Assembly (NCBI GenBank): GCA_015232315.1
Contig: JADFZZ010000001.1
Span: 208,835-272,834 of the forward strand
DNA: 64,000 nucleotides
Direction of reading: 5' to 3'
Source of the DNA: SAR324 cluster bacterium
Lineage (GTDB): Bacteria; SAR324; NAC60-12
Shown: positions 1 to 64,000 of the stretch, in pieces
Layout of the letters: each line of letters starts with the position of its first letter
Position numbering within the stretch: the stretch's first letter is position 1
Notes under the pieces: generated by a model
Database searches by the model: none
What the model saw: the letters and a program-made list of their open reading frames with translations, nothing else
What the model was told of the DNA's origin: nothing
Translations under genes and position numbers: made by a program

Positions 1-39
1 TCAGTTTTCGCTATAGGAAAACCATTCATAATTTATTAC

Positions 40-180
40 GCGAGTCCGGAGTTGAAATTTATTCATTAATATCAGTACTCCTTTAGTGTCATCTCGACGT
101 CAGGAGAGATCTTTCAACGCTCAAGGCCTTAAGATTACTCCTGGTGTCGAAATGACACAGACGCAACTCCGGATTCACCT
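40..180. repeat. about 140-bp imperfect palindromic (ERIC/MITE-like) intergenic repeat, family 1 copy A, in the leader of the MCP gene
   Basis: Near-identical copy at 22100..22238. Nested inverted repeats: tccggagt...actccgga, and gtgtcatctcgac...gtcgaaatgacac. Confidence 0.6.
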
Positions 181-199
181 ATTTATTCAGAGGATCATC

Positions 200-2188
200 A
201 TGAAATGGAAGATGTCACTAAAAAATAAAATTTTATGGGCTTATATTTTTGCTGGATTTGGTCCGTTCATCGGTTTGGGCCTCGTCAGTTATTTCAGCGC
301 ATCCAGTTCACTGGAGATGGTTCAGCAAAGTGGTGTTCAGTCAATGATCGAGCAGACAGAGCAGCACCTGAAATTATTGAGAGACCTTCATAAAGCTCAT
401 ATTCTGAGCTATTTCAAAGAAGTGGAACATGACCTGGAGTTTCTCCGTGAAACTCCAATGAACCTCATCACCTATCGGGCGTTCCTGCGAAGTTTTGAAG
501 AACTCCATGGAACCGGACAAGGACTGCAACTTCTGGCCAGCCCAGTCTACCAATCTGTTCATCAGCAGTTCCATCCAATGTATAAATCTTTCGTTCAGCA
601 CATGAACTATGGAGATTTTTATTTCATTGACCAGCAGGGACACGTCATTTACTCAGTGAATAAACAAAAAGATTTTTCCGTCAATCTCATGACCGATGAC
701 ATGACCAATCCGGCACTGAGTCGAGCGTATCGAAAAGCACTGGGTGGTCAGATGGCACTGGTTGATTCCGGTATTCCTGCCAATATTGAAAAAAGCGTTG
801 CCGCATATATGGCTCTGCCTATGAACAACGAACAGGGCGTTCCTGAAGGGGTGTTGGCTGTGCAAATTATGGCCGATGAAATGTCCTCTGTGAACAAGGA
901 TATTTCTCTGGGAACAACGGGTAAAAGCTATCTTGTTAGCAACGATTTTACCTTGCGGTCTCATATTCAACAGATGCGGAATTCTTCCATGTCGGGCGGC
1001 GCAGACTCCAACCGCATTGAATCCGGGGCTATCCGTAAAGGTCTGGACGGGCAGGATGGGATTGAGAAACATAAAAATTATGAAGGTCTGGATGTGATCA
1101 GCGCTTACACACCTGTTCAAGTCAAGGACCTGCATTGGGTGTTGATCGTGGAAATGGATGATGCGAAAGCACATGATGCGGCACTTGAGTTGGCCCGGGT
1201 TCATGGAAATGACATTGAATGGGCCAAGCGGAAAATACTGTTCTGGATTGGCGGCGTGACAGGCGCCTCCGCGATTCTGGGATTTGCCATGTTCTGGGTT
1301 GTCATCATTTCCATATCCCGTGTGATCGCCCGCATGGATGAAACGGTAGAGCAGGTGACGACCGCAACCCAGCATCTGTCTTCAGGATCTCAGGTCCAGA
1401 GCGCTTCTGTGGAAGAAGTGGTGGCTTCTGTGGAAGAACTGATATCCTCCATTCATGACGTGGCTCGCAATGCCAGTGACGTTTCCAATGACGCCAATGA
1501 ATCCGCTGAACAGGCAACCCTGGGTGGTGAGGCTGTCAAGCAGTCACTTCAGGCAATGGCACGGATCAACGAATCTTCCGAAAAAATCACGGAAATCATT
1601 GATGTGATCTCAGACATTGCGGAACAAACCAATTTACTAGCGTTGAATGCCGCCATCGAAGCCGCAAGGGCTGGCGAACATGGCAAAGGATTTGCGGTAG
1701 TGGCGGATGAAGTTCGTAAACTCGCAGAACGCAGTGCCAGAGCAACCAAAGAAATCACCCTGTTGATTCGGGAAAGCAATGGCCGCATCCAGGAAGGCAC
1801 TCAATTGTCAAACAAGGTTGGGAACATGCTGGAGCTGATTGTTGAGCATGTCAGAAAAACAGCGGAAATGGTGGAACAGATTTCTGCGGCTACAGAGGAA
1901 CAGGCGGCCACCTCCAATACTATCAAAAACAGCATCGAGGAAATTTCCAGCAAAGTCGAACAAAACGCTTCAGCGGCAGAACAGCTTGCGGCTTCAGCCT
2001 TGAGTATGAAGAACAGTCTTCAGGAAATCATCCGGGGTGTTTCGGAAGAAACCTCCCATGCCCATCATTTTGATCGGGAGTCTGCCACTGACGATGATCG
2101 TAATTCTGAAAAATCTGAAACAACCGCTGAAACACAGCACAAGCTCACCTTCTCCAAAAATTCAGGAGATGAATATCTCAACTGGTAA
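200..2188 (+). CDS. methyl-accepting chemotaxis protein (dCache-type periplasmic sensor, HAMP, MA domain)
   Basis: ATG at 200 after GAGG. Two TM segments flank a Cache-like region of about 320 aa ([16 protein letters not shown]). Signalling domain [35 protein letters not shown]. Confidence 0.9.
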
Positions 2189-2391
2189 CCCATAATTTGT
2201 TGCTGTAAATTTTCTGATGACGGCAACCGATTCAAGCCATCGCACTCTGTCATTCCGTGCTTGACACGGAATCCATCGGCGCACTCCTGGATCCCCGTTT
2301 TCATGGTGATGACATCGTGGCGGGCCACAGGATTTCATCACCGAATTATTTACAGCAGGCATAATTTTATAAGGGACGTTCAAAAAATAAC

Positions 2392-3180
2392 ATGGTACCT
2401 CAACTGACCAACCAGGAACTGGAGCAATTTGCTGAAATAGCCTACAAAGAACTGGGTATTATAATCTCTAACCAAAAACACGCACTGCTTCAAAACAGGC
2501 TTGGACGCAGATTGAGAGAGCTTGGACTGCGAAGCTTTCGGGAATATTATCAGTATTTACTGGCCCACAAAGCTGAAACACAGGAATTCATCGAAGCAGT
2601 CACCACCAATGAAACCTATTTTTTTCGATGTCCCAAACATTTTCACATGCTGGGACAACAAATTTTCCCCAATATCAAATCAGAACTGATCAATATCTGG
2701 AGTGCCGCCTGCTCCAATGGCTCTGAACCTTATTCACTGGCGATCGTCGCTCACGAGCGTCTGCCGGATTTTGAAAAGCGTAGTGTGAATGTGTGGGCCA
2801 GCGATATTGATCTTAAAATCCTGAAAAAAGCTGATGAAGGTGTGTATGACACTCATCTTCTACGACTGGCACGGGAAGATGTGTTGCATAAGTATTTTAT
2901 CCAGATCAAACCACAACTCTATCAGGTGATTCCTGCTTTACGTGAAATGTTGCTACTGGGACAGCACAATCTCCAGCATCGTTTCAACAAGGCCAAAATG
3001 GATGTTATTTTTTGTCGTAATGTTCTGATCTATTTTGACAATCAGAGCAAGCAGACGGTTTTTCAAAATTTGATAGAAGCTCTCAAGCCAGGTGGTTATC
3101 TTTTTCTCGGAGAATCAGAAATTATTCCTGATTTACCTGGAATGCACCGGATTGACGCTTCTGTCGCGGTAAAGAAATAA
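2392..3180 (+). CDS. cheR: chemotaxis protein methyltransferase CheR
   Basis: ETYFFRCPKHF and SAACSNGSEPYSLA SAM-binding motifs; follows the MCP. Confidence 0.9.
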   Translation: MVPQLTNQELEQFAEIAYKELGIIISNQKHALLQNRLGRRLRELGLRSFREYYQYLLAHKAETQEFIEAVTTNETYFFRCPKHFHMLGQQIFPNIKSELINIWSAACSNGSEPYSLAIVAHERLPDFEKRSVNVWASDIDLKILKKADEGVYDTHLLRLAREDVLHKYFIQIKPQLYQVIPALREMLLLGQHNLQHRFNKAKMDVIFCRNVLIYFDNQSKQTVFQNLIEALKPGGYLFLGESEIIPDLPGMHRIDASVAVKK

Positions 3181-3187
3181 GAAGATT

Positions 3188-3661
3188 ATGCCCAAAGTTG
3201 TTCGAGTCGCGATCGCAGGTGTGGATACCGCTCAAAATGGGGATCTGCTTTCTACTGTGGTGGGATCATGTATCGCCATCATGCTTTATGACAAAAAGAC
3301 CCGTATTGGTGGCATGGCTCATATTATGCTGGGATATTCGGATGGAAAAACGGATACTCCCGGAAAATACGCTGACACCGCAGTGCCGCATTTAATCCAA
3401 CTCATGGAGCAGTCAGGCGCTCAGGCATACCGGTTGAAAGGTGCGAAAGTGGCTGGAGGAGGTGAAATGTTTGATCATTTCAGTCCTGAATTGAATGTCT
3501 CAAAGCTTAACATTAAAGCGGTTTATGACATATTGGCCAGACATGGAATCAAAATCATCGCTGAAGATCTGGGAGGGAAAACCGGAAGGCGTGTGACGCT
3601 TGATACTGAAACAGGAAAAGTCCAGGTGGACGTGCATGGAGAACAAACCAAAACTTTATAA
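3188..3661 (+). CDS. cheD: chemoreceptor glutamine deamidase CheD
   Basis: 157 aa with GSCIAIMLYD and GGMAHIMLG motifs typical of CheD; adjacent to cheR. Confidence 0.8.
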   Translation: MPKVVRVAIAGVDTAQNGDLLSTVVGSCIAIMLYDKKTRIGGMAHIMLGYSDGKTDTPGKYADTAVPHLIQLMEQSGAQAYRLKGAKVAGGGEMFDHFSPELNVSKLNIKAVYDILARHGIKIIAEDLGGKTGRRVTLDTETGKVQVDVHGEQTKTL

Positions 3662-4102
3662 TCAGGCACCCGTACTGCCAAAGCCTCCGTCATTCCTTGC
3701 CGTCGATGACAGATCTGTGACATCTTCAATCATACAAGGTTCAAGCTTCCTCACCAACAATTGCGCAATCCGGGTATTGATTAGCTTTTGCGCCGCCTGG
3801 ACTGGATCACCAGTACCCACATAACGTAAAGGAACCATGATGATTCCACGATAATCGGGATCAATCACCCCCACACTGTTGGCCATGATAAAATCTGTTT
3901 TGGTGATACTGGACCTTGGCACAACCTCAATGTAATACCCTTCCGAAATTTCCACTGAAATTCCTGTATTGAAAAAGAACACACGATCGCGACGAGGTTC
4001 AACACCTACGGCGACAATATCAATTCCGGCATCTGTTGAATGGGCTTTGGCTGGTAGGGCCAACTCCGGAGAGTGGCGTTTGATTTTAAGGATTGCGGTC
4101 AT
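3662..4102 (-). CDS. dut: dUTP diphosphatase
   Basis: 146 aa; AGIDI, GVIDPDYRG motifs and overall dUTPase motif order. Confidence 0.88.
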   Translation of the reverse strand: MTAILKIKRHSPELALPAKAHSTDAGIDIVAVGVEPRRDRVFFFNTGISVEISEGYYIEVVPRSSITKTDFIMANSVGVIDPDYRGIIMVPLRYVGTGDPVQAAQKLINTRIAQLLVRKLEPCMIEDVTDLSSTARNDGGFGSTGA

Positions 4103-4635
4103 TGGTTTGCGGCCTTTGCTTCAGCATGGACAACCAACGTCACCTGATTGCCTTTTTCATTATAGATCAATTCATTGACAAACTGCTTTTTTGTGAGAAC
4201 AATACCGCGTCTGGAAATAGCCAGTGCGTTGGACACGAGGTCCTGTTTCACCAGTTGAGGTTTGAATCCGGGACCTTCATCGGTGATACAAACACGTATC
4301 TCCCGCCTGGAAAATTTGAGTTCAACTTGAATGATCCGGCTTTCATACGGAGTTTGTTTCGATCTATCTTCAAAAAACTCCCAGTAGGTGTCTTCTTCCA
4401 GCATTTTTTCTTTGAGATCCCCGTCAATCTCAAGATTTCCATGTTCAGAGGCATTGATCAGCATTTCGATCAATCCCATCTGCAAATGATTGAGCTGGAG
4501 TTCAGTATAACCACCCTGCTCACGACACACGGAAACAATGGCCTCAGCACTATTTTCCAGCACAGAAAGTGTGTTGGGCAGATGAATCGCTATTGAAAAA
4601 CTATCAATAAATTGGTCAGAAATATCTAAATGCAT
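4099..4635 (-). CDS. anti-sigma regulatory factor / switch Ser-Thr kinase (HATPase_c, RsbW/SpoIIAB-like)
   Basis: ASEHGN ... ITDEGPGF (N- and G-boxes of GHKL ATPases). Overlaps dut by 4 nt and lies downstream of the STAS gene. Confidence 0.7.
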   Translation of the reverse strand: MHLDISDQFIDSFSIAIHLPNTLSVLENSAEAIVSVCREQGGYTELQLNHLQMGLIEMLINASEHGNLEIDGDLKEKMLEEDTYWEFFEDRSKQTPYESRIIQVELKFSRREIRVCITDEGPGFKPQLVKQDLVSNALAISRRGIVLTKKQFVNELIYNEKGNQVTLVVHAEAKAANQ

Positions 4636-4646
4636 AAGCTTTGCTG

Positions 4647-4982
4647 TTATATTTGCGAGACCGCATCATCCATTGAGGGAAATATCTGTAGAAAATCATC
4701 CAGATGGGTTGATGTGATGATTTCCGCGACAATTCTCTGGCAATCACACAACGCAAATTTTCCGCCCCGTTTGAGAATGGTTTTGGCGCTGGCGACCAGA
4801 AAGCCAATTCCTGACGAATCCATCAGATTCACGTTTTTCATATCAATGATAATTTTGGTAATTGCCACATCTTCCACAGCGGGTTTGATATCCGTTTTAG
4901 CCACTTTGACACCTGTCAAAGCCAGATTTCCATTGAGGTGAAAAATTACAGCACCATTTTTTTCTTCACGAGAAATTTCCAT
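4647..4982 (-). CDS. STAS-domain anti-sigma-factor antagonist (SpoIIAA/RsbV-like)
   Basis: 111 aa with DSSGIGFLV motif carrying the conserved phosphorylatable Ser. Confidence 0.75.
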   Translation of the reverse strand: MEISREEKNGAVIFHLNGNLALTGVKVAKTDIKPAVEDVAITKIIIDMKNVNLMDSSGIGFLVASAKTILKRGGKFALCDCQRIVAEIITSTHLDDFLQIFPSMDDAVSQI

Positions 4983-5034
4983 AAATATTAGTCCTTTCCA
5001 GAATTTATCAGCTCTGACCTAGACACCATGTCTG

Positions 5035-6249
5035 TCATATATTTCCAAGATATTCAAAAGCGATAACTGTCACATCGTCATCGTATGTTCCAAAAGTGAA
5101 TTCATCCAGTGTCCTGACCAGATTTTTCACAAGGGTTTGCAGTGGTAATTCACGGTTCTGCGCTAAAAATGCGCATAGACGTTCTTCACCGAACAGGTTA
5201 TCTTCGCCATCTTTGGCTTCATTCACACCGTCAGTATAAAGAAATCCCCTGTCACCTTTTTTCATGGTATAACGTTCTTCGGTATAAGAAATCCAGTCAT
5301 TTGGAAACAATCCGAGAAGCTTTCCCTTGAGGTTTAACAAAACGGGAGGCTGGCCATCCGCCGGGATAATGATCAGTGACGGATGTCCGGCATTGGCCGT
5401 TGATAATTCTCCTTTGCTGTTGATGCGGGCACAGATTGCGGAAATAAAACGGTCATCAGGCATTTCTTCTTCAAACGTCTGATTCACATGCTTGAAAACA
5501 TCTTCAATGTTGGGACTGTCAATGCTTTGATCCAGTAGCATTTTTGCCATAATCGTCGAAAGTGCCGCGGCTACACCATGACCTGTGCCATCTCCCACAA
5601 ACATATTATAATAACCGTTATGCCCTTCCTTCAGATAATAAATGTCACCTGAAACATGAGATTGAGGATTGTATTGAACGACAATATCCAGAAAAGTCGG
5701 CGGCTTGTAACTGGTAATCAGTTTTTTCTGAACATCCTCAGCCATTTGCAGATCTTCTTCCATCTCCAGTTTCTGGCCCTTGATGGTGCTGTAAGACGCA
5801 CTGAGCGCCTCTTCCGCCATATTGCGCGCCATGATTTCCAGTCGAAGATCCTGCATGCTGCGATGACGTTCCAGATAGCCCATGGTCCGGGCTTTCAGTT
5901 CCTGCATGATAAAAGGCTTGGTCACATAATCCGTCGCACCCAGTTCAAAGGCCTGAATCTTGGAATTGTTATCCGTGATGCCTGTCAAAAATAATACGGG
6001 AACGGACGTATTACCCAGAGTTGTGCGTAGTTCCCTGATGAACATGAGTCCATCCATCACAGGCATTTCCATATCTGTAATGATCAGGTCTATTTCTTCT
6101 TTTTTGGCTATTCGCAAGCCTTCCTGTCCATTGGACGCTTCGAGAAAAGTGAAGACACAGGGAAGCGGTTGAAAGGCCTGTTTGATCACCATTCTGACAA
6201 ATTGGCTGTCATCAATGATCAGCAGGCAATAGTGCGGCTGTTCGGGCAT
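5035..6249 (-). CDS. response regulator receiver fused to a PP2C/SpoIIE-type phosphatase (RsbU-like)
   Basis: REC motifs LLIIDDS...ITDMEMPVMDG and PP2C motif GDGTGHGVAAAL. The ORF track starts at TTG 6264; the first ATG is at 6249. Confidence 0.78.
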   Translation of the reverse strand: MPEQPHYCLLIIDDSQFVRMVIKQAFQPLPCVFTFLEASNGQEGLRIAKKEEIDLIITDMEMPVMDGLMFIRELRTTLGNTSVPVLFLTGITDNNSKIQAFELGATDYVTKPFIMQELKARTMGYLERHRSMQDLRLEIMARNMAEEALSASYSTIKGQKLEMEEDLQMAEDVQKKLITSYKPPTFLDIVVQYNPQSHVSGDIYYLKEGHNGYYNMFVGDGTGHGVAAALSTIMAKMLLDQSIDSPNIEDVFKHVNQTFEEEMPDDRFISAICARINSKGELSTANAGHPSLIIIPADGQPPVLLNLKGKLLGLFPNDWISYTEERYTMKKGDRGFLYTDGVNEAKDGEDNLFGEERLCAFLAQNRELPLQTLVKNLVRTLDEFTFGTYDDDVTVIAFEYLGNI

Positions 6250-6269
6250 AAATGAGGGATCCAATGGTG

Positions 6270-6464
6270 TTATTCACGAATAAGAAATTCTATGTATTTA
6301 ATCACTCTGTTTTCACCCTCACCTTCATATTCAGTGTGGATGCCACGGATTTTATTGCTGCTTGAATATTCCCGAATCAGAGTTTTCACCATGGGATCAT
6401 CTGCAAGAAATTTGCGTCTGACCAGTTTGGATGGTGGTGAAGATGTTTTTTTTTCTACCGGCAT
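6270..6464 (-). CDS. small hypothetical protein (64 aa) heading the partner-switching operon
   Basis: ATG preceded by AAGGTGA at good spacing; 5 nt upstream of the RR-PP2C gene; no recognisable domain. Confidence 0.35.
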   Translation of the reverse strand: MPVEKKTSSPPSKLVRRKFLADDPMVKTLIREYSSSNKIRGIHTEYEGEGENRVIKYIEFLIRE

Positions 6465-6704
6465 GATGTTTCACCTTAGATTTAAATCCCTGCAATAAAT
6501 TCTTGTATGAAAGAGCCTTAGCAACTGTAAACAATATTCTTTCCCCATTCAGGTAGCTTGACAATCGCAACAGCATATCGTTTTTATGCTTAACTTCTCT
6601 ATATATTTTTGTCAAATACTGTTTTGAGATCCTTTGTGGAAAAGCAATGTCTTTGAAAAAAACAAATTATTGAAATTAATAAAAATGGATTTTATGAGGG
6701 GATT

Positions 6705-8312
6705 ATGAAACTGAGAAAAACCAATATCGAACGCTTGAAAAATGAGTCCTTTGATGTGCTGATCATTGGCGGCGGAATCAATGGTGCTGTCTCCGCGGCA
6801 TCTCTGTCTGGCAAAGGCGCAAAAGTCGCGCTGATTGACCGTGTTGATTTTGCCGGATTCACCAGCATGCAGTCCTCAAATCTGGCATGGGGTGGCATCA
6901 AATATCTGGAAACGTATGAATTCGGACTGGTTCGCAAACTCTGCATGTCACGGAACCATTTGATGCGCAGTTATCCCTCCACAGTCCAGGAAATCCGGTT
7001 TTTTACGACACTGGCCAAAGGCTTCCGATACCCTCCATGGTTTCTGTTCTGCGGAACACTGTTCTATTGGCTCATGGGGAATTTTTTCACCAAACCACCA
7101 CGCTATCTGACACCTTCCATCATTAATAAAGAAGAACCTGTGGTCAACACGGACAACAGCAATGGCGGAATGGAATATTCAGACGCGTACCTGCATGACA
7201 ATGATGCCCGGTTTGTATTTAACTTCATTCGAGGTGCCTTGAATTATGGCTGTGCCGCGGCCAATTATGTGGAGTCACTGGGAGCATCACAGAATCAGGG
7301 TTTATGGAAAACAAAAGTGCGTGACACGGTTTCCGGAGAAGAATTCACCATCACTTCCAAAGCGTTGATCAATTGCTGTGGTCCCTTTGTGGATGAACAC
7401 AACCAGATCACCGGTCAGAAAACAGAACATCACCATGCGTTTTCCAAAGGCATCCATCTGATCGTAGATCGTATTACTCCCAACAAAAGAGTACTGACTT
7501 TCTTTGCGGATGACGGACGACTGTTCTTTGTAATCCCGATGGGCCCCAAAACATCGATTGGGACAACCGACACCAAAGTACAATCTCCAAATACCGAAGT
7601 GACTGCGGAAGATCGGAAATTTGTGCTGGATAATATCAACAAACGCCTCAAACTGGAAAAGCCGATCACGGAATCCGATGTGATCGCTGAACGTTGCGGA
7701 GTCCGTCCGCTGGTGGTGTCTGGTAATACTTCAGGAAATCAGGACTGGTTTCAGCTTTCCCGCAAACACGTTGTCGAAGCCAACGTCAAGGATCGTCACA
7801 TCAGTATCTTTGGCGGAAAACTGACTGATTGTCTGAATGTGGGCGAAGAGGTTTTTCATGAAGTTCGAAAATTTGGCGTGGAATTTCCGTTCCCCGATAA
7901 AAAATGGTATGGTGAGCCACCTGATGCGGTGAAAGAAGAATTTTTTCATCAGGCCAGACTGATGAATCTGGATGCGAGGACCCCGGCGACCTCTTCCGAA
8001 AAACTCACATCCAGATTATGGAGACGTTATGGTGCTCATGCACTCGGGATGTTGGAAAGTATCCGACGTGAACCTGAAATGGCAGAACTGCTGATTGAAA
8101 ATTCGGAATATCTGCGGTGTGAAGTCGAAGAAGCCGCGCAACGGGAGATGATCACCAAACTGGATGATTTTCTCCGACGTCGTTCAAAAATCACTCAGGT
8201 CGTTCCTCATGACGTCGTGCGTGATTCCGCAGGCTTGAAAGACGCTTGTGTCATATTTTTCGGTGATCAGGCTGAAGAACGTTACCAGGAATATTTCAGG
8301 GAACATCAGTGA
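6705..8312 (+). CDS. FAD-dependent glycerol-3-phosphate dehydrogenase-like oxidoreductase (GlpD/GlpA family)
   Basis: N-terminal FAD fold DVLIIGGGINGAVSAASL followed by AGFTSMQSSNLAWGGIKYLE. Confidence 0.7.
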   Translation: MKLRKTNIERLKNESFDVLIIGGGINGAVSAASLSGKGAKVALIDRVDFAGFTSMQSSNLAWGGIKYLETYEFGLVRKLCMSRNHLMRSYPSTVQEIRFFTTLAKGFRYPPWFLFCGTLFYWLMGNFFTKPPRYLTPSIINKEEPVVNTDNSNGGMEYSDAYLHDNDARFVFNFIRGALNYGCAAANYVESLGASQNQGLWKTKVRDTVSGEEFTITSKALINCCGPFVDEHNQITGQKTEHHHAFSKGIHLIVDRITPNKRVLTFFADDGRLFFVIPMGPKTSIGTTDTKVQSPNTEVTAEDRKFVLDNINKRLKLEKPITESDVIAERCGVRPLVVSGNTSGNQDWFQLSRKHVVEANVKDRHISIFGGKLTDCLNVGEEVFHEVRKFGVEFPFPDKKWYGEPPDAVKEEFFHQARLMNLDARTPATSSEKLTSRLWRRYGAHALGMLESIRREPEMAELLIENSEYLRCEVEEAAQREMITKLDDFLRRRSKITQVVPHDVVRDSAGLKDACVIFFGDQAEERYQEYFREHQ

Positions 8313-8342
8313 TTGCAGACGAATAAAAAATGGAGTGTGACT

Positions 8343-9284
8343 GTGAACAATGAATTCAATCTCGTCCTGGCGAGTCCTCGCGGTTTCTGTGCCGGTGTGG
8401 ATAGAGCCATCACCATTGTGGAAAAAGCGCTGGAACTTTATGGTCCGCCGATTTATGTGCGGCATGAAATTGTGCATAATCCACATGTCGTGAACAGGCT
8501 CAAAAAACGTGGTGTGATTTTTGTGGAAGAACTGGATACCGTCCCTGAAAACGCTCATCTGATTTTTTCAGCACATGGTGTTTCTCCCGCAGTACGGGAT
8601 GCCGCATCACAAAAAAATCTGGCTGTGCTCGACGCGACGTGTCCGCTTGTCACCAAAGTTCATCTGGAAGCACAGCGTTATGCCCGAGAAGGATATATCA
8701 TCATCATGATCGGGCACAAAGACCATGTGGAAGTGGTCGGAACCCTTGGTGAAGCTCCAGAAAAAATGGTCGTCATCGGGAAGGTTGAGGAGGTAGAAAC
8801 ACTGGAGATCCCCTCGGGGCAGAAAATCGCGTATCTCACTCAGACGACGCTGTCACTTGATGACACAGCCAGTATCATTCAGGCTCTCAAAGCAAAATAT
8901 CCTGATATCGAAGGTCCCAAAAAAGATGACATCTGTTATGCGACCCAGAATCGTCAGAACGCGGTAAAAAGTTTGGCACAAGCTGTTGATCTGATTCTGG
9001 TCGTCGGGGCGCCCAACAGTTCCAACACAGTGCGGTTGGTGGAAGTTGCTCAAGGCGCGGGAATTCCCGCCAGAAGAATTGAGTCGGCCGATGAACTGGA
9101 GAGGGCATGGTTCCGTTTCGGTATGCGGATCGGCATCACCGCTGGAGCTTCCGCACCGGAAGATATTGTTCAGGGAATAGTTTCCAGACTTGAAACCTTT
9201 GTGGACCATAGCTCCATTGAAGAATTGACGCTTGTGGAAGAAAACGTCACTTTTGCGCTTCCTGCCGCTTTAAAAAATGTCTGA
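8343..9284 (+). CDS. ispH: 4-hydroxy-3-methylbut-2-enyl diphosphate reductase IspH (LytB)
   Basis: LASPRGFCAGVDRAI plus further Cys-containing motifs. Likely GTG start at 8343 (GGAG 7 nt upstream); the ORF track begins at TTG 8313. Confidence 0.88.
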   Translation: MNNEFNLVLASPRGFCAGVDRAITIVEKALELYGPPIYVRHEIVHNPHVVNRLKKRGVIFVEELDTVPENAHLIFSAHGVSPAVRDAASQKNLAVLDATCPLVTKVHLEAQRYAREGYIIIMIGHKDHVEVVGTLGEAPEKMVVIGKVEEVETLEIPSGQKIAYLTQTTLSLDDTASIIQALKAKYPDIEGPKKDDICYATQNRQNAVKSLAQAVDLILVVGAPNSSNTVRLVEVAQGAGIPARRIESADELERAWFRFGMRIGITAGASAPEDIVQGIVSRLETFVDHSSIEELTLVEENVTFALPAALKNV

Positions 9285-9798
9285 ACCGTGTCGCCGCAAT
9301 GTGCCGCATGGAGACTCGATGTTTTTCTTCAGCGGTCATTTCGGCCATTGTTCGGGTTTCACCAGCAGGTTGAAAAATACAGTCCCAGCCAAATCCGTTA
9401 CTGCCTCTTGGTGGAACAATCGTTCCCTCCAGTGTTCCCTCAAGCACATGCATGGTTTCGCCATCCTCAGAATAACCGAGACAACATACGGCTCTTGCTG
9501 ATTTATCTGGAAAAGCGCTGAGGGCCTGAACCAGCCCCTGCATTCCCATATTTTTCTCAAACCATTTGATCAAAACCCCGGGCAGTTCATTCCATGCGTT
9601 AAAAAACAGGGAGGTGTCTTCCACCAGAACAGGTTGCTGAAGTGCGGAATAGGCTTTTTGTGTCTTGTCACGAACCAGTTCATGAAGATTCGTGGTCTGG
9701 ATTTCATGCAGATCCAACGCTACGTTTTCCAGAGGAATTCCCAGGAGTTCACGCATTTCACGGAGTTTGTTCAGATTGGATGTTACGAAATACAGCAT
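9247..9798 (-). CDS. rdgB: non-canonical purine NTP pyrophosphatase (RdgB/HAM1 family)
   Basis: MLYFVTSNLNKLREM...EDTSL...FGWD motifs; 3' end overlaps ispH by 38 nt (convergent). Confidence 0.82.
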   Translation of the reverse strand: MLYFVTSNLNKLREMRELLGIPLENVALDLHEIQTTNLHELVRDKTQKAYSALQQPVLVEDTSLFFNAWNELPGVLIKWFEKNMGMQGLVQALSAFPDKSARAVCCLGYSEDGETMHVLEGTLEGTIVPPRGSNGFGWDCIFQPAGETRTMAEMTAEEKHRVSMRHIAATRFRHFLKRQEAQK

Positions 9799-12666
9799 TT
9801 AATCCAGGGGTTTAATGAGTTTGAGTCCCGATGGCAATTTGTCTCCAAACAACCAGTCATTTGACGTAGCGGAGGAAAGGTTTTCGTCAGTCGGCACTTG
9901 CAGTATTTGTTGCAAGGCCTCTGTTCCTTCCTTTTTTTTGAGAAAATCAATAATTTTATTACGGGTTCTGTCACTGATATCACGAGAACGGTCTTCGGTA
10001 AGCTGTCCCATTTTTGAGAGGATCAGCGGTAAATCCTGATAGAAAGTGATCTCGGGGGACAAACTCAGCAACCAGTCGATCCAGGATTCTACCGTAGAAA
10101 CACTGACCGCGTTGACCGGACTTCCATAAACAGGCACTCTGCCGCCTATACGTGCCAGACACCAACCTTCAATTCCTGTTGCTTGCCCCAGTTTGACCTG
10201 ACTGATCAGTTCATGCCCCAATTTCAATTTTTCCTGCGGTGGCAGATGTTCAAGGCTGGCCAGCAGTCTCCATAGTTCATTGAGTGCCGTTGGTGACGCT
10301 GCGGCAGTGGTTTTTCCACCTTTTTTACCAGTTTTTCCGATCGTGCCTTTACGAGGTTTCATTGCGGATTCCCTGATTTTTTTCCACCCCATGTCCAGCA
10401 GAAGTTGCTGATTGGCTGTTGAAATTCCACCCGCGATTCGTCGACACATCACCCACCATTCAATTTCAATGGCGCGTTCTTTTCGAAAATGAGGGCCACC
10501 CGGAAACAATTCCATCACCTGTCGCATTTTGAGTTCATCGCCTCTGCAACCATATCCCGGTCGCAGACAAAAACCCGCAAGTTTCAGCCAGTTCAATTCA
10601 TGATTGACCGATCGTGTTCTTCGTCCCATGCCCTCATACAGAAATGGCCATAAGCCACGTAACAATGGGATCGACCACTCCTCACGGGGCATTTCCAGAG
10701 CTTGTTCCATTTGCCGGTAAATGCCGCCACTGACGGAGCCTTCAGCATTTCGTCCGAACCACTCCTGAAGGCAGGCTCTGGCAGGGAGCAAATCTTCTTC
10801 TGCTAATGTAATCAAGGATTCATCGTCCGTTTGTGCCGCAGTGTTTGCCGCACGCAGTTGAAACGCCAGTTTCCATTCCTGGTTCCGTTGCGCGTCTACA
10901 CAAAACAAACTCAGGGTTCCGATTTCGTTCAATATGGCTTTGAGATGAATTTCCAGTTCCAGTGTCTTCTTTTTAACGAGTTGACGATCAGGAGTGATCA
11001 AGGTCTGCAAGGGCGGCAATTCAATAAATTCCCGCTCTTTTTCTTCCGCGTTCAGCAACAGGATAGCTCCCGCCTGATCCTGAGGACGATGAATGGAGGA
11101 CATCAACTGAAATACCACAGGCTGATTCACTCTCAGCATGATGCCCGTTTGAAGAACAGTCACAGGTTGTTCGGGAACAATGTGCTGAGGCAAAATACAA
11201 AGCCACGCTTCTTTTTTGTCTGATTCTGATAATTCCAGATGGACATGGATATAATAAGACCGTGCGCTACCACCCTTGATCAGAATACCATGCCCCTGTT
11301 GCGCCATTTGATAATACGCGGCACCGCGAGCAACCGCCAAATGCAGATCGTGGTGTTCCAAAGGCTGAACAACCGCTGGTCTTCGTGATTCATGGCATTG
11401 TTCACGCCAGGTTTCCAACTGAGTCAATAAACGGGACCTTACCACAGCAGGTGACAAAGCCCCTCCATTGAACAAGACCTGATCGGGAAATTTCAGTTGT
11501 CCGTGATCTTCCAGTGAGCGCTTTAAAAACGCATGAAGATGTTTGGTGATCGCCGCATCCTGAGCATAGGGCAAGCCCATCTGTTTCAGACCGACATTAC
11601 GATTTTTGATCAGGGCGGCATCCCATGAAATGACAGGAAAAAATCCCTCAAGAACGATTTGTTCCAGCAACCCCCTGTTTAAAGCAACGGTTCGAGTATT
11701 TCCCATCAATCGACTGCCTGAACCACTGATGGTGACAGGAATCTGTTCATGACTGCCTGAGAAAACAGTTTCCTTGGCGAGTCGACACTGCTGAACCAGT
11801 GAGTCCCATAACCGTGGTGCCAGTTTTTGACTGTTTCCTGCCAGTTCGGATTCAAAGTGATGCGCGAGGGCCAGATCCATGTTGTCGCCTCCCAACAGCA
11901 GATGATCACTGACTGCGATGCGTTCAAAATCCGGAATCTTTCCGGCCTCAGTTGCAGTGGTATGAATCAGACTGAAATCAGAGGTTCCGCCGCCAATATC
12001 AATCACTAAGGTTACATGCGATTCATGAGACAGGGTTGAGGCCTCCTGATCCGCAATCCAGGAATAAAACGCGGCCTGGGGTTCTTCCAGCAAAGAATAA
12101 TTTTTGAGCCCGGATGATTCCACGGCACTGAGTGTGAGTTCACGGGCGATTTCATCAAATGAGGCAGGAATGGTGATGACAACCTGCTGAAGTTCCAATT
12201 TGAGAGCACTGTTTTGGGCCGCAAAATGATGGTCCCAGGCATTTCGGATGTGAGCCAGAATCATGGCGGTCGCCTCGACGGGAGACCAGAGATGGGATTC
12301 AGTATTACCTAAGGGCAGAAACGCAGAGAATGGATCAATTCCATGGTAACAAAGCCATGATTTTGCGGAACTGATGGTTAAATGCGGTGTACGGAATTGT
12401 TGTTGCCGGGCATAGTCCCCCACAATCAAGGGGGCCGAAGAGGACTCCCATGAGTGTTTGAAAATGCCGGAATTCAGTTCTTCAACGTTGGGAAGGTAAA
12501 GGCATGAGGGGAGCACCGGATTCTTATGAAGACGCCCCTTGTCCACCCATTGCGCAATATCAAACGGATGAATCGTGTGTGTCCAATCCTGCTGATCTAC
12601 ATAAAACACTGCGCAATTGCTGGTTCCAAGATCTATTCCAACCAGATATCGGGAATTATTTGCCAT
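9799..12666 (-). CDS. 955-aa Hsp70-superfamily protein: complete actin-fold nucleotide-binding domain plus a C-terminal extension of about 550 aa that does not resemble the DnaK substrate-binding domain
   Basis: Phosphate-1 VGIDLGTSNCAV, connect-1 LEEPQAAFYSW, phosphate-2 IDIGGGTSDFSLI, LLGGDNMD, adenosine FNGGALSPAV. No DnaK substrate-binding-domain signature downstream. Confidence 0.7.
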   Translation of the reverse strand: MANNSRYLVGIDLGTSNCAVFYVDQQDWTHTIHPFDIAQWVDKGRLHKNPVLPSCLYLPNVEELNSGIFKHSWESSSAPLIVGDYARQQQFRTPHLTISSAKSWLCYHGIDPFSAFLPLGNTESHLWSPVEATAMILAHIRNAWDHHFAAQNSALKLELQQVVITIPASFDEIARELTLSAVESSGLKNYSLLEEPQAAFYSWIADQEASTLSHESHVTLVIDIGGGTSDFSLIHTTATEAGKIPDFERIAVSDHLLLGGDNMDLALAHHFESELAGNSQKLAPRLWDSLVQQCRLAKETVFSGSHEQIPVTISGSGSRLMGNTRTVALNRGLLEQIVLEGFFPVISWDAALIKNRNVGLKQMGLPYAQDAAITKHLHAFLKRSLEDHGQLKFPDQVLFNGGALSPAVVRSRLLTQLETWREQCHESRRPAVVQPLEHHDLHLAVARGAAYYQMAQQGHGILIKGGSARSYYIHVHLELSESDKKEAWLCILPQHIVPEQPVTVLQTGIMLRVNQPVVFQLMSSIHRPQDQAGAILLLNAEEKEREFIELPPLQTLITPDRQLVKKKTLELEIHLKAILNEIGTLSLFCVDAQRNQEWKLAFQLRAANTAAQTDDESLITLAEEDLLPARACLQEWFGRNAEGSVSGGIYRQMEQALEMPREEWSIPLLRGLWPFLYEGMGRRTRSVNHELNWLKLAGFCLRPGYGCRGDELKMRQVMELFPGGPHFRKERAIEIEWWVMCRRIAGGISTANQQLLLDMGWKKIRESAMKPRKGTIGKTGKKGGKTTAAASPTALNELWRLLASLEHLPPQEKLKLGHELISQVKLGQATGIEGWCLARIGGRVPVYGSPVNAVSVSTVESWIDWLLSLSPEITFYQDLPLILSKMGQLTEDRSRDISDRTRNKIIDFLKKKEGTEALQQILQVPTDENLSSATSNDWLFGDKLPSGLKLIKPLD

Positions 12667-13411
12667 TCCTCACTTCTTCATATTCTTCGTCATCTTCATC
12701 TTCATCGTCATCGTCATACTCTTCATACTCTTCATATTCGTCTTCGTCTTCATAGTCATTCTCGTCGTCCTCATCAGGACCATTTGAGTTTGACTGATTT
12801 TCCAGCGTGAAGTGCAAAGCCATTTCAAAAGCCGCTCTTGTAAACTCAAGGACTTTGGCGAAGCCTTCATCCGACAGCTTTCGGGCCTCATCCCGACTGC
12901 GGAAAATATTAATAAATTCACGTTCGCGCTCAAAATGATGTGGAATACGCCCTACCCCCCAATCCTGCAAAATCCGCCAGGCTTCCGGATTGTAGGTGCG
13001 TACTGATCTCAGAATAAACGGGACCGGATCATGGCGTGCCAACAGTGCGGCCAGACGCAGGGTTAATTCAAACGAAAGCGTGGCTGTTCCATTTTCTACC
13101 GCATCCAGCAATGTCTGGTCAGAAAGATCAAGAGCATCATTCAGATCATTGATGGTCATTCCGGCCACCTGCCGCAAGTCACGCAACGAAGCGCCCATTT
13201 CCTGCAGGGCGAGAGATCTGTCAGCACCGGGGATCAATGCTTTACCGACTCTGATGGATTTTTCTCCTGTTTTTGCGACAGCCTTGAACGCCGCATTGGT
13301 CATTCCTGCCATCATTCGAATCAGCGAACGTTCCTCTTTAGGATACATTCGGATCACATCATCAGAAACTGCCTGAGGTAATTCAGCAGAAACGGGTTTA
13401 TTTCTGGCCAT
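12656..13411 (-). CDS. XRE-family helix-turn-helix protein with poly-acidic (D/E/Y-rich) C-terminal tail
   Basis: GMTINDLNDALDLSDQTLLDAVENGTATLSFELTLRLAALL fits the XRE HTH pattern. Last 45 aa are about 85% Asp/Glu/Tyr. Stop overlaps the downstream Hsp70-like start by 11 nt. Confidence 0.55.
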   Translation of the reverse strand: MARNKPVSAELPQAVSDDVIRMYPKEERSLIRMMAGMTNAAFKAVAKTGEKSIRVGKALIPGADRSLALQEMGASLRDLRQVAGMTINDLNDALDLSDQTLLDAVENGTATLSFELTLRLAALLARHDPVPFILRSVRTYNPEAWRILQDWGVGRIPHHFEREREFINIFRSRDEARKLSDEGFAKVLEFTRAAFEMALHFTLENQSNSNGPDEDDENDYEDEDEYEEYEEYDDDDEDEDDEEYEEVRNGK

Positions 13412-13457
13412 AACATCCTGTCCGTTAAGGTTTTAAAGTTAGCCGCTACCGGCGATT

Positions 13458-14759
13458 CTATGCCTCATAGAAATTCAGATCATTTTCAACTTCATGTAAG
13501 AGGTCCTTCACCATTTTATCACCAAATTCCAGTTGAATTTGCAACAATTTCTGGACCCGTTTCAGATTTTCCAGAATCCATGGTCGAGGTAACTGAATAT
13601 TCAGGAGATGAACAGAAGTTTGAATGAAATATCGCAGAACACTGGCATATTCGAGCAGAATAGTGAGTTCGTGCCCTTTCTTCTTCAGAGAGCGCTTGCT
13701 ACTGCCGGTACGTCTCAGGGCAAGGCCATAAAAGTGATAGGTTTTTTTAAACAATTCCTGAATATCTTTTCTGATTTCCTTCCCGATTGCACCCGCACGA
13801 AAGCGATTGACCATGTAGGTCATCTCACTCATATAAACTCTGGCCTTCAAAAAATAGCCCAAAGAATTATCCTTGTCATGAAGCACAAATTTATCAGTGA
13901 TGTCAACCGCATAAGTTTGTAGCAACAGATGAAATCTTAAAAAATGGATGATGGCATAGGCTTTGACATATAAATGTTGTTTGAGTTCAGGCTTTGACTG
14001 ATCGCTGTTGAGTTGCCGTTCAATGTCATTGATATCAAACATTTCGGTGAACATATATTTGGAAAGCTCAGTCGCTTTAGCCGCATGGGTCATGTATTCC
14101 TGAATCACACGGATGTTTCTGTTGATCACGGCTTTCAACCGTTCCAGTGTTTTGATTTGCTCTTCTGTTCCTGTGGCTTTTTTTGCCAGAAGAATTTTGT
14201 TTTCTATTGTTCGGACATCATGCCTGCATTTAGCCTGAAGTTGGTTCAAATAGGTATTCTGTGCCCATAAAGCCACCTGAATTCCGGGAATACTGAACAC
14301 ACCAAAGGTATTTGCCACAGTCGATTGCAGTAACATGGTTCGATACACTTCCACAGGAAGTTCACGCCCTGTCTGGCCCAATAACGTGACAAGAGCAATA
14401 CGCGCCTGATAATCCATAGGATCCGTTTTCAAACGTTCCACCAGGTCTGTGGCAGTTTTGGTTGGATGATGCTGTGCCAGATCTTCTCCAGTAACCCCTT
14501 CCCAGTATAGTTTGCCGAACTTGCCACCGAGCATGGCTTTTGCCCTCATGATGAAGGTTGCGTTTTTTGCTTTCAATATTTCATCATGCCTTTTTTTAAT
14601 ATCCCCTTCCCAGTGAGTCACCAGTCCCGGAATGTTACCAATATTCTTGGCAATAATCTTGAGATGCGTCAGTCCCTCTTTAGGGTCTGAGCTTTCCCAA
14701 TCCTTGCCGAAAATATCTTCATTGATAATTTGTCCTTCTTCCTTTTTCTTCTCAGCCAT
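13458..14759 (-). CDS. hypothetical protein (433 aa), first gene of the Hsp70-like operon
   Basis: Long ORF with ATG start, same strand, 46-bp gap to the next gene; no recognisable motif. Confidence 0.45.
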   Translation of the reverse strand: MAEKKKEEGQIINEDIFGKDWESSDPKEGLTHLKIIAKNIGNIPGLVTHWEGDIKKRHDEILKAKNATFIMRAKAMLGGKFGKLYWEGVTGEDLAQHHPTKTATDLVERLKTDPMDYQARIALVTLLGQTGRELPVEVYRTMLLQSTVANTFGVFSIPGIQVALWAQNTYLNQLQAKCRHDVRTIENKILLAKKATGTEEQIKTLERLKAVINRNIRVIQEYMTHAAKATELSKYMFTEMFDINDIERQLNSDQSKPELKQHLYVKAYAIIHFLRFHLLLQTYAVDITDKFVLHDKDNSLGYFLKARVYMSEMTYMVNRFRAGAIGKEIRKDIQELFKKTYHFYGLALRRTGSSKRSLKKKGHELTILLEYASVLRYFIQTSVHLLNIQLPRPWILENLKRVQKLLQIQLEFGDKMVKDLLHEVENDLNFYEA

Positions 14760-15002
14760 TCATCCATTATGGAAATTAGGGACAATTAAAGGGTTCCAGC
14801 CCCCCAATAAATTTTAGGCACACTAAAATAAATCAATAAAAACTTCAAACATTACTATACATGCCACGGTTTTATCAAAAAAATCGAGTGCAACTCCACG
14901 GCACAGACAAAAAAAATAAATAAACCATTTGACCTCTTTGAAATGAAATTGCTATGAAGAATTGAACCAATTATTCCATAATCATTCATTACAAGGAGCA
15001 AT

Positions 15003-15569
15003 ATGACACAAAAAATAAAAAAAATAATGACCGTCACCCTGATGTTTTTATTCATGGCTCAGACCGGAGCCTCCTTATATGCTCAAGAAACGCCCCCCGC
15101 ACAAAATGCGGAAACAGACGCCGCGGCGGTAAAAAAAATCAATCGCGATGATCTGATCAAATACAGAAATTATGTCATGACCATCAAAGGCAATCACACC
15201 CAGGCCTTGAGGTTGCTTGTCGCTAAAAAAATCAATATGAGAAATCAGTTTATTGCCCATGCGGAAGCCTTGAGTGCCTTGTCCTTTGAAATGTTGCGAC
15301 TGTTTCTTCCGGGAAGCATGGGACCAAAATCACGAGCCAAAGCGGAAATCTGGGACAAAGATGGACGGTTGAGCAAAAAATTCGTGGAACAAACTCAAAT
15401 CATGGAAAAAGAAGCACGCCAATTGGTGGATGTCTCACGCTATGGCGATCTGGATGCTATCAAAAAACAACTTCGTTCCTTTGAAAAAAATGGTTGCAAA
15501 GGCTGTCACTCTGAATTCCGTGGTGAAGGAACACCGGATCCGATCGCGTCGTATGAAGATGAGGAATAA
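15003..15569 (+). CDS. cytochrome c' (class II cytochrome c) family protein, secreted
   Basis: AAGGAG RBS, signal peptide, four-helix-bundle length, C-terminal haem motif CKGCH. Confidence 0.6.
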   Translation: MTQKIKKIMTVTLMFLFMAQTGASLYAQETPPAQNAETDAAAVKKINRDDLIKYRNYVMTIKGNHTQALRLLVAKKINMRNQFIAHAEALSALSFEMLRLFLPGSMGPKSRAKAEIWDKDGRLSKKFVEQTQIMEKEARQLVDVSRYGDLDAIKKQLRSFEKNGCKGCHSEFRGEGTPDPIASYEDEE

Positions 15570-15606
15570 TCCTTAAACCATTTAAAAATTTTTGAGGAGT
15601 AGGAAT

Positions 15607-16770
15607 ATGAATAAAGTATTAACCGGAGCAGGGATATTATTACTGCTTGTGCTGGGCTTTTATTTGATAAGTGGACTGTTTGAAAAACCAGATGAAGTGG
15701 TAACTCCAGTCACACAGACAGAACCGGAACAAGAGGAATTGACTCTTGAAGAGCCGACCATCACACCAGTCACTGTGGCGCCAAAAACAGAAACGCAACC
15801 CCAGGTTGTTGAGAAAACAGAAGAAGCTCAGGACAATCAGCAAATCCTAAAACAAGGTGATCAATTGATTCAGGCCAAACTTCAGGAGATTGCCACAGAT
15901 TATGCGCATAACCTGAAATTTCCGCCATATGCCACACCTTTGAATGAAAATAGTTATGAGTATTTGAATCCAAACGCGTTTATTCCTTTCAGACTTAAGA
16001 TGCCAACCGGTGAGCCATTCTCATACGAGATCATATTGCCATCATCTGTATTATTTAAAGGCATTCCTATTGAAGGGACTTTCCGCATCTATGGAGATCA
16101 ATCTGAACCGCTTCCCCAGGTTCTGGATGTCAAGGCTGAAATTCTCAACAGACAAAAGGTTTTGGCTTCAACACAAATGACGATGACTCAAAATGATGAG
16201 ATGGAAAAACACTTCAGCTTTACGATTGAATCCCCAATCGAGGAAAGCAAAGATTGGCCTGCGGAACTTCAGATCAAAGCGGTTTTTCTGCTGAGTGGTT
16301 ATGGAGAACAAAGTTATATCCTGCCCTTCCGTCTTGAAGAATCAGTGGCAAAAGTGGATGGTCTCGGACAAGAAACTGTTGATGGCCCTAACTTGCTCAT
16401 TCCTGTCAATATTACAGTAAATAATTCAGGGACATACCGTGTAAGCGCTAATTTGTATTCCCAAACGACTGGGAGTCCTCTTGTACATATACAGGGACAA
16501 CAAAAAATTGAAGGAACATCAGGCACAGTTATATTGAAAGCGCATGTTTCCGCACTGAAGGAACGACAGGATACAGGGCCTTATGTCGCAAAAACTTTTC
16601 TGGTTGCTCGTCATTCCGAGAGTGGTGGCGCCGATCAGTCAGGGAATGCCGGGAATGCCGAATTTGTCATTCCTGGACATGATTTTAATGAGTATAAAGA
16701 TGAACCTTATGTTGATATGGGGGAACAGGAGAAACTGAAAAGATTTAATCAAATTATTCAGAATTGGTAA
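15607..16770 (+). CDS. hypothetical N-terminally membrane-anchored periplasmic protein
   Basis: GAGGAG RBS before ATG 15607; single N-terminal TM (ILLLLVLGFYLISG); Pro/Thr/Glu-rich linker then a large globular region. Confidence 0.5.
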   Translation: MNKVLTGAGILLLLVLGFYLISGLFEKPDEVVTPVTQTEPEQEELTLEEPTITPVTVAPKTETQPQVVEKTEEAQDNQQILKQGDQLIQAKLQEIATDYAHNLKFPPYATPLNENSYEYLNPNAFIPFRLKMPTGEPFSYEIILPSSVLFKGIPIEGTFRIYGDQSEPLPQVLDVKAEILNRQKVLASTQMTMTQNDEMEKHFSFTIESPIEESKDWPAELQIKAVFLLSGYGEQSYILPFRLEESVAKVDGLGQETVDGPNLLIPVNITVNNSGTYRVSANLYSQTTGSPLVHIQGQQKIEGTSGTVILKAHVSALKERQDTGPYVAKTFLVARHSESGGADQSGNAGNAEFVIPGHDFNEYKDEPYVDMGEQEKLKRFNQIIQNW

Positions 16771-16782
16771 TTTTAAAAAATG

Positions 16783-16813
16783 GTTGGTTGTCTTGGAAAC
16801 GACAACCAACCTT
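16783..16813 (+). terminator. hairpin downstream of 15607..16770
   Basis: ggttggttgtc-ttggaaac-gacaaccaacc stem-loop followed by a T-rich tract. Confidence 0.4.
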
Positions 16814-17151
16814 CCTTCCTTATCCCACATGCCTGTTTTTCTACATAACATGATCAAGAAAAATGATTGTAATTTGAGGACAACTTACGACATTCCCCTC
16901 TTGGAATGATTTAAGATTATTAAAATAAAATATTTCATAAGATCATTAGCTAACAATATGATATTATTTAAAAATATAAAATCTACTCGACTGGCGTTTT
17001 CTGAAGAAATTTTTGTGGAATGGGAATTTAACGACCTCGACGTTGCACTAATTGGAGAATGTAATACGCTTTAATCAAAATATTATTTTACTTACAGATG
17101 GTTTTTGGGGATCATCTGAATTTAATAACAATCATTTGTGGGGAGGGCCCA

Positions 17152-18957
17152 ATGAAAAAAGTCATAAAAAAAATAATGATATCCTGTTTGGCATTAGGCG
17201 TAATGACCGCATGCCAACCAACCCAGGAAGAGAATCAATTGAATGTTAGCGCTGATAATCAGCAGGGACAGTCTCTCAGTTTTGATAAGTCAATCAGTGT
17301 AGCAGATTCCAGTGAGCGATTGTCTGTCAATCCAGACCTGATTTTTGTGGAAGGATTCAGCAATGGTTTTATGAATACCAACAGTTTTTATACATTAATG
17401 TCTCCCTTGAACAGTATGCTAGGACTCTTTGGAACCAGTGTTGAGGAAATTGTGAGTTCTGTTGCTGGAATCGATTTATCCAGTCAGCCAGGTTATGCGA
17501 AGTGGTATTTCTCAAAATATGCTGACGCATTCCTGGCCCAAGGAAAGGTCAATAAAGTGGGTTATCTCCATTGGGATACGGGTTATAGAATTTTAAGAGA
17601 TGGATTAATAAGCCAAATGGAGGATAACTATAATGGAGCTGGGGCGCCTGGATTACACACCCGGATTCAGCGCATGATGAATGGGACTTATACGGCAAAT
17701 GATGTGAAAAATTTTGATGCATATTGTCCTGGAGCAACTGAAACAGTTACAGAATTTGGCATATCAAATGTTAAAAAATGTAACAATGCCGCCTATAAAC
17801 TTTGTGCTAATGGTTGTATTTTCATGACACACTCCACAGGAGGTCTGGTTTTCGATCGGTTAGTTTATGAAGCTAATCAGGAGAAGCTATATCCGGGAAC
17901 CTACCCTAAACTGGCAGGTGTGTGGGATAAAACCACCATGGCCATTGAAATTTCTTCAGCCGGTGGAGGAACCGAGTTTTCGAACACAGTCATCAACCTA
18001 GTGGTTACTATGTGTAGTGGCGGCACCCAAACGGATCAATTGGTTAACTTTCTTGTAGGAGCCTTGTTCCCGGAATATTCTTGTGTGTCAGGAGGGTTAG
18101 AAACCAACAGCCAAAGGGCTGGTGCAGGTAGAGACTTGATGCCTGCGATTGCTCGTGATGCGACTAATGGAACAAAAGCCAGCTTTGGACGAACACCAAT
18201 TCTTCATATTGCGGGAAATGGAAACATGATGCCAGATGTGGGGATTTTGAGACTGGATTGGATTATTTCTAACAGTTATGGCGGTGCAGGCTATGGAGAT
18301 GGATTGGTTCCTTTAGCTTCTACCTGTGGTGCTAATACGGCAACACCTATCAAGAGTTGTCATCCTAAAGTGAGCCCTACTGGTACAATTGGAACCTATA
18401 GCGCTCCTGCTGGATTGTATACAAACCATCATCCCTTTATCATGACTGGAGAAGGCCATTTGAGCGAAATGAACGCAATTTTCGAAGCTTTGGGTGTGGA
18501 TGATAGTAACTGGGGAACTTATGTGAATCCAATCAACTATGTAGAAGTAGCTTTGAAATCCGGTAATTTGGAGCAAAAAATGGAACAGAGTTTCAGCAAT
18601 AGTGTAGTAGAAGTTCTGGTTCCGCCTCAAGGCTGGGGAAATCCAGAGGTAATGAGAACACAATGTTGGTATGAAACCGGATACGCTGGTGCGGATACAG
18701 CACTGCATACAAATTTGGATACATCCAGTAATTATGGCGGCATGTCCAATCAGGTTGATGACATCACCTGGAGAGGAACCAATACTCGCTATGATTTTTG
18801 GGATTGTGGTGGAAATAAAACGGATTGGTATTATTCCATTACCCAAATGAGCCTTGAAGGGGATGGCGACAGAATGTTCCACCTGTTGAGTAAAAAACTG
18901 GACGCTCGCATGCAACGGGGTGATACGGGACAACAAAACAATATGCAGGTTCAATAA
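17152..18957 (+). CDS. secreted lipoprotein, lipase/esterase-like alpha/beta hydrolase candidate (paralogue A)
   Basis: GGGAGGG RBS; lipobox LALGVMTAC; nucleophile-elbow-like FMTHSTGGLV; acid motif DGLVPLAS; Cys-rich C-terminal half; about 75% identical to 19414..21231. Confidence 0.55.
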   Translation: MKKVIKKIMISCLALGVMTACQPTQEENQLNVSADNQQGQSLSFDKSISVADSSERLSVNPDLIFVEGFSNGFMNTNSFYTLMSPLNSMLGLFGTSVEEIVSSVAGIDLSSQPGYAKWYFSKYADAFLAQGKVNKVGYLHWDTGYRILRDGLISQMEDNYNGAGAPGLHTRIQRMMNGTYTANDVKNFDAYCPGATETVTEFGISNVKKCNNAAYKLCANGCIFMTHSTGGLVFDRLVYEANQEKLYPGTYPKLAGVWDKTTMAIEISSAGGGTEFSNTVINLVVTMCSGGTQTDQLVNFLVGALFPEYSCVSGGLETNSQRAGAGRDLMPAIARDATNGTKASFGRTPILHIAGNGNMMPDVGILRLDWIISNSYGGAGYGDGLVPLASTCGANTATPIKSCHPKVSPTGTIGTYSAPAGLYTNHHPFIMTGEGHLSEMNAIFEALGVDDSNWGTYVNPINYVEVALKSGNLEQKMEQSFSNSVVEVLVPPQGWGNPEVMRTQCWYETGYAGADTALHTNLDTSSNYGGMSNQVDDITWRGTNTRYDFWDCGGNKTDWYYSITQMSLEGDGDRMFHLLSKKLDARMQRGDTGQQNNMQVQ

Positions 18958-18990
18958 ATGAATCAATCAGGCCATTGAGTTCGAATGCGG

Positions 18991-19027
18991 TTTCTGATCA
19001 TAGTATTAGAAACCGCTTTTTGTTTTA
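18991..19027 (+). terminator. Rho-independent terminator after lipoprotein A
   Basis: gcggtttct...agaaaccgc stem followed by TTTTT. Confidence 0.55.
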
Positions 19028-19413
19028 AAGGAATGGCTCATCAATAACATTCCCAACTATAAATAGTCTTCTCCATAGCTGTGCTTTGGCTGGTTGGAGG
19101 CAAATGGGTAAGTTATTTCTGTGCGATTCCAAAGTGGGTTCCATTAGGACTTTTTACGACACAACTTTCTCCAATTGTCAGATTGGATGAAATCTGGAAC
19201 ACTTAACACTGCACCATAATACACTGATATATATCAAAAAATATTAAAATAAATTGAGAGGGAATTGTTAAAGTGTTTGGTGTAAATATTTTCACGACAA
19301 TCAGGTTGCACAAATAGCAATTAAACACTAATTAATAATTAAAAGATTATTTTTCTTACGAAAGACGGTTATGGGGATCGTCTATAAATCCAAATTTTTC
19401 TCTGGAGGGCACA

Positions 19414-21231
19414 ATGAGAGTAATAATCAAAAAAATCATTATAGCAGGTATTGCCTTGGGATTCATGACCGCATGCCAACCACCTCAGGAGCAGGAACAG
19501 CTCAATGTCGCAGATGTTCCTCAACAGGATCAGACAATCAACTTTGACAAAGCTCTGACTTCAGAAGATTCCTCACTTCGTTTGGCTGATTCAGTCAAAC
19601 CTGATATTATCTTTGTAGAAGGGTTTAGTAACGGGTTCATGAACACCGATAGTTTTTACACATTAATGTCGCCATTAAACAGTATGCTTGGACTGTTTGG
19701 AACCAGTGTTCAGGGATTATTAAGTTCTGTTTCTGGAATTGACACATCCAGTCAACCGGCTTATGCAAAATGGTACTTTTCAAAGTATGCCACTGCTTTT
19801 GAAGCTCAGGGCAAAGTCAGTAAAGTGGGTTATTTGCATTGGGATACCGGGCACCGAATTCTGAGAAGTGGTCCACAAACAAGTCAAATGGAAGATAACT
19901 ATGATGGTAAGGGTAATCCAGGACTGCATACCCGTATTAAACGTATGATGAATGGTACTTACACCGCAAATGATGTGAAAAATTTTGATGCGTATTGTCC
20001 GGGTGCGACAGAGACTGTTTCAGAGTTTGGATTAAGCAATGTCAAGAAATGTAATAATCCGGCTTATGCATTGTGTACCAATGGCTGTATGTTCATGACA
20101 CACTCTACTGGTGGACTTGTTTTTGACAGATTGATTTATGAAGCCAATCAGGAAAAACTAGTCGCTGGTTCCTACCCTAAATTGGCTGGTGTCTGGGATA
20201 AGACAACAATGGCCGTTGAAGTTTCTTCAGCAACTGGCGGAACAGAGTTTGCCAATACCGTCATTAATCTTGTTGTTGCCGCATGTAATGGTCCAAGTCA
20301 AACGGATAAACTCGTGATGTTTTTGGTACAGGCACTGTTCCCACAATATGAATGTAATCAGGCAGGACTGACTTATAATGAAATGAAGGCTGGTGCTGGT
20401 TCAGACTTAGTACCAACTGTAGCTCGAGCGGCAAATACAGGTTCTCAATCAAGTTTTGGACGAACCCCGATTCTGCATATTGCTGGAAATGGAAACATGA
20501 TGCCTAACGTCGGCATTCTGCGACTTGACTGGATTATCGCCAATAGTTACGGCGGTGCTGGCTATGGTGATGGTTTGGTGCCTTTAGCATCAACATGTGG
20601 AGCCAACTCAGCAACACCTATTAAAAGTTGTCATCCCAAAGTAAGTCCTACAGGATCTGTTGGTAGCTATAGTGCTCCCGCTGGATTGTTCACGAATCAT
20701 CATCCCTTTGTCATGACAGGGGAAGGTCACTTGAGTGAAATGAACGCGATTTTTGAAGCATTGGGCGTAGATGACAGCAACTGGGGAACCTATGTAAATC
20801 CAATCAACTATCTAGAAGTAGCTTTGAAATCAGGAAATCTGGAAGAGCGGATGGAGAAAAGCTTCAGCAATAGTGTCGTAGAGGTTTTGGTTCCTCCACA
20901 AGGTTGGGGTAATCCTGGACAGGTACGTGATCAGTGCGAACTGGATAGCGGATATGCCGGAGCGGATTCTGCATTAGCAACCAACTTGGACAGCGTGAGC
21001 GATTTTGGTGGAATGTCCAACCAAATGGATGGTTTTACATGGAACCGTGGTGCTGATGTCGGTAATTGTGGAGCGTTTGGATGGTGGGATAAGTATCGAT
21101 ATACTTATACCGTTACCAGTATGAGTTTGGAAGGTTCTGGTGACAGAATGTTCCATCTGTTGAGCAAAAAACTGGATACACGAATGCAACGTGGTGATAC
21201 AGGACAACAAAATAACATGATCGTCCAGTAA
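19414..21231 (+). CDS. secreted lipoprotein, lipase/esterase-like alpha/beta hydrolase candidate (paralogue B)
   Basis: GGAGGG RBS; lipobox IALGFMTAC; same FMTHSTGGLV and DGLVPLAS motifs. The upstream leader (tggggatcRtct) is also duplicated. Confidence 0.55.
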   Translation: MRVIIKKIIIAGIALGFMTACQPPQEQEQLNVADVPQQDQTINFDKALTSEDSSLRLADSVKPDIIFVEGFSNGFMNTDSFYTLMSPLNSMLGLFGTSVQGLLSSVSGIDTSSQPAYAKWYFSKYATAFEAQGKVSKVGYLHWDTGHRILRSGPQTSQMEDNYDGKGNPGLHTRIKRMMNGTYTANDVKNFDAYCPGATETVSEFGLSNVKKCNNPAYALCTNGCMFMTHSTGGLVFDRLIYEANQEKLVAGSYPKLAGVWDKTTMAVEVSSATGGTEFANTVINLVVAACNGPSQTDKLVMFLVQALFPQYECNQAGLTYNEMKAGAGSDLVPTVARAANTGSQSSFGRTPILHIAGNGNMMPNVGILRLDWIIANSYGGAGYGDGLVPLASTCGANSATPIKSCHPKVSPTGSVGSYSAPAGLFTNHHPFVMTGEGHLSEMNAIFEALGVDDSNWGTYVNPINYLEVALKSGNLEERMEKSFSNSVVEVLVPPQGWGNPGQVRDQCELDSGYAGADSALATNLDSVSDFGGMSNQMDGFTWNRGADVGNCGAFGWWDKYRYTYTVTSMSLEGSGDRMFHLLSKKLDTRMQRGDTGQQNNMIVQ

Positions 21232-21257
21232 GTTTTCGATCAATTTCTGATTCTACA

Positions 21258-21296
21258 TGATTTTTGAAGCGGCAATTTCCTGAGTTTGGAAGTTGC
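21258..21296 (+). terminator. Rho-independent terminator after lipoprotein B
   Basis: agcggcaa...ttgccgct stem followed by TTTTT. Confidence 0.55.
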
Positions 21297-21484
21297 CGCT
21301 TTTTGTTTATGCACTATTAGGGGTTGGTCACATTTTCGACAGTATGTCAGAAAACAGTCTTTGATTTATCACCTGGTTTGGGTTTTGTTCCGTAGGGGCA
21401 GACCTGTCTGCCCGGATCAGGGCGAACACACAGGTTCGCCCCTACAATTTGTGGCCGAAAATATGATCCACCCCTACGTATATT

Positions 21485-21565
21485 CCATAATCCTGACTTT
21501 ATGAGGATTCATTCTGATTCTGTCTTTCCTCCATGCCCATCCTGATTTTTTCTGGTCTATGTTTT
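21485..21565. repeat. family-3 repeat (aatcctgactttatgaggattcat...catcctgattttttctgg)
   Basis: Second copy at 23962..24048; partial copy at 22745..22775. Confidence 0.55.
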
Positions 21566-21570
21566 CTAAT

Positions 21571-21763
21571 CTGAAAAAAACTCTTGTTAAGGAACATTCG
21601 AAAAATAACTTGGGACCTTTCAAATTCCGGTTGACAGTTTGTCATCTCGACGAAGGAGAGATCCGGTTCGCCACGCTTGAAGATCCCTCGTCGCTCGTAC
21701 CTCGCTCTGTCGGGATGACACAGGCAAACTGTAAAGTACTTTTTGACTGATTTTGAAAGGTGC
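21571..21763. repeat. family-2 composite palindromic repeat (core acagtttgtcatctcgacgaaggagagatc...ctgtcgggatgacacaggcaaactgt)
   Basis: Inverted copy at 48471..48650. Its first 45 bp (ctgaaaaaaactct...aaaaataactt) recur at 22852..22897. Confidence 0.6.
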
Positions 21764-21831
21764 CCGGCATGACACAAAAACACAGTTTCGCGACAGCGAC
21801 TAAATAAGGATGTTGCTGTCAAACAAGTAAC

Positions 21832-22074
21832 TCATTCTCTCTCCCACTCTTCACGCATCTCCAGAATTTTCTCATCAATTTTGTCGAAGTGAGTGACTCC
21901 ATAGAATTTTTCTGGATCAAACTGTTTTGAAACAGTTTGAGATGGTTGGTTTTCTTCAACCGGTAATACTACTAATTCAACCTTTGAATAGTGAAAATCT
22001 TTAGGAATGTTTATAATTCCTCTCAAATTTTCCAAATCAATTATTTCCCTTAATGCAATCATCTTAATCTCCAA
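21832..22074 (-). CDS. orphan antitoxin-like small protein (AbrB/VapB-like beta-barrel?)
   Basis: 80 aa with ...KVELVVLPVEE... pattern typical of small antitoxins. No cognate toxin follows; repeats occupy that position. TTG start at 22074 or ATG at 22062. Confidence 0.3.
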   Translation of the reverse strand: MEIKMIALREIIDLENLRGIINIPKDFHYSKVELVVLPVEENQPSQTVSKQFDPEKFYGVTHFDKIDEKILEMREEWERE

Positions 22075-22099
22075 TTCTCTGGTTTTCCTATATATACAT

Positions 22100-22238
22100 G
22101 CGAATCCGGTGTTATAATTTATTCATTAATATCAGCTTCGTTCAGTGTCATCTCGACTTCAGGAGAGATCTTTCAACGCTCAAGGCCTTAAGATTTCTCC
22201 TATCGTCGAAATGGCACAGACTTAACTCCGGATCCACA
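22100..22238. repeat. family-1 palindromic repeat copy B
   Basis: About 90% identical over about 139 bp to 40..180. Confidence 0.6.
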
Positions 22239-22642
22239 TATATCTGTGTGAAAGTAATACTCTATCCATTATTCACAGCAAACAAGGTAAAACCAATGCA
22301 TGAACAGATTTCTGGTTTCAAATCTCCAAAGCGTTACTCCCAGATTAACGCCGTCAATTTTCTTCAGCCTCTTCCCTGTGAATTTGAATTTTCCAGTGGA
22401 AATCCTGATTGAGAGCTTTGAAATCAGGAAGATTGAAGCGGCTGAATGACTTGCTTTACCGTGTTAATATCGACCAGTCTTCCTTCATTGTATTTGTGGA
22501 TAATGCTGGTAATCAGAAAATTTAGGTTGACCTGCAACAGTCAACAAAATGAAATTACCAGTGTCTGGGTAAAAACCAATTTTAGAAGTAAAAAATTTCA
22601 TAAATTTAGAGGATTAGCTAAATTTGAAGTAAGGCGGAAGTA

Positions 22643-22768
22643 CTCAAAACATGAATGCGCTATTGGCGAAACGGTGACCATGGCCGGCGCTGGCATGGAT
22701 GGAATTTGCAGAAAATTAATCATTCCCTATTTTGTCTTTAACCCCATAAGAGTCCATCACAATCCTGA
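22643..22768. repeat. 126-bp direct repeat, left copy, bracketing the BrnTA cassette
   Basis: Differs at two positions from 23855..23980. Confidence 0.65.
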
Positions 22769-22818
22769 TTTTATGAGCACCTTTCAGAGAAAATTGATTA
22801 AAAGATTGCTTAACATAT

Positions 22819-23145
22819 GGCTAATGATACATATAACCCAAGTTGTGACCGATCTGAAAAAAACTCTCGTTGAGGAACTTTCGAAAAATAACTTCCATAA
22901 CTTTTCAAAAAATCATTTCCTGCCGGGCATGCGTAGAGATGCGCGATTCGCAGGTCTCTACAGACCTGGGCAAGGGCTGTGTGTTAAAAAACTTTGGGCA
23001 GTTATTCTTTTGTCGTTCCTAAGGGCATTTCACCCAGATTTTGTGTCATCCCCAATGAATATGCGGAATCTTGACCACGATTTGAGCAGTGATTTCTCCC
23101 TTTGGTCAATATGGCACCGTAGGTCACAACTTGGGTTACATATAT
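22819..23145. mobile_element. MITE-like non-autonomous element with 17-20-bp terminal inverted repeats
   Basis: Left end acatataacccaagttgtgacc; right end ggtcacaacttgggttacatatat (reverse complement). No ORF inside. Carries the hairpin cgtagagatgcgcgattcgcaggtctctacag. Confidence 0.45.
22918..22972. repeat. GC-rich hairpin repeat (family 6)
   Basis: tgccgggcatgcgtagagatgcgcgattcgcaggtctctacagacctg; second copy at 45139..45190. Confidence 0.5.
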
Positions 23146-23175
23146 AAATATGGTTAATTATCAGGATGATGCAAA

Positions 23176-23457
23176 GTGGAATTTGAATGGGATGAGGATA
23201 ACAATAAAATCAACAAGGAAAAGCATGGCATCTCATTTTACGATGCTCAATATGCTTTTGCAGATCCCAATCGTATAGTTGCAAAAGATCTCAAACATAG
23301 CCAAATTGAGAAACGATTTTATTGTTTTGGAAAGGTAAAAGAAGAAATTGTAACAGTCAGATTCACTTACCGAGATCATAAAATAAGGATTATTGGCGCA
23401 GGATATTGGCGAAAAGGGAGAAGTACTTATGAACAGCAAAATAAAATACGTGGATGA
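23176..23457 (+). CDS. brnT: BrnT-family (DUF497) ribonuclease toxin
   Basis: GTG start; MEFEWDEDNNKINKEKHGISFYDAQYAF...RIIGA matches the BrnT pattern. Confidence 0.75.
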   Translation: MEFEWDEDNNKINKEKHGISFYDAQYAFADPNRIVAKDLKHSQIEKRFYCFGKVKEEIVTVRFTYRDHKIRIIGAGYWRKGRSTYEQQNKIRG

Positions 23458-23674
23458 ACCAATGGAGTTTGAGGTTGTTGAGGATTTTCTGCCACCCCCT
23501 GTCGATCTTGTGTTTAAGGAAGAGACGATAAAAGTGACAATCAACCTCAACAAATCCAGTGTAAAATTCTTCAAAAAAAAAGCACAGGAAGTTGGGATTC
23601 CTTATCAAAAAATGATTCGTAAAATAGTAGATTTATATGCGAATCGATACAGTGATACGGGAAGCTCTCATTAA
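23429..23674 (+). CDS. brnA: BrnA-family antitoxin
   Basis: 81 aa, overlaps brnT by 29 nt; C-terminal KKAQEVGIPYQKMIRKIVDLYA ribbon-helix-helix-like region. Confidence 0.65.
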   Translation: MNSKIKYVDEPMEFEVVEDFLPPPVDLVFKEETIKVTINLNKSSVKFFKKKAQEVGIPYQKMIRKIVDLYANRYSDTGSSH

Positions 23675-23854
23675 AACTTTAGGAGTGATAATGGCAATGT
23701 CGGAGTCAGTTTGATGTGCGGATGTTTAAGGCTATCAACGAAAGCCGATACACTTTGTAAATTCAATGAATTAGAGAACCCCTGCAAGGTCAGACGGGAC
23801 GTACGATTTTGACTAAAATTTTACGACCATCTGTATCGGGTTAACCTGGTAGCC

Positions 23855-23980
23855 CTCAAAACATGAATGCGCTATTGGCGAAACGGTGACCATGGCCGGC
23901 GCTGGAATGGATGGAATTTGCAGAAAATTAATCATTCCCTATTTTGTCTTTAACCCCATAAGTGTCCATCACAATCCTGA
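23855..23980. repeat. 126-bp direct repeat, right copy, bracketing the BrnTA cassette
   Basis: See 22643..22768; continues into a family-3 repeat at 23962..24048. Confidence 0.65.
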
Positions 23981-24101
23981 CTTTATGAGGATTCATCAGA
24001 ATCCTGTCTTTCCTTCATGCCCATCCTGATTTTTTCTGGCCTATTTTTTCAAAGTCGATAGTTCTATAAAAAACATCCACAATCATCTGAATGGAGTCGC
24101 T

Positions 24102-24566
24102 ATGGGATTGAGTGTTGAAGATAAAAAAGAAGTGGAGGACTTTGTCAAAAACGTCATGCAGTTGAACCAACTGGATGTGCAGGACCTTCAACAGCAATGG
24201 CGAAAATTCAAGGAAGCTCCTGAAGCCAGTTTGGCGGCACTTGAAGTTCAGACATCAGAACTTGGCCGGGAAATTCGGGAATTCAAGCAGGATGTATCAA
24301 AACGTTTTGAGCAGGTGGATAAACGTTTTGAGCAGGTGGATAAACGTTTTGAACAGGTGGATAGACGTTTTGAGCAGGTAGATAAACGTTTTGAGCAGGT
24401 GGATAAACGTTTTGAGCAGGTGCGTCAGCAGTTGGATGATGTCAACAAAACCATGATGCGGCTCCATGAAAGCATGAATGCCCAGGTCTGGAAATTTCTT
24501 GGCGGATTAGGGGTCATTCTCATTTTGTTACGACTGTCCGGCGCAATTTTTCCTAATCTGCCATAA
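24102..24566 (+). CDS. C-terminally membrane-anchored coiled-coil protein with six KRFEQVD heptad repeats (DUF1640-like)
   Basis: GGAG RBS; heptad array KRFEQVDKRFEQVD...; C-terminal TM FLGGLGVILILLRLSGAIF. Confidence 0.6.
   Translation: MGLSVEDKKEVEDFVKNVMQLNQLDVQDLQQQWRKFKEAPEASLAALEVQTSELGREIREFKQDVSKRFEQVDKRFEQVDKRFEQVDRRFEQVDKRFEQVDKRFEQVRQQLDDVNKTMMRLHESMNAQVWKFLGGLGVILILLRLSGAIFPNLP
24300..24425 (+). repeat. 6 x 21-bp near-perfect in-frame tandem repeat (aaacgttttgagcaggtggat)
   Basis: Units at 24300, 24321, 24342, 24363, 24384 and 24405, with 0-3 mismatches each. Confidence 0.85.
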
Positions 24567-24652
24567 GATGACTCTGCATTGAAACGCACCTGTGCTAGTG
24601 AAATATTGTCATTCCATTCATTGTAATCACACAAACAGCGAAGATATCAGAC

Positions 24653-27421
24653 ATGGATTCTTTAACAAAATTCAAACGAAAAGGTTTCAGCGCTCAAGCG
24701 GCCACAACAGAAGACAACATTGGTTTTCAGATCAACTTTGATCAGACAGGAGCCTACCTGTCTGTCATCAACTCGCAGGGAAAAGAGGTCGATCCGGATT
24801 ATCGAAGTTACAGCGGAATCACCCGGGACATACTTCGTCTGATAGCGGATATTCAACTGAGGCAGGAATTTCAGATTGATTGGGATTCTGACAATTCACG
24901 AGTCTATCTGGCCTCTCATGAATCCCTGATTATGAAACTGCGTCTTCATCCCAAAGTTCTCACCGATTCCGGACAATTGATCAGTTTTTCAAGCCATGCC
25001 GCCAAATTGCTTATGGCTGTTGAGGAGAATGCCAAAAAAAAGCTCAGTGGAAAATTGCGACTGCTTCTTGGCGAGGGGGAATCTCCTGAGGTACGCTTTT
25101 TGACAGATTCTCTGGTTCTTTCGGGCACCACTGTTTATGAAATTCCATCCGCGGGAGAACGGTTTGCTGATCTTGCGATGTTTGAATCTGCGTTTCAGGC
25201 CAATGAACTGGAAAATTTTCTGTCCCTGTTTTATTCCCACTTTGCAGACATTCCGATTCGTTATCAGGATTACCAGTGTGTAGAAGGTCCCACCCGTCTG
25301 GCTCAGGCCGCTCTCGTGTTTGAGAAAATAGACCATGAACAAAATCTCTATCTGCGAGTCAGTACGACCGTGGAAGGTCTGGATGCCGATTTCTTTGAGG
25401 AGTATGAAATCAATCGGTTGGTGACACTCAATGAAATGGAACGTGTGATTCAAATATGTCCCCTGGTCGAGGAAAGCTCAGTGGATGCCTTGCGCGAAAT
25501 CAACAGTCTGTTGAACAAGCGAAAGCGCCAACTGAAGACAGACAATGCGGATTTTTACCTGGAAGAGAATCTGTTCATCATTCAGAAAACACTGGCTCAG
25601 GAATTTATCTATCTGGATTTGCCCAATCTCATTGGTCGCTACTCACTGCTCGGTTCTGAAAAACTGAAAGATTACAAGGTACGTGCGGTCACGCCTCGTT
25701 TGAGTCTGGCATTGGCACATGGCATTGATTTTCTGGAAGGCGAGGCCACCCTCGAGATTGAAGGGCAGAGCTTTTCCTTGTTTGAGGCCATCAGCCTTTA
25801 TCGAAAAAAATCCTATATTCCGTTGACCGACGGCACCCATGCCCTGATCAACCAGGGGTATATCGAAAAGCTGGAACGTCTGTTTAAAAAACAGCAGGAT
25901 CAGGTCAAAGTTTCATTCTTTGATCTTCCCGCGATTGAAGAATTGATTGATGAAAAAGCGGCTCAGGCAACCTTTCCACAATCCCGTGAAATTTTCAGGG
26001 GATTCAATGAATTGAAGGATCAAAAAATCAAACTGCCAACCGTCAAGGCTACCTTGCGCCCCTATCAGCAACAAGGGTACAAGTGGCTTGAATATTTGCG
26101 AAAAAACAATCTGGGAGGATGTCTTGCGGATGATATGGGTCTGGGAAAAACAATCCAGACTCTGACCATGCTGGCTGGCGTGTATCCCAAAGAAAAAATG
26201 CCCTCCTTGCTGGTAATGCCTAAAAGTCTGCTGTTCAACTGGCAAAAGGAAATCGAAAAATTTACGCCGAATATCACGTGTTATGTGTTTTATGGCAATG
26301 ATCGGGATATGGCCAAAGCCAAAGAGCACAATCTGATTCTCACCACCTATGCCATGCTACGCAATCAAATTGAACAGTTTTGCGAGGAACAGTTTTATTA
26401 TGTAGTTCTCGATGAATCACAGAATATCAAAAACATTCAGTCCCAGATTTCCAAGGCTGTTCTGCTGTTGAAGGCTCAACACCGTCTGGCCCTGAGCGGT
26501 ACTCCTGTTGAAAATAATTTGGGTGAACTGTATTCCCTGTTTCGGTTTCTCAATCCTGCCATGTTCAATTCCGCTGATGAATTCAACCGGTATTACATTG
26601 CTCCGATTCAGCAAAACAATGATAAACAGGCGATTCATGAGCTTAAAACAAAAATTTATCCCTTTATTTTAAGACGTCTCAAAAAAGATGTGCTCAAAGA
26701 ACTTCCGGACAAGATTGAGCAGGTGTTGTATGTGGATATGTCTGACGAACAAAAACGGCTGTATCACCAACGGCGTGTGTTTTATCAGGATTCGCTGAAA
26801 CAACAGATCGCGGTGAACGGAATCAACAAATCACAATTTTTTATCTTCCAGGCACTGACCGAATTGCGTCAGATCGCATCCATTCCTGAAGCCCAAAGTG
26901 ATGGAGCGATTGTCTCCCCCAAACGGGAATTGTTGCTGGAACAAATCATGGAATCCACCGCCAACCGACACAAGGTGCTCGTTTTCGGCAATTTCCTTTC
27001 AATCCTCGAGCATGTCGGCGAAGATCTTCAGCAGGCCGGAATCCAGTATCTGGTCATGACTGGAGCAACCCAGGACAGAGGTGCTCTGGTGGAACGGTTT
27101 CAGAATGATCCCGACTGCCAGGTTTTTCTCATGACTCTCAAAACCGGCGGTTTGGGGTTGAATCTCACGAAAGCGGATACCATCTTCATTTTTGATCCCT
27201 GGTGGAATCTGGCCGCTGAAAATCAGGCCATAGACCGCAGTCATCGCATTGGACAGGATAAAACAGTGTTCAGCTACAAACTCATCACCCGTGGTTCCAT
27301 CGAAGAAAAAATCCTTCAACTTCAGGAAAAGAAACGGGAACTGTTTGAAAACATCATTTCCAGTGACAGTGCGTCTATTAAATCATTGAATGAAGAAGAT
27401 ATTAATTTCATTCTCAGTTAA
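24653..27421 (+). CDS. SNF2-family (Swi2/Snf2) ATPase with an N-terminal domain of about 450 aa of unassigned function
   Basis: LRPYQQQGYKWL, DDMGLGKT (Walker A), VVLDESQNIKN (DExx), LALSGTPVENNLGELYSLFRFL, and helicase-C motifs towards the C-terminus. Confidence 0.85.
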   Translation: MDSLTKFKRKGFSAQAATTEDNIGFQINFDQTGAYLSVINSQGKEVDPDYRSYSGITRDILRLIADIQLRQEFQIDWDSDNSRVYLASHESLIMKLRLHPKVLTDSGQLISFSSHAAKLLMAVEENAKKKLSGKLRLLLGEGESPEVRFLTDSLVLSGTTVYEIPSAGERFADLAMFESAFQANELENFLSLFYSHFADIPIRYQDYQCVEGPTRLAQAALVFEKIDHEQNLYLRVSTTVEGLDADFFEEYEINRLVTLNEMERVIQICPLVEESSVDALREINSLLNKRKRQLKTDNADFYLEENLFIIQKTLAQEFIYLDLPNLIGRYSLLGSEKLKDYKVRAVTPRLSLALAHGIDFLEGEATLEIEGQSFSLFEAISLYRKKSYIPLTDGTHALINQGYIEKLERLFKKQQDQVKVSFFDLPAIEELIDEKAAQATFPQSREIFRGFNELKDQKIKLPTVKATLRPYQQQGYKWLEYLRKNNLGGCLADDMGLGKTIQTLTMLAGVYPKEKMPSLLVMPKSLLFNWQKEIEKFTPNITCYVFYGNDRDMAKAKEHNLILTTYAMLRNQIEQFCEEQFYYVVLDESQNIKNIQSQISKAVLLLKAQHRLALSGTPVENNLGELYSLFRFLNPAMFNSADEFNRYYIAPIQQNNDKQAIHELKTKIYPFILRRLKKDVLKELPDKIEQVLYVDMSDEQKRLYHQRRVFYQDSLKQQIAVNGINKSQFFIFQALTELRQIASIPEAQSDGAIVSPKRELLLEQIMESTANRHKVLVFGNFLSILEHVGEDLQQAGIQYLVMTGATQDRGALVERFQNDPDCQVFLMTLKTGGLGLNLTKADTIFIFDPWWNLAAENQAIDRSHRIGQDKTVFSYKLITRGSIEEKILQLQEKKRELFENIISSDSASIKSLNEEDINFILS

Positions 27422-27429
27422 GGAATCTT

Positions 27430-29355
27430 ATGGCGGATCTGAATAAAATATTTAAAAAACTCAGTGATATGGGCATCATTGTGGATAAAACTACAGAGGG
27501 TGTCATCATAGACAAGGTCAGTGAGTTACAGGGCATGGCGAAACCAACACAGCAAAAACCGGAAAACCAGCTCTATGCAATGATTTCCTCAAGCTACACC
27601 AAGGCCATTCTCTCTATTCTTTATGAGAAATGGATCAGGAAGCTTATTGACCGTTTTCCCGAATTGTTCAGAAAACATGGTTGTCCTGTCCCCTTGAAGT
27701 ATCCTAACAAGGACCATCTCACCAGGATGCTGCTGGCGGTGTATTCAGAAAAAAAAATGTTTGACGCATTATGGCAGAACCTGCCGGAGGCGGTACGACA
27801 AATTTTTATCTGGACGATCTGGTATAAAAGATTCTGTCATCAGGACATGCTGGCACAAACACTCAAAATCCAGATTTGGCAAACTGCGGATCGCTACTCT
27901 AATGAACACCATATGTATCTGAAACCAGAGTATCTGTTTTTTTCTTATGAAGTTCAGTACAGTTACCTCAGCAACAGAAATACTGAAAAACCACCCTACA
28001 TTTACAACCTGTATTTCAATCCGGAACTGGGAGAATATCTGAAACAATTCTTGCCCACGCCCGACGGTTATGATTTGCATCCAGAGGCCAAGATTCCGGA
28101 ATGCAGGATTCACGAAAACCGGGGTCTGATCCTTCAGGAGTTGCCTGTGTTATGGGCCTATATCCAGCAGGGCCAACTCAAACTTTCCAATAATGGCAAA
28201 ATTCTGAAAGCGTCTCTCAAGGAATTTCAGAAATTGATGCAGGTTCCTGAATTTTTTGAGGAACAGAATCTGAATTCCCTGCGAACGGAAATGCTCACCA
28301 ATCTGCTGGCCTGCATCAAGATCAAGCCGCAATCCGATCCGTTAAAACTCCTTCAACAGGTTTTTGAAAATTATCAGGTAAAAAACACCTACTCTCATCT
28401 GAATGGTTTGTTGTTTCATCTCAAGGGGCGTTCGACTTATCTTTCTCATATTTATTACGAAGAATTCAATCTTGCTCCAATTCTGGTGCAAAGACTGCTT
28501 TCCGCCTTGCCACAGGGGCAATGGGTATCTTTGGAAAATCTGAAGGATTACGCGAATTTAAGGTCGGTTCCCATCCTGAACGTATTGGATCCTTATCATG
28601 CGACACGCTATCTGCATTATATCTCTGGTGAACAGAGCACGTATGAACACAAAAAGTATATCATGCGTGATAATCTTGAATATACCATCAAACAGCCTTT
28701 GATTGCCGGGTCCATGTTCCTGTACGCCTGTCTGGGATTGGTGGACATCGCTTATGATTTCCCCAAAAATGACGTGGTGCAGGAGCGTCAACTGGGTTAT
28801 CTCAGTGTGTTTGATGGATTGCGCTATGTGCGGTTGACGGATCTGGGTGCCTTTCTTACAGGCAAAACTTCAAGTTACAGTGCTCCGGTCATGGCGGTGG
28901 CTCAGACAAAGGTGCTTCTTGATGAAAATCGCCTGATCTGCGGGCTGGATGGCAATGATCCCGTCAAACGCCTGATTCTTGAAAAAATGGCAAAACCCAT
29001 TGCCTTGAATCATTTCAAGGTTGATCATGAATCCTTTCTGAAAGGCTGTGTGACCAAAAAAGATGTTCAGGAAAAGATTGATCTGTTCCACACTCATATC
29101 GAAGGAAAACCACCTGAAATCTGGAAAAACTTTTTTAAACAGACACTCGCCCGCATCAATCCGCTAACCCATAAAAAAGATTTGCTGGTCTTTGAACTGG
29201 AACAGGATCGGGATCTGATTCATTTGCTGGCGACAGACGCAATTCTTAAAAAACACATTTTGAAAGTTGAGAATTTCCACATCGCCATTGAACGGAGTGA
29301 TTATAATAAGGTTAAAAAAAGATTGGAATCGCTGGGTTATCTGTTAACCAATTGA
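27430..29355 (+). CDS. hypothetical protein (641 aa), translationally adjacent partner of the SNF2 ATPase
   Basis: AAGGAA RBS; 8-bp gap after the SNF2 stop; no Zn-finger or nuclease motif recognised. Confidence 0.5.
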   Translation: MADLNKIFKKLSDMGIIVDKTTEGVIIDKVSELQGMAKPTQQKPENQLYAMISSSYTKAILSILYEKWIRKLIDRFPELFRKHGCPVPLKYPNKDHLTRMLLAVYSEKKMFDALWQNLPEAVRQIFIWTIWYKRFCHQDMLAQTLKIQIWQTADRYSNEHHMYLKPEYLFFSYEVQYSYLSNRNTEKPPYIYNLYFNPELGEYLKQFLPTPDGYDLHPEAKIPECRIHENRGLILQELPVLWAYIQQGQLKLSNNGKILKASLKEFQKLMQVPEFFEEQNLNSLRTEMLTNLLACIKIKPQSDPLKLLQQVFENYQVKNTYSHLNGLLFHLKGRSTYLSHIYYEEFNLAPILVQRLLSALPQGQWVSLENLKDYANLRSVPILNVLDPYHATRYLHYISGEQSTYEHKKYIMRDNLEYTIKQPLIAGSMFLYACLGLVDIAYDFPKNDVVQERQLGYLSVFDGLRYVRLTDLGAFLTGKTSSYSAPVMAVAQTKVLLDENRLICGLDGNDPVKRLILEKMAKPIALNHFKVDHESFLKGCVTKKDVQEKIDLFHTHIEGKPPEIWKNFFKQTLARINPLTHKKDLLVFELEQDRDLIHLLATDAILKKHILKVENFHIAIERSDYNKVKKRLESLGYLLTN

Positions 29356-29410
29356 CGTGTGACGGGACGGTGCAGGCGTGTTGTTTATAGAGACGTCGCA
29401 TGCAACGCCT

Positions 29411-29662
29411 CTATGGTGAAGGTTCCTGTTTTTCGTGTTCCTCGGAGGCTACCGTGTTCTGCAATTTGCGAAGCAGGCGGTAGATGCTCCGGTAACCGGC
29501 AAAGACGCCAAAGAGAACAAACAGTAAAAAGAGCCAGGGCGTGGTTCCAAAAACTCTATCCAGATATTGCCCAACCACACATCCCACCACTACCGACAAT
29601 CCCAGTTCCAGTCCCATCGAACTGAACATGAGCCATTTTGACTCCAGTTTAGGCCATTGCAT
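29411..29662 (-). CDS. AtpZ/AtpI-family small membrane protein (PF09527-like)
   Basis: Two TMs and GLELGLSVVVGCVVGQYLDRVFGTTPWLFLLFVLFGVFAGYRSIYRLL pattern. Confidence 0.5.
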   Translation of the reverse strand: MQWPKLESKWLMFSSMGLELGLSVVVGCVVGQYLDRVFGTTPWLFLLFVLFGVFAGYRSIYRLLRKLQNTVASEEHEKQEPSP

Positions 29663-29855
29663 GACGCTCCTGTCAGAGGATAAAACAATTTTGCATCTGT
29701 CTGCTGGACAAATGCTTGAGATTTTAAAAGGTTTTCTCTAAGGTTCCCTTCTTGATGAAAATCCGTTGCTGACCTTAGTAAGGGAAAGCACTGCTGTCAA
29801 GCGGGAGAATGGGTTTCCGGTTCTTTGCATGTTTATTGGTTGTTTGGGAGAAACT

Positions 29856-31760
29856 ATGATTCAACAGTTACGTTCATATTCAGAAAGCATTTTTTTTAAG
29901 GCATTGCTGGGCTTCATTGCCATAACGTTCGTGATTTCATTCGGAATTGGCGCAATTTCAGGTGACAAAAAAGAAGTGATCGCAACGGTCAACCATACAG
30001 AAATTCTGATGAAAGACTATCAACGGGCCTATCAGAATCAGCTTCAGTCTTTGCAGGCCAATCTTGGTGAACAGGCAGAACAGTTCGCCCAGCAGTTCAA
30101 TCTCAAACAACGTGTGCTGGATCAGTTGATCAATCAACAGTTGCTGATAGACGAAGCTAAAAATCTGGGAATTTTTACCACAGACAAGGAACTCAAGGAA
30201 TATATCACCGAACAGCCCTACTTTCAAAAGAACGGGCATTTTGATTTTGAAACCTACCAGACCATTCTCAAACAGAACCGTTTGACCATTGATGATTATG
30301 AAAAACTTCAACGGAAAGACCTGCTGCTTCAGAAAATCCGAAACATTCTGGGCGAAGGTATTGTCGCCAGTGCCGCAGAGGTTGATCTGGAATACCGCAT
30401 GGATCAGGAAAAAATGGCTGTGGACTTTATCGCTTTCACCACAGATCCATTTGTGTCACAGGTTCAGTGGACGGAAGAGGAACTCAATAAAACTTATGAA
30501 GATTCGAAGCTGGAATATAAAACTCCGCGCCAGTTTAAAATCGCGTATATTCCATTGAAGCTGGATGCGTTCATTCCTGAAGCTGTGAAGGATCGTGAAA
30601 TTGAACGCTATTACGAAAAAAACAAAACAGATTACACGCAACAGGCAGAAGTGAAAGCCAGACACATTCTGTTGAAAATTGAAGCGGAAGCCAATGATGC
30701 GCAAAAAACAGAAAAAAAACAATTCCTGGAATCTCTCCGGGCACGCATTCTCAAAGGAGAGTCTTTTGAGGGACTGGCCAGAATTTATTCCGAAGACGGA
30801 ACCAAAGACAAAGGCGGTGATCTGGGTTGGTTCAAAGTCGGAGAAATGGTGCCGGAATTTGAAAAAGCCGCATTTGCGCTCAATCCAGGCGAAGTGAGCC
30901 CCCTGGTGGAATCTCCTTTTGGTTATCATCTGATCCAAGTTGACGAAAAACGACCTGAAATCATCGCGTCTCTGGACGATGTGAAAGATGAAATCGCGGA
31001 TCTGCTCAAAAGCAAACGTGCTGAAAAATTATTGGATAGAGCGCTTGAAAATCTTGAAACACGAATGACAACCCTCAAGGAACTGGATGAGATCGCTAAG
31101 GAGTTTCAGCAGACCATTGTCACCACCGAATGGTTTTCAGAAGATACTGTCATTCCGGGATTGGGATCTGCCAAACCCTTGGTTTCAACATTGCGCCACA
31201 AGAGCGCCGACGATTTGGGAACATGGAAACGAAATCCTGTGGTTGGGCATGTCGTTTATAAACTGGTTGAACTCAAAGAGCCTGAGATTCGGCCGCTGGC
31301 TGAGGTGAAAGTGGCAGTGGAGGAAAAAATCCGGAACGCTAAAGCCGAACAACAGGCCTGGGACAAAGCTCAGGAGTCGCTCACACAATTGCGGGAAGGA
31401 ACCTCACTGGAAGATATCGCTCAGCGTTACTCATTTAAAATTGAAAGTGTTTCGCTCAATATCAAATCGAACAATCTGCCAGGTGTGGGCTCAAACACGG
31501 AATTCAAGAAAACCGCTTTCGACTTGAGCCAGGCCAGTCGCTATGGACTGAGCAGAAACACTCAGAAACAAATGCATCTGCTCCGGTTTAAACAACGACA
31601 ACTGGAAGCGGGCGATGCCACTGCCAAAAAACTGGAACTGCGACAACGTCTGTTTGAAAGTTCACAGAACAGCATTGTGGAAAAAAGAATCCAGCAGCTT
31701 CGTGAATCTGCCACCATTAAAATTCTGAATCCATTGTTCAACCAGGCGGCTCAGGGATAA
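29856..31760 (+). CDS. ppiD: periplasmic chaperone / PPIase PpiD (SurA-like, parvulin domain)
   Basis: GGGAG RBS before ATG 29856; N-terminal TM; parvulin motif ARHILLK...GGDLGWF...FGYHLIQV. Confidence 0.65.
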   Translation: MIQQLRSYSESIFFKALLGFIAITFVISFGIGAISGDKKEVIATVNHTEILMKDYQRAYQNQLQSLQANLGEQAEQFAQQFNLKQRVLDQLINQQLLIDEAKNLGIFTTDKELKEYITEQPYFQKNGHFDFETYQTILKQNRLTIDDYEKLQRKDLLLQKIRNILGEGIVASAAEVDLEYRMDQEKMAVDFIAFTTDPFVSQVQWTEEELNKTYEDSKLEYKTPRQFKIAYIPLKLDAFIPEAVKDREIERYYEKNKTDYTQQAEVKARHILLKIEAEANDAQKTEKKQFLESLRARILKGESFEGLARIYSEDGTKDKGGDLGWFKVGEMVPEFEKAAFALNPGEVSPLVESPFGYHLIQVDEKRPEIIASLDDVKDEIADLLKSKRAEKLLDRALENLETRMTTLKELDEIAKEFQQTIVTTEWFSEDTVIPGLGSAKPLVSTLRHKSADDLGTWKRNPVVGHVVYKLVELKEPEIRPLAEVKVAVEEKIRNAKAEQQAWDKAQESLTQLREGTSLEDIAQRYSFKIESVSLNIKSNNLPGVGSNTEFKKTAFDLSQASRYGLSRNTQKQMHLLRFKQRQLEAGDATAKKLELRQRLFESSQNSIVEKRIQQLRESATIKILNPLFNQAAQG

Positions 31761-31763
31761 TCC

Positions 31764-32297
31764 ATGCGGAACCGTTTTTCACAGCAGACAATTTTTGCGG
31801 AACTTTGTCTGCTGGTTTTATGGTCTTGCGGACTTCATGCACAACCGTTTGCCTGGGAAACGGCTCAAGCCACGTCCCATGTCACCCTGTATGCGGAATT
31901 CAATCCCTTCGTTGTCACTCCGGGAACGGATGTTCATTTACAGATACAGGTTTTTCCGGCAACAGGCTGGCATGTTTACTCCATTCTTCCACAGCCTGAC
32001 GGCGGACCAGATCCGACGACACTGACACTGAGTCTGCCTGCTTTTCTGGTACCTGTGGGCGTTTTGACGGAAAGCCCCGCGGAAAAGAAACAGGATCTGG
32101 TTCTGGAAATGGAGGTGGCTCTGCATGAAAAACCTTTTTTACTAAGCCAGGCGTTGCGATTAAAGTCTGATGCCCCTGTCGGAGAATATAATATTTCAGG
32201 AACCTTGAGTTTCCATGCCTGTGACCAGCGGATATGTGCTCCCCTTCAGCATGCATCGTTTGTCACTTCCCTGACTGTGAATTCTTCAACTCCATAG
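31764..32297 (+). CDS. DsbD N-terminal (alpha) domain-like secreted thiol-disulfide protein
   Basis: Signal peptide; C-terminal FHACDQRICAP resembling the DsbD-alpha C-x4-C motif. Confidence 0.4.
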   Translation: MRNRFSQQTIFAELCLLVLWSCGLHAQPFAWETAQATSHVTLYAEFNPFVVTPGTDVHLQIQVFPATGWHVYSILPQPDGGPDPTTLTLSLPAFLVPVGVLTESPAEKKQDLVLEMEVALHEKPFLLSQALRLKSDAPVGEYNISGTLSFHACDQRICAPLQHASFVTSLTVNSSTP

Positions 32298-32342
32298 TGG
32301 AATCATGGTCCATTTCATGATCTGTTGCTTCAGGAGAAATAC

Positions 32343-32954
32343 ATGAGCAATCAACCAAAAAGTCAGAATATTGTGTGGCATCATGGTGCTGTCACCCGGG
32401 ATATGCGAGAAGAGCAATACAAACAAAAATCATGCACCCTCTGGTTCACCGGATTGTCCGGATCGGGTAAATCCACGTTAGCCCATTTGGTTCAGCACCG
32501 TCTGTTTGAGCTGGGAAAACCCTCCTATGTTCTGGATGGTGACAATCTGCGTCATGGGTTGAATGTGGATCTGGGCTTTTCTCCCGCAGACCGCAATGAA
32601 AACATTCGTCGAAGCGGCGAAGTTGCCAAACTGTTCAATGACGCGGGATTGATCGTGTTGACCGCCTTCATTTCACCCTATCGTGCTGACCGTGACAAAG
32701 TCCGGAACATCATGAACGAGGGACAATTCATTGAAGTCTGGCTCAATCCATCGCTCGATGTTTGTGAAGCGCGGGATCCCAAAGGACTTTACAAAAAAGC
32801 CAGAGCCGGTCAGATTCCAGAATTCACCGGAATTTCAGCACCCTATGAAGAGCCACTGAATGCCGAGATCCCACTTGACACCGGGAAATATTCCCAGGAA
32901 GAGGCCGCTCAGCAGATTCTGGACTATCTGAATCAGAAGGGTTATTTGTTGTAG
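32343..32954 (+). CDS. cysC: adenylylsulfate kinase
   Basis: AGGAGA RBS before ATG 32343; P-loop GLSGSGKST; YVLDGDNLRHGL...FISPY motifs. Confidence 0.85.
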   Translation: MSNQPKSQNIVWHHGAVTRDMREEQYKQKSCTLWFTGLSGSGKSTLAHLVQHRLFELGKPSYVLDGDNLRHGLNVDLGFSPADRNENIRRSGEVAKLFNDAGLIVLTAFISPYRADRDKVRNIMNEGQFIEVWLNPSLDVCEARDPKGLYKKARAGQIPEFTGISAPYEEPLNAEIPLDTGKYSQEEAAQQILDYLNQKGYLL

Positions 32955-33044
32955 TGAGACTTTAATAAAAGCATGATCAAGAGTCATGTTGATGGCTCTT
33001 TCATGCACTCTGAACAAAATAATGATCTTTAGTCTTGAGGGAAT

Positions 33045-33266
33045 ATGGAGGCTTATCGGATAGAAACTCAAGTGGATCAAAACAGTTCACTGGTTCTGAC
33101 CAATTTACCATTTCATGAGGGAGAAACGGTTGAAGTTCTCATTATCAAAGCTCCTCTACCTATGAAAAATAATTCAAACAAATCTTATGTACTACGTGGT
33201 ACTCCAGTGAAATACATCGAGCCAACTGAACCTGTTGCTAAAGAGGACTGGGAGGCGTTGAAGTGA
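33045..33266 (+). CDS. type II antitoxin (VapB-like) of the PIN toxin
   Basis: 73 aa; stop overlaps the downstream PIN gene start by 4 nt. Confidence 0.5.
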   Translation: MEAYRIETQVDQNSSLVLTNLPFHEGETVEVLIIKAPLPMKNNSNKSYVLRGTPVKYIEPTEPVAKEDWEALK

Positions 33267-33658
33267 TTGTTTTGGATACTCATATCTGGATTTGGTGGGT
33301 CCACGGTGATCGTAATCTTCCTGATGTCTACAGGAATTATCTTCAACAGAATGAATCTCAGGGACTGGGGATCAGTATCATTTCCTGTTGGGAAATTGCC
33401 AAATTAGTTGAATATCAACGTCTGGAATTGCCCTGTGATGTGGCGGAATGGACAGAAAAAGCTGTCAGTTATCCGTACATCTGTTTACTGGATTTAACAC
33501 CAGAAATTATTATTGATTCGACAAGACTGCCTCAACCATTTCATCGCGATCCAGCAGATCAATTGATTGTTGCAACGGCCAGAATCCATCATTGCTCACT
33601 AATGACGGTAGACTCAAAAATTACAAACTATCCACATGTATCAAAGGTTCCACAATAG
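33263..33658 (+). CDS. vapC: PIN-domain toxin (VapC family)
   Basis: GTG start; VLDTHIWIWW...D...E...D acidic residues with PIN spacing. Confidence 0.65.
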   Translation: MIVLDTHIWIWWVHGDRNLPDVYRNYLQQNESQGLGISIISCWEIAKLVEYQRLELPCDVAEWTEKAVSYPYICLLDLTPEIIIDSTRLPQPFHRDPADQLIVATARIHHCSLMTVDSKITNYPHVSKVPQ

Positions 33659-33681
33659 ATCATTGAACAGCAAGGTGTGAT

Positions 33682-36600
33682 TTGCCTAAACTCTATTATT
33701 CGAATGACCTGACCATCATGGCTGGTATGCTGGCTGAAAATCTCGCGGATGAAGATCCGTTTGACACCGGCATCATTGTTGTTCCCAATTTCAGCCTGCA
33801 ACAGTGGCTTTCTCTACAAATCGCTTCGTTGAACGGTATTGCCGCCAATCTGAGCTATGTGCCGCTTGAAAAGGCAATTCTCTCCGCGATTGTTCCCTCC
33901 AGTCAGAAAAAAAACATCACCCTCCTGCATCCCGGGTCCATTCAACTGCTGCTGGTCAGTCTTCTTCATGAAAAACTCAATGACAGTGACCCTGTCTGGA
34001 CTCCGCTGAAGGACTACATTTTCAGTCATGAACAGTTGCAGTCTCATGCGTTGGAAGTTCGTATTTTTCAGCTTGCCGCCAAACTGTCCAACCTGTTCCA
34101 GCAATATGAATATCTCCGCTGGGACATGCTGGCTGAATGGAAAGCGGGCCGCACCTGTTTCAATGAACCGGCATTGACCACGGAACGTTGGCAAAAAGCG
34201 TTGTGGTTGGGATTGTTTGGCGAGAATGGTCTGGTGGAAAAGTTCAATGAACAGGTTCTCAACAACAGAGATGGTGAGCTATCCAGGACATATTGGACCT
34301 TACCCCAGATTGTACGCTATCTGCCGCTGGCCTCCCCTGTTCAATCGAAAAAGAGCCTGCATATTTTTGGTTTGTCCTACATTTCCCGTTTTTATCATGA
34401 CATTCTGTCAACAAAACTTGAAGATTACTATGAGGTGTCGGTTTACACCCTCAACCCCTGTATGGAGTTTTGGGAAGATCTTGAATCAGAATGGGAATCC
34501 CGGATTGCCGCCAAAAAAATTCTCCGGCAGAGTCCGGAATATTATGACAAGGTGCTCACCAGATATCATACGCCGATTTCCGATGAAGACAGTCAGGCTG
34601 GAGAATTGTTTCAGCACGAGGAAGATAATCAGTTTCTCAAGGCCTGGGGTCGGCCCGGACGGGAAAACATCCGTCTGCTCAATGAATGGGGCCAGTGGGA
34701 ATTTTATCCTGTGTTCCATAATCCACTGCATCTGCGGCACACGATTCTGAGTCAGATTCAATTTGATATTCTCACCAGAGAACCCCGCAAACCTGCCCCT
34801 TTGCAATTGCCTCAAGATGACAGCCTGGTGGTGATGGCCTGTCCCAATGTTCGTCGTGAAGTGGAAATTGTGACCAATGAAATCTGGAAACTGCTTCAAA
34901 GCCATGAGGATCTCCGGATGAATCAGATTGCGGTCATTATTCCTGATATGGAACGCTACCAGACCGATGTCGAAATCGTCTTCCAAGCGATCCATCGTCT
35001 CCCCTACAACCTGATTGATGGTGTCAATCTGCGTGCCGGCAGGTTGCTGGATGGCGCGTTAAAACTGTTTGGACTCTGTTTGACCGACTATACCAGGAAA
35101 GATATGTTTGAACTGCTTGGAAATCCCAACTTTCTCAAGCATCCTGACGATCCGGAGATCGATCTCGAACTGTGGCTCGACTGGGCTGAAAAACTGGGGA
35201 TTTTTTATGGAATCAGTGAAACCGATAATCGGGAACGTGGATTTCAACACCTCAAGGATGATTTGTATAACTGGGAACAGGGATTGAACCGCTTGAATCT
35301 GGGCATGTTTCTCAGTGTTTCTCCTGACGATCCAAAACTGTTTGAATTGCGGAACCGGTCCTGTGTGCCCTTGACCATTGAAGCACAACATGACACGCAG
35401 GCTCAATGGTTCATGACCCTCATCAGGTCGCTGATCGCTGACACCCGGTCCATGCGAAACTGGCAAATGACAGGAGATCTGTGGGGGAAATACCTGCACA
35501 CGCTGTTCACCACCTATTTCGCACCGCTCAATGACACGGAACAGGATGAATATTCACGTATCGCCAACAGCCTGTTGGAAATGCGTGAATTTGAAGTTCT
35601 GGGAAAGTCTGCTGTTGGCTTTTCTGTGGTGTATGAGTTTTTCAAACAGTCTCAGGATGAAGTTTCCATGCACCGTGGACGTTATCTGGCAGAAGGGGTG
35701 ACAATTTCCTCGTTTTTGCCCATGCGGCCCATTCCGTTTGATGTGGTCTTTATTCTGGGACTGGGAGAAGGCCAGTTTCCCGCGCTGGATCAAAAGGACA
35801 ATCTGGACTTGCGGCAGGCCCGGCGGCTTCTGCACAATCCTGTCAGGGGCAAAGCCTACCGAGACCGGGAAATCGGCGATGTGTCCAATGCGGAGAAAGA
35901 CAAGTACATGTTTCTGGAAATTATGGTTTCAACCAGAAAAAAGTTGTATCTCAGCTACATTTCACGCAATGACAAAACCGATGATCCTCTCAATCCGTCT
36001 TCCGTGGTTCAGTCTTTGATTGGCATTCTCGATACGGAATATCTGGCAGGACGATTTCAGCAACAGGTGCATCCGCTTAAAAATTATGATTCCCGCTATT
36101 TTCCAGAATTGAAGCCACAACCATCTGAAACAGCTCTCCACAGTTTTGACCATTATGCCCGACTTCAGGCTTATGCCCGGCATTGGCGCGAGCAACTTCA
36201 GATCAGGACTGAAAACAGCCCGTCATCAGCCCCTGTACTCAAGGATCAATGGGAAAAATGGTACTGGCAATTGACCGGAGGCAAAGAGCGGTTGAGGCCA
36301 ACGAACGAAAAAGAACTGCCGGAAAAAATCGTGATTTCGTTGTCACAAATCCGACAATTTCTGGAATGTCCACTGCAATCCGCGGCTCGACGGCAGTTGG
36401 GCCTGTTTGATGAAGAGGATCTGTCATCGGTCGAAGCAACCCATGAACCCTTTGGGGTGGACCACCTTCAGGAATGGCAGCTTTTGAACCGTACACTGGA
36501 ATATGGCATGAGTCCCGCTGGTCTTCATTCGTCTCTCGACGCATGGTATCAACAGCAAGTGCGTTATCTGGAATTACAGGGGCAGTTTCCTTCAGGTTTG

Positions 36601-37332
36601 TTTCAACAAAATTGGAAAAAGAAACATCTCGATATTCTGAACCAATGGTTTGACAAATTCAAAACCGTGACCAAACATTTGGAGGTCACGACACCGCACA
36701 AGGTTTTCTTTGGAACCGTGCGAGAATCCTTTGTGACTGAAGCCATCAGTCAGCATCGGTTTCAGCCGGCATTCAAAACAACCATGAAACGGGGAGAGCA
36801 GACGCTTCAGGTGGAGATCCACGGACAAACCGAGTGGTTGGCCTCTCTTTCCGGAAGTGTGCTGTGTCATTTCACTGCCGGCAATATCAAATCAAAACAC
36901 TGGCTGAGGGTCTTTCTAAGTGCGGCGTTATTACGGGCAACGGGTTCCATTTCCTCCGGGTCAGACAGCAGTGAAGCCTGGATCATCTCCGGAGAAGATA
37001 AACCTGCCCGAAAGTTACTGCGTCTCGATCATTGGACAGCGGAACAGGCCGCAACCTGGCTGAAACAAATATTGCATGCCATGCTTGCGGAGCGGTTTGA
37101 TATTCTGTTTCCGGTCGAAGCGGTCATTGCCAAAGATCCAACAGGAATGGAACCTTCTGAATTCAACCGTCAGTTCAACGAAACGCTGGACAAACTGGTT
37201 CAGGGGGGAAAAGGATTCAGTTCGCTGTATGGACCTGTCACCAATCTTGAGGATTACAGCGCGCCTGAAAATCCGTATGAATTGATGACACAGCGTTTTG
37301 GCGATTTTTTTAATATCCTGAGGGACCCATGA
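33682..37332 (+). CDS. recC: exodeoxyribonuclease V gamma subunit RecC
   Basis: TTG start. Collinear similarity to E. coli RecC, for example YYSNDLTIM versus VYHSNRLDVL, GIAANLSYVPL versus GIAANIDFPLP, FLPMRPIPFDVVFILGLGEGQFP versus LMPMRSIPFKVVCLLGMNDGVYP, YMFLEIMVSTRKKLYLSYI versus YLFLEALISAQQKLYISYI. Confidence 0.8.
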   Translation: MPKLYYSNDLTIMAGMLAENLADEDPFDTGIIVVPNFSLQQWLSLQIASLNGIAANLSYVPLEKAILSAIVPSSQKKNITLLHPGSIQLLLVSLLHEKLNDSDPVWTPLKDYIFSHEQLQSHALEVRIFQLAAKLSNLFQQYEYLRWDMLAEWKAGRTCFNEPALTTERWQKALWLGLFGENGLVEKFNEQVLNNRDGELSRTYWTLPQIVRYLPLASPVQSKKSLHIFGLSYISRFYHDILSTKLEDYYEVSVYTLNPCMEFWEDLESEWESRIAAKKILRQSPEYYDKVLTRYHTPISDEDSQAGELFQHEEDNQFLKAWGRPGRENIRLLNEWGQWEFYPVFHNPLHLRHTILSQIQFDILTREPRKPAPLQLPQDDSLVVMACPNVRREVEIVTNEIWKLLQSHEDLRMNQIAVIIPDMERYQTDVEIVFQAIHRLPYNLIDGVNLRAGRLLDGALKLFGLCLTDYTRKDMFELLGNPNFLKHPDDPEIDLELWLDWAEKLGIFYGISETDNRERGFQHLKDDLYNWEQGLNRLNLGMFLSVSPDDPKLFELRNRSCVPLTIEAQHDTQAQWFMTLIRSLIADTRSMRNWQMTGDLWGKYLHTLFTTYFAPLNDTEQDEYSRIANSLLEMREFEVLGKSAVGFSVVYEFFKQSQDEVSMHRGRYLAEGVTISSFLPMRPIPFDVVFILGLGEGQFPALDQKDNLDLRQARRLLHNPVRGKAYRDREIGDVSNAEKDKYMFLEIMVSTRKKLYLSYISRNDKTDDPLNPSSVVQSLIGILDTEYLAGRFQQQVHPLKNYDSRYFPELKPQPSETALHSFDHYARLQAYARHWREQLQIRTENSPSSAPVLKDQWEKWYWQLTGGKERLRPTNEKELPEKIVISLSQIRQFLECPLQSAARRQLGLFDEEDLSSVEATHEPFGVDHLQEWQLLNRTLEYGMSPAGLHSSLDAWYQQQVRYLELQGQFPSGLFQQNWKKKHLDILNQWFDKFKTVTKHLEVTTPHKVFFGTVRESFVTEAISQHRFQPAFKTTMKRGEQTLQVEIHGQTEWLASLSGSVLCHFTAGNIKSKHWLRVFLSAALLRATGSISSGSDSSEAWIISGEDKPARKLLRLDHWTAEQAATWLKQILHAMLAERFDILFPVEAVIAKDPTGMEPSEFNRQFNETLDKLVQGGKGFSSLYGPVTNLEDYSAPENPYELMTQRFGDFFNILRDP

Positions 37333-38108
37333 AAACCCGATGGCGACTGATCATCGATCCGCCGATGCCGCCAGCGTTCAACATGGCGGCAGATCAAGTT
37401 CTGCTCAATCAGCAAACCGCCGACTCTTTGCCGGTATTCCGGATTTATTTCTGGAACCAGCCCACGCTTTCTATCGGCAAAAACCAGAAAATTCATTCAT
37501 CCCTGAACTGGGACTGGTGCGCACAACACAATGTCGCCGTGATCCGTCGGGTCACAGGTGGACAGGCGGTGTTGCATGGGCAGGACATTACCTATTCTGT
37601 CATCGGCAGTGTCAAAGATCCGATGCTGGGAGGGGGAATCCTGCAGACGTACCGCACCATTTCACAAGGTCTGTTTAATTTTTTTCAATCGTTGGGTTTG
37701 TCTCTGGAAATCCAGCCGCATTCTACACGGGATTTGGCAAGATCCGCCGTTTGTTTTGAAATGCCCTCTGCCTTTGAATTGCTGATCAACGGCAAAAAGA
37801 TTGTGGGCAGTGCCCAGCGGCAAACCACAACCGCGTTTTTACAGCATGGCACCATTCCCCTGAACAGTCAGATCGAACCGCTGAGCCATCTGTTTCTCAA
37901 GGCGGACCCCAATAAACTGTCTCAGGAAATCACATCGCTGGAATCAGAAAATGTGTTGCATGGAGCGACCACAGAATTGCTGTGCGACAAACTGTGTGAT
38001 TCGTTTCAGACCGTCTTTGGCATGGACTGGGATCGTTCAGGCTGGACAGAACAGGAACTGGAACAGATTCAGGCTGAGATCAGCAATTTTCCTCTTTCCT
38101 CTCCATGA
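37329..38108 (+). CDS. lipoate/octanoate-protein ligase family protein (BPL/LPL catalytic domain, LplA/LipB-like)
   Basis: KIVGSAQRQTTTAFLQHGTIPL motif (conserved Lys in K-x-x-G-S-A); start overlaps the recC stop. Confidence 0.6.
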   Translation: MKTRWRLIIDPPMPPAFNMAADQVLLNQQTADSLPVFRIYFWNQPTLSIGKNQKIHSSLNWDWCAQHNVAVIRRVTGGQAVLHGQDITYSVIGSVKDPMLGGGILQTYRTISQGLFNFFQSLGLSLEIQPHSTRDLARSAVCFEMPSAFELLINGKKIVGSAQRQTTTAFLQHGTIPLNSQIEPLSHLFLKADPNKLSQEITSLESENVLHGATTELLCDKLCDSFQTVFGMDWDRSGWTEQELEQIQAEISNFPLSSP

Positions 38109-38298
38109 TTGGCAGAGATATTTTTCCATATCATCTGAAACCCCGGCAGTGGTCTCGTTTGGGTAGTACTGCAAAGGTAATGCTTTTGAGATCATTTTTC
38201 AGATTTTGACAATGAACCACTCTTGACTCAAATTATATTCACTTCTATTGTGTACGTATCTTGAAAAATATGATGTACGTTCCAGAACCGGAGGAATT

Positions 38299-38535
38299 AT
38301 GAAAACTGTCACACCAACAGAATTGCGGAGTAATATTTATCATTTACTGGATGAAGTACTCAGCACAGGAGTGCCCATTGAAGTGAATAAAGGTGGAAGG
38401 AAACTGAGGATTGTGCCTATTGGAACGACAGAAAAACTTCAAAACCTGGTTTCAAGACCTCATGTCATTCAGGGAAATCCGAATGATCTGGTCAATATTA
38501 GTTGGGAAGATGAGGTGAATCTTGATTTACATTGA
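38299..38535 (+). CDS. Phd/YefM-family antitoxin
   Basis: GGAGGA RBS; MKTVTPTELRSNIYHLLDEV...KLRIVPI. Confidence 0.65.
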   Translation: MKTVTPTELRSNIYHLLDEVLSTGVPIEVNKGGRKLRIVPIGTTEKLQNLVSRPHVIQGNPNDLVNISWEDEVNLDLH

Positions 38536-38896
38536 TACACATGTGGTGGTGTGGCTGTATGCGGGACTCACTGAACAATTAAGCGAACAGGCCAAAGAAC
38601 TTATCAATGAACATGAAATTTATATTTCAACCGTTGTTCGTTTGGAATTACAATATTTGTACGAAATCAAACGTATCACTGATGACTCCAATACCATCGT
38701 TTCTGATCTGACTACAAGATTGGGACTTAAGGTGTGTGACAAAACTTTCAATGCTGTTATTGGTCAAGCACTTCAAGTCACGTGGACGCGTGATCCTTTT
38801 GACCGTATGATTACAGCTAATGCGGCTCTTGACAAAAATATTCTGCTTACCCGAGATCAGAATATTTTAGTCAATTATTCAAACGCCAGGTGGTAA
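38522..38896 (+). CDS. vapC: PIN-domain toxin (VapC family)
   Basis: TTG start overlapping the antitoxin end; IYIDTHVVVWL and further acidic residues. Confidence 0.6.
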   Translation: MIYIDTHVVVWLYAGLTEQLSEQAKELINEHEIYISTVVRLELQYLYEIKRITDDSNTIVSDLTTRLGLKVCDKTFNAVIGQALQVTWTRDPFDRMITANAALDKNILLTRDQNILVNYSNARW

Positions 38897-38960
38897 GCGA
38901 GGTCATCTCGCCATTTTGTCACCACACAAAGGATTCTTATCTCAACCTGACAGGACACCT

Positions 38961-40220
38961 ATGACACAAACCTCACAAAAATCACAATCCACCTTGCCTC
39001 TCAGAGGCGTCAGGGTGCTTGATTTCACCCAGAATCTTCCAGGGCCGTATGCCACATTTTTGCTGGCATGTCTGGGAGCCGAAGTGATCAAGGTTGAGCC
39101 TCCCCGTGGAGATGGGGCCAGGGCATTGCCGCCATTTTTTGAAATGGTCAATCGGGGCAAAAAAAGCATGACTGTGGATTTGAACCGGCCTGAAGATCGT
39201 GAAATTCTCTGCTCACTTGTGTCAAGGATGGATGTGGTGGTGGAAGGTTTTCGCCCCGGTGTGATGCAGAAATTCGGATTGAATGGTTCTGCGTTGCTGG
39301 AAATAAATCCAAGACTGATCTATTGCTCCATCAGCGGCTACGGACAAACCGGGCCCCTGTCTGAAACACCGGGTCATGATCTGAATTTTCAGGCTTTTTC
39401 CGGGATGTGCCACATGCAACGTGATGCGTCTGGCATACCTCAACCTGTTGCCATTCCTATGGCCGATTTGTCTTCTTCAATGTCAGCCGTATCCGCCATT
39501 CTTGCGGCACTCTACGCCCGGGAAAAGGAATTCATTGGCCGGATCATTGACATTGCCATGACCGACACCATTTTTTCATGGGTCTGGATCTGGTATCAAG
39601 GACTTCACCCTCAAAACGCTTCCGCAAAGCAGGGAATAGCGTCCGCTGAAAACTGGCTGGATTCACAGAAAAAAGGCGTATTGCATCGGCTTCGTCCCTT
39701 GTTGTCATCGCCCTCTCTGAAAAACTCCCTTGAGCATCTGGAACAGAAAATTCAACACAGTTCGTTCATCAAGGAACTGGAACGCCTTCGACTTCACATT
39801 CTGCCGCATTATAATTTGTATCGCACTAAAGACGGGCATTATCTCAGCATTGGCATTGTGGACGAAGAAAAATTCTGGAAGATTCTTTGCAAAGAGCTCA
39901 ATCTCAATGCGTTTCTCGCTGTTCCTTTGCCGGCAAGGGGGGTGTTAGCATGGCCCCTTCGCAGACAAATCAGGCAACGTATCGCAAAAAAGACGCTTGA
40001 AGAATGGACACAAAAACTGTTTTCAGCGGATCTCCCGGTGTATCCGGTGATTCGCCCGGATGAAGCCGCAAAGAATCTTCAACGTGACAGAAACTCTGTG
40101 ATGGAAAATGGAATCCTGGGGTCCCCGTTTTCATTAGGGCAATGTCCGCCTTCTCCTGCTCCCCGACTAGGAGAACACAATGAAGAAATCCTGGCTTCAC
40201 TGCTCATCCCTGAAAAGTAG
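38961..40220 (+). CDS. CoA-transferase family III (CaiB/BaiF) protein
   Basis: LRGVRVLDFTQNLPGPYATFLLACLGAEVIKVEPP N-terminal signature; ATG 38961 after AGGA. Confidence 0.75.
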   Translation: MTQTSQKSQSTLPLRGVRVLDFTQNLPGPYATFLLACLGAEVIKVEPPRGDGARALPPFFEMVNRGKKSMTVDLNRPEDREILCSLVSRMDVVVEGFRPGVMQKFGLNGSALLEINPRLIYCSISGYGQTGPLSETPGHDLNFQAFSGMCHMQRDASGIPQPVAIPMADLSSSMSAVSAILAALYAREKEFIGRIIDIAMTDTIFSWVWIWYQGLHPQNASAKQGIASAENWLDSQKKGVLHRLRPLLSSPSLKNSLEHLEQKIQHSSFIKELERLRLHILPHYNLYRTKDGHYLSIGIVDEEKFWKILCKELNLNAFLAVPLPARGVLAWPLRRQIRQRIAKKTLEEWTQKLFSADLPVYPVIRPDEAAKNLQRDRNSVMENGILGSPFSLGQCPPSPAPRLGEHNEEILASLLIPEK

Positions 40221-40278
40221 GGGCGACCGGCCGGTCGCCCCAGTCCCATTATTTCTACCAATAATTTACAGGAACCTT

Positions 40279-40563
40279 ATGATCACCGTTGGCATGAATT
40301 ACAAAGTCCTTTCCGGCAAAGAAACCATTTTTGAAAACGCCTTTCGTCAGGTTGTGGAAAAGATGCGAGAAACTGAAGGACATCAGGAGACACGTCTTTA
40401 CAAAGATATTGATGAAAGTCAGAGTTATCTGATTGTTTCGGAATGGACATCCCGTGACGCGTTCAATACCTTCATCGCATCGGAGCAATTCAAAAAAGTC
40501 ACAAATTGGGGAACCACGCAGGTTCTCGCGGGGCGTCCCAAACATGAGGTCTATGAAAAATAG
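40279..40563 (+). CDS. antibiotic-biosynthesis-monooxygenase (ABM) domain protein
   Basis: About 95 aa ferredoxin-like ...YLIVSEWTSRDAFNTFIASEQF... pattern. Confidence 0.5.
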   Translation: MITVGMNYKVLSGKETIFENAFRQVVEKMRETEGHQETRLYKDIDESQSYLIVSEWTSRDAFNTFIASEQFKKVTNWGTTQVLAGRPKHEVYEK

Positions 40564-40685
40564 TTGGAACTTTTCGCAATGTGAATGAAATTTGCTGAAG
40601 AGATCCGCTTTTGCATGGAGATGGCATGAAATTTCTATGATATACGGATCAATAAAGATACTCTTCAGAAAGAACAGGCAGGCAC

Positions 40686-43598
40686 ATGCGGATCAAAATC
40701 TGGATATTGACAGGATTATTGAGTTTATGGTGGGTGGGACAGACCGTTCTGGCGCAGGATGCGGTTACGTCCATTCAGGGCATTGAACTCAAACGCCTTG
40801 GACAGCAATTGAATGTCCGCTTCCTCTGCGATATGACGCCGGTCTATGAAATTGTAGAAAATCTGGACCGTCAAACCATGATCATCAAATTCAAAAATGC
40901 CCGCACTGCTTTTCCTGACGGCAAGGATGAGCGCCGGTTCAATGATGTGATTCTGGAAGGAATCCGGTTTATGCCGGTGGGGAAAGAAATCTGGGCTCAG
41001 ATCAAAACCCTGGAAAGCAACCTGGCTTACAGCATTGGGAAAAGCCAACAACCAGGGGTTCTGGAACTGGAACTGCGTCCCTCTGTTGTCTTGAATCCCC
41101 TACCACCTCCGCCCCGTGAACCTTCACTTCGCCTCACCGCAATTCGCTTTGGAATGCATCCGCCTGACTACTCTCGAGCCACATTTACGCTGAGCGGGGA
41201 AGCCCGTATCATGATTGTTCAGGACAAAGACCAGAAAACGACTAAAATCCGCTTTGCAGACACACATCCAGCACCTGATCTGAAAATTCCGACCTATTCC
41301 GATGACCGGATTCGCTTTGTTGAAATCACAAAAGATCCCAACCAGACCTTCATCAGCATTGAATCAACGACTGGCAAGCTGGAAGTCAAGGAAAGTTTTT
41401 TATATGATCCTCCCCGGTGGGTCGTTGATTTTTATGGCGAACCCGGATCTGCTCAAGTCACACCTGAGGTTGCGGAAGTCGTTGAAGAAAAAAAGGATCT
41501 GACCGAAGAAGAACAGCAAAAACTGGCGGCTGAAGAAAAAAAACGTGAACTGGCTGAAAAAGAAAAACGAAAGGAAGATCGTGCAAGAAGCAACCGTCAA
41601 GCGGCCTTGCGTAATAATTATGCCAAGGCGGAAAGTGCCTTCAGAGATGGCAGTTACACGGGTAGCATCAATATTTTCAGACAAATCTACACCCAGGCCA
41701 AAGCCGATACCGGTGAATTTAAGGATCCGTTAGACCCGTTGGCGATTCAGTCCCTGTTCAGAATCGCGGATGCCATCTATACCATGGTGGAAAAGGAGAA
41801 TGGTCGGAATTATCATGAAGCGATCACGGCCTATGAAACAGCGATCCGGGTGGCAAAACAGAATGATGTGGAACTGGATCTGATTCCACATGCCTATTTC
41901 CGGATTGGGCAAAGTTATCACAAAATGCAGTTTTATGATGACGCCAACCTGATTTATCAGCAAATTGAGACAAATTATCCCGGCAGTGTTTACGCAACAG
42001 AGGCCCGTTTCTGGAAAGCCGTCAGTCAGGTGGATCGCAGAGAATGGAATCTGGCAATTCAGGATTTCCGGGAGTACCTGCGCACGCCGGATACCAAACA
42101 TCTGGCGACCGCTTATTATAAAATGGCGGAAGCCTATTACAACATCAATCAATACATCAAGGCACGGGAGGCGTTCGACAAAGCCCGTGCGATTGATCCC
42201 CGCTACCCTGATGACGCGTCCCTGTTGTTCCGCATGGGGGAAACCTATTATGAAACCGCGGATTACGCCACGGCCCGGGAAGTGTTCAAGGTATTGCTCA
42301 AGCGCTATCCCGATGCTGATTTTTCCAAACTGGTGGCCTTGCGTCTGGGTGATTTCCTGAGAGATGAAGGCCAGGAGGATGAGGCCATAGCTGTCTATCA
42401 GACCGCTATGAAAAGCTTCTCTCGTGACATTGCGTTGCTGGGAAAGATGAGAATTGCCAATATTCAGGCACAGCGGCCCTATTCCCGTGAATTCCATGAA
42501 GCGATCAAGGTTTATGATGAAATTGTAACCAAATATCCGGAATCCTCCCAGGTGGAAAACGCCATGCTCCGCAAAGGCTTAACGCTGACTCTGTTTGGAC
42601 AGTATGTGGACGCGATTGCGGCATTAGAGACTTATATGCAGAAGTATCCCAACAGTGTGTATGTGAATAAAAACATTATTCAGGATAACATTGACGAAAA
42701 CCTCAAAGGGCTGATCAACCGTCACTTCATGGAGGGCGATTATCTGGGGGTGCTGGCCATATATCAGGAGTACAAAGCAAAATATTTAACCAATTTCCAG
42801 TTTGACACCACTCTCTTTCAGGTGGGCATCGCCTACCAGAAAATCGGGTTGTTTGATGACGCGCTGGATTTGTTTAATTTTGTTGAAAATCGCACTTCGC
42901 AGACTTTGAAGGAACTCACCGCGCAGGAAAAAGCGGAGGTGCTCATTCAAAAAGGGGAACTGGCACTCGGACGGGACACACTGGCCCGTTTTATCAACGC
43001 GTTTCCTGACAGTCCCTATGATGCGGATGTTCGCAAGCGTCTGGCGGAGGTGTTTGAACTGAATCGTCAGTATCCGGAGGCGATTCAGGTCTATGAAGAA
43101 ACCCTTCGAAAATATGTCAAAACCAACAATCCGCTGCATGCCGAGATTGTTCCCAATCTGTATTTTCAACTGGCAGAGCTTAATAAAAATCAGGGGAATT
43201 ATGTCAGAGCTGAGGAATCCTATATCCAAACCATTAAACAGTTCCGGCATCCTGTGATTGGCGATAATGTTCCGGGTTACATCATTCAAAGCCATTTCTA
43301 TGAAGCTGAAATGGCTTATAAACGAAAAAACCTGGATACGGCTCTGCAAAAATATGAAAAAGCCATCAGTCTGTATTCCGGGCGGGATGAACCAGAGGTG
43401 ATTGAGTCGGTGCGCTGGGCCAGATTTTATATGGGCAATATCTTTCAATCCACTGGAGAATTACAAAAAGGCTTAGCAATCTACAAGGAGCTGATGGATA
43501 TCCCTGATAACCCGGACGCACTCTGGAAAAAACTGGCGAAGGAAAATTTTGACGCGTTGACTCGCCAATTGGCTTATGAAAATTATCTCAAAAACTGA
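40686..43598 (+). CDS. large secreted protein with two N-terminal AMIN-like domains and multiple TPR repeats
   Basis: Signal peptide; AMIN-like beta modules; Glu/Lys-rich linker; Y/A/W-rich 34-aa repeats across about 600 aa. Confidence 0.6.
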   Translation: MRIKIWILTGLLSLWWVGQTVLAQDAVTSIQGIELKRLGQQLNVRFLCDMTPVYEIVENLDRQTMIIKFKNARTAFPDGKDERRFNDVILEGIRFMPVGKEIWAQIKTLESNLAYSIGKSQQPGVLELELRPSVVLNPLPPPPREPSLRLTAIRFGMHPPDYSRATFTLSGEARIMIVQDKDQKTTKIRFADTHPAPDLKIPTYSDDRIRFVEITKDPNQTFISIESTTGKLEVKESFLYDPPRWVVDFYGEPGSAQVTPEVAEVVEEKKDLTEEEQQKLAAEEKKRELAEKEKRKEDRARSNRQAALRNNYAKAESAFRDGSYTGSINIFRQIYTQAKADTGEFKDPLDPLAIQSLFRIADAIYTMVEKENGRNYHEAITAYETAIRVAKQNDVELDLIPHAYFRIGQSYHKMQFYDDANLIYQQIETNYPGSVYATEARFWKAVSQVDRREWNLAIQDFREYLRTPDTKHLATAYYKMAEAYYNINQYIKAREAFDKARAIDPRYPDDASLLFRMGETYYETADYATAREVFKVLLKRYPDADFSKLVALRLGDFLRDEGQEDEAIAVYQTAMKSFSRDIALLGKMRIANIQAQRPYSREFHEAIKVYDEIVTKYPESSQVENAMLRKGLTLTLFGQYVDAIAALETYMQKYPNSVYVNKNIIQDNIDENLKGLINRHFMEGDYLGVLAIYQEYKAKYLTNFQFDTTLFQVGIAYQKIGLFDDALDLFNFVENRTSQTLKELTAQEKAEVLIQKGELALGRDTLARFINAFPDSPYDADVRKRLAEVFELNRQYPEAIQVYEETLRKYVKTNNPLHAEIVPNLYFQLAELNKNQGNYVRAEESYIQTIKQFRHPVIGDNVPGYIIQSHFYEAEMAYKRKNLDTALQKYEKAISLYSGRDEPEVIESVRWARFYMGNIFQSTGELQKGLAIYKELMDIPDNPDALWKKLAKENFDALTRQLAYENYLKN

Positions 43599-44275
43599 TG
43601 ATGGCCGCAGATCACTTCATTGAGATGATGTTTCAGCATGGATGGGCGTTTGATTCCAGTTGCTGGGAAAAATGGCTACAGGCATTTCCTGATAATGTGG
43701 ATCTGCTATTCGAGGATCGCGGATATTATGGTCCGGTACGTCGGGTTTCTTTTCAGCGTCAGGCTTCTTTCAAAATTGTGGTGGCCCATTCGATGGGGTT
43801 GTGGTGGCTCAGTGAGTCTGTGCTCAGTCAGTGTGATCGTTTGATTTTGCTGGGATGTTTTGAAGGACTTCCTCCGGAAATTGAAGGCAAACCGCTCGCG
43901 TTTTCCAGAAGTCTGCCCCGTATGATCCGAAAATTCAGGGAACAGCCCTTATCGGTTTTGCGGGATTTTTTCAAATATTGTGATTGTCCGGATTTTTTCA
44001 TGGAGAATTGCGATTTGTCCATCAATCTGGAATTGCTGATGGAGGATCTCGTTCAGTTGAAAAACAACCGGATGGATCTGGAATTGTTGGAGAATATCCC
44101 GGATATCCTGATGTTTCACGGGACACAGGATCAAATCATTCCTCTCCGGTTGGGCACACAACTTCAGCAACAGCTTTCTCAGAGTCAATTGATCCTTGTT
44201 CCTGATGCGGGACATGCGCTACCAGTCGTGTTACCAGATGTATGCCCGCATTCTTTTCTGTCAATCATCGCCTGA
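43598..44275 (+). CDS. alpha/beta-hydrolase; BioH/BioG-like pimeloyl-ACP methyl ester esterase candidate
   Basis: Nucleophile elbow VVAHSMGLWW; HGTQDQIIP and DAGHALP (Asp/His); immediately upstream of bioC. Confidence 0.5.
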   Translation: MMAADHFIEMMFQHGWAFDSSCWEKWLQAFPDNVDLLFEDRGYYGPVRRVSFQRQASFKIVVAHSMGLWWLSESVLSQCDRLILLGCFEGLPPEIEGKPLAFSRSLPRMIRKFREQPLSVLRDFFKYCDCPDFFMENCDLSINLELLMEDLVQLKNNRMDLELLENIPDILMFHGTQDQIIPLRLGTQLQQQLSQSQLILVPDAGHALPVVLPDVCPHSFLSIIA

Positions 44276-44290
44276 AAAAAGTTATACCGC

Positions 44291-45091
44291 ATGATAGCAC
44301 CGGACATAAAACATAAAATCATCCGGAATTTTTCCCTGCATGCCCGGGAATATGAGAATCATGCGGATTTTCAAAAATATTCGGCAAACCAGTTTTTTTC
44401 CCGTTGCGAGCCGATTCTTCCCTTATGTACACAGCATCCTGTGCTGGAGATTGGCTGTGGAACAGGGTTTGTTTCAGAAATTCTTTTGTCAGCCGCACCA
44501 GACCACCATCTCGAAATCACGGATATCTCACCTGCCATGTTGAGACAATGTCAGGAACGTCTCCTGAGTCGGCAAATTCCCATTAATCATGCGAAATTTT
44601 ATCAACTGGATGGTGAAAAACTGGACACCAGGGAGCATTATGGCCTGATCTTGTCCAATCTTACGTTTCAATGGTTTCTTGATTTTTCCGGGTCACTGGA
44701 AAAACTGATGAAGGCCTTACGTCCCGGGGGATGGTTGGTTTTTTCTGTTCCGGGAAGTGGTTGTTATCCTGAGTGGAAACAGGCATGCATGGCACTCCAT
44801 CTGTCTGTCACGGCCAACAGTCTTCCTGATTTAACGGCCCTCACAAAACAAATGCAACCCCACTCTGCCGGGATTCACCTGGAGCAGATGGAATATACAG
44901 AATGGCACCCCTCCGCCAGAGCTTTTTTCCATAGTCTCAAAGCAATTGGAGCCGCGACCAGCCTTGGTTCGGTCAGGCTGTCGCCTTCAGAATTCAGACG
45001 TTTGCTGGAATATCTGGACGGTCAGGCCTCTGACCGGGGAATACCGGTGACCTACGAATTGGGGATATTCACGCTTCAGAAGCAGGCGTAG
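44291..45091 (+). CDS. bioC: malonyl-ACP O-methyltransferase BioC-like SAM-dependent methyltransferase
   Basis: LEIGCGTGFVS SAM motif I; HAREYENHADFQKYSA N-terminus resembling BioC. Confidence 0.55.
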   Translation: MIAPDIKHKIIRNFSLHAREYENHADFQKYSANQFFSRCEPILPLCTQHPVLEIGCGTGFVSEILLSAAPDHHLEITDISPAMLRQCQERLLSRQIPINHAKFYQLDGEKLDTREHYGLILSNLTFQWFLDFSGSLEKLMKALRPGGWLVFSVPGSGCYPEWKQACMALHLSVTANSLPDLTALTKQMQPHSAGIHLEQMEYTEWHPSARAFFHSLKAIGAATSLGSVRLSPSEFRRLLEYLDGQASDRGIPVTYELGIFTLQKQA

Positions 45092-45138
45092 GAACACTCA
45101 AAAATTAGAATAGAAAACTTTCCAAAAATATTTCTTCT

Positions 45139-45190
45139 GCCAGGCACACGTAGAGACGCGCGATTCGCACGTCTCTACAGATCTGAAAAT
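45139..45190. repeat. GC-rich hairpin repeat (family 6) between convergent bioC and trmJ-like
   Basis: ctgccaggcacacgtagagacgcgcgattcgcacgtctctacagatctg; may act as a bidirectional terminator. Confidence 0.5.
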
Positions 45191-45211
45191 GGAGGTTGCT
45201 TGATACTAAAA

Positions 45212-45979
45212 CTAATACAATTTATTCTTTTGCTGTTCCATAGAAGCGGGCTGACTTTGCTGATCGAGTGCCCAACGGGTTTGCCTGATCATTCCCCGTA
45301 GCAAGGCGAGATCGTCAGGTGATGGTTGAGCACGGAACAGCATCCGGCGGATTTTGTTCATGCGGGCTTCAACGGTATGGGGATACAAATAGCCAATTTC
45401 CAGTAGCAATTCTGAAAGATGCTCCAGAAAATGATTCATATCCGTCACAGGAGCCAGAGTTTGAGCCTGCCCGGACTGTTCCTCCGGATGATCCGAAGTC
45501 GTGGCTTGTTCGGCGCAAAACCAGCGGTAGCAGCAAATTCCTACGGATTGAGCAAGATTGAGTGTGGAAAATTCAGGCGATGCGGGTATGTGGATCCAGT
45601 GCTGGGCCCATTGCAGTTCTTCGTTGCTCAACCCCCGGTCTTCAGCGCCGAATAAAATCCCTGAAGGCTGATTTTGTGAGATGATCCGGTTAAAAATCGG
45701 GTCTGGTTCCAGCATGGTTTCCTGGATCTGCCTTGATTTCGCAGTGGTAGCCATCACGGTCGAGCATCCTTCCAGAGCCTCCGCCATTGTTGATACACAA
45801 CGAATTTCCCGCAGAATATCCGCTCCATGTGTCGCCATATTGAACGCCTCCTGTGAGTGAACATCACAGCGTGGATTCACGGCGATCAAAGAATCAAAAC
45901 CGAAATTTTTCATGACACGGGCAATGGATCCTACATTCAGGGGCCCCTGGGGTTCTACAAGGACAATACGGGGTTTCAT
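45212..45979 (-). CDS. SpoU/TrmH-family RNA 2'-O-methyltransferase (TrmJ-like)
   Basis: IVLVEPQGPLNVGSIARVMKNFG N-terminal SpoU motif; ATG 45979 (TTG at 45985 in the ORF track). Confidence 0.7.
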   Translation of the reverse strand: MKPRIVLVEPQGPLNVGSIARVMKNFGFDSLIAVNPRCDVHSQEAFNMATHGADILREIRCVSTMAEALEGCSTVMATTAKSRQIQETMLEPDPIFNRIISQNQPSGILFGAEDRGLSNEELQWAQHWIHIPASPEFSTLNLAQSVGICCYRWFCAEQATTSDHPEEQSGQAQTLAPVTDMNHFLEHLSELLLEIGYLYPHTVEARMNKIRRMLFRAQPSPDDLALLRGMIRQTRWALDQQSQPASMEQQKNKLY

Positions 45980-46004
45980 AAGCAAGTCAGATGGGATCAG
46001 GGTG

Positions 46005-46796
46005 TTATTTGGAGATCAACAGGTCTTCCCGGAGTTGATGCTGTGGGGTGAATAATCTAAAAAAAGCGAGCAGTATCACCCCTGTCAATCCAAAGGCAAC
46101 GGCCGAGGCGATCAGCACCATGATCACGATCTGATAACGTACCGCTTCAATCGGGGGCGTTCCTGATAGAATCTGTCCGGTCATCATTCCCGGTAAACTC
46201 ACCACGCCAGCGATCATCATAGTGTTCAGAATAGGGATCATGCCTGTTCTCAGGGTGTTGCGCATGGTCTCCTGAATAGCTTCCCAGCGTGTGGCACCCA
46301 ACGCCAAGGATGTTTCGATCTTGTCACGATGAGTGACAATTTCTTCCATGAACCGGTCAAGGCCCAAGGAGATACCATTCAGGATATTTCCCAGAATCAT
46401 ACCGAAAATCGGGAAAAAATATCGTGGTTCGTACCATGGGGTTACCTGAATGATGCCTGTCAGTCCAATGCCGGTGACAATGAAGGCAGAACCCAGAATG
46501 GAGACAAAACTGTGCCAGTAGATGCCGGGAAATCTCCGTTTTGTACGGTTCACCGCTGAAATGCTGGCGATGGTTGTCATGATCAATGCTCCGACCATCA
46601 CCCAGATAAACGAGCGGAGCGCAAAGATCCACTCCAGAATCATACCGACCAGCAATAACTGAATGGTCATCCTTGCCACGGCAATTCCCAGGGATCGCTC
46701 AAGTTTGAGCTTTAACATCAGCGATAGCCCCAGATTACCCAGCAAAAGCAACAATGCCAGGCCCAGTTGAAGAGGATGAATCGAGATATAGTTCAT
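46005..46796 (-). CDS. fetB: ABC transporter permease, FetB/YbbM (UPF0014) family
   Basis: 263 aa, multi-TM; overlaps the upstream ATPase gene by 4 nt. Confidence 0.65.
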   Translation of the reverse strand: MNYISIHPLQLGLALLLLLGNLGLSLMLKLKLERSLGIAVARMTIQLLLVGMILEWIFALRSFIWVMVGALIMTTIASISAVNRTKRRFPGIYWHSFVSILGSAFIVTGIGLTGIIQVTPWYEPRYFFPIFGMILGNILNGISLGLDRFMEEIVTHRDKIETSLALGATRWEAIQETMRNTLRTGMIPILNTMMIAGVVSLPGMMTGQILSGTPPIEAVRYQIVIMVLIASAVAFGLTGVILLAFFRLFTPQHQLREDLLISK

Positions 46797-47476
46797 GAGT
46801 TGGCTCCTGCTGGATTCAATGTAATCTGACGGTTGGAGATTCTGGAAATCTGGGCTTCATCATGTGTGATCCATAGCCATGAACGCAAGGTCTGCCGTTC
46901 CTGTTGCCAGTCTGTTAAAAATTGCTCCACTTTGTGCAGGAGGGGCGGATCCATGGCTGAAGTTGGTTCATCCAGCAAAAGCAATTCAGGGTCATTTTGT
47001 AAGGCTCTCAGGAGGGCTACAAGCTGAGCTTCTCCTCCAGAGAGACGATGGGCTTTTTGGGTTAAAAATGATTCAGGACGTCCCAACAAATTTAGCCACT
47101 TATGAATCATGTCAGCGGGGTATTTCTGATTTTTGTACTGTCCATACTGATAAACACGTCGAAAGTTATCTTCAACGGTTCCTTCCCATAGCATTGGTTT
47201 TTGTGCGACATAGCGCACCTGAGTCCGGTACAACGGAACAGACCATTGCGCCAGGGGTTGATTTTTATAAAAAAGCTCTCCTTCCTGAAGTGGATCCAAC
47301 AAGCATAACCGTCGCATCAGCAACGATTTTCCTGAACCTGAAGGGCCAGTCAACGCAATTCGTTCTCCAGACTGAATCTCAAAATCGAGGCCTCGCCAGA
47401 GCCATTGATCATTGATGTAGCATCCCAACTGATGAGCGTTGAGATTCCATGAGGAAGCATTTGGGGAAATTGTCAT
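46793..47476 (-). CDS. fetA: ABC transporter ATP-binding protein, FetA/YbbL family
   Basis: Walker A GPSGSGKS, signature LSGGEAQ, Walker B LLLLDEP. Confidence 0.75.
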   Translation of the reverse strand: MTISPNASSWNLNAHQLGCYINDQWLWRGLDFEIQSGERIALTGPSGSGKSLLMRRLCLLDPLQEGELFYKNQPLAQWSVPLYRTQVRYVAQKPMLWEGTVEDNFRRVYQYGQYKNQKYPADMIHKWLNLLGRPESFLTQKAHRLSGGEAQLVALLRALQNDPELLLLDEPTSAMDPPLLHKVEQFLTDWQQERQTLRSWLWITHDEAQISRISNRQITLNPAGANS

Positions 47477-47728
47477 AAATCCGGAAACTCTTGTGTAAAC
47501 AAAGGGGGTTCATAACATAATCATGTGAACGGGAGCACATCATACATAAGGTTTCCGGATATTCCAGTTTTGTCTTTGTCGTGAAATGCTCAGGAAATTC
47601 GTGGAATCATGGTTTGGAAACCCAAACACTGAACCTGACTTGCTGTCAAACAGGGGGATATAATCACTTGAACATTAAATTCAATCTCTATAAAACCTCG
47701 AAAGTTGTCGCTGTCCTGATTTTAAAGT

Positions 47729-48448
47729 ATGTCTTCCAACTATCTGTCTGTTAGATATCATACTCTTAGTGGATCAATTATTGATATGAGTAAAAACCCA
47801 AAAAAACGTAATAAACCGAAAAAAAATAAGAACCACTTACCCAGAAGTGTAATGTTTAGAAAGCGTAAGTCATTACAAACACTTCAATTTTCAAATTACA
47901 GTATTACATATGACGCGCTTGAGAGAACCAGATTTCCAGAAGAAGTGGAAGAACAATTTAAAGAGCTTCATGATCTTGTTTATAGTGATCCACTTGAGGC
48001 AATTCCACGTTTAAAGGCATTAAAGGCAAAGTATCCAGAGATACGTGAATTATACAATTGGCTATTCGCCGCTCTCAGCAAAAACGAACAATTGGAAGAA
48101 GCTGACGCAATCGTAAAGGAAAATTATCAAAAACATCCAGATTACTTATTTGCAAAATTAAATTATGCGGAGTTTTGTCTTCGAAAGGGCAACTTCGAAG
48201 AAGTTCCAATTATTTTGGAACAAAAATTCGACTTAAAAATGCTTTATCCTGACCGCGATATTTTTCATATTACAGAGGTCGTTGGCTTTTTTGGTGTAAC
48301 AGGACTATATTTTCTTGAAAGTGGTCAGATTGAAGCGGCTAAAACATGTTTTAATCTTCTTCAAGATATAGCGCCTGACTCTTCTGTGACCTCAAAATTG
48401 ATGTTAAAACTTGCACCTTTTTTATTTAGAGAATTACTCGGTTTTTGA
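47729..48448 (+). CDS. hypothetical TPR-like protein with basic N-terminus, in an AT-rich gene (about 35% GC)
   Basis: Lys/Asn-rich N-terminus (KKRNKPKKNKNH) then helical repeats (AKLNYAEFCLRKGNFEE). GC content is well below the flanking sequence. Confidence 0.45.
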   Translation: MSSNYLSVRYHTLSGSIIDMSKNPKKRNKPKKNKNHLPRSVMFRKRKSLQTLQFSNYSITYDALERTRFPEEVEEQFKELHDLVYSDPLEAIPRLKALKAKYPEIRELYNWLFAALSKNEQLEEADAIVKENYQKHPDYLFAKLNYAEFCLRKGNFEEVPIILEQKFDLKMLYPDRDIFHITEVVGFFGVTGLYFLESGQIEAAKTCFNLLQDIAPDSSVTSKLMLKLAPFLFRELLGF

Positions 48449-48470
48449 GTGTAAATTGTACACTTCCAAA

Positions 48471-48650
48471 GTGCACCGTTCAAAATCAGTCACAAGTACT
48501 TTACAGTTTGCCGGTGTCATCCCGACAGAGCGAGGTATGAGCGACGAGGGATCTTGAAGCGTGGTGAACCGGATCGCTTCTTCGTCGAGATGACAAACTG
48601 TCAACCGTGATTTGAAAAGTGCCAAAGATTTCAGTGATTTTTCAGAGCAT
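48471..48650. repeat. family-2 palindromic repeat, inverted copy
   Basis: Reverse complement of 21571..21763 at about 90% identity. Confidence 0.6.
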
Positions 48651-48708
48651 CTCTTTTTCAACGTTCAGTGATCCCCGTCAACCACTGACCTTTGCGTTAT
48701 GAAACAAC

Positions 48709-49815
48709 ATGTTTGATCGGCGTCTGATCTCCAATTTTGACTGGTTCCTGATTTTTATGCTGATCGTTATTTGCGCAATAGGCATGGTAGCGATGTATTC
48801 TGCGACCACAGGAGATCCGGTCATGCTGTTGTACCGCAAACGGCAATTGTACTGGATCCTGGTAGGATTTGGCGTGATATTGTTCACCATCCTGATTGAT
48901 TACCGGTTTTTTGTAAGCCTTGGATACATTGTTCATGGCATGGTTATCGGCTTGCTGGTCCTGGTTTCCATGTTCGGAACAGGAGGACCCGGATCTCCGG
49001 TAGAACGCTGGCTGGCTGTTGGCCCTGTGTTTATCCAGCCTTCGGAGTTTGCCAAATTTTCTTTGGTGTTGGCCTTGGCCTATTATTTCAGGGAGGGACG
49101 TCGTATTGGCGATTTGCGCTGGATCAATCTGCTTTGGCCGGCCCTGCTTCTGGGGGTTCCGTTTATTTTGATTCTGCGCCAGCCTGACCTGGGAACAGCT
49201 CTCATGCTGGTCATTATTTTTGTGCCTATCATTTTTTTGGCTGGAATTCGTCTGAGCTCCATGTTTTCGACCCTGGCACTCAGTCTGGTGTGTTTGCCCA
49301 TCGCCTGGTTCTATGTTCTCAAACCCTACCAGAAAGACCGTGTTCTTACGTTTCTTAACCCTGACCGTGATCCCTTGGGAACAGGCTATCATGTGATCCA
49401 GTCCAAAATCGCGGTTGGTAGCGGCCAATTCTGGGGTAAAGGATTTGGTGGCGGAACTCAGGGACAACTCAATTTTTTGCCGGCTCATCATACCGATTTT
49501 ATTTTTTCAGTATTTTCAGAAGAATGGGGTTTTGTCGGCGCTGTGAGTGTGTTGGTCGTGTTTCTGCTGTTTGCGTTGTGGGCACTTTCCAATGTGTTGA
49601 AAACCAAAGACCGGATCAGCGCGATATTGACCGTCGGGATCGTGGTGATTATTACCTCACAGGTCACCATCAATATCGGCATGGTTCTGGGGCTGATGCC
49701 TGTGGTCGGAGTTCCCCTTCCGTTTTTCAGTTATGGGGGTTCTTCCATGCTGTCCATGATGTTTGGCGTGGGTTTGTTGTTAAATATCCGTATGAGACGA
49801 TTTCAATATAATTAA
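48709..49815 (+). CDS. SEDS-family peptidoglycan glycosyltransferase RodA/FtsW
   Basis: Ten predicted TM segments; SEFAKF, PDLGTA, FLPAHHTDFIFSV motifs. Confidence 0.8.
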   Translation: MFDRRLISNFDWFLIFMLIVICAIGMVAMYSATTGDPVMLLYRKRQLYWILVGFGVILFTILIDYRFFVSLGYIVHGMVIGLLVLVSMFGTGGPGSPVERWLAVGPVFIQPSEFAKFSLVLALAYYFREGRRIGDLRWINLLWPALLLGVPFILILRQPDLGTALMLVIIFVPIIFLAGIRLSSMFSTLALSLVCLPIAWFYVLKPYQKDRVLTFLNPDRDPLGTGYHVIQSKIAVGSGQFWGKGFGGGTQGQLNFLPAHHTDFIFSVFSEEWGFVGAVSVLVVFLLFALWALSNVLKTKDRISAILTVGIVVIITSQVTINIGMVLGLMPVVGVPLPFFSYGGSSMLSMMFGVGLLLNIRMRRFQYN

Positions 49816-49831
49816 AACTTTCAGGAAGTAT

Positions 49832-51268
49832 ATGGTTCGTACACGTTTTGCGCCAAGCCCAACCGGATACCTTCATGTCGGGGGATTGCGCACCGCATTA
49901 TTCAGTTTCCTGTATGCCCGACAACAGCAGGGATCATTTCTTTTCAGACTGGAAGATACAGACCGGAATCGACTGGTTGAGGGGGCTGAGGAAGACTTGA
50001 TTGCCATGCTGAAATGGGCTGGCATTACTCCTGACGAAGGACCTGGCGTTGGTGGCGATTATGGCCCCTATAAACAGTCAGAACGGCTGGAAATCTATGC
50101 CCGACACGCACAGATTCTGCTGGACAAAGGCCATGCGTATCCCTGTTTTTGCAGTGCTGAACGGCTGGAACAGGTGAAAACGGAACAAAAAGCTCAAGGA
50201 TTGATTTCCCGCTATGATGGACATTGCCGTAATTTGCCACGTGATGCAGGTTTGACACGCATAGAATCAGGAGAGCCTTATGTGATCCGCATGAAAATTC
50301 CTGAAAATGAAACAATCCTGATGGAAGACCTGATTCGTGATAAAGTTGCCATCAACTCAGAACAGATTGATGACCAGGTGCTGATCAAAACCGACCGTTT
50401 CCCAACCTATCACATGGCGGTTGTGGTGGATGATCACCTCATGCGGATTACCCATGTGATCCGTGGTGAGGAATGGTTGCCTTCCTTTCCCAAGCATCTG
50501 CTACTGTATCGTTATTTTGGCTGGGAACCACCACAGTTTGCCCATCTTCCCCTGATTCTGAATACCGATCGTTCCAAGTTGAGTAAACGTCAGGGCAGTG
50601 TGTCGGTTGAAGACTTTCGTAAGGAAGGCTATCTGTCGCAGACCATGGTCAATTTTATCGCATTACTGGGCTGGAATCCCGGTGACGCGCAGGAATTGTT
50701 CAGCATGGAACAACTGATTGAACGATTCAGTTTTGAACGGGTGGGTAAATCAGGATCCGTGTTTGACAGGGAGAAACTGAACTGGATGAATCAGCAATAT
50801 ATCAAAAAACTGTCTCCGGAGGAGTTATGGGACGCGTTAGCTCCTTATATTCAGACCACTCCATTTGCGGGGGAATCGCCGGATCGTCTGAAAAAAGTAT
50901 GTCAGATTGCTCAGAACAGTCTGACACAGCTTAAAGATATTCAGAATTCGCTATCGTTGTTTTTTGAAGATCGGGGCAGTACTCTGTCTGATCCGGTTTT
51001 GATTGAGTTCCTGAAAAAAGAAGAATCACGAGTGGTGCTGAAGGCCTTTCTGGAACAGACTGAAACGCTGGAAACACTGGAAGACAGCAACTTTGCTGAA
51101 GTGATGAAACAAATTCAAAAAATAACAGGTATCAAAGGAAAAAATTTGTGGTTGCCAATGCGTTACGCCATCACTCAGGTTGAACAAGGACCCGATCTGC
51201 ATTTAATGGTGGGGGTTTATGGGAAAAACAAGTGCAGGAAGATGGTGGAGTATGCGCTGGGTCTCTAA
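49832..51268 (+). CDS. gltX: glutamate--tRNA ligase
   Basis: RFAPSPTGYLHVGGLRTALF (HIGH region) and KLSKRQG (KMSKS). Confidence 0.9.
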   Translation: MVRTRFAPSPTGYLHVGGLRTALFSFLYARQQQGSFLFRLEDTDRNRLVEGAEEDLIAMLKWAGITPDEGPGVGGDYGPYKQSERLEIYARHAQILLDKGHAYPCFCSAERLEQVKTEQKAQGLISRYDGHCRNLPRDAGLTRIESGEPYVIRMKIPENETILMEDLIRDKVAINSEQIDDQVLIKTDRFPTYHMAVVVDDHLMRITHVIRGEEWLPSFPKHLLLYRYFGWEPPQFAHLPLILNTDRSKLSKRQGSVSVEDFRKEGYLSQTMVNFIALLGWNPGDAQELFSMEQLIERFSFERVGKSGSVFDREKLNWMNQQYIKKLSPEELWDALAPYIQTTPFAGESPDRLKKVCQIAQNSLTQLKDIQNSLSLFFEDRGSTLSDPVLIEFLKKEESRVVLKAFLEQTETLETLEDSNFAEVMKQIQKITGIKGKNLWLPMRYAITQVEQGPDLHLMVGVYGKNKCRKMVEYALGL

Positions 51269-52598
51269 GCATTTTTTAACTCCGCGATTCAGGCCGGTTA
51301 TGGCCTGTGCCTGCCTGATGATCGCCTGGTCTGCCAGTGTGCGGGCCGAAACGTTTTCTTCTGTTCCCGAAGCCATGGAACATGCGGCTACAGCCTTTTT
51401 CCAGCAAACAGACAAGCTTCCTGCCTTAAAACCACTGATTGTTGTGCTGAATATTGCCCCTCGACAGGCACAGCGTGATGAGATTTCCGAAAAACTGGAA
51501 AAAATATTAACAGATCAATTGATCCTGAAAAACAAACGTAGCATTATTCCCTTTGACAGATTGAATAGACTTCGTGCGGAATGGCTCAAAGTTTTTCCGC
51601 AAACCGGTCAGAGTGAAATTGCTTCAGAGCTTACCAGTCTGGTTGGCGCAGACTGGATCGTTCAGGGAGAGTATCGTCTCAAGGATGAGACACTTCTCTC
51701 GATTCACCTGGAATTGTTTGATGTGTTGACCGGTTCCATCTTGTGGAATATGGAACTGACCACAGCCATGGTATTTAAAATTCCTGAAGCAACCGCCAGG
51801 GTTGAACAACCTATCGAACAGGACACTCCTCTGGTCACTGTTCCCACCCCTGCTCTCGCGGAAATCGTTCCGGTGATTCCTGAACCTGAAACAGCCGTTG
51901 TTCCTATGGTTCTGATTCCAGCCGGCAATTATAGCATCGGCAGTAACAGCAACTATCCTGAAGAACAGCCTGTCCATGAGGTATTTCTGGACGCTTTCAT
52001 GATTGATATCCATGAAGTGACCAACGACGCTTTTTCGCGCTGCAAGACTTGTCAGAAAGGAACAGGGATTTTTGACACCACGAATCCTCTTCAACCTGTG
52101 GTGTATGTCGATTGGGAAAACGCAAATAATTACTGTGAATTTGTCGGAAAGAGGCTTCCCACTGAGGCTGAATGGGAAGTTGCCGCCAGATCGGGTAGCC
52201 CGGGAAAATATGCCTGGGGGGATGATGTCACACAACTGCGGGATTATGCCTGGTTTGCGGGGAATATGGATGAAAAACCGGGAGCGCATGATGTGTCAAT
52301 TCTCAAACCGAACAGTCTGGGAATTTACGACATGCAGGGCAATGTCATGGAATGGGTGATGGATTGGTTTGATCCCGCGTATTACCAGGTTTCAGATCCG
52401 ATGAATCCCAAAGGGCCGATGCAGGCTGTTTCAGAAGAATATCCGCTCAAAGGTGTCAGAGGTGGTGCCTGGGGTGGCGAATTTGGAACTGGCTCGGCAG
52501 AAAATATGAGAGTGGCACACAGGATGGGATTGGCACCCTGGACTCGGGCATTTCATCTGGGATTCCGCTGTGTCAGAACTGGCACAACCGTTGAGTGA
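51252..52598 (+). CDS. secreted protein with C-terminal formylglycine-generating-enzyme (FGE-sulfatase/SUMF1) domain
   Basis: GGTGGAG RBS; signal peptide; C-terminal YAWGDD...GNVMEWV...RGGAWG...GFRCV. N-terminal region of about 200 aa unassigned. Confidence 0.65.
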   Translation: MRWVSKHFLTPRFRPVMACACLMIAWSASVRAETFSSVPEAMEHAATAFFQQTDKLPALKPLIVVLNIAPRQAQRDEISEKLEKILTDQLILKNKRSIIPFDRLNRLRAEWLKVFPQTGQSEIASELTSLVGADWIVQGEYRLKDETLLSIHLELFDVLTGSILWNMELTTAMVFKIPEATARVEQPIEQDTPLVTVPTPALAEIVPVIPEPETAVVPMVLIPAGNYSIGSNSNYPEEQPVHEVFLDAFMIDIHEVTNDAFSRCKTCQKGTGIFDTTNPLQPVVYVDWENANNYCEFVGKRLPTEAEWEVAARSGSPGKYAWGDDVTQLRDYAWFAGNMDEKPGAHDVSILKPNSLGIYDMQGNVMEWVMDWFDPAYYQVSDPMNPKGPMQAVSEEYPLKGVRGGAWGGEFGTGSAENMRVAHRMGLAPWTRAFHLGFRCVRTGTTVE

Positions 52599-52602
52599 TT
52601 CC

Positions 52603-53922
52603 TCACATCGCAGGCTCCTCCATCTCACACCGCTCCAGAATGATCTCAAAACACATCTTTGAAGCTCCACTGGCTGACTCCACATACTCTCGCAATTGAT
52701 GTCCAATATTTTTTGTCAATTCTGGTGAACCCAGTAATTCATTGAATATTTTTCTGAACTCCTCCGTTGTTTCTACAGAAAATACCAGTCCCTGGGAAAT
52801 AAGATCCAGTGCTTCAGGCGCATTGTGATATTTTGGACCAAAGATCACGGGCACTCCCATGGCGCAAGGCTCCATAATGTTGTGGATTCCAGTGGTGAAG
52901 CCTCCGCCGATATAGGCCAGATGTCCCTTGTGATAAAGGGATGAAAGAACTCCAACTGTATCGACCAGCACCACTCGTGCGTCTGTGTTTTGAGTGTGCC
53001 ATTGTGACCAGCGGACAGGTTTCCAAGCTTGAAACATCTGTTCCAGGGGGGCCAGATGTGATTCTGTGGGTTCATGTGGCACCATGATCACCATCAACCG
53101 GGAATTTTGTTTCAGGGATTCCAGCAAGACAGGCACCATGCACTTTTCATCCGGTGGCCAGGAGCTTCCCGCGATAAAAACAAACTGGTCATCACGGCAC
53201 GGCATGTGCGGAACCGGGATCCGGTCTCGCCGGTAAATGACGCTGTCTATGCGGGTGTTCCCGGCAATCAGCAATTGTTCAGGATTGGCTCCGGCATTTT
53301 CCAGCAACTGCCGGTCTGTTTCCGTGACTGTAAAAATCTGTTCCAGACAGGGATACAGGCTTTGAAAAAAAGACCGTCCCAGAAAAGAGTTCACTTTGCC
53401 TGAGTCAGGAGAGACGGAAGCAGAAACCAGGTATTGCGGAATGTTTTGCCGGTATGCTTCCCAGAGCAGATTAGGCCACAGGTCAAATTTGATATACACG
53501 ATAGCAGAAGGTTGGATCAAGGCCAGCAGACGACGCATGAAATAAGGGTAATCCAGTGGGAGATAATCACACATGACAGCGCCTCCGGTTTCACTGAAAT
53601 TGATTTTTTTCAACCATTTGAGAGCGTTGACAGAAGTGTAGGTGACAGCGAATTCCACATCATGCGTTTTGCACAATTCCATCAAGGGTTGTGCCTGAAG
53701 ATATTCTCCCGCGCTGGCGACATGAAACCAGATCAGCGGTTTTTTCCATTCACGCCGGGCAAGCTGGTTCCCGATACGCGTCCAGAGATCCTTGCGGCCT
53801 TGCAGGGATTCCCGGAGATTTTCAGATTTCATGGACACAATCTTGACCAGTATCCAGGCGACAGGCAGAAATAGAAGGTTGTATAGTGTGGACCAGAATT
53901 TCTGAAAGGGAGACAGTTTCAT
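52603..53922 (-). CDS. waaA: 3-deoxy-D-manno-octulosonic acid (Kdo) transferase WaaA/KdtA
   Basis: PLIWFHVASAGE N-terminal motif and glycosyltransferase-N/-1 architecture. Confidence 0.8.
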   Translation of the reverse strand: MKLSPFQKFWSTLYNLLFLPVAWILVKIVSMKSENLRESLQGRKDLWTRIGNQLARREWKKPLIWFHVASAGEYLQAQPLMELCKTHDVEFAVTYTSVNALKWLKKINFSETGGAVMCDYLPLDYPYFMRRLLALIQPSAIVYIKFDLWPNLLWEAYRQNIPQYLVSASVSPDSGKVNSFLGRSFFQSLYPCLEQIFTVTETDRQLLENAGANPEQLLIAGNTRIDSVIYRRDRIPVPHMPCRDDQFVFIAGSSWPPDEKCMVPVLLESLKQNSRLMVIMVPHEPTESHLAPLEQMFQAWKPVRWSQWHTQNTDARVVLVDTVGVLSSLYHKGHLAYIGGGFTTGIHNIMEPCAMGVPVIFGPKYHNAPEALDLISQGLVFSVETTEEFRKIFNELLGSPELTKNIGHQLREYVESASGASKMCFEIILERCEMEEPAM

Positions 53923-55334
53923 GCGAGTTTATTTTTAATGGAGGAATCGTTATTAAAAGCACTGGGCAGGATATTGAAGGGCAATACCTTGATCAGAATC
54001 GCGAGAACCACCGCACCTGCGGGTAACAGAAAAATGGCGATTGCCGGAATCGTTTTGAGAATATCCAGCAATTGCAGGCGCACCTTGACGACTTCTTCAT
54101 CGGTCAAAGGTTCAGAGGTTGCCTTGACCAGCAAAGAATACAGTTCCTGGGTTTCCTTGATTTCAATCATGATTTTGTCAAGGTTGTCTTTAATCTGATT
54201 CATGATTTTATTCTGGAATCGTTGTTGAAGCTGAGACACCATCGGGTTGTTCTTCAGAAATACAAAACGATGACTTTCCCTCGCAAAAAAAGCACCGACA
54301 GAATCATACATGATTTCCAGTTCATCAGAACTCATCTCGAGCATTCCGGCAATCCGTTCAATCATCATGCGCTCCTGGGTTACCTGCTGATTATCAATCA
54401 GCGAAAGCAGAATGGTGCGCTCAAGGAGATATTTTTTCAAAGGCATGGCCTTTATTTTGAAGTGCAAATCATCCAGTCCCATGGGTTCCTGGATGCGCTC
54501 CAGCATCAATTCCTGCAATTCATCCGGAAAATCAGCCTGTTTGATATACTGCTCCATCACATTCATTTCCACATCAGCCAGATAGCCGTCAGACCAGATC
54601 AAGGCACCAAATACAAGAATGATCTGCAATCGGAAATCAAATTCTTCGTCGAGTGTTTTTCTCAAATCTTTTTCTCCATCTTGTTCTATGAGAAGATTTG
54701 TCGTATACCACCGGAAAAAATAGAATAACTTGGGGAAAATAAAACTGTTTTGCAGTGATCCAATCTGTGACAGGCGCGGATCCTGAATGTGGACTTTGTT
54801 GATCAGTGTGTCTTCCAGCAGATGCAACAGCCTTTGGCATTCGGCATGATCAAACAATCGCAAAACGGGCAGATCCTTGTGGATCATCAGGCTTTTTTCC
54901 TCAGGAAGATAAAAACGCAGTATTTTTACAAGGATGTGTGCCATTCTGTTTTCATAAGTCAGCATCGGTTGAATCACAAGGGACTCACGCATTGGCACAA
55001 AAAACAGGGTTTCCAGATAAATAAACAGGGATCCCGAATCTTCCACCGGAAAATGCAGAGAGTGAACAGTCTCGCTTAGGGATTCATCAAGAATGGGGCA
55101 TCCATAAAAAATTCCGTTCTCCTGAACAACCGCATATAAAAAATCATCAAAGGGCAGCCAGTTGTCTGGTGAATTTTCAAAAAAATGATCATCAAAGGGA
55201 TTCAGCAGGCGAAAACGGAGATAGCGTTCAATCCAGCCATGTCCACTTTGCAACGGATGATTACGCTGGAAAAAAAACGCAATCGCGTTCCAGAATCTTC
55301 GCAGGATCTGCATTAAATGACTGAGTCGTTGCAT
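53919..55334 (-). CDS. hypothetical protein with C-terminal LETM1-like segment
   Basis: C-terminus IPAIAIFLLPAGAVVLAILIKVLPFNILPSAF resembles the LETM1 signature (...LPVAVKLFPNMLPSTFE). Overlaps the waaA start by 4 nt. Confidence 0.45.
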   Translation of the reverse strand: MQRLSHLMQILRRFWNAIAFFFQRNHPLQSGHGWIERYLRFRLLNPFDDHFFENSPDNWLPFDDFLYAVVQENGIFYGCPILDESLSETVHSLHFPVEDSGSLFIYLETLFFVPMRESLVIQPMLTYENRMAHILVKILRFYLPEEKSLMIHKDLPVLRLFDHAECQRLLHLLEDTLINKVHIQDPRLSQIGSLQNSFIFPKLFYFFRWYTTNLLIEQDGEKDLRKTLDEEFDFRLQIILVFGALIWSDGYLADVEMNVMEQYIKQADFPDELQELMLERIQEPMGLDDLHFKIKAMPLKKYLLERTILLSLIDNQQVTQERMMIERIAGMLEMSSDELEIMYDSVGAFFARESHRFVFLKNNPMVSQLQQRFQNKIMNQIKDNLDKIMIEIKETQELYSLLVKATSEPLTDEEVVKVRLQLLDILKTIPAIAIFLLPAGAVVLAILIKVLPFNILPSAFNNDSSIKNKLA

Positions 55335-55368
55335 TGAAGATTTAATCTCCAGAAAATGAAATGAGAAT

Positions 55369-56982
55369 ATGGGAAATATCGGTTTATTGAACTCCCAGCA
55401 ATTTTGTTGCCAGAAAAACTATTCATATGATGGATTCATGCTGAAAAAAATGATTTCACCCCTTTGTGGTCTGCGGATTGGTAAAGACTCAAGAATAACC
55501 GCTCCATGTTTTAACCCCGACCTGCTTCCTCCCGGTAAGGGTAGGCCTACTAAAATCCCCGTCTTTTTTCAAGGGGTTAGGGGGGCTTTCCGAAAAATAT
55601 TGGAAGTCTTTGTTTACGTGTTCCTGATCGGGATGGTCAATCCCTTTGCCGTTCAGGGGCAAACCATATTTCAGAATCTGGTCGTGGATTATGGTCAGAC
55701 GGTGGTGACTGACTTTGTGACCTATGCTGTTCAGGGGGAACGATATCCCCTGATGCATGCGATTTCAAAACTCAGATACCGTGTTCTTTCCGAAAAATTG
55801 AGTCTTACCAGTCCCGGCCAGACCAAAGCTTGTTCAGATTTCAGAAATCTGGGGACACCTGTGCCCGTTGATAAAAAGGATTTTTGTCAAAAATATGACC
55901 AGTTGGTTGATTTGTCAAAACAAGGATTAGCGAATCTTGATGCGTTTGAAGAAATGATACGGGTTTTAGAGACATGGCTCATTCGTGAAGTTGAACGGCA
56001 AAAAGCGTCAACAGCCATGAAGCGCTGGATTCAGCAAAAATTGAATTGCCTGGATGAGTTGACACGTTGTGGCAATGATGAGGGCGCCATGCTGACAAGA
56101 ATCTCAAAACGTGACCCTAACCTGCTGAGACTCTACCGCTTTACTCTGAAAAATCTCCACAAGAAACTTTTTCCAGTCATGCTGGATTCCCTTGCTCAGG
56201 GGGTTCCCGCAGATTCTCCCTGCATTTTTACAGGGAAATTGGGGAATCTTGTCGTTGAAAAAGGAATGGTTTTTATTCCTTATGGTGTGTTTTTAATGGG
56301 CAGCACGGAAGGTCGCGAAAATGAGCGACCGGTTCATGCGGTGGAACAGGATGGTTTCTGGATCGATCGCTGTGAAGTGACCAACGCCATGTTGCAGGAA
56401 TTTCTGGTGAAAGATCCTTATCTTCGTAAAAGTACCTTCCCCAGAAAATATCATGATGGTGAATACCTCCAGTTATGGGACGACGATTTGAAAATGCCCA
56501 AAACTCAGGACAACATGCCGGTTGTTTATGTATCCTGGTTTGCGGCTAATTATTATTGTCTCCAAACAGGAAAAAGACTCCCTTCGGAAGCAGAATGGGA
56601 AAGAGCTGCCCGGGGCAATGTGCTCACCCAGACAAATTATGGTCATGGCAATGATCTGGTTTTGTTGAAAAACTATGGATGGTTCAATGAAAATTCAGAA
56701 GGTTTTTTTCATGTTGTCGCCGATCTTGCCCCCAATGATTTTCAGCTATTTGATATGCATGGCAATGCCTGGGAATGGGTTTATGACTGGTATTCGCCAT
56801 ATTCCTCCGGCCGGGTGACCAATCCGCAGGGGCCCTCTGACGGCAAATACAGGGTGCTTCGTGGAGGCTCCTGGAAAAGTCCGGCCTTTCATCTCAGAAG
56901 CAGTATGCGTGGTGACGATTCCCCCATCAACACCAGTCCTGATGTCGGCTTTCGCTGCGCCACCGATTCACGCCCACGATAG
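55369..56982 (+). CDS. second FGE-sulfatase/SUMF1-domain protein with unrelated N-terminal region
   Basis: C-terminal FIPYGVFLMGS...RPVHAV...WFAANYYC...RVLRGGSW...GFRCA. An alternative ATG at 55438 is possible. Confidence 0.65.
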   Translation: MGNIGLLNSQQFCCQKNYSYDGFMLKKMISPLCGLRIGKDSRITAPCFNPDLLPPGKGRPTKIPVFFQGVRGAFRKILEVFVYVFLIGMVNPFAVQGQTIFQNLVVDYGQTVVTDFVTYAVQGERYPLMHAISKLRYRVLSEKLSLTSPGQTKACSDFRNLGTPVPVDKKDFCQKYDQLVDLSKQGLANLDAFEEMIRVLETWLIREVERQKASTAMKRWIQQKLNCLDELTRCGNDEGAMLTRISKRDPNLLRLYRFTLKNLHKKLFPVMLDSLAQGVPADSPCIFTGKLGNLVVEKGMVFIPYGVFLMGSTEGRENERPVHAVEQDGFWIDRCEVTNAMLQEFLVKDPYLRKSTFPRKYHDGEYLQLWDDDLKMPKTQDNMPVVYVSWFAANYYCLQTGKRLPSEAEWERAARGNVLTQTNYGHGNDLVLLKNYGWFNENSEGFFHVVADLAPNDFQLFDMHGNAWEWVYDWYSPYSSGRVTNPQGPSDGKYRVLRGGSWKSPAFHLRSSMRGDDSPINTSPDVGFRCATDSRPR

Positions 56983-57144
56983 GGGATAAACCACAATTTG
57001 CAGCACAAAAGAAGGCTGGTCTCATCTTGATAGTTGTGTCAAAATCGAAAATAAAAAATGGTTTTGAGGAGATCTTAACAGGAATCCCGCTTGAATTTTC
57101 AAACAAGTCTTTCTTATGAAGAAGTCACCAGAAAAAGGATTTTT

Positions 57145-57354
57145 ATGACTGAATTACTGGAACAGGTTATTTCAAGGGTGAAGGTTCTGCCTATAGATGA
57201 TCAAAATCGTCTGGCGGCCATTCTATTGGAAGAAATATCTGATAATCAACGGTGGAATGAATTGTTCGGAAAATCACAAAACAAACTCGCTCAACTGGCC
57301 AATGAAGCTTTGGACGAATTTCACCATGGAGAGACAACCCCATTGGAATTATGA
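57145..57354 (+). CDS. type II antitoxin (small helical protein)
   Basis: AAGGA RBS; 69 aa; stop overlaps the downstream toxin start by 4 nt. Confidence 0.5.
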   Translation: MTELLEQVISRVKVLPIDDQNRLAAILLEEISDNQRWNELFGKSQNKLAQLANEALDEFHHGETTPLEL

Positions 57355-57620
57355 AATCGCGTGCGACCAAACGCTTTTGGAAATGTTTTGAACGACTGCC
57401 TCAAGAAATTCAGAAGCAGGCCCGTGAAACATACCGGAAATGGCAAGAAGACGCTTTTTATCCCAGCCTGGATTTTAAACAGATACATGCTGTAGAACTT
57501 GTTTACTCTGTCAGAATTGGCAGGGGATGGCGAGCTGTCGGAGTAAAAGAACACGACACGATAATTTGGTTTTGGATAGGTTCACATGAAGAGTACAATA
57601 ATTTGATCGCACAAATATAA
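57351..57620 (+). CDS. RelE/ParE-superfamily toxin
   Basis: 89 aa with ...VYSVRIGRGWRAVGVKEHDTIIWFWIGSHEEY... typical RelE/ParE-fold pattern. Confidence 0.55.
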   Translation: MKSRATKRFWKCFERLPQEIQKQARETYRKWQEDAFYPSLDFKQIHAVELVYSVRIGRGWRAVGVKEHDTIIWFWIGSHEEYNNLIAQI

Positions 57621-57763
57621 AGCTGTCTCACACTACACTGAAGTTGACTCCACACCCCGGGCAGACCTGTTGCCAACGGTCAATAATTTGATCGCACAAA
57701 TATAAAGCTGTCTCACACTACACTGAAGTTGATTCCACACCAGTCAGACCTGTTGCCAACGGT
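57596..57763 (+). repeat. tandem direct duplication (85 bp + 83 bp) that includes the last 25 nt of the toxin gene
   Basis: Copy 1 at 57596..57680, copy 2 at 57681..57763; about 95% identity with one 2-nt indel. Confidence 0.8.
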
Positions 57764-57812
57764 CATTAGAGATCATGTTCCTGATTTCTGAAAAACGCCT
57801 CTGTATTCCAGA

Positions 57813-57827
57813 TGGTATGGGGATTGC
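57813..57827 (+). promoter_or_regulatory. candidate sigma-54 (-24/-12) promoter upstream of flgF
   Basis: TGGTATGGGGATTGC fits TGGCAC-N5-TTGC (GG and GC correctly spaced); about 53 nt upstream of the flgF ATG. Confidence 0.45.
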
Positions 57828-57879
57828 TTTTCTTGTTGCTACGCTCACAAATCAGTCAATTTTTACTTGAAAGGTATTT

Positions 57880-58653
57880 ATGGATAGCGGTCTGTTTTCA
57901 CTGGTTTCCTCAACCAATGTGCTTCAGAAAAAGCTGGATAATATTTCAAACAACCTGGCCAACGTGAATACCTCCGGCTACAAGGAGGACAGGCTGTCGT
58001 TCAGGGAAGTGTTGTCCAAGGCCACGGCGGTTGCTCCGGAGTCGGATGAAGAATCGTTTTTGACGCATGAATACATCGATATGTATCAGGGACTGGATAA
58101 ATCTGCCGTCATGGTTGATTCTGTGGGAAAGAACTTTTCACCGGGAACCATGAATTATACAGGAAATACCCTGGATGTCGCCGTTGAAAATGAGGGTTTT
58201 TTTACCATCGACACACCTCAGGGTGAACGTTATACCCGCTCAGGGGAGTTCACAATGGATCAGGAGGGCAGGATGGTCACTCATGACGGTTATGCGGTTC
58301 TGGGACAGAAAGGCCCCATTCAGGTCAAAGGCAAAGAAATTGTGATTGATCAGGATGGCGGGGTCAATGTGGATGGCAAAGCGGTGGATACTCTGAAAGT
58401 GGTACGTTTTCGGGATTCCCAGGGACTTCAAAAACTGGGACGATCCTTTTATGCTCCTGTCACACGAGACAATGTGCCCATCATCAGCAAGGATTCAAGA
58501 ATTCGTCAGGGGGTGATTGAAGGCTCCAATGTGAATACCGTTAAGGAAATGACCAATATGATTCAGGCCAATCGTGCGTATGAAAGTGCGGTGAAGGCTA
58601 TGAAAAGCATTGATAGTATGAATGAAAAAGCGATTTCTATCGCTCAAGTGTAA
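57880..58653 (+). CDS. flgF: flagellar basal-body rod protein FlgF
   Basis: N-terminal LANVNTSGYK rod-protein motif; conserved C-terminal ANRAYE... Confidence 0.8.
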   Translation: MDSGLFSLVSSTNVLQKKLDNISNNLANVNTSGYKEDRLSFREVLSKATAVAPESDEESFLTHEYIDMYQGLDKSAVMVDSVGKNFSPGTMNYTGNTLDVAVENEGFFTIDTPQGERYTRSGEFTMDQEGRMVTHDGYAVLGQKGPIQVKGKEIVIDQDGGVNVDGKAVDTLKVVRFRDSQGLQKLGRSFYAPVTRDNVPIISKDSRIRQGVIEGSNVNTVKEMTNMIQANRAYESAVKAMKSIDSMNEKAISIAQV

Positions 58654-58679
58654 CGTTGAATGAATGAAAGAGGTGTCTT

Positions 58680-59468
58680 ATGATGCGTTCGTTGTTTACA
58701 TCAGCAACAGGGATGGGGGCTCAGCAACGGCAGATTGATACAATCGCCAACAACCTGGCCAACGTGAATACCACAGGCTTTAAAAAAAGCCGCAATCATT
58801 TTCAGGACCTGCTGTATCATAATGAAAAAACAGCGGGAGTGGCGTCTTCTTTGTCCACACAGGTTCCGGTTGGAATTCATGTGGGGCATGGGGTCAAGCA
58901 TGTTACCACTGAAAAAATCCACAATCAGGGCAACATGCAGAATACAGGCAATGACCTTGATATGAGTATTGATGGTCCGGGCTTTTTTCAGATTCTTCAA
59001 CCCAATGGCGCCTTGGCTTACACACGTGCCGGGCATTTCAACATTGATGGGCAGGGTCGGATGGTGACGGATGACGGGATGCTGCTTGATCCTGAAATCA
59101 ACATTCCTCCTGAAACCAGAAAAGTCCAGATCGGGTTTGATGGCACGGTCTCTGTTTTTTTAAGAGATGAAACACAACCGGAATCTGTTGGAACCATCCA
59201 GCTTGCACGGTTTGCGAATCCGGCAGGATTGACCCCTATGGGGAAAAATCTTTATCTTCCCTCTCCCGCCGCCGGCAATCCAATGGTCGATTCTCCAGCA
59301 TCCAACGGAATGGGGAGCATGAATCAGGGGTTTCTGGAAGGAGCCAATGTGTCAGTGGTGGAAGAAATGGTGAACATGATTACCGCACAGCGGGCGTATG
59401 AAGTGAATTCGAAGGCGATCCAGACCTCGGATGCTATGCTCCAGACAGCTAACAGTCTGGTCAGGTAA
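58680..59468 (+). CDS. flgG: flagellar basal-body distal rod protein FlgG
   Basis: MMRSLFTSATGMGAQQRQIDTIANNLANVNTTGFK and C-terminal AQRAYE. Confidence 0.85.
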   Translation: MMRSLFTSATGMGAQQRQIDTIANNLANVNTTGFKKSRNHFQDLLYHNEKTAGVASSLSTQVPVGIHVGHGVKHVTTEKIHNQGNMQNTGNDLDMSIDGPGFFQILQPNGALAYTRAGHFNIDGQGRMVTDDGMLLDPEINIPPETRKVQIGFDGTVSVFLRDETQPESVGTIQLARFANPAGLTPMGKNLYLPSPAAGNPMVDSPASNGMGSMNQGFLEGANVSVVEEMVNMITAQRAYEVNSKAIQTSDAMLQTANSLVR

Positions 59469-59473
59469 GCTTG

Positions 59474-60538
59474 ATGCAATCTTTTAAAAATAAGGTTCCG
59501 ATGAAAACTCTGTTTTCTCTGAGCGCAGTGGTATTGGTGGCTGTGTTATTGTCAGGTCTCAGTTCTGTGTATGCGGCTCCAATCCAGGAAAAACGGGCAG
59601 GTTATCAGAAACGACAGGAAAAACGCAGTCAGGAAGTGGCTCCGGAAAGTCAGATCCGTATTCTGCTTCCTGAAAGCACAGTTGTTGATGGCGAAACTTA
59701 CAAATTATCGGAAGTCTCACAAATTCAGGGTGAAGATTTTGATCTGATTGAAAAACTCAATGAAGTTGAAATCGGCAGATCCCCCTTGCCAGGCCACAAC
59801 ACTGTTCTCAGTGAATCGCTGGTTACTTCCAGAATCAGGCCACTGGTAGACCGTAATAAAATAGTATTTCCAGGGGCGACATCAACCCGGATTGAACGTT
59901 CCGCGCTGAAAATTTCCGGAAGTGATATTGAACAGGCCGTATCCAGGCATATTCAGTCTCAGAATCCCAATGAAGAAATCAAAACCAAATTTATATCGAG
60001 TATCCAGGATGTTCTGGTTCCCAAAGGTGAATTGACCTATGAAGTTGGAACAAAACGCGAGTATAAAAAAGAGGGTGGATATCGCACCTATGACATGGTT
60101 TTTTATATTGATGGGAAAATAGTCAAAACCGTCCCTGTCAGGGTTTACGTGAAAGTTTACAAGGACATTGTGGTGGCAAAAGAAACCATTCATCGTAATG
60201 AAGTGATTGAAGAAAGCGATTTGACCACCGTCAAGCGGAATGTGGACCGATTGCCCGCAACCTATGTGGAAGACAAAAATCATTTGATTGGTAAAATTGC
60301 AAAAAGAGTGATTGGACCTGAAGAAATTCTCAAAGAAAATTCGGTGACTACCGCGCCGATTGTCAATTCGGGTGATCGTTTGCTGATTGTGTTTGATACA
60401 CCAACGATCCGGTTAACGGCTCCTGGAATCGCAATGTCTAAAGGCCGTATGGGGGATCGGATTCCAGTTCGGAATATAGACAGCAAAACGATTGTTTTCG
60501 CCAAAGTTTCCAATAAAAATGTGGTTGAAGTTCAATGA
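59474..60538 (+). CDS. flgA: flagellar P-ring assembly chaperone FlgA
   Basis: Signal peptide; C-terminal SAF/FlgA domain (...GDRIPVRNIDSKTIVFAKV...). ATG 59474 (TTG 59471 in the track). Confidence 0.65.
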   Translation: MQSFKNKVPMKTLFSLSAVVLVAVLLSGLSSVYAAPIQEKRAGYQKRQEKRSQEVAPESQIRILLPESTVVDGETYKLSEVSQIQGEDFDLIEKLNEVEIGRSPLPGHNTVLSESLVTSRIRPLVDRNKIVFPGATSTRIERSALKISGSDIEQAVSRHIQSQNPNEEIKTKFISSIQDVLVPKGELTYEVGTKREYKKEGGYRTYDMVFYIDGKIVKTVPVRVYVKVYKDIVVAKETIHRNEVIEESDLTTVKRNVDRLPATYVEDKNHLIGKIAKRVIGPEEILKENSVTTAPIVNSGDRLLIVFDTPTIRLTAPGIAMSKGRMGDRIPVRNIDSKTIVFAKVSNKNVVEVQ

Positions 60539-60567
60539 CATACTGCTCCTCTCATAGAGATACTCTT

Positions 60568-61335
60568 ATGAAAAGTTTTGTCTCACTGCTGATGGTTCTG
60601 GTTTTACTGGGAGGATGTCAGCCTCTTGCCAGAAAGTCCGGTCCGCAAATGCCAATGACAACGCAGCAAAATCAGGTAAATACTGTCGCAGAACAGGCGA
60701 CACCCAAACCTTCTCCCAAAAACACCAGACGGCCACAGATTTCGTCCAGATCCAATCTCTATGAAGGATCATTGTGGCGTGATGAAGCTTCTTTCGGAAA
60801 CTTGTGGCGTGACCATCGTGCCCGTTTTAATAATGACCTCCTGACAATTGTGGAAGTGAATAAAATTGTCACTGTTCCTCCAGCCAAGGAAAAACCGGCT
60901 GAAACTACAGGCGCTCCTAGTGATGTCGTGCAAAAAGCCAATCTGGTGCTGGAAGCTCTCTCTTTGCGAGATATGATTGAGGAAGAACAAAATGATATTT
61001 TGCGATCGCTTGATTCGATATCCGCTGAAGTGATCAAGGTTCTACCCAACGGCAATATGCTGATTCGAGGAAAAAAAACCGATCTTCGCCAACGGAATCA
61101 AATCCGGTATGTGACGACAGTTACAGGTATTCTTCGTCCGGCGGATGTCACACAGGCAAACGTTGTTTCCGCATCCAAACTGGCTTATCCCGAAGTCAAG
61201 ATAAGCCGGCAGATTCAGGGCTCACTGGTTAGGGAACGTCTGGACAAACTCAAACCTTTGCTTGGTCAGCAAAAGGCTGGTTTGATGGGACGGATTACCG
61301 ATTTTACCAAAGCGGATAACCGTCAGGCCAAATAA
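60568..61335 (+). CDS. flgH: flagellar L-ring lipoprotein FlgH
   Basis: Lipobox LLGGC; SLWRDEA...LLTIVEVNKIV FlgH motif. Confidence 0.75.
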   Translation: MKSFVSLLMVLVLLGGCQPLARKSGPQMPMTTQQNQVNTVAEQATPKPSPKNTRRPQISSRSNLYEGSLWRDEASFGNLWRDHRARFNNDLLTIVEVNKIVTVPPAKEKPAETTGAPSDVVQKANLVLEALSLRDMIEEEQNDILRSLDSISAEVIKVLPNGNMLIRGKKTDLRQRNQIRYVTTVTGILRPADVTQANVVSASKLAYPEVKISRQIQGSLVRERLDKLKPLLGQQKAGLMGRITDFTKADNRQAK

Positions 61336-61345
61336 GGTTCAAGGT

Positions 61346-61801
61346 ATGAGTTGGTTCTGGCGCGGATCGCTATGGTTGGTAATCTTCTTCTTTCTTTCAG
61401 GCTGCTTTGTCCCGAGAACGGTGCCAGAGTCTGATGATCAAAAATGCCGGTTGGTCACCAGAAAAATGACACTGGATCTGGCGGATCGTACCAATTCTGA
61501 TCTGGCCGTGAGGGCCAGTGGTGAGGCCATGACACGCTCCATGTCCCAATGTGATAAACCGGAATGCATGCTGATCATCCCTCTCAGTATGCTTGCCATC
61601 CCCATCGGTTCTCTGATTGTTTCCGGAAGTATCGTGGCCGTTGGAAATACGGTGCACTGGATTGAACAGCAGGGACGTTGTGATGAAAGTGAAGTTCAGA
61701 CTGCCCTTCAGACTCTGGCTGATTCTTTACGGAGTTTAGGGGGAATTATCCTGGATACCGGTCAGAATTTCATGCGCTGGTTTGAAGCGCAAATCCTATA
61801 G
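61346..61801 (+). CDS. small lipoprotein (151 aa) directly downstream of flgH
   Basis: Lipobox FLSGC; 10-bp gap after flgH; sits where flgI would be expected. Confidence 0.5.
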   Translation: MSWFWRGSLWLVIFFFLSGCFVPRTVPESDDQKCRLVTRKMTLDLADRTNSDLAVRASGEAMTRSMSQCDKPECMLIIPLSMLAIPIGSLIVSGSIVAVGNTVHWIEQQGRCDESEVQTALQTLADSLRSLGGIILDTGQNFMRWFEAQIL

Positions 61802-62145
61802 ATCCTTCCTCATTTTCTTTCCAGAATGCTCACTCTCAAATATGTATAATCTGCCCTGTCTTCACCATTTTAATGTGGCTTCTGATTAAACTGGCAAAAA
61901 AGGACTGATTTTCGCATGATATATTTCATGGAATACTTTTTTTACTCGACAGTGGTAAGTTCTCAGCTTTCAATTCTCAGCTTTTTTTGAACCGTTTGAA
62001 ATTATTATGATTTTCATATAAGCATAAAATTTTTTGAAAATTTTATATTCAGGAAACCTTTAATTTCAAAAACTTACTAAAAGTTGAATGCTGATAACTG
62101 AAAACTTACAACTCTTGAGTTTTTTAAATTAATTTTTTACAGCAT

Positions 62146-63966
62146 ATGGTCATGGCTCGTCTTGAAGATACACTCACACTGCCCGAAACCACTAAAATTC
62201 CACAAACCCTGAATTGGGTTGAATCTGTGGCTAAAGCGCTCAATACGGAAGAAATTCAGACATACAGCAAATTGATCAGCCAGATGTTACGTGAAAACAA
62301 TGGATTATCAATCAAGATAAAGCTTCTTGCGTTGAGTGTTCTGAAAACATTTTCTCATCTTTCCAAAGATCAATCATTGCTTGTTGAGCAATCCAAAAAT
62401 ATTCCGTTGTCGGGCAATCGTGAAATATATTATCAGGTGCCATTTCTTCCAGAATTGACCATTGCTTCGGATCAATTGTTTCAGTGGTATCAGAAAGAAG
62501 CCAAATGGGTGCTCACGATCAAACGCGATCGTGGAGAATATTCCGCACTGAAATTAATGATCTATCTATATGAGGCGATGCTATTTCAGATGAGTACCCA
62601 CAAGCAATTGCAGAAACAATATCTGACCATTGCCGGAAATCTTTTTAAGACCATCCGGGAAAATATGGAGAGTATGGAAACCGCTTTCCAGAACAAGGAC
62701 ACCACGCATCCCTGGTTCAGTCCGGAATCTGCCGGAGATTATAAACGGGTCGCGATGTTGTGGAAAGAAACATTGGATGTCACAACGATTCGCCATGGTC
62801 AGAAAATACCATCAGCGATGCGTCAGGCTACTGGAAAAATGCCCTTTGACTGGGTTGAACTCTTAAAAATCAACCATGCCAGCAAAGTGACCATTCTGAA
62901 TATTGTCTATCCGTTGAATGGTCTGGAATCCCAATGCCGTGAAATTCGAACATACAGTTCCTATCTTCTGCATTTGGTGAGTCAGGACCGTCCAGAGTTT
63001 TTACATTCGCTGACGCATACCAGGGTGGCACAAAGCTTCATGAATCGGTTGAAAATCGCCTGGCAGTTGAAACAGAACTGGCCTCAATTGCCTCAAAATC
63101 TTCAGGAATCGGATCTGCGAGAGCTGTTGATGGTTCTGATGGAACAGGCCATCAACAGCTTGGCGACACACCACAAGGTTAAAATAAAGGCGCAAAACAA
63201 ACTGGCGGAAAAATTCAATGATTTTGGCGAGCAGGTGCAAACCCGGAAGGAGATTGTCGTGGTTGGACCTGAAATGGAAATTGAAGAAGTTGCACAGCCT
63301 GAACCGGCGTTGCCCTCACCAAACCCGGAAAAGGTTGTCACGGAATCTTCAAGGGTGGAAAAAACGGAAGCCCCGGCAATTGTGGCAAGCACAAAGTCAG
63401 ATGAACCGCAAGCCCTCGAAAAGGCGCCTTTGGCGGAAGCGGAGGAACAACAACAGGATGATGTTCCACCGATTGCCACGGATTTTGAACCGATTACCGA
63501 TGAGATGGAATTCGGTATGGGAATACAAACGATGCCATATGTTTTTCCATTTGATTATAGTAACTTGAAAGAAGAAGTCCCACTTCAGTATTTTCCTGAT
63601 ATCAAATGGGATCAACTCAAATGGAGTGACATGCGGGCTGGTGAAACCCATGTTTTTAACGGAGTCACCCGCGTGTTTATCAAAAAACTCGAAACCATTG
63701 AAACCTATCGCTATGACATTTACACTCCAGAAGAGTTTGAGTTGATAAAACCGGCACCCAATTATTATTGTTTTATTTTGAAACAAGCAGTTGGCGATCG
63801 ATTATTTTATTATGTTGCGATTAAAAAAGCAGGCCTGGTTCCCGGCAAAAACATCGCATGGGTTCAAATCAAACTCAGTGAACGGTTTATGGCACACATT
63901 GATAAAGCCTATTTTATGATTTTCCCCAAACCTTATAACCAGCATATCTTTGTCATTCCCCGATAA
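62146..63966 (+). CDS. hypothetical protein (606 aa)
   Basis: ATG start after a 345-bp AT-rich spacer; Glu/Pro-rich central linker; no recognised motif. Confidence 0.5.
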   Translation: MVMARLEDTLTLPETTKIPQTLNWVESVAKALNTEEIQTYSKLISQMLRENNGLSIKIKLLALSVLKTFSHLSKDQSLLVEQSKNIPLSGNREIYYQVPFLPELTIASDQLFQWYQKEAKWVLTIKRDRGEYSALKLMIYLYEAMLFQMSTHKQLQKQYLTIAGNLFKTIRENMESMETAFQNKDTTHPWFSPESAGDYKRVAMLWKETLDVTTIRHGQKIPSAMRQATGKMPFDWVELLKINHASKVTILNIVYPLNGLESQCREIRTYSSYLLHLVSQDRPEFLHSLTHTRVAQSFMNRLKIAWQLKQNWPQLPQNLQESDLRELLMVLMEQAINSLATHHKVKIKAQNKLAEKFNDFGEQVQTRKEIVVVGPEMEIEEVAQPEPALPSPNPEKVVTESSRVEKTEAPAIVASTKSDEPQALEKAPLAEAEEQQQDDVPPIATDFEPITDEMEFGMGIQTMPYVFPFDYSNLKEEVPLQYFPDIKWDQLKWSDMRAGETHVFNGVTRVFIKKLETIETYRYDIYTPEEFELIKPAPNYYCFILKQAVGDRLFYYVAIKKAGLVPGKNIAWVQIKLSERFMAHIDKAYFMIFPKPYNQHIFVIPR

Positions 63967-64000
63967 AGTCTTCGACAGTTGTAAGCTCTCGGCTTTCAGT

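Follow-up and report, generated by a model that had tools for sequence, protein, structure and literature searches.

The SNF2 gene and its neighbourhood

The window, a stretch of 64,000 nucleotides from a metagenome-assembled genome (MAG) of a SAR324 cluster bacterium, holds a gene for a SNF2-family ATPase, followed on the same strand by a gene for a protein of an unnamed family (Table 1). The ORF list places both genes and the 8-bp gap between them at exactly the coordinates given in the initial annotation. Judging from the sequence of this short spacer, the two genes are probably translationally coupled. No clear terminator-like site turned up between the genes in a consensus scan, and co-transcription of the pair is plausible.

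The initial annotation had also set the pair between BrnTA and a VapBC/RecC region, in a repeat-rich stretch. BrnT and a CopG/BrnA-like ORF do lie upstream, and VapC and RecC downstream, but four ordinary genes intervene before VapC/RecC; besides the AtpI-like ORF, these are a PpiD-like PPIase, a DsbD_N-like gene and an APS kinase. The description as repeat-rich holds for the upstream region at 21.4-24.5 kb only, and not elsewhere.

Table 1. Position and basis of the genes, domains and motifs discussed (window coordinates).
Feature	Position	Strand	Basis or remark
BrnT	23176-23457		upstream of pair
CopG/BrnA-like ORF	23393-23674		upstream of pair
SNF2-family ATPase gene, 922 aa	24653..27421	+	ORF call; Pfam SNF2-rel_dom and Helicase_C; best PDB sequence match 1Z63
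N-domain of SNF2 protein, aa 1-455, family-specific stack of small alpha/beta modules	24653..26017	+	
Most conserved N-domain part, aa ~300-455, SNF2_assoc (PF08455)-like	25550..26017	+	invariant columns, homologue matches
SNF2 ATPase core, motifs I-VI, aa 460-920	26030..27412	+	Pfam, PDB sequence match, motif reading
Intergenic spacer, 8 nt, 'ggaatctt'	27422..27429	+	AAGGA-like ribosome-binding site before partner ATG
Partner gene, 641 aa, unnamed family, TFIIH p52/Tfb2-like predicted fold	27430..29355	+	ORF call
Helical and winged-helix array, aa ~44-475, like N-terminal half of p52	27559..28854	+	predicted
Most conserved partner motif YLSVFDGLRYVRLTDLGAF, aa 457-475	28798..28854	+	predicted beta-strand and helix, last winged helix/clutch-like junction
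XPB-N-terminal-domain/p52-'clutch'-like domain, aa ~495-610	28912..29259	+	predicted
C-terminal beta-beta-alpha element, aa 611-641, ...KVKKRLESLGYLL	29260..29352	+	model elements, conserved residues
AtpI-like ORF	29411-29662	-	first of four genes between pair and VapC/RecC
PIN/VapC gene	33263-33658		downstream of pair
RecC	33682-37332		downstream of pair

The SNF2 motor

Pfam places SNF2-rel_dom (PF00176) at aa 471-743 of the 922-aa protein (E 6.8e-70) and Helicase_C (PF00271) at aa 758-867 (E 5.3e-18), and the best PDB sequence match, Sulfolobus SSO1653 (1Z63), covers aa 461-920 (E 3.6e-98). Both agree with the core that had been drawn at residues of about 460-920. Motifs I (DDMGLGKT), II (DESQ), III (SGTP) and VI (QAIDRSHRIGQ) can be read intact from the sequence. 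Chromatin remodellers follow SSO1653 among the PDB matches, with Mot1, Snf2, ISWI and INO80 at E 5e-75 or weaker. By sequence, the motor is an SSO1653-type Snf2 ATPase, closer to SSO1653 than to the eukaryotic remodeller subfamilies. Snf2 enzymes move along double-stranded DNA without helicase activity, which is known for SSO1653 too (PMC1616948).

The best PADLOC matches of the motor are DpdE (E 2e-134) and ZorD (E 9e-104), together with DrmD; the ZorD and DpdE models extend N-terminally to aa ~357. Scored with the NCBIfam models, the motor reaches 239 bits for ZorD (cut-off 1,500), 110 for DrmD (cut-off 950) and 56 for DpdE (cut-off 500).

The N-terminal 460 aa have no Pfam match even at E<=10, and the invariant columns of the N-domain are concentrated at aa 315-426. 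The initial annotation had proposed the bacterial SNF2-associated domain for this region, and this receives indirect support: PF08455 is matched by 2 of 17 motor homologues, although the window N-domain has no match to it at E<=10. The better of the two, in P0029 (E 1.7e-9, with 37.6 bits where the cut-off is 27), lies in the equivalent region and takes in profile positions 172-355 of 373 only.

An unnamed partner family

The 641-aa partner has no match in Pfam (E<=10), NCBIfam or PADLOC (5,027 models). Pfam searches with 41 members of its family returned nothing meaningful and no Tfb2/p52 family, and PDB sequence searches with three partner profiles (A1, A3 and A6) gave chance-level matches only, none of them to a p52 chain. 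As first noted, the partner is not a SWIM protein (no CxC...CxH motif in the 641 aa and no Pfam SWIM match). The absence of a recognisable catalytic motif also stands: N-domain and partner are without Pfam matches, and the partner alignment has no conserved catalytic constellation. No effector domain (nuclease, methylase, NADase or other) was found in either protein. We considered the conserved D603, K612 and E614 as a possible nuclease site, and dropped this reading because their order (D-x8-K-x-E) is not that of PD-(D/E)xK and because the residues lie within the XPB-NTD-like fold.

A word-indexed protein search recovered 13 relatives of the partner, and the same 13 were found with a 41-sequence profile. 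An exhaustive HMM search gave 1,782 cluster representatives, and the idea that the family is very rare was rejected. Within the most conserved motif, YLSVFDGLRYVRLTDLGAF, the residues Y457, L458, F461, D462, L464, Y466, V467, R468, L469, T470 and G473 are invariant in alignment A1, and the motif is also kept in a Rhodococcus PF13625 protein.

Likeness to p52 and the XPB N-terminal domain

In a fold search, the predicted model of the partner matched p52 chains almost end to end, as well as the XPB N-terminal domain (NTD). The predicted fold follows the p52 architecture, in which winged helices lead to a clutch domain folded like the XPB NTD and then to a C-terminal module. The likeness is drawn from AlphaFold models, and global TM-scores are low (0.2-0.3), so that the domains match while their arrangement differs. 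Winged-helix arrays are common, which is a caveat on the p52 likeness. The likeness to p52 and the XPB NTD was absent from the initial annotation.

The small C-terminal element is modelled as strands E610-613 and E617-621 and helix H622-634, with K612, E614, K627, R631, L632 and G636 conserved in alignment A1. Foldseek matches it weakly to p8 (2jnj; rank 50, probability 0.66). Tentatively, this element may correspond to the dimerisation module at the C-terminus of p52.

The partner also has distant homologues among proteins with PF13625, the XPB/Ssl2 N-terminal domain. It aligns with one of these relatives, P0013, at an hhalign probability of 99.8, and with the Rhodococcus protein by tblastn over partner aa 353-639 (E 1e-7). 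Against a PF13625 gathering score of 34.2, the Rhodococcus protein scores 46.8 bits, P0013 26.1 and a Cupriavidus protein 25.4. Each of these matches falls at the corresponding place in the C-terminal part; the window partner itself gives none. In the same register, the partner profile aligns with residues 89-197 of human XPB, but weakly (hhalign E 0.0043, probability 8%).

Relatives of p52 have been reported absent from bacteria. That the partner family is a true bacterial homologue of TFIIH p52/Tfb2, sharing ancestry as well as a similar fold, is a serious possibility to which we give somewhat less than even odds.

Conservation of the pair

Of the 43 genome loci that hold a partner relative, 39 have, immediately upstream and in the same orientation, a SNF2 gene whose product carries the same N-domain. 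In three of the four remaining loci, the upstream DNA is too short for a verdict. At L047, the partner has no adjacent SNF2 gene despite 8 kb of upstream DNA, and it also lacks one at L003 and L004. The genome loci bearing the pair span at least 10 phyla, and in the 39 with the motor gene the SNF2 ATPase core is 62-73% identical, against 55% in Fusobacterium. The pair also occurs in Chondrinema, in Fusobacterium, at L059 and L060, and on the metagenome contigs L001, L005, L007, L009 and L010. In Chondrinema litorale, the two proteins carry the accessions WP_284686867 and WP_284686866. Over 36 related loci, the gap between the two genes has a median of 6 bp, and in 20 of these the genes are at most 10 bp apart or overlap. 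Such tight spacing is as expected for stoichiometric subunits. The SNF2 gene and its partner are a conserved two-gene module.

Genomic context

Most genes flanking the pair belong to metabolism, signalling or replication, and the flanks are shared only among members of a lineage; in Fusobacterium, for example, the pair adjoins dnaE. In Pfam censuses that took in 101 ORFs on the upstream side and 102 on the downstream side, metabolism and signalling dominated, with no family exceeding 5 of about 100. In a PADLOC census of the 140 nearest flanking ORFs (~37 loci), no family occurred in more than two ORFs. In the window locus itself, we found none of the genes that accompany the SNF2 protein in Zorya, DISARM, Dpd or BREX. 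The partner and seven neighbouring ORFs gave no defence-specific PADLOC match; they had weak coiled-coil or P-loop matches to ZorA, JetC, PbeC, VakA and GajB. Among the grounds that would refute its defence reading, the initial annotation had named the lack of a defence-island association; what we find are mostly housekeeping flanks specific to each lineage and no recurrent defence family.

Relatives of the partner were found neither in 50,697 phage records nor in IMG/VR, and we rejected a mobile-element or viral origin on these grounds. The replicons behind the plasmid matches proved to be megaplasmids, chromids or, in one case, a chromosome with the wrong label. In Chondrinema, the pair lies on a megaplasmid and is flanked by IS elements.

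A model for the pair and its alternatives

We propose that the two proteins form a heterodimeric, ATP-driven translocase on double-stranded DNA, in which the p52-like partner tethers and regulates the motor, and that it serves genome maintenance or transcription (probability about 0.5). Gene linkage, conservation, domain content, predicted folds and the lack of catalytic or effector domains are what the analysis shows, whereas a physical complex, regulation of the ATPase and the cellular target are inferred. The steps proposed for docking and anchoring follow the analogy with p52 (+p8) and XPB. The p52 clutch shares the XPB NTD fold and pairs with the XPB NTD through beta-sheets, and together with the dimer of the p52 C-terminal domain and p8 it cradles RecA2 (PMC6422496). 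Stimulation of the XPB ATPase by p52 is described in work cited in PMC3353954. In the proposed complex, the 922-aa motor would track duplex DNA and generate torsion without unwinding it, while the 641-aa partner, made on the plan of TFIIH p52/Tfb2, would serve as adaptor and regulator without catalysis of its own. By analogy, the clutch-like and C-terminal parts of the partner may dock on the motor by beta-sheet pairing, most likely on the N-domain, and docking would position the motor and stimulate its ATPase. The winged-helix array could then hold the complex to DNA or to a partner machine, such that translocation works on a fixed target. The role would be one of chromosomal housekeeping, either in repair or in clearing and remodelling the complexes that proteins form with DNA or those of transcription.

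The initial annotation had offered a chromatin- or RNA polymerase-remodelling pair and an uncharacterised defence module as the two options. Remodelling is favoured by the conserved pairing, the SSO1653-type motor and the p52-like partner, while the defence option is not supported. Another explanation would be that two unrelated genes share an operon in this MAG by chance. Against this, the order and orientation of the genes recur across phyla, and their close spacing persists while the flanks vary between lineages. A meaningless adjacency is hardly credible, since the pair is conserved to an extent that in effect refutes it. A locus-specific transcription regulator is closer to our proposal and differs from it only in its target: the winged-helix partner would recognise specific operators and bring in the motor, which would turn particular genes on or off by dislodging RNA polymerase, a repressor or a nucleoid protein. 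Among bacterial Snf2 proteins, the characterised RapA does act on RNA polymerase. The closest NCBIfam model of the motor is NF053675, a 'pilus expression-regulating Snf2 family helicase' (E 4.8e-117), and the regulator would resemble the helicases so named. However, this match covers aa 415-921 only and, at 392 bits, falls far under the 1,100-bit cut-off. Neither flank census revealed a conserved neighbouring target operon, and the winged helices sit within a p52-like scaffold rather than the architecture of a dimeric repressor. We consider such a regulator unlikely.

The pair could also be an uncharacterised anti-phage or anti-plasmid module, with the SNF2 protein scanning DNA and the partner sensing foreign DNA or a phage protein, such that replication or transcription complexes on the invader are stripped or stalled. 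SNF2 ATPases recur as components of defence systems, and in PADLOC the motor matches best to the SNF2 cores of proteins from such systems. The pair is patchy across phyla, with a core conserved to a degree compatible with horizontal spread. In the window it lies near BrnTA, a repeat-rich stretch and VapC, in Chondrinema it stands between IS elements, and a few related loci adjoin PD-T4-4, PtuB, AriA or AAA_15/AAA_21 ATPases. Yet the PADLOC matches extend over the generic SNF2 core and about 100 aa only, the system companions are absent, the partner matches none of the PADLOC models and neither protein has an effector domain. The flanks are syntenic within lineages, and the two-ORF maximum among flanking defence families is a count without background correction. 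Because these flanks are mostly housekeeping genes with no recurrent defence family, and because the partner has no phage or viral-contig matches, the defence reading is not supported, and we judge it rather improbable.

Comparison with known systems

The closest parallel to the proposed translocase is the p52/Tfb2 (GTF2H4) subunit of TFIIH with XPB/Ssl2 (and p8/Tfb5). Both have a non-catalytic subunit that runs from winged helices through a clutch to a small alpha/beta C-terminal part. In TFIIH, p52 is described as recruiting and stimulating an SF2 translocase on double-stranded DNA (PMC6422496; for stimulation, work cited in PMC3353954); here, the pairing with an SF2 gene is known from the genes. 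The motor differs, being an SSO1653-type SNF2 protein and not XPB, and genes for p8, p44, p34, p62 and XPD are absent from the window and the related loci. The partner is also ~180 aa longer than p52, with a different domain arrangement, and its sequence matches neither Tfb2 in Pfam nor the p52 chains of the PDB.

The PF13625 (Helicase_C_3) proteins, annotated as 'helicase-associated domain-containing proteins', are true, if distant, homologues of the C-terminal half of the partner. The Rhodococcus protein shares with it both a YDGL..(I/V)RLT.LG motif and the clutch-like region. Unlike the window family, these proteins pass or approach the PF13625 threshold, and the ones examined do not adjoin a SNF2 gene. 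Actinobacterial PF13625 proteins probably accompany XPB-type helicases.

Among bacterial SNF2 systems, the usual neighbour is probably a SWIM gene. The SSO1653-like/SNF2_assoc (PF08455) proteins with a SWIM neighbour resemble our pair in the motor subfamily, the two-gene layout and the non-catalytic partner, and in an N-terminal region that is PF08455-related in some homologues of the window motor. Here, though, the partner belongs to a different, unnamed family without the SWIM motif. ZorD (Zorya), DpdE (Dpd), DrmD (DISARM) and BrxHI (BREX) share the homologous core and about 100 aa before it. The window motor has no Mrr nuclease domain, unlike ZorD, and the pair lacks the ZorABC, Dpd, Drm and Brx companions and a defence-island setting. 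RapA/HepA, the RNA polymerase-recycling protein of E. coli, is likewise an ATPase of the Snf2 family in bacteria and acts by remodelling a complex of protein and DNA, but no RapA entry is among the best 60 of 82 PDB sequence matches of the motor. RapA acts as a single polypeptide with N-terminal domains of its own, and we know of no p52-like partner for it.

Significance

To our knowledge, bacterial Snf2 ATPases beyond RapA are poorly understood, and their partners outside defence systems are essentially uncharacterised. A literature search found no relevant report on bacterial SNF2/SWIM pairs, PF08455, Snf2 proteins and pili, or bacterial p52-like or TFIIH-like proteins. The present analysis defines a widespread, unnamed two-gene module (~1,800 partner clusters, with the pair in at least 10 phyla) and offers a testable model of the partner as a p52-like regulatory and anchoring subunit.

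If the homology is true, a winged-helix scaffold with a clutch that docks on and activates an SF2 translocase on double-stranded DNA would predate eukaryotes. The pair would then represent a prokaryotic antecedent of the XPB-p52 module of TFIIH, and a simple two-protein system in which to study it. Clutch-type regulation would be transferable between SF2 motor families, and bacteria would have plugged one p52-type principle into different motors, namely SNF2 and possibly, with other PF13625 proteins, XPB-type helicases.

The partner family merits a profile-HMM and a name, which would annotate thousands of 'hypothetical proteins'. Cultured hosts of the pair include Fusobacterium vincentii and Chondrinema litorale.

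The SNF2 ATPase and its partner form a conserved gene pair

Its sequence places the 922-aa protein firmly among the Snf2-family ATPases, with Pfam matches to SNF2-rel_dom (residues 471-743, E 6.8e-70) and Helicase_C (residues 758-867) and all ATPase motifs intact. The closest solved structure is the core of Sulfolobus SSO1653 (1Z63; E 3.6e-98, residues 461-920), with eukaryotic remodellers ranking below; by best match, the motor is thus classed as SSO1653-like. Snf2 enzymes move along double-stranded DNA but do not unwind it (PMC1616948). The first ~455 residues (the N-domain) have no Pfam match even at E<=10. Their conserved portion, residues 300-455, corresponds to the C-terminal half of PF08455 (SNF2_assoc) in two homologues, and the ZorD and DpdE models also reach into it. 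No sequence similarity was detectable between the N-domain and the partner.

Both ORFs, and the 8 nt between them, were found as described in the initial annotation. An AAGGA-like ribosome-binding site precedes the partner's ATG. At the junction, consensus scanning picked up nothing clearly resembling a terminator, and ahead of the SNF2 gene it gave no more than a weak promoter-like site. A convergent AtpI-like ORF marks the 3' end of the putative operon. The partner is identical to the hypothetical protein HQM11_00960 from a SAR324 cluster bacterium MAG.

Positions of the gene pair, neighbouring features and tandem partner paralogues (window coordinates unless a locus is named)
Feature	Position	Strand	Details
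ORFs upstream of the pair	15592-16770; 17098-18957; 19414-21231; 22446-23147	+	392, 619, 605 and 233 aa
Dispersed direct repeat	21471-21569 / 23955-24053		99 nt, 83% identity
Dispersed direct repeat	21569-21611 / 22852-22894		43 nt, 93% identity
Dispersed direct repeat	22636-22788 / 23848-24000		153 nt, 93% identity
BrnT toxin overlapping CopG/BrnA-like antitoxin ORF	23176-23674		BrnT: PF04365, E 4.7e-23
Coiled-coil ORF	24102-24566	+	154 aa
Tandem repeat in coiled-coil ORF	24300-24422		5.9 copies of a 21-nt unit
Weak promoter-like site	24579-24607		consensus scan
SNF2 ATPase gene	24653-27421	+	ORF, 922 aa
Partner gene	27430-29355	+	ORF, 641 aa
AtpI-like 'ATPase_gene1' membrane protein ORF	29411-29662	-	83 aa, convergent; PF09527, E 5e-17
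Probable vapB (73 aa) with PIN (VapC) gene	33045-33658		immediately upstream of recC
PIN (VapC) gene	33263-33658
RecC gene	33682-37332
Partner paralogues, L033 (Bacteroidetes MAG)	6188-7987 and 7992-9782		locus coordinates
Partner paralogues, L045 (Sericytochromatia MAG)	5663-7480 and ~8001-9257		locus coordinates

A word-indexed search turned up no more than 13 partner relatives; when 1.84 billion cluster representatives were searched exhaustively with a profile, 1,782 passed E<=1e-3 and 807 passed E<=1e-30. The family falls into two size classes, of ~600 aa (to which the window's partner belongs) and ~860 aa. The long form (~850-900 aa) carries an additional N-terminal ~250 aa with HEAT-like repeats (weak PF13646 match) and two CxxC pairs forming a zinc-ribbon-like element, and was seen in the homologues P0004-P0007 and P0012 and in 16/36 loci (e.g. 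L012, 7104-9794).

Scanning one genome per species gave 45 loci, 43 of them (L011-L053) with a substantial partner match; as the scan relied on two short peptide patterns, it covers the family's closer members. Among the hosts are Desulfobacterales, Moduliflexota, Bacteroidota (Saprospiraceae, Lewinellaceae), Methylococcales, Verrucomicrobiota, KSB1, Margulisbacteria, Sericytochromatia, Brocadiaceae, Spirochaetales and Nitrospirota. In tblastn searches with the window proteins, the gene immediately upstream of the partner in 39 of the 43 loci, in the same orientation, encodes an SNF2 protein with this N-domain. Of the remaining four, three have too little upstream DNA for a verdict, leaving L047 as the one true exception. 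Compared with the window proteins, the ATPase core is 62-73% identical, the N-domain 33-50% and the partner 26-41%. The median spacing is 6 bp, and in 20/36 loci the genes overlap or lie at most 10 bp apart. It is extremely improbable that the two genes are neighbours by chance.

The pair also occurs on metagenome contigs, on a Chondrinema litorale megaplasmid (annotated as 'DEAD/DEAH box helicase' and 'hypothetical protein') and in Fusobacterium vincentii, directly upstream of dnaE. The F. vincentii record in PLSDB, 'plasmid pSB055A' (L058, NZ_CP084075.1), is 2.1 Mb long with dnaE and dam adjoining the pair, and is almost certainly a mislabelled chromosome. Two further SNF2 proteins, found through the N-domain, are likewise followed by a partner. 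In L033 and L045, a single SNF2 gene precedes two tandem partner paralogues, which suggests that partners could form hetero-oligomers or serve as interchangeable specificity subunits.

Some loci depart from this arrangement. Only in L021 ('Bacterium UASB14') was an intervening gene seen, a 189-aa DUF5615 ORF (6279-6848) within a gap of 887 bp. L003/L004 (P0007) and L047 have a partner homologue with no SNF2 gene nearby, which could reflect loss, relocation or a partner that functions independently; L003 shares an upstream radical-SAM gene with L007, a locus that does have the SNF2 gene. L009 (3983-6735), L060 (6001-8705) and L045 (2901-5670) have an SNF2 gene broken into two or three ORFs, which may be due to frameshifts from assembly errors or to real pseudogenisation.

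The partner is predicted to resemble TFIIH p52

The AlphaFold2 model of the partner, built from a 41-sequence alignment, is confident (pLDDT 86.2, pTM 0.78). A Foldseek search of the PDB with this model gave 14 matches at E<=1e-3 (7e-7 to 7e-4; probability 0.99-1.0), including 8ebu_D, 6nmi_D, 7egc_4, 7o4i_2 and 7zs9_2, with ~560 columns aligned to chains of 390-460 modelled residues. We take all 14 to be one and the same TFIIH chain. XPB chains come next in the list, with ~170-190 columns aligned. Global TM-scores are low (0.2-0.3); in the model, the domains correspond and their mutual arrangement differs.

In p52, the TFIIH subunit that regulates XPB, N-terminal winged-helix domains are followed by the clutch (306-399) and a C-terminal p8-binding module (PMC6422496). 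The clutch has the fold of the XPB N-terminal domain and pairs with it via beta-sheets; jointly, these parts of p52 bring in XPB and form a cradle for its RecA2 lobe (PMC6422496). The partner's most conserved motif, YLSVFDGLRYVRLTxLG (residues 457-475), lies just before the clutch-like domain, at the predicted junction with the last winged helix. The same junction in p52 is a hinge that moves when TFIIH binds DNA (PMC6422496), and by analogy we infer that the motif may be its functional parallel.

The whole partner has no Pfam match even at E<=10, PF13625 (Helicase_C_3, the XPB/Ssl2 N-terminal domain) included, and no NCBIfam or PADLOC match. Three distant relatives do match PF13625 at the equivalent C-terminal position: P0013 (E 9.3e-6; a homologue of the family by hhalign, at probability 99.8, and by hmmsearch, at E 1.4e-27), a Rhodococcus opacus 'helicase-associated domain-containing protein' (46.8 bits against a cut-off of 34.2; tblastn E 1e-7 to partner residues 353-639) and a Cupriavidus ORF (E 1.5e-5). 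The partner is classed as a distant relative of the bacterial PF13625 'helicase-associated domain' proteins. Aligned by hhalign with the human XPB N-terminal sequence (100% identical to XPB 75-201), the partner's C-terminal profile gave E 0.0043 over 102 columns, at a probability of only 8%. The register, residues 506-609 against XPB 89-197, is that expected from the Pfam matches and places the consensus RYKVxYxSFLK opposite EYKLT(119)AYSLY; this link to XPB is supportive but not decisive. The partner is not classed in the p52 family itself, as it fails the Tfb2 sequence-level tests and lacks a TFIIH context. Nor is it a SWIM zinc-finger protein, as had been noted from the start.

A proposed two-subunit translocase and a less likely defence module

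Given the linkage, conservation, domain content and predicted folds observed here, the best-supported reading of the pair is a two-subunit dsDNA translocase, of the kind of an SF2 translocase with a regulatory subunit. By analogy, the partner would bind the SNF2 motor and regulate its ATPase, giving it what p52 (with p8) gives XPB: recruitment, positioning and stimulation. Its winged helices would anchor to DNA or protein. The role we consider likelier is genome maintenance, or the clearing and remodelling of transcription or nucleoid complexes, since neither protein has an effector domain and the flanks are of housekeeping type. A locus-specific transcription switch, which overlaps mechanistically with this reading, is unlikely. 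In the literature searched, whose coverage is incomplete, no bacterial SNF2 ATPase with a p52-like partner is described, and an earlier description is possible.

A defence module, one of the two roles proposed in the initial annotation, is slightly less likely still. We surveyed the three nearest ORFs on each side of ~40 loci by naive longest-ORF calling, counting the 25 commonest families. Among 101 upstream ORFs, no Pfam family occurred more than five times; the commonest were peptidase M24, enoyl-CoA hydratase, methyltransferases and glycogen enzymes, owing to gene order shared within Desulfobacterium-like and other Desulfobacterales lineages. For the 102 downstream ORFs, the highest counts were four each, for histidine-kinase, GAF and PAS domains. 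Isolated loci do show PD-T4-4, PtuB, AriA or kinase-type (PD-T4-6) matches, but no defence family was found in more than two of the 140 nearest ORFs scanned with PADLOC (raw counts). None of the genes that accompany SNF2 proteins in Zorya, Dpd, DISARM and BREX is present beside the pair, and neither 50,697 phage records nor IMG/VR contained a relative of the partner. This pattern corresponds to the lack of defence-island association that the initial annotation named as refuting a defence role. On a Cupriavidus oxalaticus megaplasmid (L061, 4966-7407), an 813-aa distant relative with a weak PF13625 match and no SNF2 gene has a Tn3-family transposase on one side and a JetA (Wadjet)-like gene on the other; other contexts, defence-related ones among them, may exist for the wider 'helicase-associated domain' superfamily.

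Neighbourhood of the pair in the window

The pair does lie between BrnTA and VapC/RecC, but four ordinary genes (AtpI-like on the minus strand, PpiD-like PPIase, DsbD_N-like and APS kinase) separate it from the latter. The repeats noted around the pair are likewise real but confined to 21.4-24.5 kb, upstream of it. That repeat-rich part adjoins a block of unknown genes, the four upstream ORFs listed in the table, none of which has a Pfam match; for those of 605 and 233 aa, NCBIfam and PADLOC gave no match either. Directly upstream of the SNF2 gene, the coiled-coil ORF has generic coiled-coil matches only, and its 21-nt unit, AAACGTTTTGAGCAGGTGGAT, encodes a perfect heptad repeat (KRFEQVD). The dispersed direct repeats occupy the intergenic and short-ORF stretch upstream of the pair, with one copy just before the coiled-coil ORF; they may be regulatory regions that were duplicated, or miniature mobile elements.
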